Shown one piece after another: positions 1 to 64,000 of a stretch of DNA of 64,000 nt. This stretch comes from Myxococcota bacterium. Its GTDB lineage: Bacteria > Myxococcota_A > UBA796 > UBA2385. The stretch spans positions 32,001 to 96,000 of the forward strand of contig JBIJDH010000019.1 in the NCBI GenBank assembly GCA_044344255.1, in the 5' to 3' direction. Every line of letters starts with the position of its first letter. Position 1 is the first letter of the stretch. The notes below the pieces were generated by a model. The model was not told the origin of the DNA, did not search any database, and saw only the letters and a list, made by a program, of their open reading frames with translations. Made by a program: the position numbers and the translations under genes.

Positions 1-57
1 ACAACTCCGTGGGGAGACGGGGAGGCGGAAGGACGGGAGTCGCGGGAGGGGGCGACA

Positions 58-1884
58 GTGTATCCCCGCGCGGGCCCCGGAGAACACGACAGTCGAGCGA
101 CGAGGCGGGTGGCCCCAGAACCCGATTCGGCCCAGCCGCCTTCCCCCCTGCCGGATACCCACCCCCGCGGAGGCTCCCCGCCCTTGCCCACCCTCGTCCG
201 ATCGGCGCCCGTCGCGCTCCGCCGCGCCCTCTCCGGGGTCGTCGCTTATGGGCTGCTGGCGGGCATCCTCACCTGGCCGGCGATCGGTGGCATTGGGGAG
301 GTGGTGCCGGGCAGCGACCGGGCGGACCTCTGGGACAGCCTGTGGTCGATGTGGTTCGTCCAGCAGGCCGTCTCCGATGGGGTCTGGCCGCTGCACACCA
401 CCCTGCTCAACCACCCGAGCGGCGGCGCGCTGCTCGTGACCGATCTCCCCGCCGCCTTGTTCGGCCTCCTCTCCATCCCGCTCCTCGGGCTCCCCGCCGC
501 CTACACCGCGCTCGTCCTCCTCCGCCTGACCGCCGCGGGCCTCGCCGCCCATGGTTTCGCCCGCGCGCTGCTCGCGGAGCGGGGCCTCCCCTCCGGGGCC
601 GCCTTCATCGCAGGCGTGGGCTACGAGGCCGCGCCCGTGCTGCTCTCCGGCGTTCACAACGGCACGTCGGAGGCCTTCAACGGGGCCCCGGCGGCGCTGG
701 CGGCGTGGGCCTGCTGGTCGGTCGCCCGACGAGGCGGCGGGGGTCGGATCGCCTTGGCCGGGCTCGCCCTCCTCTTCGCTTCGCTGGCGAGCTGGTACTC
801 CGCGGTGGTCGCCTTCGTGTTCGCGGGGTCGATCGCCCTCTTCGGCCCGCCGGGGCAGGGCCTCCTCCGGCGGGCCGGCCCCCTGGCCCTGGGGCTCCTG
901 CTGGTCGCGCCCTTCGCCTTCCTCGTCGAGCGCTCGGCGACGGCCCCTGGGAACCTCGTGGGCATCAAGGGCGCGCGGGAGCTCAGCCTCGTGCGGCGCA
1001 GCACCGGGCCGGCCGACCCCCTCGTCTATGTGCGTGGCGGAGACTTCCGCTCCCCCGACTTCCGAAAGATCTCGCGCTACGGCGAAGACTTCCTCCACTG
1101 CGCCTACCTCGGCGGGGTGCTCATCCTCGGCGCCGCCCTCGTCTCCCGCTCGGCCCGCGCGCGGCAGGGCACGGCGCCGCTCTGGCTCGGCGGGGCGCTC
1201 GGCCTCGCGCTGTCGCTCGGCCCGGTCGTGGTGCAGGGCGGAGCGCCGCTCATCTTCCTCGGAGACCGCGCCTTCCCGCTCCCCTACCTCCTCGTCGAGC
1301 GACTCCCAGGCTTCTCCAGCCTCTCCCTCCTCTACCGGCTGGGCCAGGCGCCCGCCCTCGCGGCGGCCCTCCTCGCCTCCCTGGGCTGGTCGAGCCAGCT
1401 CCCGCGCTCCGCCCCCGTTGTGGTGATCGGGATCTTGGTGGAGCTCCGACTGCTGTCCCCCCTCCAGGGGCTGCCCGACGTCTCCGACGCGCAGGTGGGC
1501 CCCGCGATCGCCGCCCTGGCCCAAGCCCCCGCCGGCGCGGTGATCAACTTCCCCGTCGTGGGCGGTCGCGGCTACCTCTTCGAGCAGACGGTCCACGGCA
1601 AGCCCCTCGCCGCGACGCTCAACTTCCCGAACAGCCTCGTCGGCAAGCGGGTGTGGCAGGCCATGCTCGACCGGGTCGACCTCCCGGCCGCCCGCTTCCA
1701 GGCCGAGGTGGCGCGGGCCGCCCGCAAAGAGGGGATCCGCTACGTCGTCGTCCACCAGGACCCCTCCGCCCGCCCCGACATGCACGACGGCGCCGTCGCC
1801 GCCCTCCGCGCCGCCCGCTCACCCCTGGCCCGCAGCGGCAGCATCGGTGAGGAGGGGTCGATCGAGGTGTACGCGCTGTGGTGA
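58..1884 (+). CDS. Multi-pass membrane protein, probable GT-C fold glycosyltransferase (YfhO-like)
   Basis: 608-aa ORF with many hydrophobic helices, N-terminal DLWDSLWSMW loop, C-terminal soluble part with YLFEQTVHGKP and GIRYVVVH; start uncertain. Confidence 0.6.
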   Translation: MYPRAGPGEHDSRATRRVAPEPDSAQPPSPLPDTHPRGGSPPLPTLVRSAPVALRRALSGVVAYGLLAGILTWPAIGGIGEVVPGSDRADLWDSLWSMWFVQQAVSDGVWPLHTTLLNHPSGGALLVTDLPAALFGLLSIPLLGLPAAYTALVLLRLTAAGLAAHGFARALLAERGLPSGAAFIAGVGYEAAPVLLSGVHNGTSEAFNGAPAALAAWACWSVARRGGGGRIALAGLALLFASLASWYSAVVAFVFAGSIALFGPPGQGLLRRAGPLALGLLLVAPFAFLVERSATAPGNLVGIKGARELSLVRRSTGPADPLVYVRGGDFRSPDFRKISRYGEDFLHCAYLGGVLILGAALVSRSARARQGTAPLWLGGALGLALSLGPVVVQGGAPLIFLGDRAFPLPYLLVERLPGFSSLSLLYRLGQAPALAAALLASLGWSSQLPRSAPVVVIGILVELRLLSPLQGLPDVSDAQVGPAIAALAQAPAGAVINFPVVGGRGYLFEQTVHGKPLAATLNFPNSLVGKRVWQAMLDRVDLPAARFQAEVARAARKEGIRYVVVHQDPSARPDMHDGAVAALRAARSPLARSGSIGEEGSIEVYALW

Positions 1885-3095
1885 AGCCCTCCTCCAGCCC
1901 AACGGTCAGCCCTGCCGTCCAGGGCGGCCTCTTCCCCGCTCCGCGCGGGCCCGAGGGGCTGTCGGGCCCTGCGGGCGAGCTGCCCTGGCTCGGTCAACCC
2001 TTGGCGCGAGGTCAGGAGGCCGCCTTCGACCGGGCCCGGGTGCCCCTCCGCGCCCAGCCGGACGAGGGCGCCACCCGCCTGCTCCTCCGCGAAGACGCCG
2101 CCGTCACCGCCGAGGCCCTGATCGCCCTCCAAGCCCACCCCGAGGCCGGCGATCTCGCCTGGGCGGCGGGCGGACGCAGCGGGGCCCTCGCCTTGGAGCT
2201 CGCCTTCTCCGATCCCGGGCCGCTGCTCGTCCGCCTCGCGCCCGGGGGCCCGATCACGCCCACGCGCATCGCGGCGGCGCGGCGGGTGGAGATCGACCCG
2301 AAGGAGCGCCTGCTCCGCTTCGACGTGCCCCGATCCCAGTTTGGCGTAGATGCGATCGAGCTCCCCTTGAGCGACCGCCTCGTGCTCCCCTGCGGCCACT
2401 GGCTGCAGCTGCTGTGGGCGAACCTGCTGGCGCTCGGGCCCTTCCTCTGGCGCGAGCTCATCGGCCAAAACCCGCTCCTCGCGATCCCCCGCCTGCTGTG
2501 GGCCTGGCTCCGCGCCCGCTCCTTCGACCCCAAGCGCATCGGCGCCCAGCTCGGCCGCCGCGGGGCGCGCTGCCGCGTCCACCCCACCGCGGTGGTGGAG
2601 GGCTCCTGGCTCGGAGATGACGTCACCATCGGCGCCCTCGCGGTGGTGCGAGGCTGCGTGCTGGCCGACGGCGCCATCGTCGAGGAGCTGGCCCACGTCG
2701 AAGGCAGCTTCCTCGCCCCCGGCGCGGCGGCCCAGCGGATGGCCCTCGTCAAGTACACGGTCCTCCGCGAGGGCGCCGCCGGGGCCGGGGCGATGCAGAT
2801 GTCGGTCCTCGACCGGGGGGCCGCTGTCAAGTACAACGCCCTGCTGATGGATCAGGTCCTCCGCGGCAGCGTGCGTGTCCAATCCGGAGGGGGGCTCCAC
2901 AAGGCCCCCTTCGGGCTCGCCGGCGTCTGCGTGGGCGAAGGCACGCTCATCGCCGCCGCCGTGCTGATCGCCCCTGGCCGGGCCCTTCCGCCCGGCCTCC
3001 TCATCGTGCCCGATCCCGACAGCGTGGTCGGTCAGATCCCGGCGGGGCTGTCGGGCCGGGTCACCGCGCGCCACGGCCGCCTGGAGCCGCTGTGA
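1881..3095 (+). CDS. Left-handed beta-helix (hexapeptide repeat) protein
   Basis: VHPTAVVEGSWLGDDVTIGALAVVRGCVLADGAIV hexapeptide pattern; GTGA overlap with the upstream stop. Confidence 0.65.
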   Translation: MKPSSSPTVSPAVQGGLFPAPRGPEGLSGPAGELPWLGQPLARGQEAAFDRARVPLRAQPDEGATRLLLREDAAVTAEALIALQAHPEAGDLAWAAGGRSGALALELAFSDPGPLLVRLAPGGPITPTRIAAARRVEIDPKERLLRFDVPRSQFGVDAIELPLSDRLVLPCGHWLQLLWANLLALGPFLWRELIGQNPLLAIPRLLWAWLRARSFDPKRIGAQLGRRGARCRVHPTAVVEGSWLGDDVTIGALAVVRGCVLADGAIVEELAHVEGSFLAPGAAAQRMALVKYTVLREGAAGAGAMQMSVLDRGAAVKYNALLMDQVLRGSVRVQSGGGLHKAPFGLAGVCVGEGTLIAAAVLIAPGRALPPGLLIVPDPDSVVGQIPAGLSGRVTARHGRLEPL

Positions 3096-4285
3096 ACCTC
3101 TGGGGAGACCCCACCCTCAACATCGTGCTGGCCGTCGGCTATCTCGGCCTCATCAGCCTCATGTGGCTCCTGCTCTGCCTCGGCGTGCCCCTCTGGGGGC
3201 GCCGCTGGTCGATGGCGGCGAGCCACGAGGCCCCCGCGGAGCCCGCGCCACGGGTGACCATCTGCGTACCGGCCCGCAACGAGGCCCTCAACATCGGCGC
3301 CTGCGTGGCCGCGGCGCTGAAGAGCGAGTGGCCGGCCCTCGAGCTGGTCGTCATCGACGATCGCTCCGAGGATCGCACTGGCGACCTCGCCCGCGAGGCC
3401 GCCGCCGGCGATCCACGCTGTCGCGTGATCTCCGGCGTCGAGCCCCCGACCGGGTGGGCGGGCAAGGTCTGGGCCTGCGCGCGGGCGGCGGGCGAGGCGC
3501 AGGGCGAGCTGCTCCTCTTCATCGACGCCGACGTCGTGCTGCACCCTCGGGCCGTGCCGACGCTGGTGGCCACCCTGCGCGCGGAGCGCCTCTCCCTCCT
3601 CTCCTGCTATGGCCGCTGGACGCTCGTGACGTTCTGGGAGCGGGCCGTGATCCCCACCGTGGGCTGGCTCATCCGCGGCGCGGTCGACCTCGATCGGGTC
3701 AACGATCCCGGGCGCCCCGAGGCCTTCGCGAACGGGCAGCTCATCTTGGTCCAACGCGCCGACTACGAGGGCCTGGGTGGGCACGGCGCCGTTCGGGATC
3801 AGATCCTCGATGATGTGCGCCTCGGCGAGGCCTTCAAGCGGCGAGGCCTCCGCATCGGGCTCCGGGCGGCCGCCTGGGCCTTCGATGTACGCCTCTACCG
3901 TTCCCTCTCCGAGATCGTGCACGGCTACACGAAGAACCTCTACGAGGGCATGGGCCGCCAGCCGCTCGTGGGCCTCGGGGCCGTGTTGTTCATCTTCGTG
4001 GGCACGCTCTTCCCCTTCGCGGCGCTGGCGGGCTGCCTCGTCGGCAGGCTGCTCTTCGGCTGGGGGGAGCCCGGCTGGGGCTGGATCGCCTGGATCGCCG
4101 CGACCTGCGGGCTCCAGCTCGCCTTCCGGGCGCGGGTCGAGCTGCGGGACGGCCGATCCCCCCTGATCGCCTGGACGCACCCCCTCGCAAACCTACTGCT
4201 GGTGTGGATCCTCATCCGATCGGTGCTCGGCATGGAGGCGCGCTGGAAGGGGCGGCGCTTCGTAGACGGCCGCGCGGCGCCCTGA
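3092..4285 (+). CDS. Glycosyltransferase family 2 (CrtQ/HpnB-like), membrane-anchored
   Basis: VPARNE, DDRSED, GWAGKVWAC, FIDAD, ANGQ and ILDDV motifs; GTGA overlap with upstream gene. Confidence 0.85.
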   Translation: MNLWGDPTLNIVLAVGYLGLISLMWLLLCLGVPLWGRRWSMAASHEAPAEPAPRVTICVPARNEALNIGACVAAALKSEWPALELVVIDDRSEDRTGDLAREAAAGDPRCRVISGVEPPTGWAGKVWACARAAGEAQGELLLFIDADVVLHPRAVPTLVATLRAERLSLLSCYGRWTLVTFWERAVIPTVGWLIRGAVDLDRVNDPGRPEAFANGQLILVQRADYEGLGGHGAVRDQILDDVRLGEAFKRRGLRIGLRAAAWAFDVRLYRSLSEIVHGYTKNLYEGMGRQPLVGLGAVLFIFVGTLFPFAALAGCLVGRLLFGWGEPGWGWIAWIAATCGLQLAFRARVELRDGRSPLIAWTHPLANLLLVWILIRSVLGMEARWKGRRFVDGRAAP

Positions 4286-4331
4286 CCGGCCACCCCGCGC
4301 GGGGTCCGCGAAGGGGTGCCGAATCGAGGAC

Positions 4332-4401
4332 CCGAAACGACAAACGCCGCTCCCGGAGGAGCGGCGCCGAAACGACAAACGCCGCTCCCGGAGGAGCGGC
4401 G
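4332..4401 (-). terminator. Tandemly duplicated intrinsic terminator downstream of tRNA-Gly
   Basis: Two identical 35-bp units (4332-4366, 4367-4401), each with a 9-bp stem CGCCGCTCC/GGAGCGGCG followed on the minus strand by TTTGTCGTTT. Confidence 0.75.
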
Positions 4402-4436
4402 TCTGTGGGGGAACGCACAGAGGCGCACCCAAAGAG

Positions 4437-4512
4437 TGGAGCGGGAGACGGGACTCGAACCCGCGACATCCAGCATGGCAAGCTGGTGCTCTACCAACTG
4501 AGCTACTCCCGC
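4437..4512 (-). tRNA. tRNA-Gly(GCC)
   Basis: Minus strand GCGGGAGTAGCTCAGTTGGTAGAGC...CCAGC-TTGCCAT-GCTGG...GGTTCGAGTCCC...CTCCA; 76 nt, CCA encoded. Confidence 0.97.
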
Positions 4513-4533
4513 GAGCAGCCCTGAGGCCCTGAC

Positions 4534-4562
4534 CGATTATCCAGCCCCCACCGCACCGTCAA
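4534..4562 (-). promoter_or_regulatory. Probable sigma70 promoter of tRNA-Gly
   Basis: Minus strand TTGACG (4562-4557), then GATAAT/TAATCG (4541-4534), about 22 nt upstream of the tRNA. Confidence 0.55.
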
Positions 4563-4979
4563 GTCACTTTCTTAAGAAGCTCTCTGGACCGATCTCACAG
4601 CAGGAGACTGAGCCAGGGCACCCAAGGGGTGAACGTCACGGACATGGAGGGCTATCAACACACGGCCGCCAGAAGGCATCACCTTCGGACGCCCGCCTTC
4701 TAATCGATCCCATCGCTGCGTCAAGGCCACCCCTCCGAGCCGCACCGCAAAAATGTGAGCCCGCCGCTCCGCGGTGATGGGGCGGCGACGTGTCAGGACT
4801 TGTGCACACGAACGGATTTCGGCTAAGCTCAGCGCTCCTGTGATGTTCGCCCCGTCTCGAATCTGCTCGCGACGCTCGGCCGCACCTCGCAGCCCTCCTG
4901 CCTCAGCTGGTCCCCAGGCAGGCCCTCTTGGAATCGTCCGACGGACCGTCAGAGCTGGCGGTGAGAAGTGGAGCACGAA

Positions 4980-6770
4980 ATGCGATTGGTCTTCGTAGCC
5001 CCGATCCTGGCGCTGACCCTGGCCCTCGGTGCATGCTCCGACAAGGCGACGCCCAGCAACGCAGACTCGCCCAACGGTGCGGGCGACGGCGGCAATGACA
5101 CCTACGTCGCGGCGGCGGACGGCGACGGCGACGGTTGGACCGACGCCACCGGCGACTGTAACGACGCCGACGCCACCGTGTACCCAGGCGCCGACGAGGC
5201 CTGCAACGGCGTCGACGACAACTGCAACGGCCAGACCGACGAGGGCTTCGGTGACGTCGACGGAGACGGCACGAAGGACTGCTCGGACTCCGAAGAGTGC
5301 GACGGCCGCGACAACGACGGCGACGGCGAGGTGGACGAGGGCTTTGACACCGACGGCGACGGTCAGGCCGACTGCACCGCGGTCGAGATCTGCGACGGCG
5401 TCGACAACAACGCCGATGGCACCATCGACGAGGGCTTCGACCTCGACGGCGACGGCTACACCTCCTGCGGCACCACCACCGTCCTCGCCGACTGCAACGA
5501 CGAAGACGCCGCCATCCACCCCGGCCAGTCCGAGGTCGACGGCGACCTCGTCGACAACGACTGCGACGGCGTGATCGACGTCCTCGTCTGGGAGGCAGGC
5601 GACGTCATCCTCACCGAGATCATGGTCAACCCGGGCAACGTCATCGACTCCGACGGCGAGTGGTTCGAGGTCACCAACGTCACCGACCACACCGTGCTGC
5701 TCAACGGCATCACGATCTCGTCTTCCGTGGACGTCGACCTCCATCAGATCACCTCCGACACCCCGCTGACCGTCGAGCCCGGCGAGTCCTTCGTGCTGGG
5801 CGCCAACGACGTCCTCACCGCGAACGGGGGTGTGGCGATCGACTACATGTACGCCGACATCGACCTCGCCAACGAGGCCGACTCCATCGTGCTCGAGATC
5901 GACGGCCTGCTCATCGACGAGGTCACCTGGGACGACGGGCTCACCTTCCCCGACGTCCAGGGCGCCAGCATGACGCTTGACCCCACCTGGCTCAGCGCTG
6001 ACCTCAACGACAGCGGCGACAGCTGGTGCCAGGCCACCACCTTCTGGGGCTCGGCCACGGACTTCGGCACCCCGGGCGCCACCAACGAGTGGTGCTTCCC
6101 GGTCGTCGTCGTGGACTACGACCACAGCGCCGGGCTCACCACCTGCTCCTCGACGCAGCTCATCGGCTCGGGCTCCTACGATCCCGAAGGCCTGCCGGTC
6201 ACCTATGAGTGGTCGATCGTGAGCGCGCCCTCGGGCTCGGTGCTCACGTCCTCGGACATCGAGGATCCCACCAGCGCCGACCCCTTCATCACCCCCGACG
6301 TGCCCGGCACCTACATCTTCTCGCTGACCGTCTACAACGGCTCCGAGTACTCGCCGCCCGCCACGATCACCCTCGACTTCACCGAGCGGGCCTTCAACAC
6401 CGCGCCGATCGCCGACGCCGGGGATGACAGCTCGTACTCCGAGACCGCCACCTGCACCCCGATCAGCTACGGCGCGTCGTACAGCTGCGCCGCCTGCGCC
6501 GACTACGACTTCGAGCTCGACGGTACGCAGTCCAGCGATCCCGACGGCGACTGGCTCGGTGACCCCGCCTGGGCCTTTGTGACCACCTCGTCCTACGCCA
6601 CCATGGTTGACGAGGACACCTGGACGCCGACCGTCACGATCTCCGGCGTGCCCTCGTCCCACGGCGTGGCCACCACCACCTCCGTGACCGTTCAGCTCTC
6701 GGTGTCCGACTGCATGGGCGCGGTCTCCACCGACGACGTCGTGCTCACCCACGTCTGCACCGGCTCCTAA
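4980..6770 (+). CDS. Lipoprotein with MopE-like putative metal-binding repeats, lamin-tail domain and PKD-like domains
   Basis: Lipobox LGAC; repeats like DCNDADATVYPGADEACNGVDDNCNGQTDEG; ILTEIMVNP...GEWFEV...GTPGATN lamin-tail signature; GSYDPEG and APIADAG PKD-like motifs. Confidence 0.8.
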   Translation: MRLVFVAPILALTLALGACSDKATPSNADSPNGAGDGGNDTYVAAADGDGDGWTDATGDCNDADATVYPGADEACNGVDDNCNGQTDEGFGDVDGDGTKDCSDSEECDGRDNDGDGEVDEGFDTDGDGQADCTAVEICDGVDNNADGTIDEGFDLDGDGYTSCGTTTVLADCNDEDAAIHPGQSEVDGDLVDNDCDGVIDVLVWEAGDVILTEIMVNPGNVIDSDGEWFEVTNVTDHTVLLNGITISSSVDVDLHQITSDTPLTVEPGESFVLGANDVLTANGGVAIDYMYADIDLANEADSIVLEIDGLLIDEVTWDDGLTFPDVQGASMTLDPTWLSADLNDSGDSWCQATTFWGSATDFGTPGATNEWCFPVVVVDYDHSAGLTTCSSTQLIGSGSYDPEGLPVTYEWSIVSAPSGSVLTSSDIEDPTSADPFITPDVPGTYIFSLTVYNGSEYSPPATITLDFTERAFNTAPIADAGDDSSYSETATCTPISYGASYSCAACADYDFELDGTQSSDPDGDWLGDPAWAFVTTSSYATMVDEDTWTPTVTISGVPSSHGVATTTSVTVQLSVSDCMGAVSTDDVVLTHVCTGS

Positions 6771-6782
6771 GCGGCCGGGCGC

Positions 6783-8150
6783 TCAGGGTCGGGCGCGGGT
6801 CGCGATCCGCGTGATGAAGGGGGCCGCCTCGGGCAGCGCGGCCTCCTGGGTCGCCTTGGCCGCCTGCCGCGCGAGCTCCGCCTTCAAGGACCGCAGCGCG
6901 TCCTCGTAGGCGGTGGTGTCGGGGCCCCCCGACATGCGAGAGAGGGCCAGCCAGGCTGATCCATCGGCGGCGTGCGCGCGGAGCAGCGCGCTGTCGACCG
7001 TACCCCCGCGGGTGCCGAGCAGAGCGTCGGAGAGGGGGACGAGGCCGCGGTAGAAGGTGGGCTTGTCGTGGGTGACCTCGACGCCGTCGATCGCGGCCTT
7101 GAGCGCCACGAGCGCCCAGAGGGTGGAGAGCGGCCCCACGCTGGCCTCCCACCGCCGGGCCACCTCCAGCGTGGCCACCCGATCGAGGCCGCCGCAGGCC
7201 CCCTCGGGACAGCGGTCGCGGAGGCGCGCAGCGGTGAGCGCGACGAGGGCGAGGCCGGTAGACCGCTCCGCCGCCGCGTCCCGGCTGAGCTCGACCCGCG
7301 CGCTCGTGAGCAGGGCGTCGATGGGATCGAGCCCCGCGGCCAGCCCGAGCTCGGCCGCCACCGCGGTCCGGCGCGCCTGCCAGGCCTCCCGCTCGGCCGA
7401 GGTGTCGGCGGAGACCTGCTCGAGGGCGAGCACGGTGGCCCGGGAGAGGGCCGCGGCGCCGCGGGAGGCGGCGGCGGGATCGGCGGCCCCGGCGGCTCGG
7501 GCCAGGAGGAGGGCGCCCGTCGGGCTGTCGATGAGCCGATCGTAGACCCCGGGCTCGAGGGCCGCGGCCACGGGCCCGAGGGGGAGGCTCGGATCGTCGA
7601 ACCAGCCGAGCAGGACGCGGCGCTCGGCCATCCAGAGGGCGTCCCGGCGCGCCAGGGCGGGGTCGTCGCGGATCCAGGCGAGGGGAGCCCGGGCCATCAG
7701 CGCTGGCGGCCGCTCGTCGAGGCGCACCGGCCCGAGCCAGGCGCCGATCTGATCGTCGGTCGCCTCCGAGCCCGTGGCCACCAGCACCTCCATCGCCGCG
7801 AGGCGCGCGCCGCGGGCCAAGGGCACCGCGACCGTGCCGGCGTGGCGCACCTCGAGCTCCCCCCAGTCGCGGGGCGGCGGGTCCTGCCGACGGGCCACCC
7901 GCGCCCAGGCCTCGAGGGCCGCGCCCTGCGGCGCCCCCACCCAGAAGCCCGATCCCCGCGGCGTCACCCGCCGGACGAGCGGGTCTCTCCCCACCGCGAG
8001 GCGGAGCGCCGCCTCCATCGTCGTCGGCGCCACCTCCGGGGCCGCCGCCTCGACCGGGCGGACCTGGAGGTGGGGCGGCACGGTCCGCGGGGCGCAGCCG
8101 AGCAGCCCGCAGAGGAGGTGCGAGACGAGGAGCCGGCGCCCTGCGGTCAT
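6783..8150 (-). CDS. Hypothetical lipoprotein
   Basis: 455-aa ORF, signal peptide ending LLGC, ATGA overlap with the pyrD stop. Confidence 0.6.
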   Translation of the reverse strand: MTAGRRLLVSHLLCGLLGCAPRTVPPHLQVRPVEAAAPEVAPTTMEAALRLAVGRDPLVRRVTPRGSGFWVGAPQGAALEAWARVARRQDPPPRDWGELEVRHAGTVAVPLARGARLAAMEVLVATGSEATDDQIGAWLGPVRLDERPPALMARAPLAWIRDDPALARRDALWMAERRVLLGWFDDPSLPLGPVAAALEPGVYDRLIDSPTGALLLARAAGAADPAAASRGAAALSRATVLALEQVSADTSAEREAWQARRTAVAAELGLAAGLDPIDALLTSARVELSRDAAAERSTGLALVALTAARLRDRCPEGACGGLDRVATLEVARRWEASVGPLSTLWALVALKAAIDGVEVTHDKPTFYRGLVPLSDALLGTRGGTVDSALLRAHAADGSAWLALSRMSGGPDTTAYEDALRSLKAELARQAAKATQEAALPEAAPFITRIATRARP

Positions 8151-9175
8151 CGTGCGTCCAGGAGCGCGCGGTGGATGCGCGAGGCGAGGCCCGGCCCCTC
8201 ATAGATCAGGCCGCTGTAGATCTGCACCGCCCGGCAGCCCATCGCCAAGAGCTCCGCGGCGGCCTCGGGACCCGCGACCCCACCGACGCCGATCACCGGC
8301 AGCCGCCCCGCGGACGCGGCCAGCACCTCCCCGATGCGCGCCCGCGCCAGCGGCCAGAGCGGGGCCCCCGACAGCCCCCCGGCCTCGCCGAGCCGCCCGG
8401 TGGTGCCCGGCCGGCTGGTGGTGGTGTTGGTGGCGATGATCCCGGCGCAGCCCGTCTCCACGGCGACCTCGACGATCGGGCCGAGCTCTTCGGGGTTGAG
8501 GTCTGGCGCCAGCTTGAGGAAGACCGGCCGCGGCCGCGCCCCCTCCACCACCCGCCCGAGCAGGGCCCGGAGCCGGGTGGGCTCCTGGAGGGCGCGGAGG
8601 TCAGGGGTGTTGGGTGAGCTCACGTTGACGGTGAAGTAGTCGACCAGCTCGGTGAGCTCGGTCACGCAGCCGAGGTAGTCGCGCTCGGCCTCGTCGTTCG
8701 GCGTGTCCTTGTTCCGCCCGATGTTGGCGCCCACGGGCACAGCGGGCCAGGCCCCCGACTCCCGCAGCGCCCGCAGCCGGTCGCGCAGGGCCACCACGCC
8801 GCCGTTGTTGAAGCCCATCCGGTTGATGATCGCGCGCTCCGGCGGGAGCCGGAACATCCGTGGAGCCGGGTTGCCAGGCTGGGGCCGCGGGGTCACCGTC
8901 CCCACCTCGACGAAGCCGAAGCCCAGCGCCGCCCAGACCGGGATGGCGAGCCCGTCCTTGTCGAGACCGGCCGCGAGGCCGACCGGGCCGGCGAGCCGCA
9001 GCCCCGCGAGCTCCACCGCGAGGCGAGGGTCGGTCGACGCCACCATCGCCCCGAGCAGGCCAGCGGCGAGGCGGGGCGCCGCGGAGAGGCTGTCCAGCAC
9101 GGCGCTGTGGGCCCGCTCGGCGTCGAGCTGAAAGAGCAGCGGTCGGGCGAGGCGCCAGCTGAGGTCGAGCAGCAT
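8147..9175 (-). CDS. pyrD: Dihydroorotate dehydrogenase (quinone, class 2)
   Basis: GLAAGLDK, GFGFVEVGTVT, INRMGFNN, NVSSPNTP, KLAPDL, GGLSG motifs. Confidence 0.97.
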   Translation of the reverse strand: MLLDLSWRLARPLLFQLDAERAHSAVLDSLSAAPRLAAGLLGAMVASTDPRLAVELAGLRLAGPVGLAAGLDKDGLAIPVWAALGFGFVEVGTVTPRPQPGNPAPRMFRLPPERAIINRMGFNNGGVVALRDRLRALRESGAWPAVPVGANIGRNKDTPNDEAERDYLGCVTELTELVDYFTVNVSSPNTPDLRALQEPTRLRALLGRVVEGARPRPVFLKLAPDLNPEELGPIVEVAVETGCAGIIATNTTTSRPGTTGRLGEAGGLSGAPLWPLARARIGEVLAASAGRLPVIGVGGVAGPEAAAELLAMGCRAVQIYSGLIYEGPGLASRIHRALLDAR

Positions 9176-9272
9176 CGGAGCTCCAGCCGGTCGGCTATCC
9201 CGCCACCCGGCCTGCGGCGTCGGGTAGCCGGAGCCCGGAAGGGCCGCGTCGCGTCGTGCTACGTTTCAGCCC

Positions 9273-11564
9273 ATGCGTCCGCTGTTCATCGGCCTCCTCA
9301 TCCCCCTCGGCGCCCTGCTCCCCACCGCAGAGGCCGGCGACTCCTGGTCCACCCCGCACACCGGGATGCGGCTCCTCCACCGCACCGCCAGCGGCCCGGT
9401 GGAGCTCTGGGCGCTCGAGGTCGACCTCTGCGCCCGCGGCATCTCGCTGCGCGCCACCGCTGAAGATGAACGGAAACAGAAGACCTCGAGCTTCGCCGGC
9501 GAGGTCGACGCGCAGGCCGCGGTCAACGGGGGCTTCTTCTCCTATGAAGACTATTACCCGGGCGGCCTCGCCATCGGCGACGGCGTGGCCTGGAACGAGG
9601 ACACCACCACCCACTCCTCCCTGATCTTCGGCCGCGACAACGCCCAGCTCCGCGCCGAGAGTGAAGACCTCACCAGCTACGAGAACTGGATGCACGAGGC
9701 CGTGTCCGGCTACCCGCGCATCGTCGTGGACGGTGATGTCCCGAGCTCCTTCTCCCGCGGCGACTGTGACGATCGCCACCCCCGCACCGCCGCCGGCCTC
9801 TCCCGCGACCGACAGACGCTCTACCTCGTCACCCTCGACGGCCGCTCCGGCGACTCCATCGGCGCCACCTGTGAGGAGCTCGGCGAGGTCCTGGCCGGCC
9901 TCGGCGCGGAGTGGGCGGTCAACCTCGACGGCGGCGGCTCCACCACGCTCTGGATCGACAGCAAGGGGGTGGTGAACAACCCGTCGGACGGCTCCGAGCG
10001 CACCGTCGGCAACCACCTCGGGATCTGGGCGACCGGCACGGGGGCCCCCGAGTCGTGCGACTTTTATATGGGCGAGCTCGAGACCGGGGCCAACATCCTC
10101 GAGGCCGAAGGCGCCACCGACGTCAACGGCGACGGGCTCCCCGACGCCTGCGCGCGGGGGCCGGCGGGCCTCGAGTGCCACCTCGGCCAGGCGACCGGCG
10201 GCTGGGGTGACACCTGGACCCTCGAGTCGCTCTCTGACGACCACGGCTGGGACAAGGCGAAGTTCTACAGCACCCTCCGGATGGGCGACCTCAACGGCGA
10301 CGGCCGCACCGACGTCTGCGCGCGCGGCTCGGCCAACGTCTACTGCTGGCTGGCCGAGGAGGCCGGCTTCAGCGACACCCTCTCCCTCGCCGCCGCCACC
10401 GACGCCGCTGGCTACGACCAGATCGACTATTACAGCACGCTCCGCCTCTTCGACTGGACCGGCGACGGCAAGGCCGACCTCTGTTATCGCAGCCCCGAGG
10501 GCATGCGCTGCCACGCCTCGAACGGGGCCGGCTTCGACGCCGCCATCGAGGGCCCCGCGTGGTCCGACACGAGCGGCTGGTCCCAGCCGTACTACTACGG
10601 CACCATCCGCACCGGGGACGTGAACGGTGACGGGCGCGGCGACCTCTGCGCCCGCTCCTCGGTGGGCGTCACCTGCACCCTCTCCGACGGCGCCTCCTTC
10701 CCCACCGTCGTCACCGGGCCCGCCTGGTCGAACGACCTCGGCTGGAAGGACGTCCGCTCCTGGTCCACCCTCCGCCTGACCGACATCGACGGTGACTTCA
10801 AGGCCGACCTCCTCGGGCGCGACGCGAGCGGCCTCTGGTTCGCCCGCTCCACCGGGGAGGCCTTCGAGGAGCCCGTGCTGGTCCGCGGGCTCTCCGACGA
10901 GACGGGCTGGTGGGACCATTCCAACTACGAGACGCTGCGCACCGGCGACCTCGACGCCGACGGAGACCGCGACCTCTGCCTCCGCGCCGACGCCGGCTAC
11001 GTCTGCTACCTCTGGAACGGCGCCGTCTTCGACGAGAAGTGGCTGGGCCCCGTGCACGCCGACAGCTCGGGCTGGGACGACCACCGCTACTACTCCACCT
11101 TCCGGATGGCCGACCTCAACGGCGACGGCATCTCCGAGCTCTGCGACCGCAGCGCGTCCAATTTTAACTGTTACACCTGGGACGGCTCCACGAGCATCTC
11201 CTACGGCACGCCGATCGCTTGGTCCAACGCCGAGGGTTGGGACGGAGACGGCTACTACTCCACCATCCGGCTGGCCTCGGCGCCGCCGCCGCGGCCCGCC
11301 CTGGAGCCCACCGACACCGGCGACCCCACCGACCCGGCCGACACCGGCGCCTCGCCCGACACCCCGGCGGGGGACTCCGGCCAGTCCGAGGGTGGGGGGG
11401 CCCCCGCCGAAGGGCGAGGCCAGGTCTACTCCGGCGAGTCCAAGGGCTGCGGCTGTGGTGGGAAGGCGATGCTCTGGCCGCTGCTGCTCGGCCCGGCGGC
11501 CCTCCGCCGACGCCGCCACCGGCAGACGCCCCCGGACGGCCCCACACCGCCGCCGCTGGGATAG
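9273..11564 (+). CDS. Secreted phosphodiester glycosidase (NAGPA-like) with FG-GAP/VCBS-like repeats and MYXO-CTERM-like tail
   Basis: Signal peptide; AAVNGGFF, HPRTAAG, NLDGGGST motifs; repeats like YYSTLRxGDLNGDGxxDLC; C-terminal GCGCGG-hydrophobic-RRRR. Confidence 0.85.
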   Translation: MRPLFIGLLIPLGALLPTAEAGDSWSTPHTGMRLLHRTASGPVELWALEVDLCARGISLRATAEDERKQKTSSFAGEVDAQAAVNGGFFSYEDYYPGGLAIGDGVAWNEDTTTHSSLIFGRDNAQLRAESEDLTSYENWMHEAVSGYPRIVVDGDVPSSFSRGDCDDRHPRTAAGLSRDRQTLYLVTLDGRSGDSIGATCEELGEVLAGLGAEWAVNLDGGGSTTLWIDSKGVVNNPSDGSERTVGNHLGIWATGTGAPESCDFYMGELETGANILEAEGATDVNGDGLPDACARGPAGLECHLGQATGGWGDTWTLESLSDDHGWDKAKFYSTLRMGDLNGDGRTDVCARGSANVYCWLAEEAGFSDTLSLAAATDAAGYDQIDYYSTLRLFDWTGDGKADLCYRSPEGMRCHASNGAGFDAAIEGPAWSDTSGWSQPYYYGTIRTGDVNGDGRGDLCARSSVGVTCTLSDGASFPTVVTGPAWSNDLGWKDVRSWSTLRLTDIDGDFKADLLGRDASGLWFARSTGEAFEEPVLVRGLSDETGWWDHSNYETLRTGDLDADGDRDLCLRADAGYVCYLWNGAVFDEKWLGPVHADSSGWDDHRYYSTFRMADLNGDGISELCDRSASNFNCYTWDGSTSISYGTPIAWSNAEGWDGDGYYSTIRLASAPPPRPALEPTDTGDPTDPADTGASPDTPAGDSGQSEGGGAPAEGRGQVYSGESKGCGCGGKAMLWPLLLGPAALRRRRHRQTPPDGPTPPPLG

Positions 11565-11590
11565 GGCGCCGCCCCGCCCACAGGTCGCCC

Positions 11591-12691
11591 ATGCCCGACG
11601 TCTCCCCCACCCCCTCCGAAAGGACCGAGCCCGAAGAGGCCGCCCGGATCGATCTCTTCGCGCTCGACCTCCCCGGCCTCCGGGCGCTCCTCACGGGGCT
11701 CGGGGAGCCCGCCTTTCGGGCGGCGCAGCTCCACAAGTGGATCCACGAGCGCCACGCCCCCTCCTTCTCGGCGATGACCGACCTCCCGGCCTCCCTCCGC
11801 ACGAAGCTGGAGGCGGGCTTTCGACTCGGCACCCTCGCGATCGCCCACGAGCAGCGGAGCCAGGACGGCACCCAGAAGCGCCTCTATCGCCTCCCCGACG
11901 GGCAGCTCATCGAGTCGGTGCTGATGCCCTATCAGGACGGTCGCCGCACCGCCTGCATCTCGTCCCAGGCCGGCTGCGCGATGGGCTGCACCTTCTGCGC
12001 CACGGGCCAGATGGGCTTCGCCCGCCACCTCACCGCCGCCGAGATCGTCGAGCAGGCCTGGCGCTTCGACCAGGAGCTCAAGGCCAAGGGGGAGCGCCTC
12101 TCCAACGTCGTGCTGATGGGCATGGGCGAGCCCTTTCACAATTTCGAGCCCGTGGTGGAGGCCATTCACCGGCTGAACAAGGAGATCGGGATCGGCGCCC
12201 GCCACATCACGGTGAGCACGGTGGGCCTCGTGCCACAGATCGACCGCTTCGCCGCGCTCGGCCTGCAGGTGAAGCTGGCGATCAGCCTGCACAGCACGCA
12301 GGACGACGAGCGCAGCGAGATGATGCCGGTCAACCGCCGCTGGCCGATCGCCGAGCTCATCGCCGCCTGTCACCGGTACGTCGAGCAGACTGGGCGGCGG
12401 ATCTCCTTCGAGTGGGCCCTCATCGCCGGCAAGAATGACGGCGTGGACGAGGCCGAGCGCCTGGGCCGCCTCCTCCGCGGCCTGTTCTGCCACGTCAACC
12501 TCATCCCCTTGAACCCCACCGGCGGCTACGCGGGCGCCCCCTCGGACCCCGCCACCGCCGCCGCCTTCGTGGCCACCCTCGAGCGCCACGGCGTGCCGGC
12601 CACCGTCCGCGTGCGGCGCGGCATCGACATCGACGCCGGCTGCGGACAGTTGAAGAGTGAGCTCCTCCGCCGGCTACGCGCCTCGGGCTGA
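11591..12691 (+). CDS. rlmN: Dual-specificity 23S rRNA/tRNA m2A methyltransferase RlmN
   Basis: CISSQAGCAMGCTFCATG radical-SAM motif, MGMGEP, VNLIPLN, DIDAGCGQL. Confidence 0.96.
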   Translation: MPDVSPTPSERTEPEEAARIDLFALDLPGLRALLTGLGEPAFRAAQLHKWIHERHAPSFSAMTDLPASLRTKLEAGFRLGTLAIAHEQRSQDGTQKRLYRLPDGQLIESVLMPYQDGRRTACISSQAGCAMGCTFCATGQMGFARHLTAAEIVEQAWRFDQELKAKGERLSNVVLMGMGEPFHNFEPVVEAIHRLNKEIGIGARHITVSTVGLVPQIDRFAALGLQVKLAISLHSTQDDERSEMMPVNRRWPIAELIAACHRYVEQTGRRISFEWALIAGKNDGVDEAERLGRLLRGLFCHVNLIPLNPTGGYAGAPSDPATAAAFVATLERHGVPATVRVRRGIDIDAGCGQLKSELLRRLRASG

Positions 12692-15328
12692 GCGCCGCCG
12701 CCGGGCCAGGAGCGCGCCGAGGCCGACGAGCAGCCAGGGAGCGGCGCCGGTCGTGGGGGCCCCGCTGCAGGCGCAGCCCTTCCCGGCGCCACCGCCGCCA
12801 CCGCCGCCGCCGCCATCGCCCAGGCCGTCGTCGCCGCCCTCGTCCCCGCCGCCGTCCCCCTCGGGGCAGGCAGCGTCGACGCCGTCGCAGTCCTGATCGA
12901 TCTCGTCGCCGCAGACCTCCGCCTCGGGGGCTCCGCGGGCGGGGTCGTGGTCATCGCAGTCCACGTCGCACAGGACGGCGTCCCCGTCGAAGTCCTGGAC
13001 GGGGTAGCAGCCCTCGTGGTCGGGATCGAGCTGATAGTCCCAGATGCCGCGGCCGTAGGTCCCGAAGCGGATCGAGTTCTCGGCGGTGAGCGCCTCGACG
13101 CTCCAATACGTGGTGACCGGGGCGCCAGCGCCGATGTCGGTCCACTCGCTGGCGCCCGGCTCCCGCATCCAGGCCCCCGTCTCGGTGGCGGCGAAGAGGC
13201 GCCCCGATCCGTCGGGCGCGAGCGCGAGGCCATAGACGAAGGTGCGCGGCAGGCCGTCATCCCAGGCCTCCCAGGTGAGCCCATCGTCGGTAGACCGCCA
13301 GACCGAGGGGTTACCGTAGCCGGAGCCCGCCAGATAGACGAGCTGCTCCTCCTGGCGCGAGGGGAGGATCGTGCTGCCGTAGAGGTAGTGGTCGGTCGTG
13401 CTCTCGTCGGCCACCATCGTCCAGGTGACGGCGTGGTCGGTCGAGCGGAAGACCCGCCCGTAGCTGGTCGCCGCCCAGGCGATGTCCGGGTTGAAGGTCG
13501 AGAAGGCGAGGGCCGAGGCGTATTCGTAACCTTCCGATGAGAAGTCCTGCTCGCTGTAGAGCTCCCCCTTCCACTCCGAGCCGCGCGCCTCGGTGTACCG
13601 ATAGATCTGCGACGCCAGGAAGAAGAAGGCCGCCGGATCGACCGGATCGGCCACCACCGGCGGGATCCAGGCCATCTGCGACTCGCCGCTCGGAAAGTCG
13701 CCCCAGCCGAGCTGGGGGTCGTCTTCGTCGAACTGGACGAGGATGTAGCCGGGATAGGTCGAGTACACATAGGCGTGGGAGCCGTCGGCCGAGCTCAGGT
13801 GCCCATAATCCCCGCTGGTGGCCTGATAGAAGCGGAGGAGGTCGCCCTCGGGGACCATGCCGGTGCTGAGCTGGTAGCCCTGGTCCTGGGCCCCGGCGGC
13901 GACGTGGGTGGGGTCGACCGAGGAGGTGAGGGTCGAATAATACTGGCTCACCCGAAGGCCGCTGAGCGACAGGTTCTCCACCGTGTCGAGGCGGTCCCGT
14001 GACCGATAGAGCCCGCCGTCGGTGCCGATCCACCACAGCTCCGAGCCGTCTTCGGCCTCGTCCACCGTGAGGCCCATCATGTCGGCGTGGAGCTGATCTC
14101 CGGGGCTGTCGTAGTAGCTCCACCAGTCATTCTGCTTGTGGAAGGAGGCGCCGCCGTCCATCGTGACGTGCAGCTCCATCCCGCCGTAAGCGAAGAGGTC
14201 GGGGTCCTGGCGAGAGGCAGCGAGGGGGGCCCAGAAGTCCTCGTAGGGGCCGAGCTCCACCCAGGTCTCGCCGGCGTCGTCGCTGCGGCGGACGAGGCTG
14301 CCGCCGTCGCCGTCGCCGAGCACCCAGAGGCGGGGCGCCCCGGCCTCGGAGCCACAGAGCGAGCCCGAGCTCATCCCGGCATCGACGAGGCCCACCCGGC
14401 TGAAGGTGTCGCCGTCATCATCACTCTGGAGGAGCTCCCCGTCGTCGAGGAGGTAGAGGCGGCGGTCGCCGTCGCGGGGGATCCAGAGGTCGCCCTGGAA
14501 TTCATCGAGGGCGCGGAGGAGGGAGAAGGTCTGCCCGCCGTCCAGCGACCGATAGAGGTCGTAGGTCCAGTAGTTGGTCACCATGGCGAAGACGAGCGCG
14601 TCCTGGCCGGCCGGGGCGGTGAGGCGCTTGATCTGCCAGAGGTCAGAGGGCAGGCCGGCGGCGCGGCTCCAGGTGCCGCCTTCGTCGGCGCTGCGGTAGA
14701 TCGCCGAGCCGCTCGCCATGACGAGGATGTCGGGATCGGTCGCCGCAGGGGCCGGGAGGGCGAGGAGCTGCTGGGCGCCCCCGTAGACGTCGTCGGCGAG
14801 GGGGGTCCAGCCGTCGCCGTCTGGGCTGGCGGTCCAGAGGCCGCCGTGCGCCGAGCCCGCGTAGATCGCCTGCTTGTCGCTCGAGAGCCGCGCTTCGTGC
14901 ATGCGCCCGGCGAGGTTCTCGCTGCCGCGCTCCACCCAGCGCGGGCCGGCGGCGGGGGGCGGCGCCGCCCGTCGCCGCGCCAGGGCCGCCTCGGCGTTGC
15001 CGCGCTCGACCCCCTTCCAGCTCACCCCCGCAGGGGCGCGGTGCAGCTCCTCGAACCAGCGCCGCCGGGCCGCACCGGCGCTGCGCTCCCGGTCTTCTCG
15101 CTCCTCGGTCGACAGGCCGGGCTCGTCCTTATCGGCGCCGGCCGGGATCGGCGGCCGCCAGGGCCCCTTGGCCGGCAGCCCGGGCCAGAGGGCCGCCGCG
15201 AGCGCCGCCGCGACGAGCAGCCCCAAGAGGCCGCCCGCGGCGCCCCCTCCGCCGACCTGGCCCGCCCCGCCGGACTCGCTCCCCTTCACGCCGCGCGACA
15301 TCCAACCTCCCCGGGGCGCCAAGCCCAT
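12674..15328 (-). CDS. Surface BNR/Asp-box beta-propeller protein (glycoside hydrolase/VPS10-like) with MopE-like motif and MYXO-CTERM-like tail
   Basis: Repeated SxDxGxTW Asp-boxes, LHADM, GTDGGLY, GTYGRGIW; DCDDHDP...DQDCDG; C-terminal GCAC...LLVGLGALLARRRR. Confidence 0.8.
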   Translation of the reverse strand: MGLAPRGGWMSRGVKGSESGGAGQVGGGGAAGGLLGLLVAAALAAALWPGLPAKGPWRPPIPAGADKDEPGLSTEEREDRERSAGAARRRWFEELHRAPAGVSWKGVERGNAEAALARRRAAPPPAAGPRWVERGSENLAGRMHEARLSSDKQAIYAGSAHGGLWTASPDGDGWTPLADDVYGGAQQLLALPAPAATDPDILVMASGSAIYRSADEGGTWSRAAGLPSDLWQIKRLTAPAGQDALVFAMVTNYWTYDLYRSLDGGQTFSLLRALDEFQGDLWIPRDGDRRLYLLDDGELLQSDDDGDTFSRVGLVDAGMSSGSLCGSEAGAPRLWVLGDGDGGSLVRRSDDAGETWVELGPYEDFWAPLAASRQDPDLFAYGGMELHVTMDGGASFHKQNDWWSYYDSPGDQLHADMMGLTVDEAEDGSELWWIGTDGGLYRSRDRLDTVENLSLSGLRVSQYYSTLTSSVDPTHVAAGAQDQGYQLSTGMVPEGDLLRFYQATSGDYGHLSSADGSHAYVYSTYPGYILVQFDEDDPQLGWGDFPSGESQMAWIPPVVADPVDPAAFFFLASQIYRYTEARGSEWKGELYSEQDFSSEGYEYASALAFSTFNPDIAWAATSYGRVFRSTDHAVTWTMVADESTTDHYLYGSTILPSRQEEQLVYLAGSGYGNPSVWRSTDDGLTWEAWDDGLPRTFVYGLALAPDGSGRLFAATETGAWMREPGASEWTDIGAGAPVTTYWSVEALTAENSIRFGTYGRGIWDYQLDPDHEGCYPVQDFDGDAVLCDVDCDDHDPARGAPEAEVCGDEIDQDCDGVDAACPEGDGGGDEGGDDGLGDGGGGGGGGGAGKGCACSGAPTTGAAPWLLVGLGALLARRRRSARGA

Positions 15329-15450
15329 CCCCCCAGTGTATCGAGGCCGCGACCGAGGGGCGGTGAGGCGCTGGTGAACCGCCGCCGCCCCAGGGGCGTA
15401 CCCTCCGGACCCCTCCGTTTCGGGACCAGACGCGCGGGCGCCTCCCGACT

Positions 15451-15492
15451 AAGGACCTCTGGCTAAGGAACTCTGACGAAGGAACTCTGATG
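15451..15492 (+). repeat. Three 14-bp direct repeats ending in the start codon of the HupE/UreJ gene
   Basis: AAGGACCTCTGGCT, AAGGAACTCTGACG, AAGGAACTCTGATG. Confidence 0.85.
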
Positions 15493-16476
15493 CTCGGCCC
15501 TCTCCTCGCCCTCGCCCTGTCCACCTCGGCCGCGCGCGCCCACCAGCCGGGCCTCTCGTACGCCCACCTCGAGCGCGGGCGGCTGTCGCTGGTCTTCGCC
15601 GGGGCCGAGCTCGAGGCGATGGGCTTCCCCACCGAGCTCGCTGCCCTCGGCCCGACCCTGACCGAGCGCACCTTCGCGCGGGTCGATCTCCGCACCGAGG
15701 AGGGCCCCTGCACGCTGGGCGCCCCCACCGTCACCTCCCTCGAGCGAGACGGCGTCGAGCTCTCCGCGGCCGTGTTGTGCCCAGACGGCCAGCGCTGGTC
15801 CTATTCGGCGCCCTTCCTGGTCGAGATGGAGCCCGGCCACCGGCACACCGTCGAGGCCTTCGGAGAGATGGTGGCCGTGCTCGACAGCGGCCACATCGAG
15901 GCCCGCTTCGAGGGCTTCGGCAGCGCGGGCGCGGTGGCGCGGGCCTTCCTCACCCTCGGCGTCGAGCACATCTGGACCGGCTACGACCACCTCGCCTTCC
16001 TCTTCGCCCTCGTGCTGGTGGCCCGCTCCACCCGCCAGATGCTGGCCATCGTCACCGGCTTCACGCTGGCCCACTCGATCACGCTCTCCGTGGCGGCCCT
16101 CGGCTGGCTCACGCCCCCCGCCGCCGTGATCGAGCCCGCCATCGCCGCCACCATCGCCTACGCGGGCCTCGAGAACCTCTGGAAGCCGGGGGCGAAGCGG
16201 CGCTTCATCGTCACCTTCGCCCTCGGGCTCATCCACGGCTTCGGCTTCGCCGGCATGCTCCGCGAGCTCGGGATGCCGGACGGCCACCTCGCCGTCGCCC
16301 TGCTCTGCTTCAACGGCGGGGTGGAGCTCGGGCAGGCGGCCGTCGTGGCGATCGTGCTGCCCCTCCTGCTCTGGCTCCGCCGCTACCCGGCCTGGGAGGC
16401 CCGCGGCGTCCCCGCCCTCTCCGTGCTGGTCGCCCTCGCCGGCGTGGGCTGGTTCGTCGAGCGGGTGGTGGCCTGA
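15490..16476 (+). CDS. HupE/UreJ family protein (putative Ni/Co uptake)
   Basis: Signal peptide ending ARAH; LGVEHIWTGYDHLAFL, TGFTLAHSITL, GLIHGFGFA, FNGGVELGQ. Confidence 0.9.
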   Translation: MLGPLLALALSTSAARAHQPGLSYAHLERGRLSLVFAGAELEAMGFPTELAALGPTLTERTFARVDLRTEEGPCTLGAPTVTSLERDGVELSAAVLCPDGQRWSYSAPFLVEMEPGHRHTVEAFGEMVAVLDSGHIEARFEGFGSAGAVARAFLTLGVEHIWTGYDHLAFLFALVLVARSTRQMLAIVTGFTLAHSITLSVAALGWLTPPAAVIEPAIAATIAYAGLENLWKPGAKRRFIVTFALGLIHGFGFAGMLRELGMPDGHLAVALLCFNGGVELGQAAVVAIVLPLLLWLRRYPAWEARGVPALSVLVALAGVGWFVERVVA

Positions 16477-17003
16477 TGTCCGCCCCGCGGGCCCGCCGCA
16501 GCCTCCTCTCCCCCCTCGGCCGGCTGAGCCTCGTGGCCGAGGGAGGCCTCCTCCGCGCCCTCCACATGGACGACCCCGCCGCGCCCGAGGCCGCGCCCTC
16601 TGCGGGGGAGCCCCCCGCCGATCGCGGCGACGAGGCCCTCCTCGACGAGGCGGTCGCTCAGCTCGAGGCCTGGCTGGTCGGCCAGCGGCGGGCCTTCGAC
16701 CTCCCCCTCGGCCCCCAGGGCACCCCCTTCCAGCTGCGGGTCTGGGCGGCCCTCCAGGCCATCCCCTTCGGCGAGACCCTGTCTTACGGGGCCCTGGCGC
16801 GGCGGCTCGGCGACCCGCTGCTCTCCCGCGCGGTCGGCGCGGCGAACGGCCAGAACCCCATCGGGATCCTCATCCCTTGCCACCGGGTCATCGGCGCCGA
16901 CGGCAGCCTCACGGGCTATGCGGGGGGCCTGGAGCGGAAGCGGTGGCTGCTCGACTTCGAGGCCACTGCCACCCGCCGCCAGGTCGGCCTCTTCTCTCGC
17001 TGA
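16476..17003 (+). CDS. ogt: Methylated-DNA--protein-cysteine S-methyltransferase
   Basis: GTPFQLRVW, IPFGETLSY, RAVGAANGQNP, active-site PCHRV, GYAGGL; TGATG overlap with upstream stop. Confidence 0.93.
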   Translation: MSAPRARRSLLSPLGRLSLVAEGGLLRALHMDDPAAPEAAPSAGEPPADRGDEALLDEAVAQLEAWLVGQRRAFDLPLGPQGTPFQLRVWAALQAIPFGETLSYGALARRLGDPLLSRAVGAANGQNPIGILIPCHRVIGADGSLTGYAGGLERKRWLLDFEATATRRQVGLFSR

Positions 17004-17039
17004 CCGCCCCTCGCCCGGCGGTCCCGCCTGGAGCCAGCC

Positions 17040-18500
17040 ATGACCCGCCCCGCGTCGATTGAGCCGCCGCCCCTCCCGCCGAGCCTCCTCTGGATCGACA
17101 ACGAGGCGGTCCCCGCGCAGAGCGGCGCCACCTTCACCACCGAGGACCCTGCGACCGGCCTGCCTCTCGCCACCCTGGCCCGCGGCGGCCGCGCCGACGT
17201 CGAGCGGGCGGTGGCCTCGGCGAAGGCAGCGCAGCGGCGCTGGGCGGCGGTCGATCCCAACGAGAAGCAGCGCACCCTCTGGAAGATCGGCGAGGCCGTG
17301 ATGGCCCACCTCGACCGCCTCGCTTGGCTCGAGGCCGTGGACTGCGGCAAGCCCCTCGCCAACGCGCGGGCCATCGACGTGCCCCGCACCGCCGACACCT
17401 TCTTCTACTTCGCCGGCTGGGCCACCAAGCTCACCGGCGACACCGTCCCCGTGCGCGGCCCCTTCCTCAACTACACGGTGCGGGAGCCGCTCGGCGTGGT
17501 GGGGGCGATCATCCCCTGGAATTTCCCGCTCCTGCTCGCCGCCCGCAAGATCGCGCCCGCGCTCGCCAGCGGCAACGCCGTCGTGCTCAAGCCGCCCGAG
17601 GAGGCGAGCCTCTCCTGCCTCGAGCTCGCCCGCATCGCCGCCGAGGCGGGCCTGCCGCCCGGCCTGCTCAACGTGGTGACCGGCGTGGGCGAGGAGGCCG
17701 GCGCCGCCCTGGTGGAGCACCCCGACGTCGCCAAGATCTCGTTCACCGGCGGCACCGTCACGGGCAAGCACATCATGCGGGCCGCCGCCGGCACCCTGAA
17801 GAAGCTCTCGCTCGAGCTCGGCGGCAAGAGCGCCAACATCATCTTCGCCGACGCTGACCTCCCCGCCGCCGCCGCCGCCGCCGTGAGCGCCATCTTCTAC
17901 AACCAGGGCGAGCTCTGCACCGCCGGCTCCCGGCTGCTGGTCGAGCGGAGCGCGCTGCCCACCGTGCTGCCGCTCGTCGTCGAGGGGGCTCGCCGCCTCC
18001 GCCCGGAGGCCCCCCTGAGCCCCGGCTGCGCCCTCGGCCCCCTGGTGAGCGCCGAGCACCACGCGCGCGTGCTCGCTTACATCGAGAAGGGGCTCGCCGA
18101 AGGGGCCCGCCTCGAGACCGGCGGCGGCCTGCCGGGGCCCGGCTACTACGTCGAGCCCACCGTCTTCTCCGGGGTGGACGCGAGCATGACCATCGCCCGC
18201 GAGGAGATCTTCGGCCCCGTGCTCTCGGTGATCACCTTTGACAGCCTGGAGGAGGCCGCCGCCCTCGCCGACGCCACCGAATTCGGCCTCGCCGCGGGTG
18301 TCTGGACGCGCGACATCGGCAAGGCCCACGCCCTCGCGGCGCGCCTCAAGGCGGGGACGGTGTGGATCAACACCTACAACCGCTTCGACGCCGCCATGCC
18401 CTATGGAGGGGTCAAGCAGTCCGGCTTCGGGCGGGAGAACGGGCGCGCGGTGCTCGACGAGTACACCCAGCTCAAGAGCGTGTGGGTCGCCCTCGGCTGA
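17040..18500 (+). CDS. Aldehyde dehydrogenase
   Basis: IIPWNFP, SFTGG, LELGGKS, catalytic Cys in NQGELCTAG, EEIFGP. Confidence 0.95.
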   Translation: MTRPASIEPPPLPPSLLWIDNEAVPAQSGATFTTEDPATGLPLATLARGGRADVERAVASAKAAQRRWAAVDPNEKQRTLWKIGEAVMAHLDRLAWLEAVDCGKPLANARAIDVPRTADTFFYFAGWATKLTGDTVPVRGPFLNYTVREPLGVVGAIIPWNFPLLLAARKIAPALASGNAVVLKPPEEASLSCLELARIAAEAGLPPGLLNVVTGVGEEAGAALVEHPDVAKISFTGGTVTGKHIMRAAAGTLKKLSLELGGKSANIIFADADLPAAAAAAVSAIFYNQGELCTAGSRLLVERSALPTVLPLVVEGARRLRPEAPLSPGCALGPLVSAEHHARVLAYIEKGLAEGARLETGGGLPGPGYYVEPTVFSGVDASMTIAREEIFGPVLSVITFDSLEEAAALADATEFGLAAGVWTRDIGKAHALAARLKAGTVWINTYNRFDAAMPYGGVKQSGFGRENGRAVLDEYTQLKSVWVALG

Positions 18501-18572
18501 TCTGCGACAGCTCCCAAGGCGAGGCGCGCCCACGTTACGTGCGCCGCCCGCCGCGCCCGCAGGGAGCCCCCG

Positions 18573-19907
18573 ATGACCGCGCCCGAGCCCACCCCCACCC
18601 CAGCGGCCCGGGCTGCGTCCTCGGGGCCCCCGGCCTCCGCCAACCTCGCCTGGGTGAGCCTGATCGGGTTCGTCGGCTTCGCGATCGCGGCCACCAGCCT
18701 CGCGGGGAGAGACCTCCCCCGCCACGTGTACACGAGCCTCTGCATGATCGCGACCGGCGCGCCGATGATGCTGGTCGATGTGCTGATCAACCGCGTCCAC
18801 CGCCGGGAGACGGCCGGCCTCTCCTGGGGGGCCGAGGCCCGGCCGGGCGCCTCGATGGAGCGCACGCTCGTCAAGTACGCCGGCCTCGCCGCCACCCTCG
18901 GGGCCCTGGCCTTCGTCTACTGGTTGGCCCCCGAGTGGTCCGGCACCAAGCACAACGACTTCTTCAACGCCATCGACTGGGCCTGGCCGGTGCTCCTCCC
19001 GGTGGCCCTCCTCTACATCCCCTTCGTCGACGCCCACATGCGGCAGCCCGAAGACGCCACCTTCCTCACCGGGGCCCTCCTCCTCGGAAAGCGGCGCTGG
19101 GCCGAGCTCGACGCCGCCCAGCGTCGGGAGCTCCGCGAGCATGCGCTCGGCTGGGTCATCAAAGGTTACTACCTCCCCCAGATGTTCGACCTCTACGTCG
19201 ACGCCGCCACTGGCCTCTCGAGCGCGCCCTGGGGCTCGATGTTCACGAGCAGCGTCTCCCTGGTCAAGGTCGGCCTCCGGGCCTCGGTCGCGGTCGACAT
19301 GGCCTTCGGCGCCCTCGGCTACTGCGCGACGCTGCGCCTCTTCGACGCGCAGATCCGCAGCACCAACCCGCTGGCCTGGGGCTGGATGGTCACCATCATG
19401 ATGTACCAGCCCTTCTGGTCGGTCTTCTCGAAGAACTTCTTCGCCTACGGAGATCGCGAGGACTGGCACAAGGTCCTGCCCGACATCCCGCCCCTGCTGT
19501 GGACCTGGGCCATCCTCATCGTGGCCACGCGGGTCGGCTGGGCCTGGGCAAACAGCATGTACGGTGGCCGCTTCAGCAACCTGACCCACCGCGGCATCAT
19601 CACCGCCGGCCCCTATCGCTGGACCCGCCACCCCTCCTATCTGTTCAAGAACCTCTCCTGGTGGCTGGCGGGCCTCCCCTTCCTCGGCGCGGCCAGCACG
19701 GAGGACGCGATCAAGGCGAGCCTCGCGATGTTGTGTGTGAACGGGATCTACCTCCTCCGCGCCAAGGCCGAGGAGCACCACCTCTCGGAAGACCCCACCT
19801 ACGTGGCCTACGCCAACTGGGTCGAAGAGAACAGTCCTCTGCGGTTCTTGCGCAAGATCTTCCCCTTCATCCGATATCGTCACGCCGCGGGGCGCATCGC
19901 CGACTGA
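18573..19907 (+). CDS. Isoprenylcysteine carboxyl methyltransferase (ICMT/PEMT) family membrane protein
   Basis: Multiple TM helices; RFSNLTHRGIITAGPYRWTRHPSY and RAKAEEHHL motifs. Confidence 0.8.
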   Translation: MTAPEPTPTPAARAASSGPPASANLAWVSLIGFVGFAIAATSLAGRDLPRHVYTSLCMIATGAPMMLVDVLINRVHRRETAGLSWGAEARPGASMERTLVKYAGLAATLGALAFVYWLAPEWSGTKHNDFFNAIDWAWPVLLPVALLYIPFVDAHMRQPEDATFLTGALLLGKRRWAELDAAQRRELREHALGWVIKGYYLPQMFDLYVDAATGLSSAPWGSMFTSSVSLVKVGLRASVAVDMAFGALGYCATLRLFDAQIRSTNPLAWGWMVTIMMYQPFWSVFSKNFFAYGDREDWHKVLPDIPPLLWTWAILIVATRVGWAWANSMYGGRFSNLTHRGIITAGPYRWTRHPSYLFKNLSWWLAGLPFLGAASTEDAIKASLAMLCVNGIYLLRAKAEEHHLSEDPTYVAYANWVEENSPLRFLRKIFPFIRYRHAAGRIAD

Positions 19908-19929
19908 CCGGCGAGCGACCCCGCGTGGG

Positions 19930-19968
19930 GTGGCGGAGTGACAGGCGTGGCGGAGTGACAGGCGTGGC
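19930..19968 (+). repeat. 17-bp tandem repeat (2.3 copies), intergenic
   Basis: GTGGCGGAGTGACAGGC twice, then GTGGC. Confidence 0.85.
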
Positions 19969-20005
19969 TCTCACGCTATGGAGCCTCCCCGACCCGGAGC
20001 CCGCC

Positions 20006-20437
20006 ATGTCCAAGAAGAGCCCGACCCACCCGGCCGCCCCCCCCCACGCCGCCGAAGCGGCGCTCGACGAGAACCCGCTCTTCGGCGCGCCTCAGCCCCC
20101 CCTCGCCGACGAGCCCTGCCTGCCGCCCCGCAGCCGAGTGCCCCCCCTGGAGCGGGCCGAGGCGGAGCGCTGGCTCCAGCGCCTCGAGCCCGGCTGGGCC
20201 GTGAACAAGGCCGGGCACCTCGAGCGCGACTTCCGCTTCCCCGACTGGAAAGGTGCGATGGACTTCGCCGTGGCGGTGGGCGATCTCGCCGAGGCGGTCG
20301 ATCACCACCCGCTGCTGCACATCACCTGGGGCCGCTGCGGCATGGAGCTCTGGACCCACAGCATCGGCGGCCTGCACCCGGCCGACTTCGTCCTCGCCGC
20401 CCGCGCAGACCGCGCCTACGCGGCCCGTCGGGCCTGA
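20006..20437 (+). CDS. Pterin-4a-carbinolamine dehydratase (PhhB-like)
   Basis: DHHP, WTHSIGGL and DFVLAA motifs. Confidence 0.9.
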   Translation: MSKKSPTHPAAPPHAAEAALDENPLFGAPQPPLADEPCLPPRSRVPPLERAEAERWLQRLEPGWAVNKAGHLERDFRFPDWKGAMDFAVAVGDLAEAVDHHPLLHITWGRCGMELWTHSIGGLHPADFVLAARADRAYAARRA

Positions 20438-20456
20438 CGCAGGTTAAGCTCTGCCC

Positions 20457-21341
20457 ATGTCGAGCTCCGCGCTGCCCTCCACCCCTCCCGAGCTGTCCCC
20501 GCCCGCGCACCCGCGGGTGGACGATCACTTCATTCAGGAGGGCGCGCGTGTCGAGGTTCTACGAGGGATCTTGCTGATGGCGCCGCCTGCCCAGGAGCCC
20601 CACGCCACCGCCCACCTCTCGCTGGCCTACCTGCTCGGCGCCTATGTGGCCTCGGGCTGGAAGGCCGCCGTAGACATGCTCACCCGGACGAGCGAGGCCT
20701 CGAACTTCGCGCCCGACGCGAGCGTCTACCCCGAGGCCCGGGACCCGGTCACGAAGGGGCGCCAGCTCGAGGAGCTCGCCTTCGAGATCGCAGACTCCCA
20801 GCCCCTCGACTCCGCGGGCGAGAAGGCCCGTGAGCTCACCCGCCGCGGCGTTCGGCGGGTCTTCTGCGTCGTGGTCAAGCACAGCCGGGTGCTCGAGTGG
20901 TCGGTCGACACCGACGGCTGGAGCCCCCTGCCCGCGAACGCGCGCATCGAAGACCGCTGCTTCGTCCGACCGCTCCCCGCCCGCGCCTTGGTGCACGCCT
21001 CCGACTGCGACGAGGCCGTGGTGGCCGCGCTCCGCGCCCGCCGCACCCCCGCGCTGGTCGCGCTCCAGGCCGAGGCGCACGCCGAGGGCCGAGTGGAGGG
21101 CCGAGTGGAGGGCCGAGTGGAGGGCCGAGTGGAGGGCCGAGTGGAGGGCCGAGCCGACGGCCTCGCCAAGGCGCTCCACACGGTGCTCCAGGCCCGCGGC
21201 CTCCGGCCCAGCCCCGCCGAGGCCACCCGCATCGACACGGCCGACGCGGCCACCTTGGAGGGTTGGCTCGTGGCCGCCCTCTCCGCCTCGGCGGTGGCCT
21301 CCCTGTGGGGGGCTGGGCCCGAGCGCGGCGGCGACGCCTGA
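20457..21341 (+). CDS. Uma2 family (PD-(D/E)XK) endonuclease with EGRV repeats and helical C-terminal domain
   Basis: VEVLRG, FAPDASVY, LAFEI, GVRRVF; (EGRV)5 then a C-terminal LQARG...LEGWL segment. Confidence 0.8.
   Translation: MSSSALPSTPPELSPPAHPRVDDHFIQEGARVEVLRGILLMAPPAQEPHATAHLSLAYLLGAYVASGWKAAVDMLTRTSEASNFAPDASVYPEARDPVTKGRQLEELAFEIADSQPLDSAGEKARELTRRGVRRVFCVVVKHSRVLEWSVDTDGWSPLPANARIEDRCFVRPLPARALVHASDCDEAVVAALRARRTPALVALQAEAHAEGRVEGRVEGRVEGRVEGRVEGRADGLAKALHTVLQARGLRPSPAEATRIDTADAATLEGWLVAALSASAVASLWGAGPERGGDA
21084..21152 (+). repeat. 12-bp coding tandem repeat GAGGGCCGAGTG (5 full copies plus 9 bp)
   Basis: Read directly from the sequence; encodes EGRV repeats. Confidence 0.95.
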
Positions 21342-21350
21342 CTCGCCGGT

Positions 21351-22010
21351 CTACCCGACGGCGGCGGGCCGCTCGATGAGCCAGGTCTGGGTCTTCATCC
21401 AGGTATGCCCACGGGACCGGAAGCGAGGCTCGATCTCGTCCGAGTCGGCCACGAGGCTACACGACCAGTCCCCGTAGCGCCGCTCCACCTCCTCGGCGCT
21501 CACGCTCCAGGGCGGGCCGGGGTGTACACTCTGATCATAAGCGAAGGTGCTCAGCAGGAGCTGCCCGCCCGGACGAAGCAGGCCCCGAAGCGCCGCGACG
21601 TAGGCCGGACGCATGTCTTCGGGCAGGGCGACCATGGCGCCCCGATCCCAAGCGCGGTCGAAGGTGCCCACCTGAGCGGGGAGGAGGGAGAGGAAGTCAC
21701 CGCAGATCACGGTCACACCCTCCGCCTCCACGCGGCGCAGGCCGTCCCGCTCCTCCAGCGACCCGTCCACCCCCTCCTGCTTCATCCACTCGCGCACCGC
21801 GGTCTCCACGAGCTCGACGCCGACCACCCCGTGCCCCTGGCTGGCCATCCAGGCGAGGTCTCGCGACTTTCCGGAGAGGGGCACCAGCACCCGATGGGGG
21901 CCGCCGGACAGGAAGCGCGCCGACAGCGCCGCGAGGTCTGGGCTGATCTCGTCTCGATGAAAGCCGATCTCTCCCAACGCCCATCGACTCGACCAGAAGT
22001 CCTTGTCCAT
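21351..22010 (-). CDS. Thiopurine S-methyltransferase family protein
   Basis: MDKDFWSSRW...IGFH, RVLVPLSGKS, GVEL, WDRGAMVALP, GPPWSV. Confidence 0.9.
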   Translation of the reverse strand: MDKDFWSSRWALGEIGFHRDEISPDLAALSARFLSGGPHRVLVPLSGKSRDLAWMASQGHGVVGVELVETAVREWMKQEGVDGSLEERDGLRRVEAEGVTVICGDFLSLLPAQVGTFDRAWDRGAMVALPEDMRPAYVAALRGLLRPGGQLLLSTFAYDQSVHPGPPWSVSAEEVERRYGDWSCSLVADSDEIEPRFRSRGHTWMKTQTWLIERPAAVG

Positions 22011-22127
22011 GCACCCTCCCCGGCCCACCCCTATACCCGCGGCGCCGCCACGACGCGCGGCCCCAGATTTCACACCGGCGGCCGCGCTCCGGCATAGACT
22101 CCGCGAACCCGAAGAAGGGAATCGCCC

Positions 22128-24143
22128 ATGGTCCGCCCCTCGTCCTTGTCCTCGTCCTCGTCCTCGTCCTCGTCCTTGTCCTCGACCTCGCTGTCCGCTC
22201 GCCGCTCGCCCCGATCGGCCACTCCGCACGCCCGGCTCCTCGCGGCGCTCCTGAGCTTCGGAGCCCTCGGAGCCGGCGGTTGTAACGACTACAACCTCGC
22301 CGGAGAGAAAGAGGCCCCCGGCCGCGGCGAAGGAGACACCGGCACCCCCGGCGAGGACTGGACCGAGCAGGACGTGCCCCCCGACTGCAAGGCCACCCAG
22401 TTCCCCGCAGAGGAGGTGGGCGTCGGCGACTCCTGCCCCACGCCCCCCGAGGGCACCTTCAACCCGATCGTCGAGTGGGACTACGGCGACGGCTGGGGCT
22501 GCCTCTCGCAGCCGATCGTCGCCGACATGGACGCCGACGGCAAGCCCGAGGTCGTGGTCAACATCCTCAAGAGCTTCTTCAACCCCCCGGGCGTGCTCAC
22601 GGTGCTCCACGGCGACGGCTCCGGCCTCATCTGGGAGGACACCGGCGCCATCATGGCCTACGGCTCGCCCCCCGCCGTGGCAGACCTCGACGACGACGGC
22701 TACCCCGAGATCGTCATCGTGCGCGAGTACGCGAGCGCCCTCTTCGGCGCCGGCGACTACACCGCCGCCGCCTACGACAACGAGGGCAACGAGCTCTGGG
22801 AGTCCGAGCACTTCATCGACCGCGAATTCGACTGGGCCAGCGCGCCGGTCATCCGCGACATGAACCACGACGGTGACCCCGAGATCGTGATCGGCCGCGT
22901 GATCTTCAACCACGACGGCACAGTGCGCGGCGTCGGCCAGTACGGCCGCGGCTCCTATGGGCTCTATGAGCTCGGAGACTTCGTCGTCGGTGAGTCGGCC
23001 GTCCCCGCCGTGACCGACCTCAACCTCGACGGCGAGGACGAGGTGGTGGTCGGCAACGCCATCTACGACATCGACGGCAACGCCACCTGGTTCGATGACG
23101 CCGAAGATGACGGCATGATCAGCATCGCCAACCTCGACGCCGACCCCGAGGGCGAGTTCGTCGCCATCACCGGCAACACGATCCGCGCGGTTGACACCGA
23201 CGGCACCATCCTCTGGGGCCCCACCGTGGTGGACGGCGCCAACATCCTCGCCACTGCGGGCATCGCCGACCTCGACCTCGACGGCCTGCCCGAGCTCGTC
23301 ACCGCCGGCGGGAATCGGCTCGTCGTGTTCAACCACGACGGCACGGTGCTGTGGTCCACCCACGTCACCGACACCTCCGGGGCCACCGGGGCCTCCTTCT
23401 TCGACTTCGAGGGGGACGGCGTGCCGGAGGTGGTCTACATCGACGAGGTCGAGATGGCCGTCTATGACGGCCCCACCGGCGCGCTCAAGTTCTTCAACGA
23501 CGAGCACGCCTCGAACACCATGTTCGACTACCCCACCGTGGCCGACGTCGACGCCGACGACCACGCCGAGATCATCGTCTGCCACAACAGCTTCTCGAGC
23601 GCGCTCAGCGTCTACGGCGACGTCAACGACTCCTGGATGCCGGCCCGAAAGGTCTGGAACCAGCACGCCTACGACATCACCAACATCAACGACGACCTCA
23701 GCGTCCCGCTTGACCCCACCCCCGGCTTCGCCGACACCAACACCTGGCACTCCGCCATCGCCACCACCGGTGAGTCGCTGGTCAACGACGTCAGCGCCGA
23801 GATCCTGGAGATCTGCGAGGACGACTGCGACCAGGGCTACGTCTGGGTGACCGCGCGGGCGCTCAACTACGCCGCCGAGGACCTCGAGGCTGGCCTACAC
23901 GTCGCCCTCTACGGGCGCTCCGGCGGGGTCGACAGCTACCTCGCCGACACCGTGCTCGAGGCGCCGATCCGGTCCGGCTGGAGCTCGGAGGGCCTCGTGT
24001 TCCACGTGGAAGCAGACCTCCTCGACGGCGCAGACTCCCTCTGGTTCGCCGCCGATGACGACGGGACGGGCACCGGCGCCCTCCTCGAGTGTGCGGAGAC
24101 CAACAACGGCTTCCAGTGGAACGGCCCCTTCTGCGCAGGATGA
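22128..24143 (+). CDS. FG-GAP/VCBS repeat beta-propeller lipoprotein (paralog A)
   Basis: Ser-rich N-terminus, lipobox AGGC, multiple ADLDxDGxPE repeats, FDFEGDG, WNQHAY. Confidence 0.85.
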   Translation: MVRPSSLSSSSSSSSSLSSTSLSARRSPRSATPHARLLAALLSFGALGAGGCNDYNLAGEKEAPGRGEGDTGTPGEDWTEQDVPPDCKATQFPAEEVGVGDSCPTPPEGTFNPIVEWDYGDGWGCLSQPIVADMDADGKPEVVVNILKSFFNPPGVLTVLHGDGSGLIWEDTGAIMAYGSPPAVADLDDDGYPEIVIVREYASALFGAGDYTAAAYDNEGNELWESEHFIDREFDWASAPVIRDMNHDGDPEIVIGRVIFNHDGTVRGVGQYGRGSYGLYELGDFVVGESAVPAVTDLNLDGEDEVVVGNAIYDIDGNATWFDDAEDDGMISIANLDADPEGEFVAITGNTIRAVDTDGTILWGPTVVDGANILATAGIADLDLDGLPELVTAGGNRLVVFNHDGTVLWSTHVTDTSGATGASFFDFEGDGVPEVVYIDEVEMAVYDGPTGALKFFNDEHASNTMFDYPTVADVDADDHAEIIVCHNSFSSALSVYGDVNDSWMPARKVWNQHAYDITNINDDLSVPLDPTPGFADTNTWHSAIATTGESLVNDVSAEILEICEDDCDQGYVWVTARALNYAAEDLEAGLHVALYGRSGGVDSYLADTVLEAPIRSGWSSEGLVFHVEADLLDGADSLWFAADDDGTGTGALLECAETNNGFQWNGPFCAG

Positions 24144-24245
24144 GCGTGGCGTCGCCTCCGCAGCGAGCGGACACGCGACGAGGGGAGCGCCGAGCAGCGC
24201 CATGGGGTAGCCTCCAGAGACCTCCACCCGAGCGCACCGCCCCGC

Positions 24246-26885
24246 ATGGCCCAGCCTGAACCGCCCGCCCTGGACGCGCTCGTCGATCAGGCCGACCAGC
24301 GGGCGCCCTTCGCGGCGGAGGAGCCTCCCTCGGAGGCCATGGCCGAGGCGCCGCGCACCGACGGCCCCCTCGAGGTGGAGGAGCCTCCCAAGCCGGTCGT
24401 GGCGGAGGCGCCGCGCACCGATGGCCCCCTCGAGGCGGCCGGCCACCCGAGCCTGCGGGCGGCCGATCGCATCGAGCCCGGCGCCCTGCGCTGGTTCCGC
24501 GGACGCCGCGCCCGCACCATGGAGGCCATCGGCGAGCCCTGGGGCGACGCCAGCAACCGCATCCATTGGGACGACGCCGACGTCACCGTCTTCTCGATCG
24601 TCTTCTCGACGATGGAGGAGCTCGGAGAGCCGCACACGAGCGCCGACGCAGGGGGCCCCGAGCCGAGCCCGGGCGACGAGGAGCGGCCGCTCTGGGCCAC
24701 CCAGACGATGGAGGACGCGGCCCGCACCAGCGACTGGTCCCGCGCCCGCGTGCCCCTGCCCCCCGACGCCAACCCGAACGACTGGCCGGAGCGCCGCCTC
24801 GAAGGCGCGGGGGATCCCACGGAGCTCGCCGCCGCGCGCCTCCGCGCGGGCCCCGGGGAAGACGCCGCTGGCGGGAGCAGCGCCGAGGGGGCCGGTGAGC
24901 CGGGGTCCGCGGCGGCCGCCCGCGTCCGGCGCCCCGTCGAGGCGGCCGAGCTCGAGGGGGCCAGCGCGCTCGAGGGGGCTGGGGAGCCCGCGACCGCCGC
25001 CGCCGCGCGCCTCCGGGGGCCCGAGGGCTCCGCCGCCGAAGACGCCACCGCGAGCGCGCTCGAGGGCCTCGTGGAGGCCGCCGGAGGCCGCCGCTACGCC
25101 CCCGCCGAGGCCACCGCCAACGACGCCCGCGCCGCGTCCAGCCCCACCGCCGAGGGCGCGGGGCACCCGGTCCTCGCGGGGCGCCTCCGCTACCAGCCCG
25201 TCCAGCCGCGCACGCAGCCGGAGGGCGCCAGCGGCCTCGAAGAGCTCGGTGAGCCCGTCCCCCTCGCGGCCGCCCGCGTCACGCCGGCGGTGGACGACGA
25301 AGAGGCACCGTCCGTCGGCACCCTCGAGGGGGCGCTCTTCACCGCCCAGATGTGGCAGGGGGCCGTCCCCGCCCCGCCCGCCCGTCACCCGAACGACTGG
25401 ACCGCCCGACACCTCGAGGGGGCCGGCGAGCCCCAGGTCGAGGCCGAGGCTCGCCTCCCGCTCGGCGCCGGGCCCTCCGCCTCCGGCGGCGCCACCCTCG
25501 AGGCCGCTGCCTCCCCCTCCGCCCACGCCGATGAGCGCTTCGTCTTCACGGGCGGCGGCCCCACGACCTCCGCCCCGACCCTCGAGGGCGCCGCCCGCAC
25601 CTCCACCGACGCCACCGGCCGAATGGGGGGCCCGCCGCCCCGACCGCCCGTGCCGACCGGCCTCGAGGGCGCCCTAACGGTGCCGGTGCTCGGGCGTGCC
25701 GAGCGCGGTCCGCGTCCCCCGCCGCCTCCCCCCGAGGCCCCGGTCGGCGAGGGCTACACCGTCGCCCCCCTCGACACCCTGGTCATCTCCTCCGCGCCCG
25801 GCGAGGGGCAGGTCTGCGGCCAGTGCGGCGGGCCCCTGCGGGTCCAGCGGATCGAGCGGGAGCGCCGCTTCGACTTCGCCTGGCAGAGCTTCCAGCGCGA
25901 GGAGCTTCACCGCCAATGGCTGGACTGCCCGGCCTGCCCCGTCGAGCCGCCCCAGCGCGCCCTCTCACCGGCCGTGGCCAGCCGCCGCCTGCCGCTCTCC
26001 AACGGCCTGCTCGCCCAGGTCCTGGTCGCCCGCTTCGGCGAGCACAGCCCGCTCGTCCAGGTCCAGCGGACCCTCTCCGAGCTCGGCCTCGAGCTCTCGC
26101 TCCGCCAGCTCGCCGAGGAGTGCGCGCGGGTGGGCCGCCTCGCCGCGCCGCTGGTCAGCCACATGGCCGCAGCGGGGCCCGCGGTCCAGGTGGACGCCGA
26201 GGGCGTGCGGGCCGTCGAGATCATCGGCCGCAGCCAGCGCCGGGGCGCCCTCTACGGGCGGCGGACCCCGGAGGGCGTCCTCTTCACCTGGGTTCCGGAC
26301 GGCGAGGCCCCCCCCGCCGCCCAGGGGTCCCGCGGCGCCGCCTCTCTCGCCGGCACCCTCTACGCCGCGGTGCTCGGCCGCAGCGCCGCCGGCTTCGCGA
26401 GCCGGGCCCGCCAGCGCTTCTTCGAGGCCCTCCCGCGCTCCCCCGGCGGCGCAGGCACGGCCCTCCACCACCTGCACGCCGTAGAGGGGGTGGCCCGCGT
26501 CGACGAGGCGGCCCGCGCGCGCGCCGAGGCGCGGCTCCTGAGCTGGCTCGAGGCGGAGCGGCAGCGCTTCGGCTCGACCCCCGACACCCGCCTCCAGCGC
26601 GCCGTGGCCACCACCCTCGATCAGTGGCCCCGCATGGCCCCGCTCGTCGAGCCCCGAGACAGCGCCGCCCTCGGCCCTCTCCTCAAGGGGGGGCCCCGCG
26701 AGTGGCTCTTCGACGCCGCCGAGGGGGGGGTGGTCAACGCCGCCCTCTGGCACAGCCTCATCGAGAGCTGTCGCCTGCTCGGGATCCGGCCCTGGGCCTA
26801 CCTCACCGACCTCCTCTCCGCCCTGGCCGCCAGCCCCGACCTCCCCGTCGCTCCGTGGACCCCCGCCGCCTGGTCCGCTCGATAA
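24246..26885 (+). CDS. Repeat-array protein fused to a degenerate IS66-family TnpC transposase scaffold
   Basis: CGQCGG...CPAC zinc finger, GLLAQVLVARFGEHSPL, RARQRFFEA, REWLF...SLIESCRLLGIRPWAYLTDLL match IS66 TnpC blocks in order; N-terminal ~490 aa are periodic repeats. Confidence 0.8.
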   Translation: MAQPEPPALDALVDQADQRAPFAAEEPPSEAMAEAPRTDGPLEVEEPPKPVVAEAPRTDGPLEAAGHPSLRAADRIEPGALRWFRGRRARTMEAIGEPWGDASNRIHWDDADVTVFSIVFSTMEELGEPHTSADAGGPEPSPGDEERPLWATQTMEDAARTSDWSRARVPLPPDANPNDWPERRLEGAGDPTELAAARLRAGPGEDAAGGSSAEGAGEPGSAAAARVRRPVEAAELEGASALEGAGEPATAAAARLRGPEGSAAEDATASALEGLVEAAGGRRYAPAEATANDARAASSPTAEGAGHPVLAGRLRYQPVQPRTQPEGASGLEELGEPVPLAAARVTPAVDDEEAPSVGTLEGALFTAQMWQGAVPAPPARHPNDWTARHLEGAGEPQVEAEARLPLGAGPSASGGATLEAAASPSAHADERFVFTGGGPTTSAPTLEGAARTSTDATGRMGGPPPRPPVPTGLEGALTVPVLGRAERGPRPPPPPPEAPVGEGYTVAPLDTLVISSAPGEGQVCGQCGGPLRVQRIERERRFDFAWQSFQREELHRQWLDCPACPVEPPQRALSPAVASRRLPLSNGLLAQVLVARFGEHSPLVQVQRTLSELGLELSLRQLAEECARVGRLAAPLVSHMAAAGPAVQVDAEGVRAVEIIGRSQRRGALYGRRTPEGVLFTWVPDGEAPPAAQGSRGAASLAGTLYAAVLGRSAAGFASRARQRFFEALPRSPGGAGTALHHLHAVEGVARVDEAARARAEARLLSWLEAERQRFGSTPDTRLQRAVATTLDQWPRMAPLVEPRDSAALGPLLKGGPREWLFDAAEGGVVNAALWHSLIESCRLLGIRPWAYLTDLLSALAASPDLPVAPWTPAAWSAR
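24429..25706 (+). repeat. 15 degenerate protein-level repeats, period 27-32 aa
   Basis: Consensus about [LM]EGAGEPxxxAxAR[LVI], from residue 62 to about residue 487 of the ORF. Confidence 0.8.
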
Positions 26886-26912
26886 GCTCCCCTCCACCCC
26901 GACGGACCGACC

Positions 26913-28295
26913 ATGTTGTTCATGCTGATCTCCGCGGCCCTGGCCGCCCCCGCGGTGGACGAGCTCAGCGCCCTCACCCAGGCGGCCGGGCCCGTGGTCG
27001 GCGCCGTGAGCTGCGCCCCGCTCGACGCCGTGCTCGACGGTCTGCGGGGCAGCGCCATCTTGAAGGGGGTCCTCGCCCGCCCCGAGCTCCAAGAGGCCGG
27101 CAGCGCGCTCTTCCGCGACCTGCTCGACCCCACCCGCACCCAGGGCTTGGGCCTCGATCTGCAAGGCTCCTTCAGCGTCGTCGAGGCCGGGGGCGTCGAG
27201 ACCACCCGCGTCTCCTTCTCGGGCACGCCCGCCCAAGCCGAGGCCTTGTTGCCCGACGCCAAGGGCAGCCCCTGGACCGCCGCAGGCCCCGCCGCCTGGA
27301 CCCACACGGCCGACGAGAGCCGCTGGACAGAGGCCCACCTCGAGGCCAGCAAGCTGGTGATGGCGCGGCGCTCCAAGCGAGGCGGCGAGGCGGCCCTGCC
27401 CTTCTCTCCCGCGGTGCTCGCCAACCTCCCCCACGAGGCCGGCTGCGCCGCGTACCTCGGACAGTTCCCCAAGACACAGAAGGGCCCCGACCTCCAGGCC
27501 CTCGGGCTCTGGATCCCGATGAACAGTGCCACACCGGCGATCATCCAGCTCCGCACCGCCTCCGCGCCGCCCGCCGCGCTCCGGAGCCCGCCCCGGCCCC
27601 CCGTCGGGGGCACGAGCCGCGCGCACCCGCTGATGGTGGCCACCTTCGGCACCTCCATCACCGACCTCCTCCAGGACCCCGCCGTGATCCGCGGCCTCCA
27701 CCTCGAAGGCAAGCTCCCCGAGGCCAAGGACGACCGGCTCCGCCTCGAGGGCGGCACCACGCTGGCCCTCTTCGCCGGCGGCGGCCGGCCCCGCTTCGTG
27801 TTCGTCCAGCCGCTGAACGACGCACGGGGCCGCCCCATCCCCAGCCGAAAGCTCAAGCGGCTGGCCCGCCGGGTCCTCAGCGATTTCGACGGCGAGCTCA
27901 CGAGTGACACCACCTTCCGCTTCAAGTGGCGGAGTTCGCTCATCTTCGGCGCCTTCAGCGACGGGCGCGTCGTCGCTGGCACCGACGAGGCCGCCGTCGA
28001 GGAGGCCGCCCAGGGCATCGGCGAGCCCTGGCTCAGCGACGATCAGAGCCTCTGGGCCCAAGGCCACCCCCTCTCGGCCCAGGCGAGGCTCGAGGCCCCC
28101 TTCCTCTCCGAGGCGATCAACGTGCGCCTGGGGCTGTCGGCCCAGGACACCGTCTGGCGCACCGAGCTCCAGGTCTCGGGCCTGCCCGACCTCGACCAGC
28201 TGCCCCCCGGCCTCCTCGACGCGCTCCGGATGGGCCTCGAGAGCAGCCTCCAGAAGCAGCTCGCCCCCGCGGCGGGGCCGACCTCCCCGCAATAG
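26913..28295 (+). CDS. Hypothetical secreted protein
   Basis: 460 aa, short signal peptide MLFMLISAALAAP, GC-rich third codon positions; no family recognised. Confidence 0.7.
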   Translation: MLFMLISAALAAPAVDELSALTQAAGPVVGAVSCAPLDAVLDGLRGSAILKGVLARPELQEAGSALFRDLLDPTRTQGLGLDLQGSFSVVEAGGVETTRVSFSGTPAQAEALLPDAKGSPWTAAGPAAWTHTADESRWTEAHLEASKLVMARRSKRGGEAALPFSPAVLANLPHEAGCAAYLGQFPKTQKGPDLQALGLWIPMNSATPAIIQLRTASAPPAALRSPPRPPVGGTSRAHPLMVATFGTSITDLLQDPAVIRGLHLEGKLPEAKDDRLRLEGGTTLALFAGGGRPRFVFVQPLNDARGRPIPSRKLKRLARRVLSDFDGELTSDTTFRFKWRSSLIFGAFSDGRVVAGTDEAAVEEAAQGIGEPWLSDDQSLWAQGHPLSAQARLEAPFLSEAINVRLGLSAQDTVWRTELQVSGLPDLDQLPPGLLDALRMGLESSLQKQLAPAAGPTSPQ

Positions 28296-28387
28296 CGGCC
28301 GCGGCCACATTTTTCCCGTCCGGCCCGCTTTCGGCGGCGAAGCTCGGCGGGGCTGTGGCAAGATGGGATCGTCGCCCCCGGAGTCCT

Positions 28388-30337
28388 ATGCGTCGCCTCT
28401 CGCACCTGCTCTTGCTCTGCCCGCTCAGCGTCGCCTGCTCCGAGTACGACATCCTGGGGGAGAAGGAAGACAATCCGCCCCAACGGAATGACACGGGTGT
28501 GCCCGAAGAGGAAGACTCCGAGGTCGTGATCGTCGAGACGGCCGAGCCCTTGCCCGAGTGCCAGGGCCGCATCTTTGACGAGCACAGCGTGCCGATGATC
28601 GAGGCCTGCGCCGAGTCCTCCGAGCCCGTCGGCACCTTCACGCCGACGGTGGAGTGGGAGAAGGCCACCTGGACCGTCCAGCCCGGGAGCTCTCAGGTGA
28701 TGATGATGCCCGCGGTGGGCTCCTTCAACGACGACGACGGCGACGGTGACGCCGATGAAGACGACATCCCCGACGTCGTGGTGGTCACCTACGGGAGCTC
28801 TGACGTCATCCGGGTGGTGAGCGGAGACGGGTCGGGCACCGAGATCCTCAACATCGCCGGGACCGGCGTCCAAGGCCAGGGCGGCGTCGCCCTCGGCGAC
28901 ATCGACGGCGACGGCTGGCAAGACATCGTCATCCCCACCACCAGCCGCACGATCGCGGTCTACGACCACCTCGGCAACCGGATGTGGGTGAGCGCCAGCC
29001 TCGGCGGCGCCCTCTACGGTACGTCCGACAACCCGGCGATCGCCGACATGGACGGGGACGGAAGCCCGGAGATCATCTGCGGCGCTGCCATCCTCTCGAG
29101 CACGGGCGCCGTGCTCGGCAAGGGCACGGCGGGGATCGGCGGCGTGAACGGAGCCAACGTGGGCACCGCGTCCTTCGCCTACGACATCGACGACGACGGC
29201 GTACAAGAGGTGGTGGTCGGCAACGCCCTCTACGACATCACGGGCGCCACCATCTGGAACAACGGCCTCGTAGACGGCTACCCCGCGGTGGGCAACTTCG
29301 ACTCCGACACCATGGGCGAGATCGTGGTCACGAGCGGCGGGAAGATCCGCCTGCAAGACGACAACGGCACCAAGCTCTGTGAGACCGCGATCCCCGGCGC
29401 CGGCTCCGCCTACTACGGAGGCCCCCCCACCGTCGCCGACTTCGACGGTGACGGCGAGGCCGAGTTCGCCGCCGCCGCGGGCAGCCGCTACTCGGTCTTC
29501 GAGAAGGACTGCTCCGTCAAGTGGCAGGCCACGACGCAAGACGCGAGCAGCGGCAACACGGGCTCCTCTGTCTTCGACTTTGAGGGAGACGGCGTCGCCG
29601 AGGCCGTCTACGCCGACGAGACGAAGCTGTGGGTCTTCGCCGGGCCGGACGGCGCGGTCAAGCTCTCCGACCCCCACCACAGCAACGCCACCTGGCTCGA
29701 GTACCCGGCCATCGCCGACGTAGACGGCGACAACCAGGCCGAGATCATCGTCGCCAACACCGCCTACATGATGTCCTACTCGGGCTTCACCGTCTTCGGA
29801 GACGCCAGCAGCTCCTGGCGGCCCGGGCGAAAGATCTGGAACCAGCACGCCTACTCGATCACCAACGTCAACGATGACGGCAGCATCCCCGCCGTCGCCG
29901 ACCGCAACCTCGAGTACTACAACAACTTCCGCTCCGGCGCCCTCAACGTTGGCTCAGACCTCCCCGCACGGCCCGATCTCTACGTCACCATCGAGGACGT
30001 CTGCATTGACGAATGCGTCCTCGACCGCCTGCTCGTCTGGGTGTCGGTCACCAACCAGGGCTACACGGACATCACCGAGGACGTCCCGCTCACGCTGACG
30101 GGCACGCAGCAAGATGGCACCGCGGTCGAGCTCTACAGCACGATCATCACCGATGTCATCCCCGCCGGTCAGGCCCTGCAGGCCTACGAGATCCTGGTCG
30201 AGAGCGGCGCCTCGGCGATCGTCAGCCTGTCGGCCTCGATCGACGGCGGAAACAGCGGCGTCGGCGCGATCCTCGAGGAGTGCGACGAGCTCAACAACGA
30301 CAGCGTCTGGGCGGGAGAGGCCTGCCTCGCGCCCTGA
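28388..30337 (+). CDS. FG-GAP/VCBS repeat beta-propeller lipoprotein (paralog B)
   Basis: MRRLSHLLLLCPLSVAC lipobox; shares GTFxPxVEW, EVVVGNA, FDFEGDG, WNQHAY and ECxExNN with 22128..24143. Confidence 0.85.
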   Translation: MRRLSHLLLLCPLSVACSEYDILGEKEDNPPQRNDTGVPEEEDSEVVIVETAEPLPECQGRIFDEHSVPMIEACAESSEPVGTFTPTVEWEKATWTVQPGSSQVMMMPAVGSFNDDDGDGDADEDDIPDVVVVTYGSSDVIRVVSGDGSGTEILNIAGTGVQGQGGVALGDIDGDGWQDIVIPTTSRTIAVYDHLGNRMWVSASLGGALYGTSDNPAIADMDGDGSPEIICGAAILSSTGAVLGKGTAGIGGVNGANVGTASFAYDIDDDGVQEVVVGNALYDITGATIWNNGLVDGYPAVGNFDSDTMGEIVVTSGGKIRLQDDNGTKLCETAIPGAGSAYYGGPPTVADFDGDGEAEFAAAAGSRYSVFEKDCSVKWQATTQDASSGNTGSSVFDFEGDGVAEAVYADETKLWVFAGPDGAVKLSDPHHSNATWLEYPAIADVDGDNQAEIIVANTAYMMSYSGFTVFGDASSSWRPGRKIWNQHAYSITNVNDDGSIPAVADRNLEYYNNFRSGALNVGSDLPARPDLYVTIEDVCIDECVLDRLLVWVSVTNQGYTDITEDVPLTLTGTQQDGTAVELYSTIITDVIPAGQALQAYEILVESGASAIVSLSASIDGGNSGVGAILEECDELNNDSVWAGEACLAP

Positions 30338-30377
30338 TCCTGCGCAGATCTCTCGCGGGGGGCCGAGATGCGGTAGG

Positions 30378-31088
30378 ATGGCGGAACCTTCTTCGGAGTC
30401 CGCCTTGAAGCTCGCCTGTCTCCTCTCTTTCCTGGTCCTCGGTAGCTCGGCAGCCTTCGCCGCAGACCCCGCCGCGCCGCCCGCCGCGCCCCCGCCCGCG
30501 CCGCCCGCCGCGGGCCCGGTGGTGTACAAGCTCGACCCTGGGCAGAGCCAGATCTATGTGCAGGTCTTCAAAGACCCCTCCACCCTCGCCGCCGGGCTGT
30601 CGCACGACCACGTCATCGCCGCCAAGGGCTGGTCCGGCACCTTCACCTTCGACGCCGCCAACCCCGCGGCTTGTAAGGGTGAGCTCAGCGTCCCCGTCGC
30701 CCAGCTCGAGAACGACAAGGCCGACCTCCGCAAGAAGGTCGGCTACGACACCGAGCTCGACGACAGCGCCCGCGCCGAGGTCAAGGAGCACATGCTCGAC
30801 GACGAGCAGCTCGACGCCAAGAAGTACCCCACGATCAACCTGAAGATCTCCTCCTGTTCAGGCACCGGCTCGAACATCACCGTGAACGCTGCGCTCACCC
30901 TGCACGGGCAGTCGAAGACCCTCGCGGTGCCGATGAGCCTGTCCGCGAGCCCCGGGGAGCTCTCCGCGAAGGGCACCTTCAAGGTGAACCACACCGACTT
31001 TGGCATGGAGCCCTTCTCCGCCATGCTCGGCCAGCTCAAGAACCTGAACGAGCTCAAGTTCACGGTCCAGGTGAAGGGCAAGCCCTGA
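30378..31088 (+). CDS. YceI family protein
   Basis: Signal peptide, Pro/Ala linker, HDHVI, LDAKKYPTI, LTLHG, DFGMEPFS; alternative TTG start near 30405. Confidence 0.85.
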   Translation: MAEPSSESALKLACLLSFLVLGSSAAFAADPAAPPAAPPPAPPAAGPVVYKLDPGQSQIYVQVFKDPSTLAAGLSHDHVIAAKGWSGTFTFDAANPAACKGELSVPVAQLENDKADLRKKVGYDTELDDSARAEVKEHMLDDEQLDAKKYPTINLKISSCSGTGSNITVNAALTLHGQSKTLAVPMSLSASPGELSAKGTFKVNHTDFGMEPFSAMLGQLKNLNELKFTVQVKGKP

Positions 31089-31128
31089 TCGGCCGCAGCT
31101 CCACGCAGGCCTGTCCCTGCAGCCGCCT

Positions 31129-32568
31129 TTACTGGAAGGTGTAGCGGAGCGAGAGCAGCCCCGTGGACTGTACGCTCCGCCCCTCACAGAGGCGGTTGTC
31201 GTCTCCGGTGCTGCAGTCCACCTGATCGGCGAGGGACATGTCGCGGGTCCAGACCACCTTCTCGGTCACGGTGAAGCGGCCGTTGAGCTTGATCTCCAGG
31301 TCGACCGTGTCGCGGGTGATGGAGTCTTGATCGAGGGAGTCGGCGAGCGAGACCCCGTCCGGGAACAGCACGGGGAGGAGCTCGAGCGTGTTCATCAGGC
31401 TCCACCGCTTCGCCTCGTAGCCCGCCTTCAACCGAAGAGAGCCTCGGATGAGGGCGCTCTGGCAGGCAGTGTCGATCCCCACCGTCAATCCATCACAGTC
31501 TCCGCCCGCAGGGGTGGTGATCGCGCGGTAGTTCCAGACAGGCGCAAACGAGAGGTCGAGGCGGGCGGGGTGGAGGACGTCGAGGACATCGACCTTCAGG
31601 CCCACCGGCGCTACCACCGCGTCGAGGTCGAGGTTGGCCACCGGGTTTCGTTCAGCCTCCGCGAAGAAGAAGGGCGTGAGCCGCGGCCAGAGGTAGTTGT
31701 AGTCGAGCGAGAAGCGGCCCCGGAGCTCGCTGTTCGTGTCTTCCCCCGCCGCGCGCCCGCGGGTGTAACTGGCGCTCAACTTCACCTCGACGGGGTCACG
31801 GCCGTAGAGCGCCGGGATGGGCTCCCGGACAAAGCTGAAGCCCACGGTCCCGTCGTGGAGATCGACGTCTGAATTCGTGGACAGACCGCCATCGAGCGAG
31901 ACGGTGATGGGGACCTTCGGATCCATGCGGTCGGCGACGGTGCGCTCGGTGATGATCCCGCGGCCGTCTCGCTTCTCGACGAGCACCACGCCGCCGAAGC
32001 GGTCGTAAGTCCAGGTGGTGGTCCGGCGACCGGCGGCGTCCTCCACCGCCTGCTCCACCCGGCGGCCGGCCCCGTCGTAGCGGTTGACCTCCCGGCGCTC
32101 CAGCGCCTCGTCGCGGGTGACGAGCTGCTCGGCCAGCGCACCCTGGGCGCTGTAGGCGCGGGTCTCCAGGATGACGTGCCCATCGACCACCGCGCGCTGC
32201 TCGACGAGGCGGCCCTTGGCGTCGTACCGGAATGTGGTCTCCTCGATCAGCCGCCCTTGGGAGAGGGTCAGGCGACGCACGAGGTGCCCGGCGGGGTCCC
32301 AGGTCTCGCGGAGCTCGGCGGCCACCGGCGTCACCACCGCGGGGGCCGCCACAACCGCCACAGCCGCCACGGGAGACACCGGCGCCGCCGGAGGCGCTGA
32401 CCAAGGCCCGCTCGGGGGCGAGGGAGTGGCCGGCGGGAGCGGCGCCGGGGTCGAGGCCGGCGCAGGCGAGGCGCGGAGGCCCCAGGGATCGCCCTCGTCG
32501 GCGCGGGCCGCCGATGCGCCGAGGAGGAGCAGCACCGCCGCGCGAATCGGAGAGGGGCGGAGGGTCAT
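31129..32568 (-). CDS. Secreted protein with YD-like repeats and a C-terminal putative outer-membrane beta-barrel (DUF481-like)
   Basis: Signal peptide; WDPAGH, YDAKGR, YSAQG, YDGAGR, YDRFG repeats; amphipathic strands ending LSLRYTFQ. Confidence 0.6.
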   Translation of the reverse strand: MTLRPSPIRAAVLLLLGASAARADEGDPWGLRASPAPASTPAPLPPATPSPPSGPWSAPPAAPVSPVAAVAVVAAPAVVTPVAAELRETWDPAGHLVRRLTLSQGRLIEETTFRYDAKGRLVEQRAVVDGHVILETRAYSAQGALAEQLVTRDEALERREVNRYDGAGRRVEQAVEDAAGRRTTTWTYDRFGGVVLVEKRDGRGIITERTVADRMDPKVPITVSLDGGLSTNSDVDLHDGTVGFSFVREPIPALYGRDPVEVKLSASYTRGRAAGEDTNSELRGRFSLDYNYLWPRLTPFFFAEAERNPVANLDLDAVVAPVGLKVDVLDVLHPARLDLSFAPVWNYRAITTPAGGDCDGLTVGIDTACQSALIRGSLRLKAGYEAKRWSLMNTLELLPVLFPDGVSLADSLDQDSITRDTVDLEIKLNGRFTVTEKVVWTRDMSLADQVDCSTGDDNRLCEGRSVQSTGLLSLRYTFQ

Positions 32569-34238
32569 GGCAGGGCTCCAGCGGGGGGCATCGTCGCGGC
32601 TCGCCAGGCGGCGAGGCGTTCAGGGTCATCATTATGGGCGAAGTAGAAGCCTTCGAGGTGGGCCCAAAGCTGGGCCCGCTCCGCCGCGCTCCGGTTCGGG
32701 AGGGTGGGCAGGGTCTGGTCCATCCAGGCCGGCAGGTCCTCCACGACGGCGCCTCGACCGCGCAAGACCTCGACCAGGGGCTGATGATAGCGGACCAACG
32801 TGGCCGTCACACCCTCCCCGAAGTCCACGCGGCTGCCAGGCGGGTGGGGCATCTCCATGCGGAAGTCGAAGGCGAGGTCGATGCCCCGCTCGCGGAGGTA
32901 GGCCGGGCCCGCCTTCCGACCGTGGCCGGTGCGCGCACCGTCGGGCGTAGGGAGGCGGGCCACGAGGGCGTCGGTGAGCCCGACGTGGGGCTCGAGCGCG
33001 TAGGGGACCCGCGAATAGTAAGCGAGCATCGCCTGGGTCCCGAAGTATACCGCCTTGACCGGGGTGCCCTCCAACATCGGCGCGAGGACGCCCCCTTGCC
33101 GCCGCGCCTCCTCCACCTGCGCCGCCGGATACCAGGAGCGCTCCTCCACGATCCCGTCCACACCTCGATCATCGAGGAGCCGCCGATCAAATGGCGCGAA
33201 GGCGAGCGCGGCGAGGAGCAGGGCGCCGAGCCCGAGCCGCAGCCGGGCGCTGGACAGGAGCGCGAGGCCCTCCTCGACCGCGAGCAGGAGCGCTGGCGCC
33301 ACCGGCAGCAGGAAGCGGGCGAACATGAAGTCGCCGCCGACCCGCGCCACATAGAGCACCCAGCCGAAGGAGACGAGGCCGTAGCCGAGCACCCCCCAGC
33401 CCACACGGGGCAAGAACATCCGGCGCGTCACCAGCGGCACGGCGAAGAAGCCCAGGAGGAGGGGGGCATACATTCGAGTGAAGCCCCAGAGGTACAGCGC
33501 GCCCTGCCCCCAACGCGCGCCCTCCCCGGCCTTGGCCGTGAAGGTGTTGGGGATCACGGTCCCATAAAAATATACCTTCCAGGCCAACCATGGCGTGAGC
33601 AGCATCACCGGCGCCACCAGCACCCCGCGCAGCCCCGGCGCGCCGCCGCCCAGCCAGGCGAAGAAGACCGCGCCGCCGAGCACGAGGGCGCCGTCGGGGC
33701 GACACAGGGTGCACAGCGCCCCGAGGAGGCCCACCCGGAGCCACTCATCGAGGGCCCGCACCTCCGCCACCGCCGTGAGGGTGGCGGTCACGAGGAGGAT
33801 GAACAGGCTCGTCTCGAGGCCGCCGGTCGCGAAGATGCGCGCATGCAGCATCGCCCCGAAGCCCAGCGCGGCGAAGCCCCCGAGGCCCGCCGGCAGCCTG
33901 GCCCGCGCGGCGATGCGGTCACCGGTGCGGGCGAGGAGGGCCAGCGTCAGGGCGTAAGCGAGGAGCCCGAGCGCCACGCTCGACCGCTCCGGCCCGACCC
34001 CCAAGGCCATGCCGAGGGCGAGCAGGAGGGTCCACAAGAAGTTCGTGTAGCCCTCTACCCGCTCCCCCGAATTGAAGACCAGCCCGTCGCCCTGGACGAG
34101 GTGCTCGGCATACCGAAAGCTGATGAAGGCGTCATCGGACAGCCAGCGACAGCGGAGCGCCGCGTGGGCGACCGCCGCTGCCAACAGGGCGAGGCGCAGC
34201 AGGCGGACGAGGCCGCCGGAGATCATTCGGGACCGCAC
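32565..34238 (-). CDS. GT-C fold membrane glycosyltransferase (AftB-like)
   Basis: DDAFISFRYA...GLVFNSGERVEGYTNFLW, GLETSL, RPDG, PNTFTAK, GGDFMFARFLLP. Confidence 0.8.
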   Translation of the reverse strand: MRSRMISGGLVRLLRLALLAAAVAHAALRCRWLSDDAFISFRYAEHLVQGDGLVFNSGERVEGYTNFLWTLLLALGMALGVGPERSSVALGLLAYALTLALLARTGDRIAARARLPAGLGGFAALGFGAMLHARIFATGGLETSLFILLVTATLTAVAEVRALDEWLRVGLLGALCTLCRPDGALVLGGAVFFAWLGGGAPGLRGVLVAPVMLLTPWLAWKVYFYGTVIPNTFTAKAGEGARWGQGALYLWGFTRMYAPLLLGFFAVPLVTRRMFLPRVGWGVLGYGLVSFGWVLYVARVGGDFMFARFLLPVAPALLLAVEEGLALLSSARLRLGLGALLLAALAFAPFDRRLLDDRGVDGIVEERSWYPAAQVEEARRQGGVLAPMLEGTPVKAVYFGTQAMLAYYSRVPYALEPHVGLTDALVARLPTPDGARTGHGRKAGPAYLRERGIDLAFDFRMEMPHPPGSRVDFGEGVTATLVRYHQPLVEVLRGRGAVVEDLPAWMDQTLPTLPNRSAAERAQLWAHLEGFYFAHNDDPERLAAWRAATMPPAGALP

Positions 34239-34247
34239 GGCGACCTG

Positions 34248-34679
34248 TCAGGGCGTAGTGACCTTCTTCTTTCGGACAAAGCGGGCCTTGACCTCGGACG
34301 TGCACTGCTCACGGGCGCAGGCCATCTTGCCGACGTCGACGTCCTCGGCCTTCGCATAGCCGCGCTTCTTGAGCTCGGCGTCGATGGTCTCGTTGACGGT
34401 CTGGCGGAGGTCGCTGCGGTGCTTGATCGGCACGCTCACCGTCAGCGTCACCCGGATCGACTCCCACTCCTCCTTCGGGGGGGGCGGCGGGGTCTCCGGC
34501 GGGGGCGGCGGGGGCTCGTCGGTCGCCGGCGGCGGGGGCGGCGGGGGCTCGGAGCCGTCCTCACCCTGCCCCTCACCCATGCCGGCGCAGGCGAGCAGGG
34601 CGCCGACCATCAAGACAAGGACGAAGGGCAGGCGCAGCGAGGCGCGTCGGGCAGGGGTCAGAGAGCTCAAGGTCTTCAC
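34248..34679 (-). CDS. Small hypothetical membrane/lipoprotein with Pro-rich linker
   Basis: Hydrophobic segment ending LACAG, poly-Pro linker, small Cys-pair C-terminal domain; GTG start uncertain. Confidence 0.55.
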   Translation of the reverse strand: MKTLSSLTPARRASLRLPFVLVLMVGALLACAGMGEGQGEDGSEPPPPPPPATDEPPPPPPETPPPPPKEEWESIRVTLTVSVPIKHRSDLRQTVNETIDAELKKRGYAKAEDVDVGKMACAREQCTSEVKARFVRKKKVTTP

Positions 34680-34963
34680 CCGGGGATCAGTCGAGGGGGG
34701 GCCACGATGTGGACGAGCCGCCGTGAGCGGACCGCGCGGCCCACGAGGCGCCAGGAGCCTATCATGCCGGCCAAATCCCGACGGTAAGCCGGCGCGTCGG
34801 GCGGATGGCTGGCCCGGGCCCCCCCGCGGGATTACGTGGAGACCCCTCAGACGGAGCGACGCGGGGAAGACCGCGTCCTCAACACCCCCGTCCGCCGCCC
34901 TTTCGCGGCGGGCCCGGGCCCCACGCCGAGGCGGGGGCCCCGCCATCCGACAAGAAGGACAAG

Positions 34964-37267
34964 ATGAAGGAACAGACCCTGGAAAGCCCGAACGAAGAGA
35001 CGGTCGTGACCTCGAGCCCCGCCCCCGCGGAGGCCGCCCCCGCAGAGGTCGCACCCGCAGAGGCCGCGCCCGCAGAGGCCCCGACCGAGCCGACGGCCGA
35101 CGCCGCGGCCGAGCCGACGCCGGACGCCGAGCCCGTCGGCCGGGTGGTCCTCACCGACTACCACTCGAACCGGGCCTTCACCGAGTTCCCGCTCTCCCCC
35201 GAGGTGCTCCAAGCCATCCTCGACAAGGGCTACACCCACGCGACCGCCGTGCAGGCCGCTGCCATCGAGCCCGCCCTCGCCGGGAAGGACCTCGTCGTCC
35301 GCTCGAAGACCGGCACCGGCAAGACCGCCGCCTTCAGCATCCCCGTCGTCGAGCGGATCCCCGCGGGCGACCGCAAGACCCGCGCCATCATCCTCGCCCC
35401 CACCCGCGAGCTGGCCCGCCAGACCGGTGAGGAGTGTGAGGCGCTGTCCAAGCACAAGGACATCCGGGTCGCCGTGATCTACGGCGGCGTGGGCTTCGGC
35501 CCCCAGGAGGACGCGCTCAAGGCCGGCGCCGAGATCGTGGTCGGCACCCCCGGCCGCATCCTCGACCACCTCCGCCGCGGCAACCTCAAGCTCGGCGAGG
35601 CCACCTTCGCCGTCCTCGACGAGGCCGACGAGATGCTCTCGATGGGCTTCTACGAGGACGTCACCAAGATCCTCGACCAGACGCCCGAGAGCCGCCAGTG
35701 CCTGTTCTTCAGCGCCACCGTCGATGACCGCGTCCGCTCGCTCATCCGCCGCTACGCCAAGGACCCCGAGGACATCCGCCTCTCCACCGACACCGACAAG
35801 GTCGATGGCATCGCGCACATCCTCTACGAGACCACGCCCGACTACCACAAGGCGCGGGCGCTCCTGGCCATCATCGATCAGGAGGCCCCGAAGAGCGCGA
35901 TCATCTTCTGCAACACCCGCGAAGACACCGCCACCGTCGCCACCTTCCTCAGCCGCCAGGGCCTCGACGCCGAGCTGCTGAGCGGAGAGCTCCCGCAGAA
36001 CAAGCGCGAGCAGGTGATGGCCAACGTGAAGAAGGGGGCCACGCAGTACCTCGTGGCCACCGACGTCGCGGCCCGCGGCATCGACATCTCCGACCTCAGC
36101 CACGTCATCAACTACTCGCTCCCCGAAGACCCCGCGACCTACCTGCACCGCACCGGCCGCACCGGCCGCATCGGCAAGACAGGCATCGCGATCTCGCTCA
36201 CCGGCGGCGCGGAGATCCACACCCGCAACTCGCTCGAGCGGCAGTTCCAGATCGCCTTCCAGGTCAAGCCCCTGCCCACCGCCGACGAAGCCGGCCGCGC
36301 CGCGGTCGACCGCCAGGCTCGGGCCATCGTGGCCGCGATGGGGACGATGGCCTTCGAGGGCTACATGCCCACCGTGCGCGCCCTCAAGGAGCGCCCCGAC
36401 GGCGACATGCTGCTGGCCGCCGCGCTGCGCGCCTTCTTCCTCTGGGACCGCACCCGCAAGGCCGCCATCGACGGCTCGCCGGACAGCGTCGGCGCCCTGC
36501 AGGAGGCCCGCGACGAGAAGCGCCGCGAGCGCTCGGAGGGAGATCGCGACCGCGGCCCCCGCGACCGCGACCGCGGCCCCCGCGACGACCGCCCCCGCGA
36601 CCGTGACCGTGACCGCGGCCCCCGCGACGACCGGCCCCGTGACGACCGACCCCGCGATGACCGGCCCCGCGACGACCGGCCCCGCGACGACCGACCCCGC
36701 GATGACCGGCCCCGCGACGACCGGCCCCGCGACGACCGACCCCGCGATGACCGACCCCGCGACGACCGGCCCCGCGACGACCGACCCCGCGACCGCGACC
36801 GGCCCCGCCGCGAGCGCAGCGATCGCCCCGCCGAGGCCCGCTCCGCCGAGCCCCGCGCCCTCGAGGCCGCCCCCGTCGTCGAAGGCGAGGTCACCGCCCC
36901 CCCCGAGGCCGTGCAGGTCGAGGTCGCGGCCGTCGAGACCCCGGCGAGCGAGCGCCCCCCCGAGCGCGAGCGGCGCCCCCGCCGCGAGCGCCCGCCCCGC
37001 CGCGAGCGCGCCCCCGAGGCCGCCCCCGCCGAGGGCAGCGGGGATGAACCCACCCCCGCCGCCGCCATCGCCGAGGGTGAGCCCAGCGAAGAGACGGAGG
37101 GCGCCACCGAAGAGGGCGGCGACCCGAAGAAGCGCCGTCGGCGCCGGCGGCGGACCCCCCGCGCCGGCGAAGAGGGCAGCGGCGAGTCCTCTGGCGGCGA
37201 GTCCTCCGGCGGCGAGTCCTCCGGCGGCGAACCCTCCGGCGGTGAGCCGAGCTCGAGCGCCGAGTAG
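34964..37267 (+). CDS. DEAD-box RNA helicase with long charged C-terminal tail
   Basis: SKTGTGKT, PTRELA, TPGR, DEAD, SAT, ARGID, HRTGRTGR. Confidence 0.95.
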   Translation: MKEQTLESPNEETVVTSSPAPAEAAPAEVAPAEAAPAEAPTEPTADAAAEPTPDAEPVGRVVLTDYHSNRAFTEFPLSPEVLQAILDKGYTHATAVQAAAIEPALAGKDLVVRSKTGTGKTAAFSIPVVERIPAGDRKTRAIILAPTRELARQTGEECEALSKHKDIRVAVIYGGVGFGPQEDALKAGAEIVVGTPGRILDHLRRGNLKLGEATFAVLDEADEMLSMGFYEDVTKILDQTPESRQCLFFSATVDDRVRSLIRRYAKDPEDIRLSTDTDKVDGIAHILYETTPDYHKARALLAIIDQEAPKSAIIFCNTREDTATVATFLSRQGLDAELLSGELPQNKREQVMANVKKGATQYLVATDVAARGIDISDLSHVINYSLPEDPATYLHRTGRTGRIGKTGIAISLTGGAEIHTRNSLERQFQIAFQVKPLPTADEAGRAAVDRQARAIVAAMGTMAFEGYMPTVRALKERPDGDMLLAAALRAFFLWDRTRKAAIDGSPDSVGALQEARDEKRRERSEGDRDRGPRDRDRGPRDDRPRDRDRDRGPRDDRPRDDRPRDDRPRDDRPRDDRPRDDRPRDDRPRDDRPRDDRPRDDRPRDDRPRDRDRPRRERSDRPAEARSAEPRALEAAPVVEGEVTAPPEAVQVEVAAVETPASERPPERERRPRRERPPRRERAPEAAPAEGSGDEPTPAAAIAEGEPSEETEGATEEGGDPKKRRRRRRRTPRAGEEGSGESSGGESSGGESSGGEPSGGEPSSSAE
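36626..36790 (+). repeat. 15-bp coding repeat, 11 copies (DDRPR)
   Basis: GA(C/T)GACCG(G/A)CCCCG(C/T) units read directly; 165 bp. Confidence 0.95.
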
Positions 37268-37275
37268 CGCCTGGA

Positions 37276-37301
37276 CATCGGGGGGCCCGGGCCCTCCGAT
37301 G
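37276..37301. terminator. Hairpin between convergent genes
   Basis: CATCGGGGGGC-CCGG-GCCCTCCGATG stem with one G-U pair; no U tract. Confidence 0.5.
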
Positions 37302-37306
37302 CCCCG

Positions 37307-38296
37307 TCAGACGGCCGTCATCACCGCGACCGCGAGCACGGTGGCGGTCGTCCGAGCGGGGCCGTCGAGGCGGAGCAGCGTATGTGCCTCCACCGCCTCC
37401 CCGGCCACGACGCAGTCCTGCAGCACAAAGACGAGGCCACCGGGCACGAGGCCCGGGCCCACGCGGGACACCGCTACCCGCGTGCTCGCCCGATCGGCCA
37501 TCACGTTGAGGTCGAGGTTGGGGCCGCCGAGCAGTCGGCAGGACCAGCCGTCCTCCCCCGGGAAGCAGAAGGGCAGACCGGCCTCGGTGAGCCGCAGCGA
37601 GAGCCCGTCCGCGCGCTCGAGGGCCATGCCGTCGCCCCGGAGCAGGCAGAGCACGCGGTCCACCCCCGGGAAGCGGGAGAAGGGGCCGTCCGCGCTCACC
37701 TCGGCCATCGAGACCCGCAGCGCGAAGCCCTGCGCGCCCTCCCCCTCACGGTGGAGCTCGTGGGTCACCCCCTGGCCATTCTTCCAGGGCATACGCCTGG
37801 CGTCGACCGCTCGAACGCGGCCGGTGATCTGCCCCCCGCCCAGGCCGCTGTGGTCCGTGACCACGCCCGGCGCGCCGCCCTGGAGCCCGTCCCGCTCCAA
37901 GGGCGTGAGGGGCTGGGGTCGGCCGCTGGCGCCGTCCACCCGCACATAGGTGGTCTTCACCACCGCGAGCGCGGCGCGATCCCGGGCCCGCGTGAAGCGG
38001 GACTCCACCTGGAAGGACGAACGCCCCACCTCGGTGACCGTGGGCGCCACCCACACCCCGTCGTCGAAGCGGGCGGGCACCAGCCAGTCGGTCTGCTGCA
38101 CCCGCAGCCGGTACTCGAATGCGCCCTCCCCCGAGGCGAGCCAGCCCGGTGAGATGGCCCGGAGGAGCTCGGTCGTGGCGAGGTCGGTCCAGTCGCCGTA
38201 GCGGGCGTTGAAGACGATGCCCTGCGCGTCACACTCGGGGTAGCGCGCGCGGAGCTGGTAGCGGAAGGGGCCGGGCGGCGGGGCGGGGGGCAGCAT
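37307..38296 (-). CDS. Acyl-CoA thioesterase (4HBT/YbgC hot-dog fold) fused to a HutD/Ves domain
   Basis: N-terminal RYPECDAQGIVFNARY, PARFDD, VGRSSF; C-terminal MPWKNGQGVTHEL, RVSMAEV, GPFSRFPGVDR, DLNVM. Confidence 0.85.
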   Translation of the reverse strand: MLPPAPPPGPFRYQLRARYPECDAQGIVFNARYGDWTDLATTELLRAISPGWLASGEGAFEYRLRVQQTDWLVPARFDDGVWVAPTVTEVGRSSFQVESRFTRARDRAALAVVKTTYVRVDGASGRPQPLTPLERDGLQGGAPGVVTDHSGLGGGQITGRVRAVDARRMPWKNGQGVTHELHREGEGAQGFALRVSMAEVSADGPFSRFPGVDRVLCLLRGDGMALERADGLSLRLTEAGLPFCFPGEDGWSCRLLGGPNLDLNVMADRASTRVAVSRVGPGLVPGGLVFVLQDCVVAGEAVEAHTLLRLDGPARTTATVLAVAVMTAV

Positions 38297-38405
38297 CCGA
38301 CGCGCCTATCGTGGGGCGCCCGTTGGGGATGAGCTCCTCCTCCAGGAGGTCGTTCACCAGCGCCTCGAACACCTCGGCCGTCAGGTTGTTCTGCTCGCGC
38401 GCCAA
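38229..38405 (-). CDS. Possible 58-aa small protein or gene remnant
   Basis: GGGGGAG SD then TTG just after the mtnA stop; MAREQNNLTAEVFEALVNDLLEEELIP... Confidence 0.3.
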   Translation of the reverse strand: MAREQNNLTAEVFEALVNDLLEEELIPNGRPTIGASDAAPRPAARPLPLPAPRALPRV

Positions 38406-38414
38406 GTCTCCCCC

Positions 38415-39488
38415 TCAGCGCCCCTTCTTCGAACCCGCGCCCCGCTTCGGCGCCGCCTTCGGGGCGTATCGTTTGAGCCGCCCGAGGAGGAGGTCCTCGC
38501 GGGAGACGACGCCGGTGTCGAGCACGAGGGACGTATAGACGCCGCCGGGGGTGACGTCGAAGGCCGGGTTGAACACCGGCGTGCCGGCGGGCGCCACGCG
38601 GCGCGCCTCGCCGCCTGCGCCGATGAAGCCGCGCACCTCGTCGGGGTCGCGCTGCTCGATGGGGATGGCCGCCTCGTCGGGCGTGGACAGATCGACCGTC
38701 GACCAGGGGGCGACGAAGTGGAAGTCAATCCCGTGCAGCGTGGCCTGCATCGCGAGGCCGTAGGTGCCCACCTTGTTGGCGGCGTCCCCGTTGGCGGCGA
38801 TGCGGTCTGCCCCCACGAGCACGCGCTGCACGCGCTCGGCGCGCATCAGCAGGGGGGCCATGCTGTCGGTGATCAGCGTGTGGGGGACGCCGAGGCGACC
38901 GAGCTCCCAGCAGGTGAGCCGCGCGCCCTGGAGGAGGGGCCGCGTCTCGTCCACCCAGACGTGGATGTCTCTCCCCGCCTCGTGCGCCCGCCGAATGACC
39001 CCGAGGGCCGTGCCGATGCCCGGCGTGGCGAGGCCGCCCGTGTTGCAGTGGGTGAGGATGCCGTCGCCCGGCTCGATGAGGGAGAGGCCATGCTCGGCCA
39101 TCTGGTCGCAGCGGCGCAGCTCCTCGTCGAAGAGGTCGATGGCCTCGGCCTCGATCGCCAGCGCCCCGCGGTCGAGGAGGGGCAGCAGCCGGTCGACGGC
39201 CGCCATCAGGTTCACGGCCGTGGGGCGGGCGGCGCGCAGGCCGGCGGCGGCGAAGCGCAGCGTCTCCGGGGCGTCTCCCGCGCGCGCCCGGCGGGCGAGG
39301 CAGAGGGCCGCGGCCACACCGAGCAGGGGCGCCCCGCGCACGCGGAGGGCGCGGATGTGGTCGACCATGTCGGCGACAGAGTCGGCCGGGAGCCAACGCT
39401 CGACGTCAGGGAGGGCCTGCTGGTCGAGGAGCTCGAGCCGGCCTTCATCGTAGCGCAGAGACAGGGAGGCCCGCTTCCACTCGTTCAT
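38415..39488 (-). CDS. mtnA: S-methyl-5-thioribose-1-phosphate isomerase
   Basis: LDQQALP, VRGAP, ARPTAVNL, LTHCNTG, DETRPLLQGARLT, GADRIAANGD, NKVGT, NPAFDVTP. Confidence 0.95.
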   Translation of the reverse strand: MNEWKRASLSLRYDEGRLELLDQQALPDVERWLPADSVADMVDHIRALRVRGAPLLGVAAALCLARRARAGDAPETLRFAAAGLRAARPTAVNLMAAVDRLLPLLDRGALAIEAEAIDLFDEELRRCDQMAEHGLSLIEPGDGILTHCNTGGLATPGIGTALGVIRRAHEAGRDIHVWVDETRPLLQGARLTCWELGRLGVPHTLITDSMAPLLMRAERVQRVLVGADRIAANGDAANKVGTYGLAMQATLHGIDFHFVAPWSTVDLSTPDEAAIPIEQRDPDEVRGFIGAGGEARRVAPAGTPVFNPAFDVTPGGVYTSLVLDTGVVSREDLLLGRLKRYAPKAAPKRGAGSKKGR

Positions 39489-39491
39489 GCT

Positions 39492-41759
39492 TCACCGACT
39501 CCAGGGGAACTTCTTCTCGGGGGGCGCCGCAGGGCGGGCCGACGCCGCGGCCGGGGGGGCGGGCAGGGGGACCTCCGGCTCCGTGGCGCTCGGCGGGGCC
39601 CGCAGCAGCTTCGGGCTCGTGACGTAGCGGAGGGCCTCTTCGTAGCTGATCTGGTTCGACTCGTAGAGGTCGACCAGGGCGTGATCGAGGGTGACCATGC
39701 CGTCCTTTCGAGCGGTCTCCATGATCGAGCGGGCCGTGTGCATCTTGTCGTCTCGGATGAGGGAGCGGATGGCCGTGGTCGCCACCATCACCTCGAAGGC
39801 CGGCACTCGCCCCGTCCCGTCCTTCTTCGGGAGGAGGCGCTGGGACACGACCGCGAGCAGCGCCGAGGCGATCTGGCTCCGGGCCTGCCCCTGCTGGTGC
39901 CCCGGGAAGACGTCGACGATGCGGTCAATCGCCTGGACCGCGTCATTGCTGTGGAGGGTCGCGAGCACGAGGTGGCCCGTCTCCGCGGCGGTGATGGCGT
40001 TCGACACCGTCTCCATGTCGCGCATCTCGCCGACGAGGATGACGTCAGGGTCCTGGCGGAGGATGTACTTCAGCGCCGAGGCGAAGCTCTTGGTGTCCGC
40101 GTACACCTCGCGCTGGTCGACCGTCGCGAGGTGGCTCTCGTGGACGTACTCGATCGGGTCCTCGACCGTGATGATCCGACAGGCGCGGGTTCGGTTGATA
40201 CGGTCGAGCAGGCAGGCGAGGGTGGTGGACTTCCCCGAGCCGGTCGGCCCGACGACGAGCAAGAGCCCCTGCGCCTTCCCGCCGAGCTGCACGACCGACT
40301 CGGGCAGCCGGAGCTCGAGAGCGGAGGGCACGCGGCTCGGGATGGCCCGCAGGGCCGCCGCCATGTGCCCCTTCTGGAAGTAGGCGTTGACCCGGAAGCG
40401 CCGCCCGTCCTCGAGGGAGATGGCGAAGTCGAGCTCGCGCTCGAGCTCGTAGATGCTGCGCTGCCGCGACGTGAGGATGCTGAAGAGGAGGATCCGGAGG
40501 TCCGCGTCGGTGAGGGGGCGATCGCCGAGCACGCGCATCTCCCCGCGCACCCGGAGCATCGGCGTGCGGCCGACCGAGAGGTGGAGGTCGGAGGCCCCGG
40601 CGTCGAGGGTGGCCCGCAGCAGGGCCCGCATGTCGAGACCGCCGAGCTCATCAGCGTTGTCGAGGCGGAAGCTGCGCGTGCTGGTGGTCATCCCCTTGGC
40701 CATCAGCGACAGCTCGTCGGGCTGGGTCGAGGCGCCCAGGGCCACCTCGAGGCCGATCTGACCCTCCTTCAGGAGGCGCAGCAGCGCGTCATTGAAGGAG
40801 GAGACCTCGGGCGAGCGGAAGGCCCGCATCAGGTCTTGGAGCTCCTCCACCCGCTGCTCGCGCAAGAGCTTGGTGACCGCGGGAGTGGCGGTGAGCACCT
40901 CGGCCGCCACCACCCGACCCTCGCCGTCAGCCCGCGGCAACAGGCGCTGCGACAGGACGCCCACGAGGCTCATCCCGAGGTCAGAGGCCACCTGATTGCG
41001 CATGTGGACCGGGAAGTAAGCGAGGATGCGCTGGAGCGTCTGCGAGGCGTCGATGGTGTGTAAGGTCGCGAACACGAGGTGGCCCGTCTGGGCGGCGGCG
41101 AGGGCCACCTCGATGGTCTCGGCGTCCCGCAGCTCGCCCACCAGGATGACGTCGGGGCTCTGGCGCACCACCTGGCGGAGGGCGGTCTGGAAGGAGCGGG
41201 TGTCGCTGCCCACCTCTCGCTGGGTCACCCGCGCGAGCAGGCCCACGTGCACGAACTCGATGGGATCTTCGATCGTGACGATGTGTACGGGCCGCGTGCG
41301 GTTGACCTCGTGCACCAGCGCCGCGAGGGTGGTCGACTTGCCGGAGCCGGTGGCCCCCGTCACCAGCACGAGGCCGCGGCTGCGGTGGGCCCAGGTGCGG
41401 ACGCTCTCGGGGAGGCGGAGCGCCGCAAGATCGACGGCCCCGCTCGGCACCGCCCGCGCCACCGCCGAGCTGCGCCCCTGCTGGCGGAGCAGGTTGATGC
41501 GGTAGCGCGAGCCGTCCGGGAGGCTGATGCCCACGTCGGCGTCGCCGCTGCGGTCAAACGTGGCGCGGGTCTCGTCGTGGAGCACCGATCCGAGGAGCTC
41601 GGCCATCTCGTCGGCGGTCGTCGCCGGCTCGTCGAGCGGCAGGACCCGGCCGTGAAGGCGCACAGAGGGCACGGCGCCCTCGGTGAGGAAGAGGTCGGAG
41701 GCCTGGAGCGCATGGAGCGCCGCGAGCAGTCGAGCGAGGGAGGGCGGCAAGGCAGACAT
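39492..41759 (-). CDS. Tandem double PilT/PilU-family pilus retraction ATPase
   Basis: Two full units: GATGSGKSTT/TIEDPIE/ILVGELRD/TGHLVFATLH and GPTGSGKSTT/TVEDPIE/ILVGEMRD/TGHLVLATLH. Confidence 0.92.
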   Translation of the reverse strand: MSALPPSLARLLAALHALQASDLFLTEGAVPSVRLHGRVLPLDEPATTADEMAELLGSVLHDETRATFDRSGDADVGISLPDGSRYRINLLRQQGRSSAVARAVPSGAVDLAALRLPESVRTWAHRSRGLVLVTGATGSGKSTTLAALVHEVNRTRPVHIVTIEDPIEFVHVGLLARVTQREVGSDTRSFQTALRQVVRQSPDVILVGELRDAETIEVALAAAQTGHLVFATLHTIDASQTLQRILAYFPVHMRNQVASDLGMSLVGVLSQRLLPRADGEGRVVAAEVLTATPAVTKLLREQRVEELQDLMRAFRSPEVSSFNDALLRLLKEGQIGLEVALGASTQPDELSLMAKGMTTSTRSFRLDNADELGGLDMRALLRATLDAGASDLHLSVGRTPMLRVRGEMRVLGDRPLTDADLRILLFSILTSRQRSIYELERELDFAISLEDGRRFRVNAYFQKGHMAAALRAIPSRVPSALELRLPESVVQLGGKAQGLLLVVGPTGSGKSTTLACLLDRINRTRACRIITVEDPIEYVHESHLATVDQREVYADTKSFASALKYILRQDPDVILVGEMRDMETVSNAITAAETGHLVLATLHSNDAVQAIDRIVDVFPGHQQGQARSQIASALLAVVSQRLLPKKDGTGRVPAFEVMVATTAIRSLIRDDKMHTARSIMETARKDGMVTLDHALVDLYESNQISYEEALRYVTSPKLLRAPPSATEPEVPLPAPPAAASARPAAPPEKKFPWSR

Positions 41760-41847
41760 GGCCCGCAGCCTACTCCACTCTCAGACCTGGAGGACCCTCG
41801 CGCCTTCCGGCATACCCGCCGGAGCCACCGCAAGAAGCCGAAAAAAG

Positions 41848-41921
41848 TGCCCTCTAGAGGGCTCGAACCTCTGACCTGCGGCTTCGAAGGCCGACGCTCT
41901 ATCCAACTGAGCTAAGAAGGC
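41848..41921 (-). tRNA. tRNA-Arg(TCG)
   Basis: Minus strand GCCTTCTTAGCTCAGTTGGATAGAGC-G-TCGGC-CTTCGAA-GCCGC-AGGTC-AGAGGTTCGAGCCCTCT-AGAGGGCA; CCA not encoded. Confidence 0.93.
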
Positions 41922-41932
41922 AGGCCCGCTCA

Positions 41933-44449
41933 CTATCCAGCCCGCCCCAGATCGGCCAGCCCCTCCGGCGCGGGGGGCGGCGGCCAGCTCCGGGCGAGGC
42001 GAAAGGAGATGTCCACCGTGCGGTGCCGGGGATCGATCCAGCCCCGCGAGCAGACCCGGCTCCAGCGGCGGTCGCCGAGCCAAGAGCCCCCGCGGGAGAC
42101 GCGCATGCGGGGCTGGTCGAGGGCGAGGTCGTCGGGGGGCTCTAGGCGGTCCCAGGCGTCGGCCAGCCAGTCGCGGTAACCGCCGCCGAGGCCGTGCACG
42201 CCGAAGGGGCTCTCGTCGGTGGGATAGGCCGTCACCGGCAAGGGCAGCGGGCGACCCGCCTGACTGCCATCCATCGAACAAAAGGCGGGGTCGAGGTGAT
42301 GCCCCCAGGGATAGGGGCGCCGATCTGCCCCGCGCCCCGCCTTCTCCCGCTCGAGCTCCCGCGGGAGGCGCCAGGGGAGGCCCGTGCGCCGCGCGAGGTC
42401 TGTGGCATAGGCCTGGACGTGGTCCCAGGAGACGTAGATCACGGCCCAGTCGAGATCCCAGAGGTCGCCCTCGGCGTCGGGGACGAGGATGAAATCGCCC
42501 GCCGGGTCTCGCCCATAGACCACCGGCGACTCCTCCCCCTCTCGGGCGGCGATCGGCCGCGGGGCGGCGACGAGCGCGGCCTCCTTTCCCCCCTCTCGGC
42601 GGAGGCGATTGAGATAGGACAGGTACTCGGCCTGGGTGACGTTCTCTCGCTGGAGGATGAAGCCCTCCAGCCACCGGCGCCGCGCGGGGAGGCCGCTGAT
42701 CGCCAGCTCATCTCCGCCCTGATGGAACCAGCCGGCCGGCACATAGCAGTCATTCGGGCCGAGGGTGCCGAGCGGCGGCAGCCGGACAGGGCGCACCGCT
42801 CCCCGATCGTCGCGGCCGTCGTGGTGCTCCCCGCGATCGAGGCTGACCGGGTAGCGCGTGGGGTGGTGGCCGGGGGCCTCGAGCAGGAGCAGGTAGGAGC
42901 CCCGCGGGAGCGGCTCCCGGACGAGCGGCCCCGCCCCGAAGCGGCGCTCGAAGACCGGCCGCAGCAGGCGGTCCTGCTCGACATACCGATAGAGCGTGAT
43001 CACGGCGTCCGCAGGCTCGGTGGTCAGGCTGAGCTCGGCCCCGCCCTCCAGCCAGACCCGGTGCCGACCGCGATCGTGGGCCCGCAGCAGGGCCTCGAGG
43101 CGCAGGGCCTCCGGGTGGTCCCCGCGGCCCTCGGCGGCGGCGTGGCGGGCCTGGTAGTGGTCGGCGAGGCGGGCGTGGGCCTCGACGGCGTCCGGATCGT
43201 GGACGAGCGCCGCCTGGAGGTGGGGCACCACCCGCGCCAGCGCGACCTCGGCGGCCTCCTCGAGCCGCCGCGCCGCGTCCTCCTCGGCCCAGCCGGGCGC
43301 CTTCGCGGACAGCGGGTCGGCCGCCTGGACCCCCGAGAGCAGGGCGGCGGCGCGGGCGCGGTGCACCGCCGCCTCGGCGAGGATGGCCGCCCCGTCTTCC
43401 TCCGCGGTGGTCGCGAGGCGCAGATCACGCTGCGCCCGGGCCCGCCGCCCCTCCCCGTCCCGCCAGTCGAGCAGGGCGGAGCGGAGCCCCTCGGCGTCGG
43501 CGTAGCGGGCGTCGGGCTCGAGGGAGAGGGCGGTGGCCACGATGTCGTGGAGGTCTTCGGGGATCGGGAAGGGGGCCTCGAGGGGCGGCGCGAGGTCGGT
43601 CGGCCGGCGGCCGGCGGCGAAGGGCGGGCGACCGGCGAGGATGTTGAAGAGCACCGCCCCGAGCGCGAAGACGTCGGCCGCGGGCCCGACGGCGCCGAGC
43701 GTGGGATCGAGCTGCTCGGGCGCGGCCCAAGCCGGGGTCCCGAGGGTGGAGCCGAAGCGGGTCTCGAGCGGGTCGACCTCGAGCTCGGCGGTGTGCAGCT
43801 CAATGCCCTCCTCGTCGATGGTGGCGAGGCCCCAGTCGAGGAGGAGCACCTCGCCGCGACGGCCGACCATGATGTTCTGCGGCTTGACGTCGCGGTGGAT
43901 GACGCCGCGGTTGTGGGCATACGCGAGGGTCTCGGCGACACGGCCGAGCTCATCGAGCAGCCGCCCCGGCAGGCGGTCGGGCCGCCGCTCCCAGGCGGCG
44001 CGGATGCGGGCGTCGAAGCGCTCCCCCCGCACCTCCCGCATCGAGAAGGCCCTGCGGCCCGAGACGTCCTCCTCCAGCGCGAAGATGGGCACCACGCCGG
44101 GGTGATCGAGGCGGGCCATGATCCGCGCCTCCTGCACGAGGCGGGCCTCAAGCTCCTCGCTCCAGCGGTCGGGGCGCACGGCCTTCCGCACGTAGGTGCG
44201 GCCGAGGGCAGGGTCGCGCAGGCGCCGCACCTCCCCCATGCCGCCCCGCCCGACGAGGCCGAGGTCTTGCGGGGGCGCGGTGACCCGCGGGGAGACGAGG
44301 CCCGGCGGGCGCTCCGGCGAGTCGGGGCCCCGGCCGGCGGAGGCCGAGGGAAAGGAGACGTCGGAGGGATCCTCCGCGCAATCTTCTGCGGGATCGCCGG
44401 CGGGGTCGTCCCCGATGAGCCGGTCGAGGGTGGGGTCGGCAGAGGGCAT
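41933..44449 (-). CDS. Ser/Thr protein kinase fused to an FGE-sulfatase (SUMF1-like) domain
   Basis: GRGGMGEV, HRDVKPQN, DWG, GTPAWAAPEQ, DVFALG; C-terminal RLPRELEREKAGRG, YPWG, SPFGV, RGGSW, ISFRLAR. Confidence 0.92.
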   Translation of the reverse strand: MPSADPTLDRLIGDDPAGDPAEDCAEDPSDVSFPSASAGRGPDSPERPPGLVSPRVTAPPQDLGLVGRGGMGEVRRLRDPALGRTYVRKAVRPDRWSEELEARLVQEARIMARLDHPGVVPIFALEEDVSGRRAFSMREVRGERFDARIRAAWERRPDRLPGRLLDELGRVAETLAYAHNRGVIHRDVKPQNIMVGRRGEVLLLDWGLATIDEEGIELHTAELEVDPLETRFGSTLGTPAWAAPEQLDPTLGAVGPAADVFALGAVLFNILAGRPPFAAGRRPTDLAPPLEAPFPIPEDLHDIVATALSLEPDARYADAEGLRSALLDWRDGEGRRARAQRDLRLATTAEEDGAAILAEAAVHRARAAALLSGVQAADPLSAKAPGWAEEDAARRLEEAAEVALARVVPHLQAALVHDPDAVEAHARLADHYQARHAAAEGRGDHPEALRLEALLRAHDRGRHRVWLEGGAELSLTTEPADAVITLYRYVEQDRLLRPVFERRFGAGPLVREPLPRGSYLLLLEAPGHHPTRYPVSLDRGEHHDGRDDRGAVRPVRLPPLGTLGPNDCYVPAGWFHQGGDELAISGLPARRRWLEGFILQRENVTQAEYLSYLNRLRREGGKEAALVAAPRPIAAREGEESPVVYGRDPAGDFILVPDAEGDLWDLDWAVIYVSWDHVQAYATDLARRTGLPWRLPRELEREKAGRGADRRPYPWGHHLDPAFCSMDGSQAGRPLPLPVTAYPTDESPFGVHGLGGGYRDWLADAWDRLEPPDDLALDQPRMRVSRGGSWLGDRRWSRVCSRGWIDPRHRTVDISFRLARSWPPPPAPEGLADLGRAG

Positions 44450-44494
44450 GGAGAGGGCTATCCTGCGCGCCGATGCGACCCCTGGCCCCGCCGC
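44425..44494 (+). repeat. Copy 1 of a 70-bp direct repeat (divergent promoter and gene starts)
   Basis: 65/70 identical to 45247-45316 by manual alignment. Confidence 0.9.
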
Positions 44495-44583
44495 TCACCC
44501 TGCCCCTCTCCCCCCAGCTCTCCCCCGCGCTCACCCGCCTCCTCGACGCGCTGCGGGCGAGCCTCCGTGGGGAGGGCCCATGA
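44473..44583 (+). pseudogene. 36-aa remnant of the sigma54 activator N-terminus, coupled to the methyltransferase
   Basis: MRPLAP...SPALTRLLDAL resembles MRPLAPLPSPLLTPLLHAL at 45295; ends in an ATGA overlap at 44580-44583. Confidence 0.65.
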
Positions 44584-45203
44584 CCGCGCCGCCGGAGGGG
44601 CGCGCCTTCTGGGAGCGCAGCGCGGCCCGGTACGATCGCTCGATGGCCCTCCTCGGCGGCCCCATCCCCGCCGCGATCGACGGCGTGGTCGCGCTGGTGC
44701 GCGGGTCGACGCGGGTCTTGGAGGTGGCCTCGGGGACCGGCCTCTTCACCGTGGCGATGGCGCCCACGGTCGGTGAGGTCATCGCCACGGACTACGCCGA
44801 GGCCATGGTGGCGCAGACGCGGGCCCGCGTCGCCGGCCTGCACAACGTGCGCTGCGAGCTTCGAGATCTGTACGCCTTGGGCGAAGACATCGCACCCGTG
44901 GACGCCGTCGTGGGCGCGAACCTGCTTCACCTCCTGCCCGATCTGGAGGGGGGGCTGGCCGCCATGCGGGGCGCGCTCCGCCCCGGGGGCCTGCTCGTGG
45001 TCCCGACCTACTGCCACGCCCAGACGCCCGTCTCGCGCGCGGTCTCGACCGTCCTCTCTTGGGTGTCCTTCCCCGCCCGCCGGCGCTTCGATCTCGACGG
45101 GCTGCGCGAGGCCGTCTCCTCCGCCGGGTTCTCGATCGTGCGGGCCGACCTCCTGCCCGGGCTGCTCCCCATCGGCTTCGTGGCCGGTCGAAAGGAGGGC
45201 TGA
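44580..45203 (+). CDS. Class I SAM-dependent methyltransferase
   Basis: FWERSAARYD, VLEVASGTG, ATDYAEAM, NLLHLL, LRPGGLL. Confidence 0.9.
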   Translation: MTAPPEGRAFWERSAARYDRSMALLGGPIPAAIDGVVALVRGSTRVLEVASGTGLFTVAMAPTVGEVIATDYAEAMVAQTRARVAGLHNVRCELRDLYALGEDIAPVDAVVGANLLHLLPDLEGGLAAMRGALRPGGLLVVPTYCHAQTPVSRAVSTVLSWVSFPARRRFDLDGLREAVSSAGFSIVRADLLPGLLPIGFVAGRKEG

Positions 45204-45246
45204 GCGGCGCCGGAGCGGCGGCCGGATCGCCACGGGAGGGGCCCGC

Positions 45247-45316
45247 CGAGGGTGGGGTCGGCGGAGGGCAGGGAGGGGGCTATCCTGCCCGCCGATGCGA
45301 CCCCTGGCCCCGCTGC
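45247..45316 (+). repeat. Copy 2 of the 70-bp direct repeat
   Basis: 822 bp downstream of copy 1; the kinase start (CAT on + strand) is changed to CAG. Confidence 0.9.
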
Positions 45317-48042
45317 CTTCCCCCCTGCTCACCCCCCTCCTCCATGCGCTCGGCGCGCGCGGGGAGGCCACCCTGCCGGCGGCCCCGGGGCGCAGCGGCG
45401 CGGCGATCGTGCGCCACCTCTGGGTGGAGGCCGCCCGCCACCTCGGCGGGCCCTTCCCGCTCGTCTTGCTCGACGGGCAGCGGCTCGTCGGCCTCCCCGA
45501 CACCGCCCTCCGCGAGCAGGCAGAGGCGGCGGCGGGCCAGGCCGACGGCGGCTGGCTCTGGGTCGGCCGCGGGGCCCCGGCGGCCCTCGGCCCGGCGGCG
45601 CGGGCGGCCACGGCGGGGCGGGCGGGCCTGCTCTGGGAGGGTGAAGACCCCGACGCCGCCTTGTCCCTCGCGATGGAGGCCGCTCCAATCGACGCCGCGC
45701 TGGCGGTCGAGCGGGGGGCAGACCCCGCCCTCCAGGTCGTCCTCGAGAGCGCCCAGGCGCAGCTCCAGGCGAGCGGGCTGGTCGTGCTGGTGGGCCCGCC
45801 CGGCAGCCGCCCCGAGCGCCTCGCCCCGGCGCTGGTGGGCGAGCCCATCGTGTCCGCCGGGGGTGGGCGGGCGGTCCCCTCCCACCGCCCCGCCCTCTTC
45901 GCCGAGCTCGGCGAGCTCCCCGAGGACGCGGTCGCCGAGCTCGCCAGCCGCCTGCGGACGGAGCCCCCCGCCGCGCCGCCCCTGTTCTCCGCGATGCGCC
46001 CGCGCCCCGACGACCCCGCCTTCGCCCCCATCCTCGGCCAGAGCCCGGCCCTCGTCGGCCTGCTCGAGGCGGCGGCAGCGGCGGCCCGGAGCGCCCGCCC
46101 GGCCCTGCTGCTCGGGGAGGCCGGCACCGGCAAGGAGGGCCTCGCGCGGGCGCTGCACCGGGCGAGCGGCCGGCGCGGCCCCTTCCACGCGATCGACCTC
46201 GGCGCGATCCCCGCCGAGCTCCTGGAGAGCGAGCTCTTCGGCCACGCCCGCGGCGCCTTCTCGGGGGCCGATCGCGCCCGGCCCGGCGCCTGGCGGGCCG
46301 CCGAGGGGGGCACCCTCTTCCTCGATGAGCTCGGCAACCTCGACCTCCGCCTGCAGGCGCGGCTGCTGCGGGTCCTCCAGGAGGGGGCCGTGCGCCCGGT
46401 GGGCGAAGACCGCACCATCTCCGTCGACGTGCGCGTGATCGCCGCCACCAACGCCGACCTCGAGGGGCGGGCCGCCCGCGGAGAGTTCCGAGAGGACCTC
46501 CTCTTCCGCCTCAACACCTTCACCCTCCGCCTGCCGCCCCTCCGCGAGCGGGGCGACGACATCCTGCTGCTCTTCCGCGAGTTCCTTCGTCGGGAGCTCG
46601 GCTTCGTCCCCACCATCGAGGGGTCCGCCGCGGCGCGCCTCCGCCGCTGGCCCTGGCCCGGCAACGTCCGCGAGCTCGACAGCCTCGCCGCCCTCGTCAC
46701 CACGCGCCTGTCGCCCGGCCGGGCCCTCACCGAGGCGGAGCTCCCCGAGATCGACCCCGCCCGCCGCCGCCCCGGCCCCACCGTCGTCACCTGGACCGAG
46801 GCCCCGGGGGAGCGCGTGAGCCTGCCGCCCGCCCTCCCCCGCGCCGCCGCCCTCCGCCTACAGGCCCTGCGGGTGCCGATCCCCGCCCTCCGCGACCGCC
46901 CTCGCCCGGCCCTCCGCGCGCTCCTGCGGGCCCGCCTCGGCGATCTGCCCGTCACCGACGCCGCCCTCGACGCCCTGGTCCGCCGGCCCTGGTGGGGCGA
47001 CGAGGCCGAGCTCGCCGCCGCGGTGGCCACCCTGCGCGCCGGCTGCCCCGGCCTGCTCGACCTCCCCGACATCCGCCGCCTGCTGCCGAACCCCGCAGGG
47101 GCGGCCGGGATCCGGGTGCTGCTCTTCCCGAGCGTCGGCCCCGACGGCACCCTGCGCGGCCTCCGCGAAGACCACGAGGCCCCCGCCCTCCTCCTCGGCC
47201 GGGCCCGCGAGCTCGGCGCCGCCCTCCGCGTGGCCGAGCGCCTCCCCGGCGGCGCCGCCCGACTCCAGGCCCACGGCCGCCCCGCCCTGCAAGACCTCTC
47301 CCTCCTCCCCACCCTGAGCCGCCTCCACGCCCTGCTCTTCACCGCCGAGGAGGGGCTCGCCATCGAGCTCTTCCCCTGGGTGCGCCAGCCCGTGCGGGTG
47401 ACCTCGCTCCGCGCCGAGTCCGCCCCCCGCCTCCTCCGGCCCGGAGAGGTCGCCCCGCTCGGCGACGCAGCGCGGATCGACCTCCTCGGGCCCGACCACC
47501 AGCTCCTGCTCACGCTCTGGGCCTTCGCCGGCCCGGTCGCCTGGGAGGACCGCTCGCCCCACCTCCTCGAGCTGCTGCGCAGCGACGAGGCCGCGGCCAC
47601 GAAGATGTCCTCCCCGCCGCGCGCGCCCTCGCCCGCCGCCCTCCCCATCGAGCCCCTCGCCGCGCCGGCCGCCCCCTCGACCTCCCTCACCCCTGTCCCC
47701 GGCGCCCCCACCGAGCCGCGCACCCACCGCTGGGTCCTCGGCGAGCACGAGCAGGATGCCCTCATCACCCTCATGCTCGCCTTCCCCGGCGGGGAGCTCA
47801 AGGCCTGGGTCTTCGGGGAGATCGCGGCCTGGTCAGGCCCGCAGGAGCGCCTCGCGACCTACCTCCGCTCCGCCCCCAAGACCGCCGACTACATCGGCCG
47901 CCTCTTCGACTTCGAGCCCAACGACGCCCTCCGCCGCCGCTTCGCCGCCCGCCTCCACGGCCACCCCGAGCTCGAGGCCCTGATCCGCCGGCTCCCCGCC
48001 CGCCTCGCGCGCCTCGCCCGCGAGCTCGCCGAGGCCGGATAG
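45295..48042 (+). CDS. Sigma54-dependent enhancer-binding protein with extra degenerate AAA+ segments and an FHA-like domain
   Basis: GEAGTGKE, ESELFGH, GAFSGA, LFLDE, RVIAATN, FREDLLFRL, WPGNVREL; later LLLGR...LSRLHA FHA-like signature. Confidence 0.88.
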   Translation: MRPLAPLPSPLLTPLLHALGARGEATLPAAPGRSGAAIVRHLWVEAARHLGGPFPLVLLDGQRLVGLPDTALREQAEAAAGQADGGWLWVGRGAPAALGPAARAATAGRAGLLWEGEDPDAALSLAMEAAPIDAALAVERGADPALQVVLESAQAQLQASGLVVLVGPPGSRPERLAPALVGEPIVSAGGGRAVPSHRPALFAELGELPEDAVAELASRLRTEPPAAPPLFSAMRPRPDDPAFAPILGQSPALVGLLEAAAAAARSARPALLLGEAGTGKEGLARALHRASGRRGPFHAIDLGAIPAELLESELFGHARGAFSGADRARPGAWRAAEGGTLFLDELGNLDLRLQARLLRVLQEGAVRPVGEDRTISVDVRVIAATNADLEGRAARGEFREDLLFRLNTFTLRLPPLRERGDDILLLFREFLRRELGFVPTIEGSAAARLRRWPWPGNVRELDSLAALVTTRLSPGRALTEAELPEIDPARRRPGPTVVTWTEAPGERVSLPPALPRAAALRLQALRVPIPALRDRPRPALRALLRARLGDLPVTDAALDALVRRPWWGDEAELAAAVATLRAGCPGLLDLPDIRRLLPNPAGAAGIRVLLFPSVGPDGTLRGLREDHEAPALLLGRARELGAALRVAERLPGGAARLQAHGRPALQDLSLLPTLSRLHALLFTAEEGLAIELFPWVRQPVRVTSLRAESAPRLLRPGEVAPLGDAARIDLLGPDHQLLLTLWAFAGPVAWEDRSPHLLELLRSDEAAATKMSSPPRAPSPAALPIEPLAAPAAPSTSLTPVPGAPTEPRTHRWVLGEHEQDALITLMLAFPGGELKAWVFGEIAAWSGPQERLATYLRSAPKTADYIGRLFDFEPNDALRRRFAARLHGHPELEALIRRLPARLARLARELAEAG

Positions 48043-48120
48043 GGCTCACCGCCCGCCTCGCGCGCCCCGCCCGCACGCTCACCGCGGCCAGGGCGCCCCG
48101 CTCCCCGCCGGGCGCGCTCC

Positions 48121-48200
48121 GCCGGTACCTCGCTGTACCTCGCTGTACCTCACAGGCCGCCGCTGTACCTCGCTGTACCTCGCTGTACCTCGCTGTACCT
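48121..48200 (+). repeat. Phased 10-bp repeat CGCTGTACCT, putative enhancer (UAS)
   Basis: Six perfect copies plus one partial, with one interruption of exactly 10 bp at 48151-48160. Confidence 0.9.
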
Positions 48201-48252
48201 CGCGGGGACCGCGCCGGCGGGCTCCGGCGGGGCGGAGGCGGCCGCTTGGGGC

Positions 48253-48268
48253 TGGCACGAGGGTTGCA
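48253..48268 (+). promoter_or_regulatory. Sigma54 (-24/-12) promoter
   Basis: TGGCAC-GAGGG-TTGCA matches TGGCAC-N5-TTGC, 34 nt upstream of the ATG at 48303. Confidence 0.9.
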
Positions 48269-48302
48269 AAAGCAGGCTCCGTCCCTACCCACGGAGCCTT
48301 GA

Positions 48303-50783
48303 ATGTCCCGCCTCCTCCTGCCCATGTCCATCCTCTCCCTCGTGGCCTGCGCCGCGCGCCCCGGGGCCCCCTCGACCGCAGGCGACACGGCCGCGGATGT
48401 CACCCCCGCCGCGGAGGTCGGCGCCGGCGCCCCCCTGCGCTCGAAGATGGAGATCGCCTTCGCCGGACAGGTGGGCACGCCCATCCTCCTCACCCTCGGG
48501 GAGGGCGACAGGGCGATGGTGGTCCCCGCCCATGTCATCGACGGGCTCGTCGTCTCCGGCGACGTCGTCTTTGGCACCGTAGACGAGGTGATGGCCCAGG
48601 CCGACTACGAGGCCGCCGATGGCCCCCGCGCCGCCACCTTCCGGCTGCCGGCGAACCTCTGGCCCGACCGGCGCATCACCTACTACATTGACCCCATCGC
48701 CTCCGCCGCGGTCGAGGGCCTGATCGAAGACGCGGTCGACGACTGGAATGACCTCGGCATCATCACCTTCACCCGCGCCACCTCCCGGCCCACCACCGAC
48801 TACCTCGAGTTCGACGTCCCCTCGACCAACGACTGCTCCGACGGCGTGAACAGTGACGGGGACGAGGACAGCGCCATCGACGCCGCCGATGATGAGTGCG
48901 CCCGCGGCTACACCTCCGAGACCTTCTCCTGCTACACCACCGGGATCGGCAAGGGGGGAGACGGCACCACCATCCACGCCGAGGGCTGCTCGACCGGCAA
49001 CTTCCGCCACGAGATCGGGCACGCCGTGGGCCTCTACCACGAGCAGTCCCGCTGTGACCGCGACAACTACGTGGACGTCCACCTCGAGAACATCGACGCG
49101 GACTGGGAGGACCAGTACGACACCTGGTGCAGCACCACCTCGAATGGCCAGGACGTCGGCCCCTTCGACTTTGACTCGATGATGCTCTATGGCTCGGGCA
49201 GCGAGACGAGCCCGGCGATGACCGACGAGGACGGCAACACCTTCGGGGGTCAGCGGACGCACATCTCCGACCTCGACGCCCGCGCCGTCGCCTGGCTCTA
49301 CTCGGTCGACCTCGCCCGCTCTCGCGACGTGGACGGTGATAACGTCGATGACCTGCTCATCGGCGTGCCCTACGAGGACCACGGCACCACCACCATCTCC
49401 TCGGGTGGCTTCAACATCCTCTATGGTGCGGACGGCGGCCTCTCCGGGACCGGCTCCGAATTCTGGGACCAGGGCTCCACCGGGGTGGAGGGCACGCTGC
49501 AAGACTATGACCACATGGGCGCGGCCCTGGCGATCGGCGACATCGACGGCGACGGCTACGCAGATGTCATCGTGGGCTCCCCCGAGGAGGACCACAACCT
49601 CGACAACGACGCCGGTCTGCTCAACGTGTTCTATGGCGGCTCCTCTGGCCTGACGGTGGAGGGAGACAAGTGGTCCCAGGCCCACATCGGCGTCGCCGGC
49701 ACCTCGCAGGGCGGGGACAACTTCGGCGCCGCGCTGGTGATCGCCGACTACAACGGCGACGGCTACGGCGACGTGACGGCCGGCGTCCCGGGAGATGGCC
49801 CCACCAGCACCACCGACGAGGCGGGCGGCGTCAACATCATCTACGGGAGCGCCTCCGGCCTCGGCTTCGGCGGCGACGACTGGTATTACCAGGACGCCTC
49901 GGGGGTGGTGGGCTCGGGAGAGGCGAATGACCACTTCGGAGAGACCCTGGCCTCGGGTGACTTCGACAACGACGGCTACGCCGACCTCGCCATCGGCGTC
50001 CCCGGGGAGGACGTGGGCTCGGTCTCGAACGCGGGCTCGGTCAACGTGCTCTATGGCTCCAGCACCGGGCTCAGCACCAGCGGCAACCAGCTCTGGAACC
50101 AGGACATCACCGGCGTCGAAGACACCTGTGAGGCCAACGACGACTACGGCTCCGCCCTCGCTGTGGGTGACTTCAACTGCGACGGCTTCGACGACCTCGC
50201 GGTGGGCGTGCCGGGAGAGGCCGTGGGCACCGTCACCGGCGCCGGGCAGGTCTCTGTCCTCTGGGGCAGCGCCGCCGGCCTCACCGTGACCGGCGACACG
50301 CTCATTCACGCGAATTCGTCCTACGTCCCCGGCACCGCCGAGACGAATGACCACTTCGGCGAGACCCTGGCCAGCGCCGACCTCAACTGGGACGGCTGTG
50401 ACGACCTCGCCATCGGCATCCCCGACGAGTCCGGCACCGCGGGGGCCTATCAAGGGGAGGTGGTGGTGATGTACGGCGCCACCGCCGGCCTCCTCACCCG
50501 CACCGGCAGCCAGATCACCTGCTCGGGGAGCTGTGAGGCCGGCGACCAGCTCGGCTCGGCCCTCGGCACCGGTGACTGGAACGGCGACGGCTACATCGAC
50601 CTCGCGATGGGCGCCCCGGGCGAAGACGTGGGCACCGTGAGCAACGCGGGCGCGGTCGTCGTGGCCTACGGCGCCAGCGTCAGCCTCGACACCGCGGGCG
50701 CCGAGTGCTGGTACCAGGACTCCACGGGGGTCTCCGGCACCTCCGAGACCAGCGACGCCTTCGGCGACGCCATCGCCCAGTAG
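48303..50783 (+). CDS. Astacin-family (M12A) metalloprotease lipoprotein with FG-GAP/integrin-alpha repeats
   Basis: Lipobox LVAC; HEIGHAVGLYHEQSRCDRD zinc motif; Met-turn SMMLY; repeats like FGxxLAxGDFxxDGYxDLAIGVPGE. Confidence 0.92.
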   Translation: MSRLLLPMSILSLVACAARPGAPSTAGDTAADVTPAAEVGAGAPLRSKMEIAFAGQVGTPILLTLGEGDRAMVVPAHVIDGLVVSGDVVFGTVDEVMAQADYEAADGPRAATFRLPANLWPDRRITYYIDPIASAAVEGLIEDAVDDWNDLGIITFTRATSRPTTDYLEFDVPSTNDCSDGVNSDGDEDSAIDAADDECARGYTSETFSCYTTGIGKGGDGTTIHAEGCSTGNFRHEIGHAVGLYHEQSRCDRDNYVDVHLENIDADWEDQYDTWCSTTSNGQDVGPFDFDSMMLYGSGSETSPAMTDEDGNTFGGQRTHISDLDARAVAWLYSVDLARSRDVDGDNVDDLLIGVPYEDHGTTTISSGGFNILYGADGGLSGTGSEFWDQGSTGVEGTLQDYDHMGAALAIGDIDGDGYADVIVGSPEEDHNLDNDAGLLNVFYGGSSGLTVEGDKWSQAHIGVAGTSQGGDNFGAALVIADYNGDGYGDVTAGVPGDGPTSTTDEAGGVNIIYGSASGLGFGGDDWYYQDASGVVGSGEANDHFGETLASGDFDNDGYADLAIGVPGEDVGSVSNAGSVNVLYGSSTGLSTSGNQLWNQDITGVEDTCEANDDYGSALAVGDFNCDGFDDLAVGVPGEAVGTVTGAGQVSVLWGSAAGLTVTGDTLIHANSSYVPGTAETNDHFGETLASADLNWDGCDDLAIGIPDESGTAGAYQGEVVVMYGATAGLLTRTGSQITCSGSCEAGDQLGSALGTGDWNGDGYIDLAMGAPGEDVGTVSNAGAVVVAYGASVSLDTAGAECWYQDSTGVSGTSETSDAFGDAIAQ

Positions 50784-50842
50784 GCGGCCTGACCCCGCGG
50801 GGGCCCGGCCCCGGGCGGGGCGGAGGGATAAGGCGGGCGCGC

Positions 50843-51919
50843 ATGCACACCGTCTTCCTCTCCGCCGCCGAGCCCTCCGGAGACCTGCTCGCCGCCGAGC
50901 TGCTCCAGGCCCTGCAGCGGCGTGCCCCGGTGGTGGCGCGGGGCTGCGCAGGGCCGGCGATGCGGGCCGCTGGGGTCGAGGCCATCGTCGAGATGGAGTC
51001 GATCACGGCGATGGGGGTGGCCGAGGTGCTCGCGAAGCTCGGGCCCCTGAAGCGAGCCCGCGCCGCCCTCACCGCCGGCCTCCGCGAGGGGGCCGACCTC
51101 TTTATCGGGGTGGACGCCCCCGACCTCCACCTCCCGCTGGCCCGGATCGCGCGCCAGCAAGGCACCCCCGCCGTCGGCTACGTGAGCCCCCAGGTCTGGG
51201 CCTGGCGGCCGGGGCGGGTGGAGGGCATCGCCGCCAGCCTCGACCAGCTCCTCTGCCTCTTCGCCTTCGAGCCCCCGCTCTACGCCGAGGCCGCCGCGCG
51301 CCACGGCTGCGACGTGCGCTTCGTCGGCCACCCCCTCCTCGACCGCCTCCCCGCCCGCGGCGCGGTCGATCCCGATCTCTACGGCCTCCTGCCCGCCTCG
51401 CGGGAGCACGAGCTCCGCCGCCACCTCCCCGTCTTCTTGGCGGCCGCGGAGGCCCTGCAGGCCGAGCGGCCCGGCGCCCGCTTCGCCCTCGTGGTGCCCG
51501 AGGCCCTCCACGGCGCGCTCGGCCCCCTGCCCGAGGGGGTGCGCCTCGCCGCCCGCGCCGCCGACCTCGCCGGGGCCCGCGCCGCCCTCACGAAGAGCGG
51601 CACCGTCACCCTCGAGCTCGGACGGATGGGGGTGCCGATGGTGGTGGCCCACCAGGTCCACCCCCTCACCTACGCGCTCGGCCGCCTGCTCGTCCGCGGC
51701 GTGAAGCACATCGCCCTGCCGAACATCCTCGCCGGCCGGGAGGTGGTGCCCGAGCACCTCCAGTCGCTCGATCCCGCCGCGCTCTGCCGCGCCCTGCTCG
51801 AGCTCCCCGACCACCAGGCCCTCGACCTCTCCGCCCTCGGGGAGCCCGGCGCCGCCGACCGCGCCGCCTCCGCGGTCACCGATCTCTGGGCCGCCCGCCC
51901 CGCCCCCGGTGGGGAGTGA
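50843..51919 (+). CDS. lpxB: Lipid-A-disaccharide synthase
   Basis: AAEPSGDL, GVDAPD, YVSPQVWAWRPGR, FVGHP, LLPASR, KSGTVTLE, LPNIL. Confidence 0.92.
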   Translation: MHTVFLSAAEPSGDLLAAELLQALQRRAPVVARGCAGPAMRAAGVEAIVEMESITAMGVAEVLAKLGPLKRARAALTAGLREGADLFIGVDAPDLHLPLARIARQQGTPAVGYVSPQVWAWRPGRVEGIAASLDQLLCLFAFEPPLYAEAAARHGCDVRFVGHPLLDRLPARGAVDPDLYGLLPASREHELRRHLPVFLAAAEALQAERPGARFALVVPEALHGALGPLPEGVRLAARAADLAGARAALTKSGTVTLELGRMGVPMVVAHQVHPLTYALGRLLVRGVKHIALPNILAGREVVPEHLQSLDPAALCRALLELPDHQALDLSALGEPGAADRAASAVTDLWAARPAPGGE

Positions 51920-53265
51920 CCGTGTCGGGCGCTCCCCTCGCGCGCGGGCTGCCCTATGTCCTGCTCGGGCTGCTCACCGCCGCGCGGCTCGCCTTTGGCG
52001 GCAGCTTCGGCCTCGCCGAGGACGAGGCCTATTACGCGGTCTGGAGCGAGCGCCTCGCCGCCGGCTACCTCGACCACCCCCCCGCCATCGCCTGGCTCAT
52101 CCGCGGCGGTCTGTCGCTGCTCGGCCCCACCGAGCAGGGGGTGCGCCTGCTGCCCCTCCTGCTCGGCGGCCTCACCGCGGCCGTGGCCTCCCGCCTCTCC
52201 CCCGAGCGGGGCCTGCTGATCGCCCTCTTCTCGACCATGCCCCTCTTCGCCCTCGGCGGGATGCTCGCCACCCCCGACGTCCCCCTGCTCGCCGCCTGGG
52301 CCCTCGGCCTCTTCGCCGCCGAGCGCGGGGCCTGGCCGGCGGTGGGCCTCGCGGCGGGGCTCGCCATGCTGTCCAAGTACACGGGGCTCCTGCTCCTCCC
52401 GCTGCTCGTGCTGGCCGAGCCCGCCGCGCTGCGCCGCCGGGGGCCGTACATCGCCGCGCTGATCGCGCTCCTCGTCTATCTGCCGAACGCGGTCTGGAAC
52501 GTGTCGAATGACCTCGTGTCCTGGCGCTTCCAGTGGGCCCACGTCGGCGCGGGGACAGACCGCCTCGGCCTCTTCGCGGCCCAGCTCGGCCTCGGCGGGC
52601 CCCTGCTCTTCCCGGCCCTCCTCGCCTGGGCGGCCGTCGGGTGGCGGGGAGACAACCTCGAGCGGCGCTGCTGGTGGGCGAGCGTGCCGGTGCTGCTCCT
52701 CGCTGTGGCCTCCGGGGGAGAGGCCAATTGGGCGGCCCCCTTCTATGTGGGCGGCCTCATCGGCCTCTCGCGGCGGGCGGGGCGCTGGAGCCGGGCGGCC
52801 TGGATGGGCCTCGGGGTGAACGGCCTCCTCTCTGGGGTGGTGGTGCTGCACGTGCTCCACCCGATCGCCCGCCCGCCGGTGGAGCCCCGGGCCTGGCTCG
52901 ACCGGGGCCAGAACCTCGGCGATTCGGTGGCCGCCTGGGGGGCGAGCGCCGTCTACACGAGCCGCTACCAGGAGGCGGCGCTGATTGACTTCTATGGCGG
53001 CGAGGCCCTCGGCGGCGTGCGCCCGCGGCCCCTCCCCGGGCTCGGCCGCCCCACCCAATACGACCTCTGGGAGCCCGAGGCCGCCGAGCAGCTCGCGCCC
53101 TCCGCCCTCTTCGTGCGCCCCGAGCGACAGAGCGAGGAGATCGCGACAGACCGCCTCGGATATTCCCACGGCGACGCCCACCGGGTGAGCGCTTACATCG
53201 ACGGGATCGACCCCCTGCACCCCCTCGCCATCGCGCAGTTCCAGGTCTACGAGGTGCGGCGATGA
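51916..53265 (+). CDS. ArnT/PMT-like (GT-C) glycosyltransferase
   Basis: DEAYY, GYLDHPP, TPDVPL, LSKYT; multiple TM helices; GTGA overlap with lpxB. Confidence 0.85.
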   Translation: MTVSGAPLARGLPYVLLGLLTAARLAFGGSFGLAEDEAYYAVWSERLAAGYLDHPPAIAWLIRGGLSLLGPTEQGVRLLPLLLGGLTAAVASRLSPERGLLIALFSTMPLFALGGMLATPDVPLLAAWALGLFAAERGAWPAVGLAAGLAMLSKYTGLLLLPLLVLAEPAALRRRGPYIAALIALLVYLPNAVWNVSNDLVSWRFQWAHVGAGTDRLGLFAAQLGLGGPLLFPALLAWAAVGWRGDNLERRCWWASVPVLLLAVASGGEANWAAPFYVGGLIGLSRRAGRWSRAAWMGLGVNGLLSGVVVLHVLHPIARPPVEPRAWLDRGQNLGDSVAAWGASAVYTSRYQEAALIDFYGGEALGGVRPRPLPGLGRPTQYDLWEPEAAEQLAPSALFVRPERQSEEIATDRLGYSHGDAHRVSAYIDGIDPLHPLAIAQFQVYEVRR

Positions 53266-55085
53266 GCGCGGGACAGGGACAGGGTCAGGGACAGGCCAGC
53301 GCCGCGCGCGCCCAGAGCGCCCGCCGCCTCCTTCGTTACTTCCGGCCGCACCGGGCCCGCATCGCCCTGTCGCTGCTGCTGCTCGCCTTGCACTCGGCCG
53401 TGCCCGGCCTGCTCGTCCTGCTCATCGAGGGCACGCTCGACGACGTGCTGATCGAGAAGGACGCCCTCCGCTTGAAGCTCCTGCCCTTCCTGCTCGTGGG
53501 CCTCTACGCGGCGAACGGCGCCCTCGGCTACGGGCGGGGGATGCTCACCCGCACCATCGCCTGGTCGGTGATCACCGAGCTCCGCCGCGAGCTCTTCCAA
53601 GCCATGCTGCGACAGGACGTGACCTTCCACCAGCAGCGGCCCACCGGCGAGCTGCTCGCGCGGCTGACCAACGACGTCCAGAACGTACAGTACGGGCTCA
53701 TCGGCGTCATCACCGGTGTCCAGAAGCCGCTCACCCTCGCGGTCCTCGTCGCCACCGCCTTCATGATGAACGCCCGCCTCGCCGCCATCGGCGTCGTGGT
53801 GCTGCCGATCATCGCCGTGCCGATGGCCCGCTTCGGCCGCCGCCTCCGCGAGAGCGCGCGGGCCTCCCTCGACAACCTCGCGGCGCTCACCGGCTCCACC
53901 TCCGAGACCCTCACCGGCATCCGCACGGTGCAGGCCTTCGGCGGCGAGGCCGAGCGCTCCGCCGTCTTCGACCGCGACAACGAGGCGCAGCGCCGCCTGC
54001 AGATGGCCGAGTTCGCCGCGCGGATGCTACCGAGCCCGATCATCGAGCTCATCGCCTCGATCGGCGTGGCGGTGGTGCTCTACGTGGGGGGGCGGCAGGT
54101 CTTCGCGGGCGAGATCGAGCCCGGCGAGCTCATCGCCTTCATGGTGGCGCTGGGCCTGCTGAACGAGCCGCTGAAGGGCCTCGCCGAGGTGCAGTCCCTC
54201 CACCAGCGGGCGGTGGCCGGGGCGAGCGTCGTCTTCGAGATCATCGACCGGCCGCCCCTCATCGCCGATCTCGGGCAGCGGCGCCTCGACAGCCGGCGGG
54301 TGACCCTCTCCTTCGAGGGGGTCTCCTTCAGCTACGGCAGCGGCCCGGTGCTCGACCGAGTGAGCTTCACCGCCGGGGAGGGCCGGCTGATCGCGCTCGT
54401 CGGGGCCTCGGGCTCGGGGAAGAGCACCATCGCCAGCCTCATCCCGCGCTTCTATGACCCCACCGAGGGCCGCGTCTGCCTGAACGGCGTCGACGCGCGC
54501 GACTTCAGCCTCGCCTCCTTACGGGCCCACATCGCCGTCGTCTCCCAGGAGCCCTTCCTCTTCAACGACACCGTGGCCGCCAACATCCGCCTCGGCTGCC
54601 CGGGGGCGACGCAGCCGGAGATCGAGGCCGCGGCGAGGGTCGCCAACGCCCATGACTTCATCCTCGGCTTGCCCCGCGGCTACGAGACCCCGATCGACGA
54701 GCTCGGGCTCCGGCTCTCCGGGGGCCAGCGGCAGCGCATCTGCATCGCCCGCGCCGTCCTCCGCGACGCGCCGCTGCTCGTGCTCGACGAGGCCACGAGC
54801 GCGCTCGACGCCGAGAGCGAGGCCCTCGTGCAGGAGGCCCTCGACCGCCTGATGAAGGACCGCACGGTGCTGGCGATCGCCCATCGCCTCTCCACCGTGC
54901 GCAGCGCCGATGAGCTGCTCGTGCTCGAAGCCGGCCGGATCGTGGAGCGGGGGCGGCACGCCGAGCTGCTCGCCCAGGGCGGGGCCTACGCCCGCCTCGT
55001 CCGCCGGCAGGAGGGCGGGAGCGTACTCCCGACGCCCCGGGTCGGAGACACCCTCGTACTCGACCCCGAAACAGAAAGCCGCTGA
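53262..55085 (+). CDS. msbA: ABC exporter, MsbA-like lipid A flippase
   Basis: TM domain plus GASGSGKST, LSGGQRQR, LDEATSALD, AHRLST; same operon as lpxB. Confidence 0.75.
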   Translation: MSAGQGQGQGQASAARAQSARRLLRYFRPHRARIALSLLLLALHSAVPGLLVLLIEGTLDDVLIEKDALRLKLLPFLLVGLYAANGALGYGRGMLTRTIAWSVITELRRELFQAMLRQDVTFHQQRPTGELLARLTNDVQNVQYGLIGVITGVQKPLTLAVLVATAFMMNARLAAIGVVVLPIIAVPMARFGRRLRESARASLDNLAALTGSTSETLTGIRTVQAFGGEAERSAVFDRDNEAQRRLQMAEFAARMLPSPIIELIASIGVAVVLYVGGRQVFAGEIEPGELIAFMVALGLLNEPLKGLAEVQSLHQRAVAGASVVFEIIDRPPLIADLGQRRLDSRRVTLSFEGVSFSYGSGPVLDRVSFTAGEGRLIALVGASGSGKSTIASLIPRFYDPTEGRVCLNGVDARDFSLASLRAHIAVVSQEPFLFNDTVAANIRLGCPGATQPEIEAAARVANAHDFILGLPRGYETPIDELGLRLSGGQRQRICIARAVLRDAPLLVLDEATSALDAESEALVQEALDRLMKDRTVLAIAHRLSTVRSADELLVLEAGRIVERGRHAELLAQGGAYARLVRRQEGGSVLPTPRVGDTLVLDPETESR

Positions 55086-55149
55086 AGTCCGCGTCCATGG
55101 GGCATCTCTTCGCGCCCCTCCCGCCGGGATGGTGTACTCATTGGGGACC

Positions 55150-55998
55150 ATGGCCCTCCCCGACCTCTACACGTACCTGGACTATCGCGCGTACCTGCGC
55201 GACTGGTTCTCCGCGAAGAAGAACGCGAACCCGCGGTTCAGCCACCGCTTGTTCGCCCGCAAGGCCGGCCAGAAGTCGCCGAGCCTGCTGCTGCATGTGG
55301 TGGAGCGGAAACGAAACCTCACGCCGCAGACCGTGGATGCTTTCGGGCAGGCCATCGGGCTCAGCGGAGAGGAGGCCGACTTCTTCGCCGCCCTCGTGCA
55401 GCTCGATCAGGCCGAAGATCCCGACGAGCGCAACCGCGCCATGGAGAAGGTGAGGGCAACCCGCCGCTTTCGCGAGGCGCGCCGCCTGCAAGGAGAGTCC
55501 TTCGAGTACCTCTCCTGCTGGTACTACCCCGCGATCCGAGAGCTGGCCCTCTGCCCCGGCTTCCAGGCCGACCCCGAGTGGATCGCCGCCAACCTGCGCC
55601 CGCGCATAACGGGGGCGCAGGCCAAGAAGGCCCTCGAGCTCTTGTTCGCCCTCGGGCTGCTCAAGCGCGAGGCCGAGGGCGCCGTGCACGTCGCCGACGG
55701 CAGCGTGGTCACCCCCCATGAGGTGTTGAGCCTCGCGGTTCACAATTACCACACCGGCATGATCGACCGGGCGCGCGAGGCGTTAGGCGGCTTCCCCCAC
55801 ACCGAGCGACACTTCTGCGGAGTCACCGTGGCCGTCCCCGCTTCGCTGCTGCCGAAGCTCAAGCGAGAGCTGGACGCTTTCCAAGAGCGCCTGCTCGACC
55901 TCTGCGACGGCGCCTCCGACGAGCGGACCCGCATCTTGCAGGTCAACCTGAACCTGTTCCCGCTCTCGGCGGAGCTCCCGCCCACCGGTGCCCCGTGA
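55150..55998 (+). CDS. TIGR02147 family protein
   Basis: YLDYRAYLRDW, FSHRLFARKAG, KRNLT, WYYPAIREL, QVNLNLFPL. Confidence 0.85.
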   Translation: MALPDLYTYLDYRAYLRDWFSAKKNANPRFSHRLFARKAGQKSPSLLLHVVERKRNLTPQTVDAFGQAIGLSGEEADFFAALVQLDQAEDPDERNRAMEKVRATRRFREARRLQGESFEYLSCWYYPAIRELALCPGFQADPEWIAANLRPRITGAQAKKALELLFALGLLKREAEGAVHVADGSVVTPHEVLSLAVHNYHTGMIDRAREALGGFPHTERHFCGVTVAVPASLLPKLKRELDAFQERLLDLCDGASDERTRILQVNLNLFPLSAELPPTGAP

Positions 55999-56738
55999 AC
56001 CCGTCCCTGCTCGCTCCGCTCCTCCTGGTCACGCTCTTCGCCTGCCGCGGCGAAGGGGAGGGCGCCAAGGGGACGGCCGTCGGCAACCCCATCGGCATGC
56101 AAGCCGCAGCGGCGCCGGCCCAAGACGCGACGCTCACCCGCTTTGACGCGCCCACCGAGCACGTCGAGCTCGAAGACTGCCGCGGCGGCCTCGTCACGGT
56201 GCCGGTCCAGCGGAGCCTGGACCTCGTCCAGGGCGAGCCCCTCCCGCTCCCCGAGGGCACCTGGTGCACCCTCACCCTCCAGTTCTCGGGCCCCCTCGCG
56301 CTCCTCGGCAGCGCCGGCACCCACGGGGACTTCAGCGCCGACCTCACCCTCGACCGCCTGAGCTTCTCGAGCTCGAGCGGCATCGGGGCGCTGAGCGCCT
56401 ACGTGCTGGAGCTGGGCGCTCCCGGCTGGATCGACGGCCAAGAGCTGACGCTCGCCTCGGGGGTCACGACCGTGATCGACCCGGACTCAGACGACTACGC
56501 CCACATGGTGAGCGCCCTCCAGCTGCAGTCCGCGGTGTACCGCGACGACGACGAAGACGGCGATCTCTCGGAGGCGGAGCGCGACGAGGGCGCGGAGGCC
56601 GAGCACGACGACGGGGATGACGACGGCTCCGATGGCTCCGACGGCTCGGATGGCTCCGACGGCTCCGACGGTTCGGACGGCTCCGGAGACTCCGGCCGCT
56701 CCAGCGACACCGGCGACCGCCACGAGGCCGAGGACTGA
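55995..56738 (+). CDS. Hypothetical lipoprotein with GTAVGNP motif and acidic (DGS)n tail
   Basis: Lipobox LFAC; GTGA overlap with the TIGR02147 gene; DGSDGSDGS repeat near the C-terminus. Confidence 0.7.
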   Translation: MNPSLLAPLLLVTLFACRGEGEGAKGTAVGNPIGMQAAAAPAQDATLTRFDAPTEHVELEDCRGGLVTVPVQRSLDLVQGEPLPLPEGTWCTLTLQFSGPLALLGSAGTHGDFSADLTLDRLSFSSSSGIGALSAYVLELGAPGWIDGQELTLASGVTTVIDPDSDDYAHMVSALQLQSAVYRDDDEDGDLSEAERDEGAEAEHDDGDDDGSDGSDGSDGSDGSDGSDGSGDSGRSSDTGDRHEAED

Positions 56739-56811
56739 GGCGCGCCGGCCGCGCGGGGGCCCTGCTGCCCCACGGCCCAACCCGGGCTAAACTCCTCCGC
56801 TGGAGGCCCGG

Positions 56812-57786
56812 ATGCGGACCCTTTTTGTCATGGATCCCCTCGATCGGATCAACGTCGCCGGGGACTCCACCTACATGATGATGCTGGAGGCGGCCGCTCG
56901 CGGCTGGCCCGTCTCGTATTGTGTCCCCGATGACCTCTACGCCGAGGGCGGCGTGGCGCGGGCGCGGGTGGGGGACGTGCGGGTGCAGCGGGGGGCCCAG
57001 CCCTTCGAGGTGCTGCGCCGGGAAGACCGCGCCCTCGGCGACTTCGACGTCGTCTGGATGCGGAAGGACCCTCCCTTCGACATGGAGTACATCTTCGCGA
57101 CCTACCTGCTCGACCTCGTGCCCCCCACGACGCTCGTGCTGAACCGCCCCTCCTCCTTGCGCAACTGCAACGAGAAGCTGTTCACGCTGGAATTCGCCGA
57201 GTTCATCACGCCGACGCTGATCACGCGCGACGTGGCGCGGGGCCGGGCCTTCGCCGAGGCCGCCCCCGACCGCATCGTGATCAAGCCCTGGGACGGCAAC
57301 GGCGGCCGCGGCGTGCTGGTCAGCCACAAGGGCGACCCCAACCTCCGCTCCATGCTCGAGATCTTGACCGGAGAGGGCAAGCAGGCCTGCATCATCCAAC
57401 ACTATGTCCCTGAGATCGTTCAGGGGGACAAGCGCGTGATCCTCGTGGACGGTGAACCCGTGGGCTGGATGCTGCGGGTGCCCTCCGCAGGCGACCACCG
57501 CGGGAATATGCACGCCGGCGCACGGGTCGCCGCCTGCGAGCTCACGGAGCGGGATCGGGAGGTCTGTGCGCGGATCGGGCCGAAGCTGCGCGAGCTGGGG
57601 CTCTTGTTCGTGGGGATCGACCTCATCGGGCCCGCCCTGACGGAGATCAACGTGACCAGCCCCACCGGCATCCAGGAGATCAACGCCCTCATGGGCCTCC
57701 GCCTCGAGGTCACCCTGACCGACGCCGTCGAGGCCCGCCTGATCGCACACCGCGCCCAAGCCGGCGGCGCGGGGGTCCAGGGATGA
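56812..57786 (+). CDS. gshB: Glutathione synthetase
   Basis: VMDP, MRKDPPFDMEY, NEKL, GDKRV, GIDLIG, EINVTSPTG. Confidence 0.96.
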   Translation: MRTLFVMDPLDRINVAGDSTYMMMLEAAARGWPVSYCVPDDLYAEGGVARARVGDVRVQRGAQPFEVLRREDRALGDFDVVWMRKDPPFDMEYIFATYLLDLVPPTTLVLNRPSSLRNCNEKLFTLEFAEFITPTLITRDVARGRAFAEAAPDRIVIKPWDGNGGRGVLVSHKGDPNLRSMLEILTGEGKQACIIQHYVPEIVQGDKRVILVDGEPVGWMLRVPSAGDHRGNMHAGARVAACELTERDREVCARIGPKLRELGLLFVGIDLIGPALTEINVTSPTGIQEINALMGLRLEVTLTDAVEARLIAHRAQAGGAGVQG

Positions 57787-59036
57787 GGGCCGTCCTCCTC
57801 GCCCTCGCGCTCGCCACCGGCTGCCTCACCGCGGGCGCGGCGCGGGCCGAGGAGCCCGCCGAGGAGATCGATCACGACGACACCATCGGCGGCAAGCGGC
57901 CGAAGACGGTGGTGGCCGAGCCCTCCGGCCCGGTCGACAACACGGGCTACGCCGCCGGCCTCGCCCGCCACCAGGGCAAAGAGTTCCCCGCCGTCGAGAT
58001 GCTCGGCGCCGAGTGGCTCGGCCTGCAGCCGGTCTTCTTGCACGACACGCGCGTCGGCATCGAGCAGCTCTACCGGGGCGACTACAAGGCCGCCAAGGCG
58101 CACTTCGACAGCCTCGGCATCAAGTACCGCGGCAGCGGCGTGGCGCCGGTGGGGCAGCTCCTGATCTGGCAGGCGCTGATGATCGAGAACTTCGACTTTC
58201 GCTACGACAGCCAGTACCGCAATTCCTACAAGATCTCTCGGCAGGAGCTCCAGCAGGCCCTGCTCGTGCCCGGCAACGAAGCCTGGGAGTACTTCCTCCA
58301 GGCGAGCGTGCTCGGCGTCGACGCGATCCACCTCCTGCGGAAGGAGGAGTGGGTGACCGCCGTGGGCCGCGGCTACGAGGCGCTGAAGTCGGTCGAGAAG
58401 GTGCGCCAGCTCGCCCCCCGCTTCGTCGATGTGCAGCTCGGCGACGGTCTGTTCAACTACTGGACCACCGTGATCTCCATGTCTACGAAGTCGATCCCCG
58501 ACACCGGTGACAACCGGCAGAAGGGCATCGCCCAGATGCGGCAGGTCGAGCAGCAGGGCATCTTCCTCGGCCCCGCCGCGACGCTGGGGCTCACCTTCAC
58601 CTGGATCGAGGAGGGAAAGAACAAGACCGCCCTCGAGTGTGCGCTCCGAAACCACAAGGCCTACCCGAGCAACGTGATCAACACGCTCATCCTCGGGCGG
58701 GTCTACTCCTACAACCGGGCCTACCCGGACGCCGAGCGGGTCTACAAGGAGGTCGTGGCCTCCTCCCCCAACAACCAGCGGGTGCACTACTACCTCGGGC
58801 TGCTCTACCTCCGCTGGAACAAGCTCCCCGAGGCCGAGGCCAGCCTCGACCGCTACCTCGCCTTCACCGACCTCTCCCCCACCTTCCGCGCCAGCGCCCT
58901 GTACTACAAGGGCGCGCTCTACCAGCGGAAGCAGGACATCCCGACGGCCAAGAAGTACTACCAGGACGCCGTGCGGATCGGGAAGATGAAGCGGGCGCAG
59001 CAGCGGCTCGACAAGCTGGCCAAGCAGGGGAAGTGA
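57783..59036 (+). CDS. Secreted tetratricopeptide repeat protein
   Basis: Signal peptide; C-terminal TPR-like helices (HYYLGLLY...AEASL, ALYYKGALY...AKKYYQ). Confidence 0.75.
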   Translation: MRAVLLALALATGCLTAGAARAEEPAEEIDHDDTIGGKRPKTVVAEPSGPVDNTGYAAGLARHQGKEFPAVEMLGAEWLGLQPVFLHDTRVGIEQLYRGDYKAAKAHFDSLGIKYRGSGVAPVGQLLIWQALMIENFDFRYDSQYRNSYKISRQELQQALLVPGNEAWEYFLQASVLGVDAIHLLRKEEWVTAVGRGYEALKSVEKVRQLAPRFVDVQLGDGLFNYWTTVISMSTKSIPDTGDNRQKGIAQMRQVEQQGIFLGPAATLGLTFTWIEEGKNKTALECALRNHKAYPSNVINTLILGRVYSYNRAYPDAERVYKEVVASSPNNQRVHYYLGLLYLRWNKLPEAEASLDRYLAFTDLSPTFRASALYYKGALYQRKQDIPTAKKYYQDAVRIGKMKRAQQRLDKLAKQGK

Positions 59037-59069
59037 CCGGCCCGGGCGCCGCCCGCCCCCCGCGCACCT

Positions 59070-60371
59070 TCAGGGCTGGACGCCCACCGCCCCGACGATG
59101 CCCTCGAGGCTGCTGCCGAGGGCCGTCACGCCCTGGTCGGTGACCGCGGGGCCCGGGGAGAGCTGCAGCACCCGCAGGCCCTCCACCTCGGAGACGAGCA
59201 CGAGGCCGGCCAGCGCGCCGCGGGTGACCTGGGCCAGGGCGCCGGGGAGCTGGGGGCGGCCGCCCACATAGCTGGGCTCGCCCTGGGCTTGGAGCGGCTC
59301 GCTGGCGTCGGGGTCGGCGGCGAAGAGCAGCAGGGCGTCGCCGTAGCCGGAGGCGACGAAGAAGCCGTCGCCGTGGGCGGAGGCGACGAGCGCGATGGGG
59401 TCCTCTACGTCGAGCACGCCCCGGGCCGTGAGCGTGCCGGCCTCGGCGTCTACGCCCACCGCGGCGATGCGGGTGGGGACGCCGGAGAACTCGCTCACGT
59501 CGGTGATGAGGGCGAGGCGGTCGTCGAAGCTGAGCGCGGCGTCGCCCACGTAGGACTCATCGTCGCCGAAGGCATCGACGGTGGCGCTCACGAGGCCGTC
59601 GGCGAGGGCGAGGCGGGCCATGTCGGAGCGCCCGGCCTCCCCGCCCACCTCCCGGGCGACGAACAAGGCGTGGTCGAGCGCGTGGCGGAGCAGGAGCAGG
59701 CGGGCGCCGAGCTTCGACGGGGTGAGGAGGGTGGGCTCTCCGAGCGCGCCGGTCTCACAGTCGATGGGGGCCCGGTAGAGGCCGCCGCCGTTGTTCGCCC
59801 AGTTGCCATCGACCACGTAGAGCCACTCTCCGCTCGGGTCGACAGCGAGGCCCCCCGCGTAGAGGCCGCCGCCGCTCCAGCCGGGGTCGACCACCGAGAC
59901 CTCGGGCGCGGCGCCCACCTCGGCGGGCATGGTGAAGACGCCGATGGTGCCGTCGTCCTGAGCCGCGAAGCCCACCCGGGCGTCGGGGGTGAAGGCCACG
60001 GTGCCATAGTTGGCCCGGCCCATCGTGAAGCGGAGGCCGTCGGGGTCGAGCGCGCCGTCGGCGTCGAGGCGGGCGGCCACCCAGGTGTCGCTCTGATCGC
60101 CGTCGGCGTCGTAGGGCAGGGCGGCGACGACGAGGCGGTCGCGATCGGCGGCGGGGGGCGTGGCCCGGCAACCCTCTGCCTCGGGGAGGGGCTCGCCGGT
60201 GTCCGAGCCACCGTCGCTCCCGTCACTACCGTCACTTCCGTCGGCGCCGTCGCTCCCATCGGCGCCGTCGCCCCCGTCACTCCCGTCGGAGCCGCCCGCC
60301 TTATCACCCTTTTCCGCAGCGCAGCCGACGAGGAGGCCCATCAGCACGACGACATCGACGAGGCGTGTCAT
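59070..60371 (-). CDS. Hypothetical lipoprotein, probable beta-propeller
   Basis: Lipobox LVGC, (DGS/DGA)n linker, VAFTPD and LAVDPSG propeller-like strands. Confidence 0.65.
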   Translation of the reverse strand: MTRLVDVVVLMGLLVGCAAEKGDKAGGSDGSDGGDGADGSDGADGSDGSDGSDGGSDTGEPLPEAEGCRATPPAADRDRLVVAALPYDADGDQSDTWVAARLDADGALDPDGLRFTMGRANYGTVAFTPDARVGFAAQDDGTIGVFTMPAEVGAAPEVSVVDPGWSGGGLYAGGLAVDPSGEWLYVVDGNWANNGGGLYRAPIDCETGALGEPTLLTPSKLGARLLLLRHALDHALFVAREVGGEAGRSDMARLALADGLVSATVDAFGDDESYVGDAALSFDDRLALITDVSEFSGVPTRIAAVGVDAEAGTLTARGVLDVEDPIALVASAHGDGFFVASGYGDALLLFAADPDASEPLQAQGEPSYVGGRPQLPGALAQVTRGALAGLVLVSEVEGLRVLQLSPGPAVTDQGVTALGSSLEGIVGAVGVQP

Positions 60372-60373
60372 GG

Positions 60374-60799
60374 TCAGACCCCCGCGAGCTGGTAGAGCAT
60401 CAGGTAGACGAGCACGCCGGTCACCGAGACGTAGAGCCAGACGGGCAGCGTGAGCTTGACCACCTTCTTGTGCTGTTCGAACTTACCCTTCCAGGCGAAG
60501 TAAATGGCGGAGACCGCGCCGAAGGGCACCGTGGCGGCCAGGATGACGTGGCTCGCCAGCATCACGAGGTAGAAGCTGCGCCCCGGCGCGCTCTCGGGGT
60601 AGGGGTGCGTGCCGGAGAGGGCCACCCGGGTGAGGTAGCTCACCAGGAAGACCGCCGAGATCCCAAAGGCGCCGAGCATCGCTCGCCGGTGCCCCTCCCG
60701 GTTCCCCTGGCGGATCAACCACCAGCCGAGGAGGAGGGAGAGGCCCGAGAGGCCGTTGAGGGTGGCGTTGAGGGCGGCGAGGCGGTCGGCGAGTTCCAT
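60374..60799 (-). CDS. DUF420 family membrane protein
   Basis: LNATLNG, HRRAML, FLVSYL, HVILA, HKK, WLYVSVTGVLVYLMLY. Confidence 0.9.
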   Translation of the reverse strand: MELADRLAALNATLNGLSGLSLLLGWWLIRQGNREGHRRAMLGAFGISAVFLVSYLTRVALSGTHPYPESAPGRSFYLVMLASHVILAATVPFGAVSAIYFAWKGKFEQHKKVVKLTLPVWLYVSVTGVLVYLMLYQLAGV

Positions 60800-60878
60800 G
60801 GGCGGCCCCCTACCACGGGCCCCGGCACCCTCCCAGCACGAGGGCCCGAGCGGTCCCAGCAAGGGTTACGGCGGCCCC

Positions 60879-62591
60879 ATGCGCACCTTCTCCGGCCGTC
60901 CATGGGCCCTCCGCGCGGCCGAGCTCCCCGGGGCCGCCGCCCTCTCCGCCCGCACCGGCCTCCCCGCCGCCGCCGCCGCCTGCCTGCTCTCGCGGGCCGG
61001 CCCCGAGGCCGACCGCTGGCTCCGCCCCGCCTTCGCCCACCTGCACGACCCCTACGCCATGGCCGGGATGGAGGTGGCGGTGGCGCGGGTCCGGCGGGCG
61101 GTCGAGCGCGGGGAGCACGTGCGCATCGTCACCGACTACGACGTCGACGGCACCACCTCGAGCCTCATCCTCCAGAGCGCGCTCCGCCTGCTCGGCGTCG
61201 CCCGGCTGAGCTACCACATCCCCGACCGCTTCGTCGAAGGCTACGGCTTCTCGCGCCTCGCCGCTGAGCAGGCGGGGGCAGACGGCGTGGGCCTCCTCAT
61301 CACCGCGGACATCGGCGTCCGCGACCACGAGGCGGTAGACCGCGCCGCCGCGCTCGGCGTCGACGTCATCATCTGCGACCACCACCTGCCGGCCGGGGAG
61401 GCCGTGCCCGAGCGGGCGCTCACCGTGCTCTGCCCGCCCCAGGTGGGCTGCGGCTACCCGAACAAGGCGCTGGCGGCCTGCGGGGTCTCCCTCAAGCTGG
61501 CCCAGGCCTTGCTCAGCGCCCTGCCCCGCTTCGCCGACCCCGCCGCCCTCGAGCGGGTGCTGCGCTCGATGTTGAAGGTGGCGGCGATCGGGACGGTGGC
61601 CGACGTGGTCGACCTCTCCACCCTCGAGAACCGCGCCATCGTCGCGCTGGGCCTGGAAGAGCTACAGCGCGGGCGGCACTCGCCGGGGCTCCGCGCCCTG
61701 CTCGACTGCGCCGGACTGAAGGCGGGGCCCATCACCGCCGAGGACCTCGGCTTCCGGGTCGGCCCCCGCATCAACGCCGCTGGCCGCCTCGAGCGCGCCA
61801 CCGCGGTGATCGAGCTCTTCGACGAGTCGGACCCTGAGGAGGCCGCCCGCCGGGCCGGCGAGCTCGACCAGCTCAACCGGGCGCGCCAGGGCATCCAGGA
61901 GGAGCTCGTCGACAAGGTGATGGGGCAGCTCCCCGACCCCCTGCCCGCCTTCCTCCTCGCCGCCGGCCCCGAGGCCGAGGGCTGGCACCGCGGCGTCGTC
62001 GGCATCGTCGCCGCCCGCGTGCGCGACCGCGCCGACCGCCCCGCCGCCGTGGCCGCCATCTACGGCGACTTCGCGCACGGCAGCGTGCGCTCGCCCCCGA
62101 CCGTGCACGCCGTCCACGCCCTCGACACCGTCGCCGACCTGCTCGTGCGCTACGGCGGGCACGCCGCCGCCGCCGGCTTCACCGCCCGGGTCGCCGACCT
62201 CCCTGCGCTCTCCCGCCGCCTCGCGGACTACGCCGCCCCCCGCCTCGGCGGCGAGGCCCTGCCCCTCGAGCTCGACGCCGCCTGCCCGATCAGCCTCGTC
62301 GGCCCCGAGCTCGTCACCGCGATGGAGCGGCTCGGCCCCCACGGTAAGGGCAACCCCCAGCCCCTGCTGCGCATCGACGGCGTGCGCCCCACTGGGGTGC
62401 GCACGATGAAGGACAAGCACCTCGGCTTCCGGGCGGGGGCGGTCGACGCCGTCTGGTGGGGGGCCGCCGAGCACGCCCCCCGGATGCAGGGGGCCCTCGA
62501 TCTCGTCGTCACGCTCGGCTGGAACGTCTATCGGGAACAGCGGCGCGTGCAGCTCACGGTGGTAGACGCGCGGCCGGCCGAGGGCCCCTGA
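60879..62591 (+). CDS. recJ: Single-stranded-DNA exonuclease RecJ
   Basis: DYDVDG, EGYG, DHH, YPNK, GTVADV, GPRINAAGRL, GGHAAAAG, GNPQP. Confidence 0.95.
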   Translation: MRTFSGRPWALRAAELPGAAALSARTGLPAAAAACLLSRAGPEADRWLRPAFAHLHDPYAMAGMEVAVARVRRAVERGEHVRIVTDYDVDGTTSSLILQSALRLLGVARLSYHIPDRFVEGYGFSRLAAEQAGADGVGLLITADIGVRDHEAVDRAAALGVDVIICDHHLPAGEAVPERALTVLCPPQVGCGYPNKALAACGVSLKLAQALLSALPRFADPAALERVLRSMLKVAAIGTVADVVDLSTLENRAIVALGLEELQRGRHSPGLRALLDCAGLKAGPITAEDLGFRVGPRINAAGRLERATAVIELFDESDPEEAARRAGELDQLNRARQGIQEELVDKVMGQLPDPLPAFLLAAGPEAEGWHRGVVGIVAARVRDRADRPAAVAAIYGDFAHGSVRSPPTVHAVHALDTVADLLVRYGGHAAAAGFTARVADLPALSRRLADYAAPRLGGEALPLELDAACPISLVGPELVTAMERLGPHGKGNPQPLLRIDGVRPTGVRTMKDKHLGFRAGAVDAVWWGAAEHAPRMQGALDLVVTLGWNVYREQRRVQLTVVDARPAEGP

Positions 62592-62628
62592 GGCGGGTGG
62601 CGCCCTCGCCCCGCGACCCGGGCGGCCC

Positions 62629-63720
62629 TCAGAGGCGGTGCGCCCGCTGGAGCTCGCCCACCTGCCGCGCGGTGGCGAGGAGCTCGGCCTCACCGCCCTC
62701 AAAGGTGGTCGGCAGGGCCTGGGCCTCCCCGCCGCGCCGGCCGAGCTGGCGCGCGAGCTTGAGCAGGAGCGCCCCCGCCTCTCGAGCGTGGCCGCTCTGC
62801 TGGTGGAGGCTGCCGAGCAGGCGGAGGTCGCGGTCCACCGAGCCCCGGTGCGCCGGGCTCTCGGGGCGCAGCGGGCCGAAGCGGCGACCGACGCTCCACA
62901 AGAGCGCCGCGTAGATCAGCCCGAGGTGGCCCATCAGGAGGTCGAAGGGCAGCGCGGTGGCCTCCACCGCCTCGGGGGACCGCGCCTGCTGGCCCTGGTG
63001 CCAGGCGTCGAAGTAGAGGCCCCGGCGGGTGTCGAGCTCGGCCATCGCCACGTCGAGCAGGGCGAGGTTGCCGGCCTCCTGGAGGTAGCCGTTCGTCCAG
63101 GGGCCAGCGCTCGGCAGCACGAGCACCGTCCCGCGGTGGAGGCGCCGGAGCTGCACCACCGGGTCGCCCTCGGGGCCGCGGAAGAGGCCACGGGCGCCCA
63201 CCGTCGGCACCACCTGGGCGCCGCCGCGGGGGTAGCGCAGCGGCGCGGTGAGCACCCAGGGGGAGCTGGGGTCCGGCGTCGCCTCGTGGACGGTCTCGGC
63301 GAAGGTGAGGGCCGCGCCGAGGCTGTCGGGGGGCTCGACCTCCTCGGCGGCCACGTCGAGCTCGAGGGCGAGGTGGAGGGGCGCCTCGAAGGCGCCGGGC
63401 AGGCCGCCGGAGGGCAGCAGCACGACGTCTCCGCCCACGAGCAGCCAACGGCGGAGCGCGTCGGCGTCGGTCGACGTGAAGGGGACGCGCAGGGGCTCGA
63501 TGAGCACCAGCACGCCCGGGGCCAAGGGGAGCTCGCTCAAGGGGCGCTCCCAGGCGACCGGGGCGTGCCCCCGCAGCTCGAGGTAGCGGAACAGGGCCCG
63601 GAGGCCGCCGGCTCGGCGGCTGGTCACGGTGGGCCCCTCGTCGGGGGGCGTCGAGAGCAAGCCGGCGACCGCGATCCCGATCAGGCTCGTGAGCGCGAGC
63701 ATCCAGGCGACCCGCTTCAC
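62629..63720 (-). CDS. DUF4350-like domain membrane protein
   Basis: N-terminal TM, GLRALFRYL, WTNGYL...GNLALL, FDAWH, GRRFGP. Confidence 0.7.
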   Translation of the reverse strand: MKRVAWMLALTSLIGIAVAGLLSTPPDEGPTVTSRRAGGLRALFRYLELRGHAPVAWERPLSELPLAPGVLVLIEPLRVPFTSTDADALRRWLLVGGDVVLLPSGGLPGAFEAPLHLALELDVAAEEVEPPDSLGAALTFAETVHEATPDPSSPWVLTAPLRYPRGGAQVVPTVGARGLFRGPEGDPVVQLRRLHRGTVLVLPSAGPWTNGYLQEAGNLALLDVAMAELDTRRGLYFDAWHQGQQARSPEAVEATALPFDLLMGHLGLIYAALLWSVGRRFGPLRPESPAHRGSVDRDLRLLGSLHQQSGHAREAGALLLKLARQLGRRGGEAQALPTTFEGGEAELLATARQVGELQRAHRL

Positions 63721-64000
63721 GGCGACCTCAGCCCGCGCGCGACCTCGGCGAGGCCCCGCACCTCCGCGAGCTCCGGCGCGGCCTCCCCGTAGAGCAGCCG
63801 ATCGACCGAGCGCGCGAGGCCCTGGAGCGCCGTGAGGCCGTGCCAGTGGGGCTGGGCCTGCCGCACCGAGGCGACGAACTCCCGGTTGGTGACCTCGGGG
63901 CCGAAGCGCCCGAGGCCGCGCTGCTCGAGCGTGAGCGCCAGCCCCACCCAGAGCGCGCGGAGGGCGGCGCGCAGGTCTCCGCTGGCGAGGGCGCGGAGGA
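63717..64000 (-). CDS. DUF4129-like domain protein, 5' end outside the window
   Basis: Open to the window edge: ALASGDLRAALRALW...TNREF...DRLLYG. Confidence 0.65.
   Translation of the reverse strand, partial: LRALASGDLRAALRALWVGLALTLEQRGLGRFGPEVTNREFVASVRQAQPHWHGLTALQGLARSVDRLLYGEAAPELAEVRGLAEVARGLRSP

Follow-up and report, generated by a model that had tools for sequence, protein, structure and literature searches.

To our knowledge, few bacterial transposases are well documented as having become host genes; the examples are the RAYTs, nuclease-dead derivatives of TnpB and the ancestors of Cas1 and Cas12. CENP-B and other eukaryotic proteins derive from DDE transposases of the pogo type. 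The Tn5 inhibitor protein is an N-terminally truncated, dominant-negative transposase. The element itself codes for this protein, whose sequence does not differ from that of the transposase it targets. RAYTs, or TnpA(REP), are domesticated IS200-like tyrosine transposases that are single-copy, vertically transmitted and housekeeping-like; the catalytic centre of IS200 is preserved in them, and they are believed to spread the REP/REPIN repeats that flank them (PMC5581495). IS66 has 0 occurrences in that article. TldR proteins are TnpB-like, nuclease-dead repressors (10.1101/2023.11.30.569447).

Here we analyzed a gene encoding an 879-aa protein in a 64,000-nucleotide stretch of the genome of a Myxococcota bacterium (contig JBIJDH010000019.1; the whole stretch is called the window, and positions refer to it). 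The protein has the GxGLLA helical block, the first Asp, the C-terminal element and the TPxxW tail in common with IS66 TnpC. Unlike TnpC, it lacks the LZ region, the second Asp (D2), CWAH, NNxxE, tnpA/tnpB partners and terminal inverted repeats, it carries a motif arm of ~490 aa, and its gene is single-copy and vertically inherited. Its likeness to CENP-B, as we read it, lies in a transposase-derived putative DNA-binding module, a degenerate DDE core, a long acidic region and retention as a chromosomal protein; CENP-B, however, belongs to another transposase superfamily and another domain of life, and DNA binding by the 879-aa protein is a prediction. As with the Tn5 inhibitor, an apparently non-catalytic form of a transposase could interfere with an active enzyme, but the gene lies outside any insertion sequence and its product is only 25% identical to the TnpC of this genome. 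By the copy number, duplicates and transmission used to characterize RAYTs (PMC5581495), the gene resembles them, whereas its product is of the DDE type and has no complete active site, and the gene flanks hold no repeats. TldR offers a parallel in which a transposon-encoded nuclease lost catalysis and was kept for nucleic-acid targeting; its fold is unrelated (RuvC/TnpB of IS200/IS605), and it is RNA-guided and without a motif arm. We found no published description of this IS66-derived protein family in a literature search, and its members are labelled 'hypothetical protein' or 'transposase' in the sources.

Domain layout and homology to IS66 TnpC

The preliminary description had reported a frame intact over 879 codons, and the ORF list and translation bear this out, with an unbroken ORF from an ATG start (Table 1). 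The DNA is 73-81% GC and contains many spurious ORFs, among which 24246..26885 can be recognized as the coding frame because its GC3 is 0.92-0.97 in every one of eight 330-nt blocks. Of the 26 differences seen in a variant strain, 22 lie at codon position 3 of this frame. A peptide of the LDALV type, fitting the loose pattern given in Table 1, occurs at aa 8-17 in nine of the 16 full-length family proteins and reads [LI][DE]x[LIV][LV] in seven of those nine, which supports the ATG at 24246 as the start.

Table 1. Features of the gene and its product, in window positions.
Feature	Positions	Strand	Basis or remark
Whole gene, 879 codons and stop	24246..26885	+	N-terminal motif arm and C-terminal TnpC-derived domain
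N-terminal peptide LDALV (aa 9-13)	24270..24284	+	Loose pattern [LIM][DEN][DEAH][LIV][LVFGA]
Sole DNA-level tandem repeat of the gene, 60 bp x 2.2, 83% matches	24306..24438	+	Tandem Repeats Finder
Array of 12 short motifs, [LMA]ExxG/AxP/T, then 3-8 residues on [RD][VILMF]	24429..25640	+	Pattern scan
Junction motif PTGLEGALTVPVLG, most conserved copy, directly before the folded domain	25653..25694	+	Columns >=70% conserved, alignment A3
Proline-rich linker PPPPPPEAP	25716..25742	+	Translation
Four-Cys zinc ribbon (CGQC at 25815-25826, CPAC at 25926-25937) with long beta-hairpin, zf-IS66 equivalent	25815..25937	+	zf-IS66 E 0.08; hhalign; AF2
Helical block (GNGLLAQ...), DDE_Tnp_IS66 positions 4-63	25995..26174	+	Pfam match; AF2 helices
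QVDAE, first catalytic Asp (D650) retained	26187..26201	+	MAFFT, hhalign and hmmalign against canonical D1
Degenerate catalytic core: two beta-strands, second Asp lost, CWAH replaced by FASR	26244..26429	+	Alignments
HAVEG, Glu of the L-Y-x-V-E block	26475..26489	+	Alignment
Short Pro/Gly-rich segment occupying the position of the canonical DNNxAER block	26640..26696	+	Alignments
IS66 C-terminal element (W.SLIESC..LGIRPW.YL)	26754..26831	+	PF13817 match; conserved columns
C-terminal tail PWTPAAWSAR	26853..26882	+	W and P invariant; aligned to the canonical L-T-P-x-x-W tail (hhalign)

The last ~385 residues, from the zinc ribbon through the C-terminus, are homologous to IS66 TnpC. Profile-profile comparison with 14 canonical TnpCs gave a probability of 100% (hhalign, E 1.3e-49, 381 aligned columns), and the block-by-block correspondence proposed from the letters was correct in its positions, including GLLAQVLVARFGEHSPL at 26004-26054, REWLF at 26697-26711 and SLIESCRLLGIRPWAYL at 26754-26804. 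Two Pfam models also score above their cut-offs: DDE_Tnp_IS66 (PF03050; E 1.6e-7, 31.5 bits against 23.1), which matches at profile positions 4-63 of 284 only, and DDE_Tnp_IS66_C (PF13817; 30.5 bits against 30). The match to zf-IS66 is weak, and the NCBIfam equivalog transpos_IS66 (NF033517) scores 74.8 bits, under its cut-off of 180. The LZ_Tnp_IS66 region (PF13007) has no match in the 879-aa protein and is present in a canonical relative. PF03050 is matched by all 17 of 17 family members and PF13817 by nine of the 17. In the C-terminal element, one Trp is invariant, and Trp, Cys and Gly are nearly invariant across the family.

AF2 modelled the C-terminal domain with confidence (pLDDT 90.3, pTM 0.89). 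The only structural match to the whole model was the DDE transposase ISCth4 (Foldseek E 0.016, probability 0.89; VIA Z 7.0 over 218 residues). As read from the secondary-structure string, the RNase-H-like sheet is modelled with just three strands, and the strand bearing D2 is replaced.

The catalytic blocks had been described as altered, and this held in part. D2, CWAH and DNNxAER are lost, and the alignments show both the F-A-S-R reading of CWAH, inside GFASRARQRFFEA at 26391-26429, and the missing DNNxAER. QVDAE, however, still has the catalytic Asp (D1), and the Glu of HAVEG is also kept. D1 is Asp in 42 of 42 canonical TnpCs. Within the family it is Asp in 22 of 29 members, and a 17-sequence alignment shows it as nearly invariant; it is absent from three members in a neighbouring taxonomic family, from P0019, which clusters with them, and from L021, L026 and P0011. 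The D2 position is Ala or a gap in the 879-aa protein and Asp in 5/29 members, while the canonical Cys and His of CWAH are kept in 1/29 members each. The NNxxE columns are invariant in the canonical set by construction, because its 42 sequences were picked by this motif; in our protein they read S/A for the two Asn and a gap for the Glu, and the two Asn are kept in 0/29 and 1/29 members. A deletion of ~8 residues relative to canonical TnpC was also found. The HAVEG column is Glu in 42/42 canonical TnpCs and in 8/29 family members. For the signature, the choice of the putative catalytic Glu follows from invariance across the 42 canonical sequences. The complete signature (D1, D2, CWAH and NNxxE) is found in 0/29 members. 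Judged from these alignments, the 879-aa protein very likely performs no transposase catalysis.

The N-terminal arm (aa 1-489) is acidic and rich in Ala, Pro, Gly and Glu (pI 4.5, net charge -37), and the N-terminal half of the protein is disordered; the C-terminal domain is basic (pI 8.9). In the form [LM]ExxGxP...[DE]R[VILM], the motif is present in 12 copies plus the junction copy here and in up to 23 copies in orthologs, and a repeat HMM built from the orthologs found nine copies in this arm. The strict motif pattern matches this ORF six times, compared with 0.043 matches per 1000 aa across the genome; three or more matches are seen in no other ORF of this genome. All 21 motif-arm matches in five genomes fall within this gene and none in other genes. 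An ortholog repeat block matches window 24798-25076 (E 4.6e-4). The motif arm is homologous between distant orthologs, selected and specific. The proposed fusion to a repeat array is real as an array, but it consists of diverged short motifs and not of tandem DNA repeats. No docking of the junction motif on the domain was seen in the AF2 model, where its pLDDT is under 60.

Genomic context, inheritance and selection

We found no tnpA or tnpB near the gene, whose neighbours encode FG-GAP lipoproteins and a secreted protein; an FG-GAP lipoprotein gene lies 102 bp upstream. In this genome, matches to TnpB_IS66 occur solely on another contig (C35). Among 57 inverted-repeat pairs, the 25 longest include none that flanks the gene on both sides. 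The absence of nearby tnpA/tnpB claimed earlier is confirmed, as is, within this set of pairs, that of terminal inverted repeats. The gene flanks contain no repeated sequence (14-mer counts have a median of 1). PADLOC (2023 library) assigned the protein and three neighbours to 0 families of known defence proteins. No RNA run contains the gene.

One full copy of the gene is present in this genome. It also occurs as a single copy in 18 of 21 further genomes from the same Myxococcota family, which is uncultured and from freshwater. Of these 18 orthologs, 17 have scores of 398-514 bits and the remaining one is truncated at a contig end; completeness is 78-88% in the three genomes that lack the gene. 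In the same genomes, the number of canonical TnpC copies ranges from 0 to at least 9. The gene was further found in 3/16 genomes from a single neighbouring family. A sample of 401 genomes from across the phylum gave strong matches in the same Myxococcota family only.

In a quick tree of the 29 members and 42 canonical TnpCs, a single branch (SH-aLRT 100) separates all 29 members from the canonical sequences, and a long stem branch leads to the members. Same-genus pairs group together. Sub-clades have housekeeping neighbours in common (ABC-F ATPase, TPP enzyme, ECF sigma factor), which gives the single-copy orthologs the synteny sought, within sub-clades. The gene is vertically inherited, with the caveats that its own locus in the window has no synteny with relatives and that the neighbouring-family members nest within this family's members with a support of 89.

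The gene is under purifying selection. For the closest ortholog pair, dN/dS was 0.106 over the C-terminal domain (dS 0.18) and 0.33 over the arm; these values rest on one unsaturated pair, the other pairs being saturated (0.23-0.68). Of the differences in the natural variant strain, 19 are synonymous and 7 non-synonymous, and there are no indels. The frame is intact in all complete orthologs, and the one flagged 'stop inside' proved to be the ortholog's own terminal stop codon. The values expected of a neutral remnant, a dN/dS near 1 or frameshifted orthologs, were thus not seen.

The gene therefore shows the features of a domesticated transposase: a single copy without duplicates, vertical inheritance, and purifying selection on an intact frame. 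That it is a domesticated host gene is in our judgement highly probable, and the earlier view of a retained host gene on a TnpC scaffold rather than a decaying insertion sequence agrees with the single copy in 18/21 genomes, the dN/dS of 0.11 and the incomplete signature in 29/29 members. An active IS66 transposase was considered and rejected, since the signature is incomplete, NF033517 is under its cut-off, the LZ region and nearby tnpA/tnpB are absent, none of the 25 longest inverted-repeat pairs encloses the gene, and the gene is single-copy; an intact DDE site with inverted repeats and multiple copies was not seen.

Possible functions of the protein

Taken as a whole, the best explanation is a domesticated IS66 TnpC that serves as a non-catalytic nucleic-acid-binding scaffold with a multivalent arm, to which we give an even chance of being right. 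The ancestor of one Myxococcota family would have captured a transposase gene. Its tnpA/tnpB partners and inverted repeats would have been lost, along with most of the catalytic signature and the LZ region at the N-terminus, and the gene would since have been inherited vertically, in one chromosomal copy and under purifying selection. The basic C-terminal domain would keep the zinc-ribbon/helical nucleic-acid-binding part and the C-terminal element, and may bind DNA, or a nucleic acid of another kind, but would neither cut nor join it. The motif copies on the acidic arm would either draw numerous copies of a partner to the site of binding or regulate the basic domain.

DNA binding is suggested because the zinc-ribbon/helical block is retained; the helical block, presumed to bind DNA, is the stretch best conserved with canonical TnpC. 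Against this, the four Cys of the zinc ribbon are kept in just 4/29 family members. The scaffold role is suggested by the split in charge and the multivalency, and a nucleic-acid-bound multivalent scaffold is, from the sequence features, a reading that we hold tentatively, at a little under an even chance. One specific form of it, which we consider unlikely as such, is a lineage-specific nucleoid organiser, a bacterial analogue of the chromatin proteins that eukaryotes derived from transposases, in which a dead IS66 transposase would sit at specific, possibly transposon-derived chromosomal sites and its arm of 12-23 motifs would gather numerous copies of a partner into a chromosome-bound assembly or condensate.

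A sequence-specific transcription regulator would differ from the scaffold explanation only in its output, gene regulation: the protein would bind promoter sites, perhaps derived from IS66 ends, and the acidic arm would modulate transcription. The retained block common to TnpC fits such a role, at two loci of one sub-clade the next gene downstream, on the same strand, encodes an ECF sigma factor, and nuclease-dead TnpB derivatives that act as repressors provide a precedent (10.1101/2023.11.30.569447). However, no neighbouring target gene is conserved across the family, 12-23 motif copies are unusual for such a protein, and the flanks are devoid of repeated sequence. We regard a regulator as rather improbable.

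Another candidate role is inhibition of IS66 transposition by a host- or element-encoded protein that competes for IS66 ends or poisons transposase assemblies. A potential target exists, as a canonical tnpA-tnpB-tnpC IS66 is present on a different contig of this genome (its TnpC matches PF03050 with 253 bits over 281 positions), 10 of 19 gene-bearing genomes carry a near-full-length canonical TnpC, and the putative end-binding part is the best conserved. Nevertheless, identity to this genome's own TnpC is low (BLASTP E 0.007) and the LZ region is missing; the other 9/19 gene-bearing genomes show no near-full canonical TnpC, although these are MAGs that are 68-90% complete, in which insertion-sequence copies are often unassembled. 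Selection against a single IS family would also not easily sustain the long stem branch and the family-wide vertical inheritance, and the motif arm is left unexplained, so an inhibitor seems to us quite unlikely.

Because D1 is Asp in most members and the canonical-invariant Glu of the L-Y-x-V-E block is kept in the 879-aa protein, residual metal-dependent chemistry may remain, and the protein could still be an enzyme with a site remodelled on the first Asp and other residues, acting for example in nicking or structure-specific cleavage. This is very unlikely, given that D2 and NNxxE as a set are missing from every member, that the modelled RNase-H-like fold has lost its D2 strand, and that D1 itself is gone in seven members. 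A decaying IS66 remnant that is still open by chance would account for the lost catalytic residues, partner genes and inverted repeats, but is extremely improbable in view of the intact frame here and in all complete orthologs, the purifying selection, the single copy in other family genomes, the confident fold and the conserved fused arm.

As a domesticated IS66 TnpC, the gene would add a DDE-type case to the bacterial transposases turned host genes, one in which catalysis was lost and a new multivalent arm gained. It would also be a natural experiment on which parts of TnpC are kept without transposition, namely the zinc-ribbon/helical block, the first Asp and the C-terminal element. Finally, it defines an unannotated protein family, the members of which genome annotation may miscount as mobile elements.

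Relationship to IS66 transposases

The gene at 24246-26885 (+) begins with ATG and is an unbroken open reading frame (ORF) of 879 codons, whose product we refer to as the TnpC-derived protein. Because the DNA around the gene has a G+C content of 73-81%, long ORFs occur in all frames. Among these overlapping ORFs, only the frame of 24246-26885 carries the codon-position signature of a gene: its GC3 is 0.94 over the whole length and stays within 0.92-0.97 when the gene is divided into eight consecutive 330-nt blocks. When motif positions were recomputed, every block named in the preliminary description was recovered in its place.

Motifs located in the TnpC-derived gene
Motif	Position	Strand	Basis
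CGQC	25815-25826	+	translation
CPAC	25926-25937	+	translation
GLLAQVLVARFGEHSPL	26004-26054	+	translation
QVDAE	26187-26201	+	translation
GFASRARQRFFEA	26391-26429	+	translation
REWLF	26697-26711	+	translation
SLIESCRLLGIRPWAYL	26754-26804	+	translation

The protein matches the Pfam family DDE_Tnp_IS66 (E 1.6e-7, 31.5 bits for a cut-off of 23.1) over profile positions 4-63 of 284 only, and DDE_Tnp_IS66_C at 30.5 bits against a cut-off of 30. The match to zf-IS66 is weak (E 0.08), and the NCBIfam IS66 equivalog model gives 74.8 bits, below its cut-off of 180. With the C-terminal domain as query, a word-indexed protein search returned the window's own cluster only. An exhaustive search of representatives with residues 500-879 returned 961 proteins at E <= 0.001, headed by about 30 long proteins matched at their C-termini and followed by TnpCs of 500-560 aa (E 1e-20 to 1e-10). 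We also compared a profile of 17 family members (homologues of the TnpC-derived protein) with a profile of 14 canonical TnpCs (ordinary IS66 transposases). The resulting hhalign alignment (probability 100%, E 1.3e-49) covers 381 columns and extends from the zinc ribbon as far as the final residues.

The same genome contains a classical IS66 on contig C35, with tnpA, tnpB (PF05717, 89.9 bits) and tnpC, whose 565-aa product scores 253 bits over DDE_Tnp_IS66 profile positions 3-283. The TnpC-derived protein is only 25% identical to this TnpC (BLASTP E 0.007), and TnpB_IS66 matches in the genome are confined to this contig. Within the C35 locus (L044, 1-3834), tnpA lies at 81-440, tnpB at 434-826 and tnpC at 823-2520, the last with an intact signature (D, D, CWSH, NNxxE). 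A second, partial tnpB-tnpA pair lies head-to-head after tnpC on the minus strand (2414-3066), and the locus looks like two IS66 elements abutting or nested. Decayed IS66 copies also occur on three other contigs (C21:61677-61964, C22:10401-10589 and C10:5744-6269), as short canonical TnpC fragments that comprise the C-terminal 60 aa of TnpC or a partial DDE domain.

Residues at the catalytic blocks of IS66 TnpC (D1, D2, CWAH and NNxxE) in 42 canonical TnpCs and 29 family members aligned to the canonical profile (hmmalign). The canonical set was picked by [DH]NNx[ASIV]E, so that the NNxxE columns are invariant by construction and the remaining columns are free
Position	Canonical	Family	TnpC-derived protein
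D1	Asp 42/42	Asp 22/29	Asp (QVDAE)
D2	Asp 42/42	5 Asp, 8 Glu of 29 (variable region, alignment uncertain)	gap (hmmalign), Ala (hhalign)
Cys of CWAH	42/42	1/29	Phe
His of CWAH	41/42	1/29	Arg
Glu of L-Y-x-V-E	42/42	8/29	Glu (HAVEG)
Two Asn of NNxxE	42, 42 of 42	0, 1 of 29	Ser, Ala
Glu of NNxxE	42/42	5/29, all in Pro/Glu-rich filler without Asn	gap

The full catalytic signature is found in 0 of the 29 family members. The preliminary description had regarded the catalytic blocks as altered; alignment to the canonical profile bears this out for D2, CWAH and NNxxE, which are lost, but the first Asp is retained. That the signature is incomplete holds whichever Glu is catalytic, D2 and the NNxxE block being absent as a set. 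The TnpC-derived protein is related to IS66 TnpC but fails the tests for an active transposase.

An AF2 model of residues 490-879, built on a 17-sequence alignment, has a pLDDT of 90.3 and a pTM of 0.89. It proceeds from a long beta-hairpin (the zinc ribbon) through three helices, a three-stranded sheet and further helices to the C-terminal helices, and includes a helical bundle at model residues 223-317. As read from the secondary-structure string, the fourth and fifth strands are missing, which suggests a remodelled RNase-H-like core. Foldseek gave no PDB match at E <= 0.001, the best being the DDE transposase of ISCth4, of the IS256 family (E 0.016, probability 0.89, TM 0.28). The ISCth4 chain was also the only whole-model row in a VIA search (Z 7.0, rmsd 6.6, 218 residues); the rows above it cover the helical bundle only and are generic. 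Solved structures searched by sequence with the family profile gave 0 matches. Structural support for a transposase fold is weak when taken alone, and the case is carried by the sequence comparisons. Homodimer prediction for the C-terminal domain, run twice without controls, scored 0.00 both times.

The N-terminal motif arm

Residues 1-489 have a pI of 4.5, a net charge of -37 and a content of 54% Ala/Pro/Gly/Glu, and the C-terminal domain has a pI of 8.9. In the public Atlas, the model of the full-length protein has a mean pLDDT of 0.45. The arm holds 12 copies of the motif [LMA]ExxG/AxP/T followed by [RD][VILMF], and a thirteenth, conserved 'junction' copy, PTGLEGALTVPVLG, directly precedes the domain. 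We looked at docking of this junction motif on the domain in cis in an AF2 model of aa 440-879, where its pLDDT is <60, which neither supports docking nor counts against it. Orthologs contain clearer versions of the motif, for instance PSPLEGYGQPSRDAAERV, and some clades have variant motifs. Copy numbers from a repeat HMM range from 0 to 23 among the proteins, the TnpC-derived protein having 9; the counts are lower bounds at loci L019 and L022, whose arms contain N runs (X in translation).

An ortholog repeat block matches the window at 24798-25076 (E 4.6e-4), and all repeat-block matches in five genomes (21/21) fall inside this gene. By these sequence matches, the motif arrays are homologous across the family. 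The strict motif pattern occurs 90 times in the 2.11 million residues of the genome; this ORF accounts for six of these, and every other ORF of the genome has fewer than three. Only one DNA-level tandem repeat (60 bp x 2.2) is left in the arm, so the motifs have been kept by selection and not by recent duplication. When the motif arm was sought in other proteins, one further family member only was retrieved, and a protein atlas search with the arm gave no usable match. At residues 8-17, the loose pattern [LIM][DEN][DEAH][LIV][LVFGA] is present in 9 of 16 full-length members, seven of which have the form [LI][DE]x[LIV][LV].

An origin of the repeat motif from the canonical L-F-G-x-K-S-E site of TnpC was considered and rejected. 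In none of 11 canonical proteins do the best HMM matches overlap this site, and repeat-HMM scores in canonical TnpCs are no higher than in shuffles.

Distribution, descent and genomic context

Of the 21 further genomes in the taxonomic family, 18 contain a match to the C-terminal domain (29-45% identity), in open frames of up to 1759 aa. The family profile scores 398-514 bits in 17 of these genomes and one more match (genome G014) is cut by a contig end, with a single copy in each; the three genomes without a match are 78-88% complete. Proteins of the same architecture occur in 3 of 16 genomes of one neighbouring family, at 235-259 bits. Canonical TnpCs in the order score at most 191 bits, have lengths of 500-560 aa and can occur several times per genome, one genome having 11 matches; near-full-length ones are present in 10 of the 22 genomes of the family, in 1 to at least 9 copies. 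Across a phylum sample of 401 genomes, matches above ~195 bits were restricted to the gene's family (5 of 7 genomes), counts that are a floor because this was a stricter first look. Searching with a 5-sequence sub-alignment gave nine related loci, labelled as Myxococcota or Deltaproteobacteria-type MAGs, two of the labels being evidently loose; the single protein as query retrieved none. Database names for family members are 'hypothetical protein' or 'transposase'. DNA of the gene is present in 20 metagenome runs of freshwater, lakes or rivers, which belong to 17 studies. No RNA runs carrying it are listed, and two metatranscriptome runs (one study) contain next to none of its words.

A quick IQ-TREE tree built from 71 sequences, without one truncated ortholog (L033), separates the 29 family members from the canonical TnpCs by a single branch (SH-aLRT 100), which points to one origin of the family. 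The family/canonical label changes once on this tree, compared with a shuffled mean of 22.5. Same-genus pairs cluster, the window protein is sister to the ortholog of genome G003 (support 98) and members from the neighbouring family are nested among those of this family (support 89).

For the closest ortholog pair, from two genomes of the same genus (G007 and G021), dN/dS is 0.106 in the C-terminal domain (dN 0.019, dS 0.181) and 0.33 in the arm; four more distant pairs, which are saturated, range from 0.23 to 0.68 (by Nei-Gojobori, with strong codon bias uncorrected). A variant of the window gene in contigs of one river metagenome run shows 26 differences and 0 indels. Two of the differences come from a contig of depth 2.6, and a contig of depth 6.6 supplies the other 24. 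Codon position 3 accounts for 22 of the 26; 19 are synonymous and 7 non-synonymous, three of the latter being Glu -> Asp.

We found no synteny between the window's neighbours and the loci of 19 relatives, the single match being an unrelated distant gene. A sub-clade of three genera has an ABC-F ATPase, a TPP-dependent enzyme and a lamin-tail-domain protein as common neighbours, and another clade shares an ECF sigma factor and further neighbours. As read from translation, the ABC-F ATPase gene lies one or two genes from the ortholog at five loci in the three genera (L017, L020, L023, L025 and L027), and its product has a C-terminal coiled coil and is Uup-like. In E. coli, transposon excision is increased in uup mutants; the ABC-F ATPase beside the orthologs is probably plain synteny.

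In the window, an FG-GAP lipoprotein gene (22128-24143) ends 102 bp before the TnpC-derived gene, and the gene for a 460-aa secreted protein (26913-28295) starts 27 bp after it on the same strand. The 460-aa protein begins with a signal-like sequence at its N-terminus and matches nothing in Pfam or PADLOC, and its gene is absent beside orthologs in relatives. It is followed by a second FG-GAP lipoprotein (~28385-30337), a paralogue of the first (34% identity over 656 aa), and thus the gene pair 24246-28295 sits between duplicated genes. Both lipoproteins have a lipoprotein-type Cys after the signal peptide. No inverted repeats bracket the TnpC-derived gene among the 25 longest of 57 pairs, its flanks contain no REP-like repeats (14-mer counts have a median of 1 and a maximum of 17), and PADLOC gave no match for its product.

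A Uma2-family (PF05685) putative endonuclease gene lies ~3 kb upstream (20457-21341). Orthologs in genus g8 have a similar endonuclease-type gene two genes upstream (L023 369-1226, read from translation, and L027 1914-2945); the window and g8 genes did not cluster at E 1e-10, and the recurrence may be coincidence. On the minus strand, the window also encodes an RHS-repeat protein (31129-32619) and a BNR/sortilin-type protein that carries a MopE-like metal-binding motif (12674-15448), both typical of large Myxococcota secretomes.

Comparisons and possible functions

The family is apparently undescribed: we found no published description of it in the open-access literature. Among known proteins, eukaryotic CENP-B would resemble the TnpC-derived protein as one kept for binding only. 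By the criteria applied to RAYTs, which are domesticated IS200-like transposases, the protein likewise counts as a domesticated bacterial transposase; unlike RAYTs, it derives from a DDE enzyme, lacks catalysis and has no associated repeats (PMC5581495). It is also like the nuclease-dead TnpB derivatives (TldR), in which a nuclease is kept for binding only (preprint 10.1101/2023.11.30.569447). IS66 TnpC peptides bind the beta-clamp, near the LZ region (PMC3971601); unlike this clamp-binding TnpC, the TnpC-derived protein has no LZ region.

Two less likely alternatives are that the protein is a site-specific regulator or that it is an enzyme remodelled around the conserved first Asp. An inhibitor of IS66 is a weakened explanation: IS copies are poorly assembled in MAGs, which leaves it some room, but the protein is only 25% identical to the resident TnpC, the LZ region is lost and inheritance is vertical across the family. 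A dying IS66 remnant is contradicted by the data.

The TnpC-derived protein combines a folded, conserved transposase-derived domain that lacks a complete active site with a selected, multivalent motif arm, and it is inherited as a host gene. The C-terminal domain would still bind nucleic acid, because the zinc-ribbon/helical block, which precedes the catalytic sheet, is the part best conserved with canonical TnpC. The arm, in turn, may recruit a partner in many copies or regulate the basic domain electrostatically.
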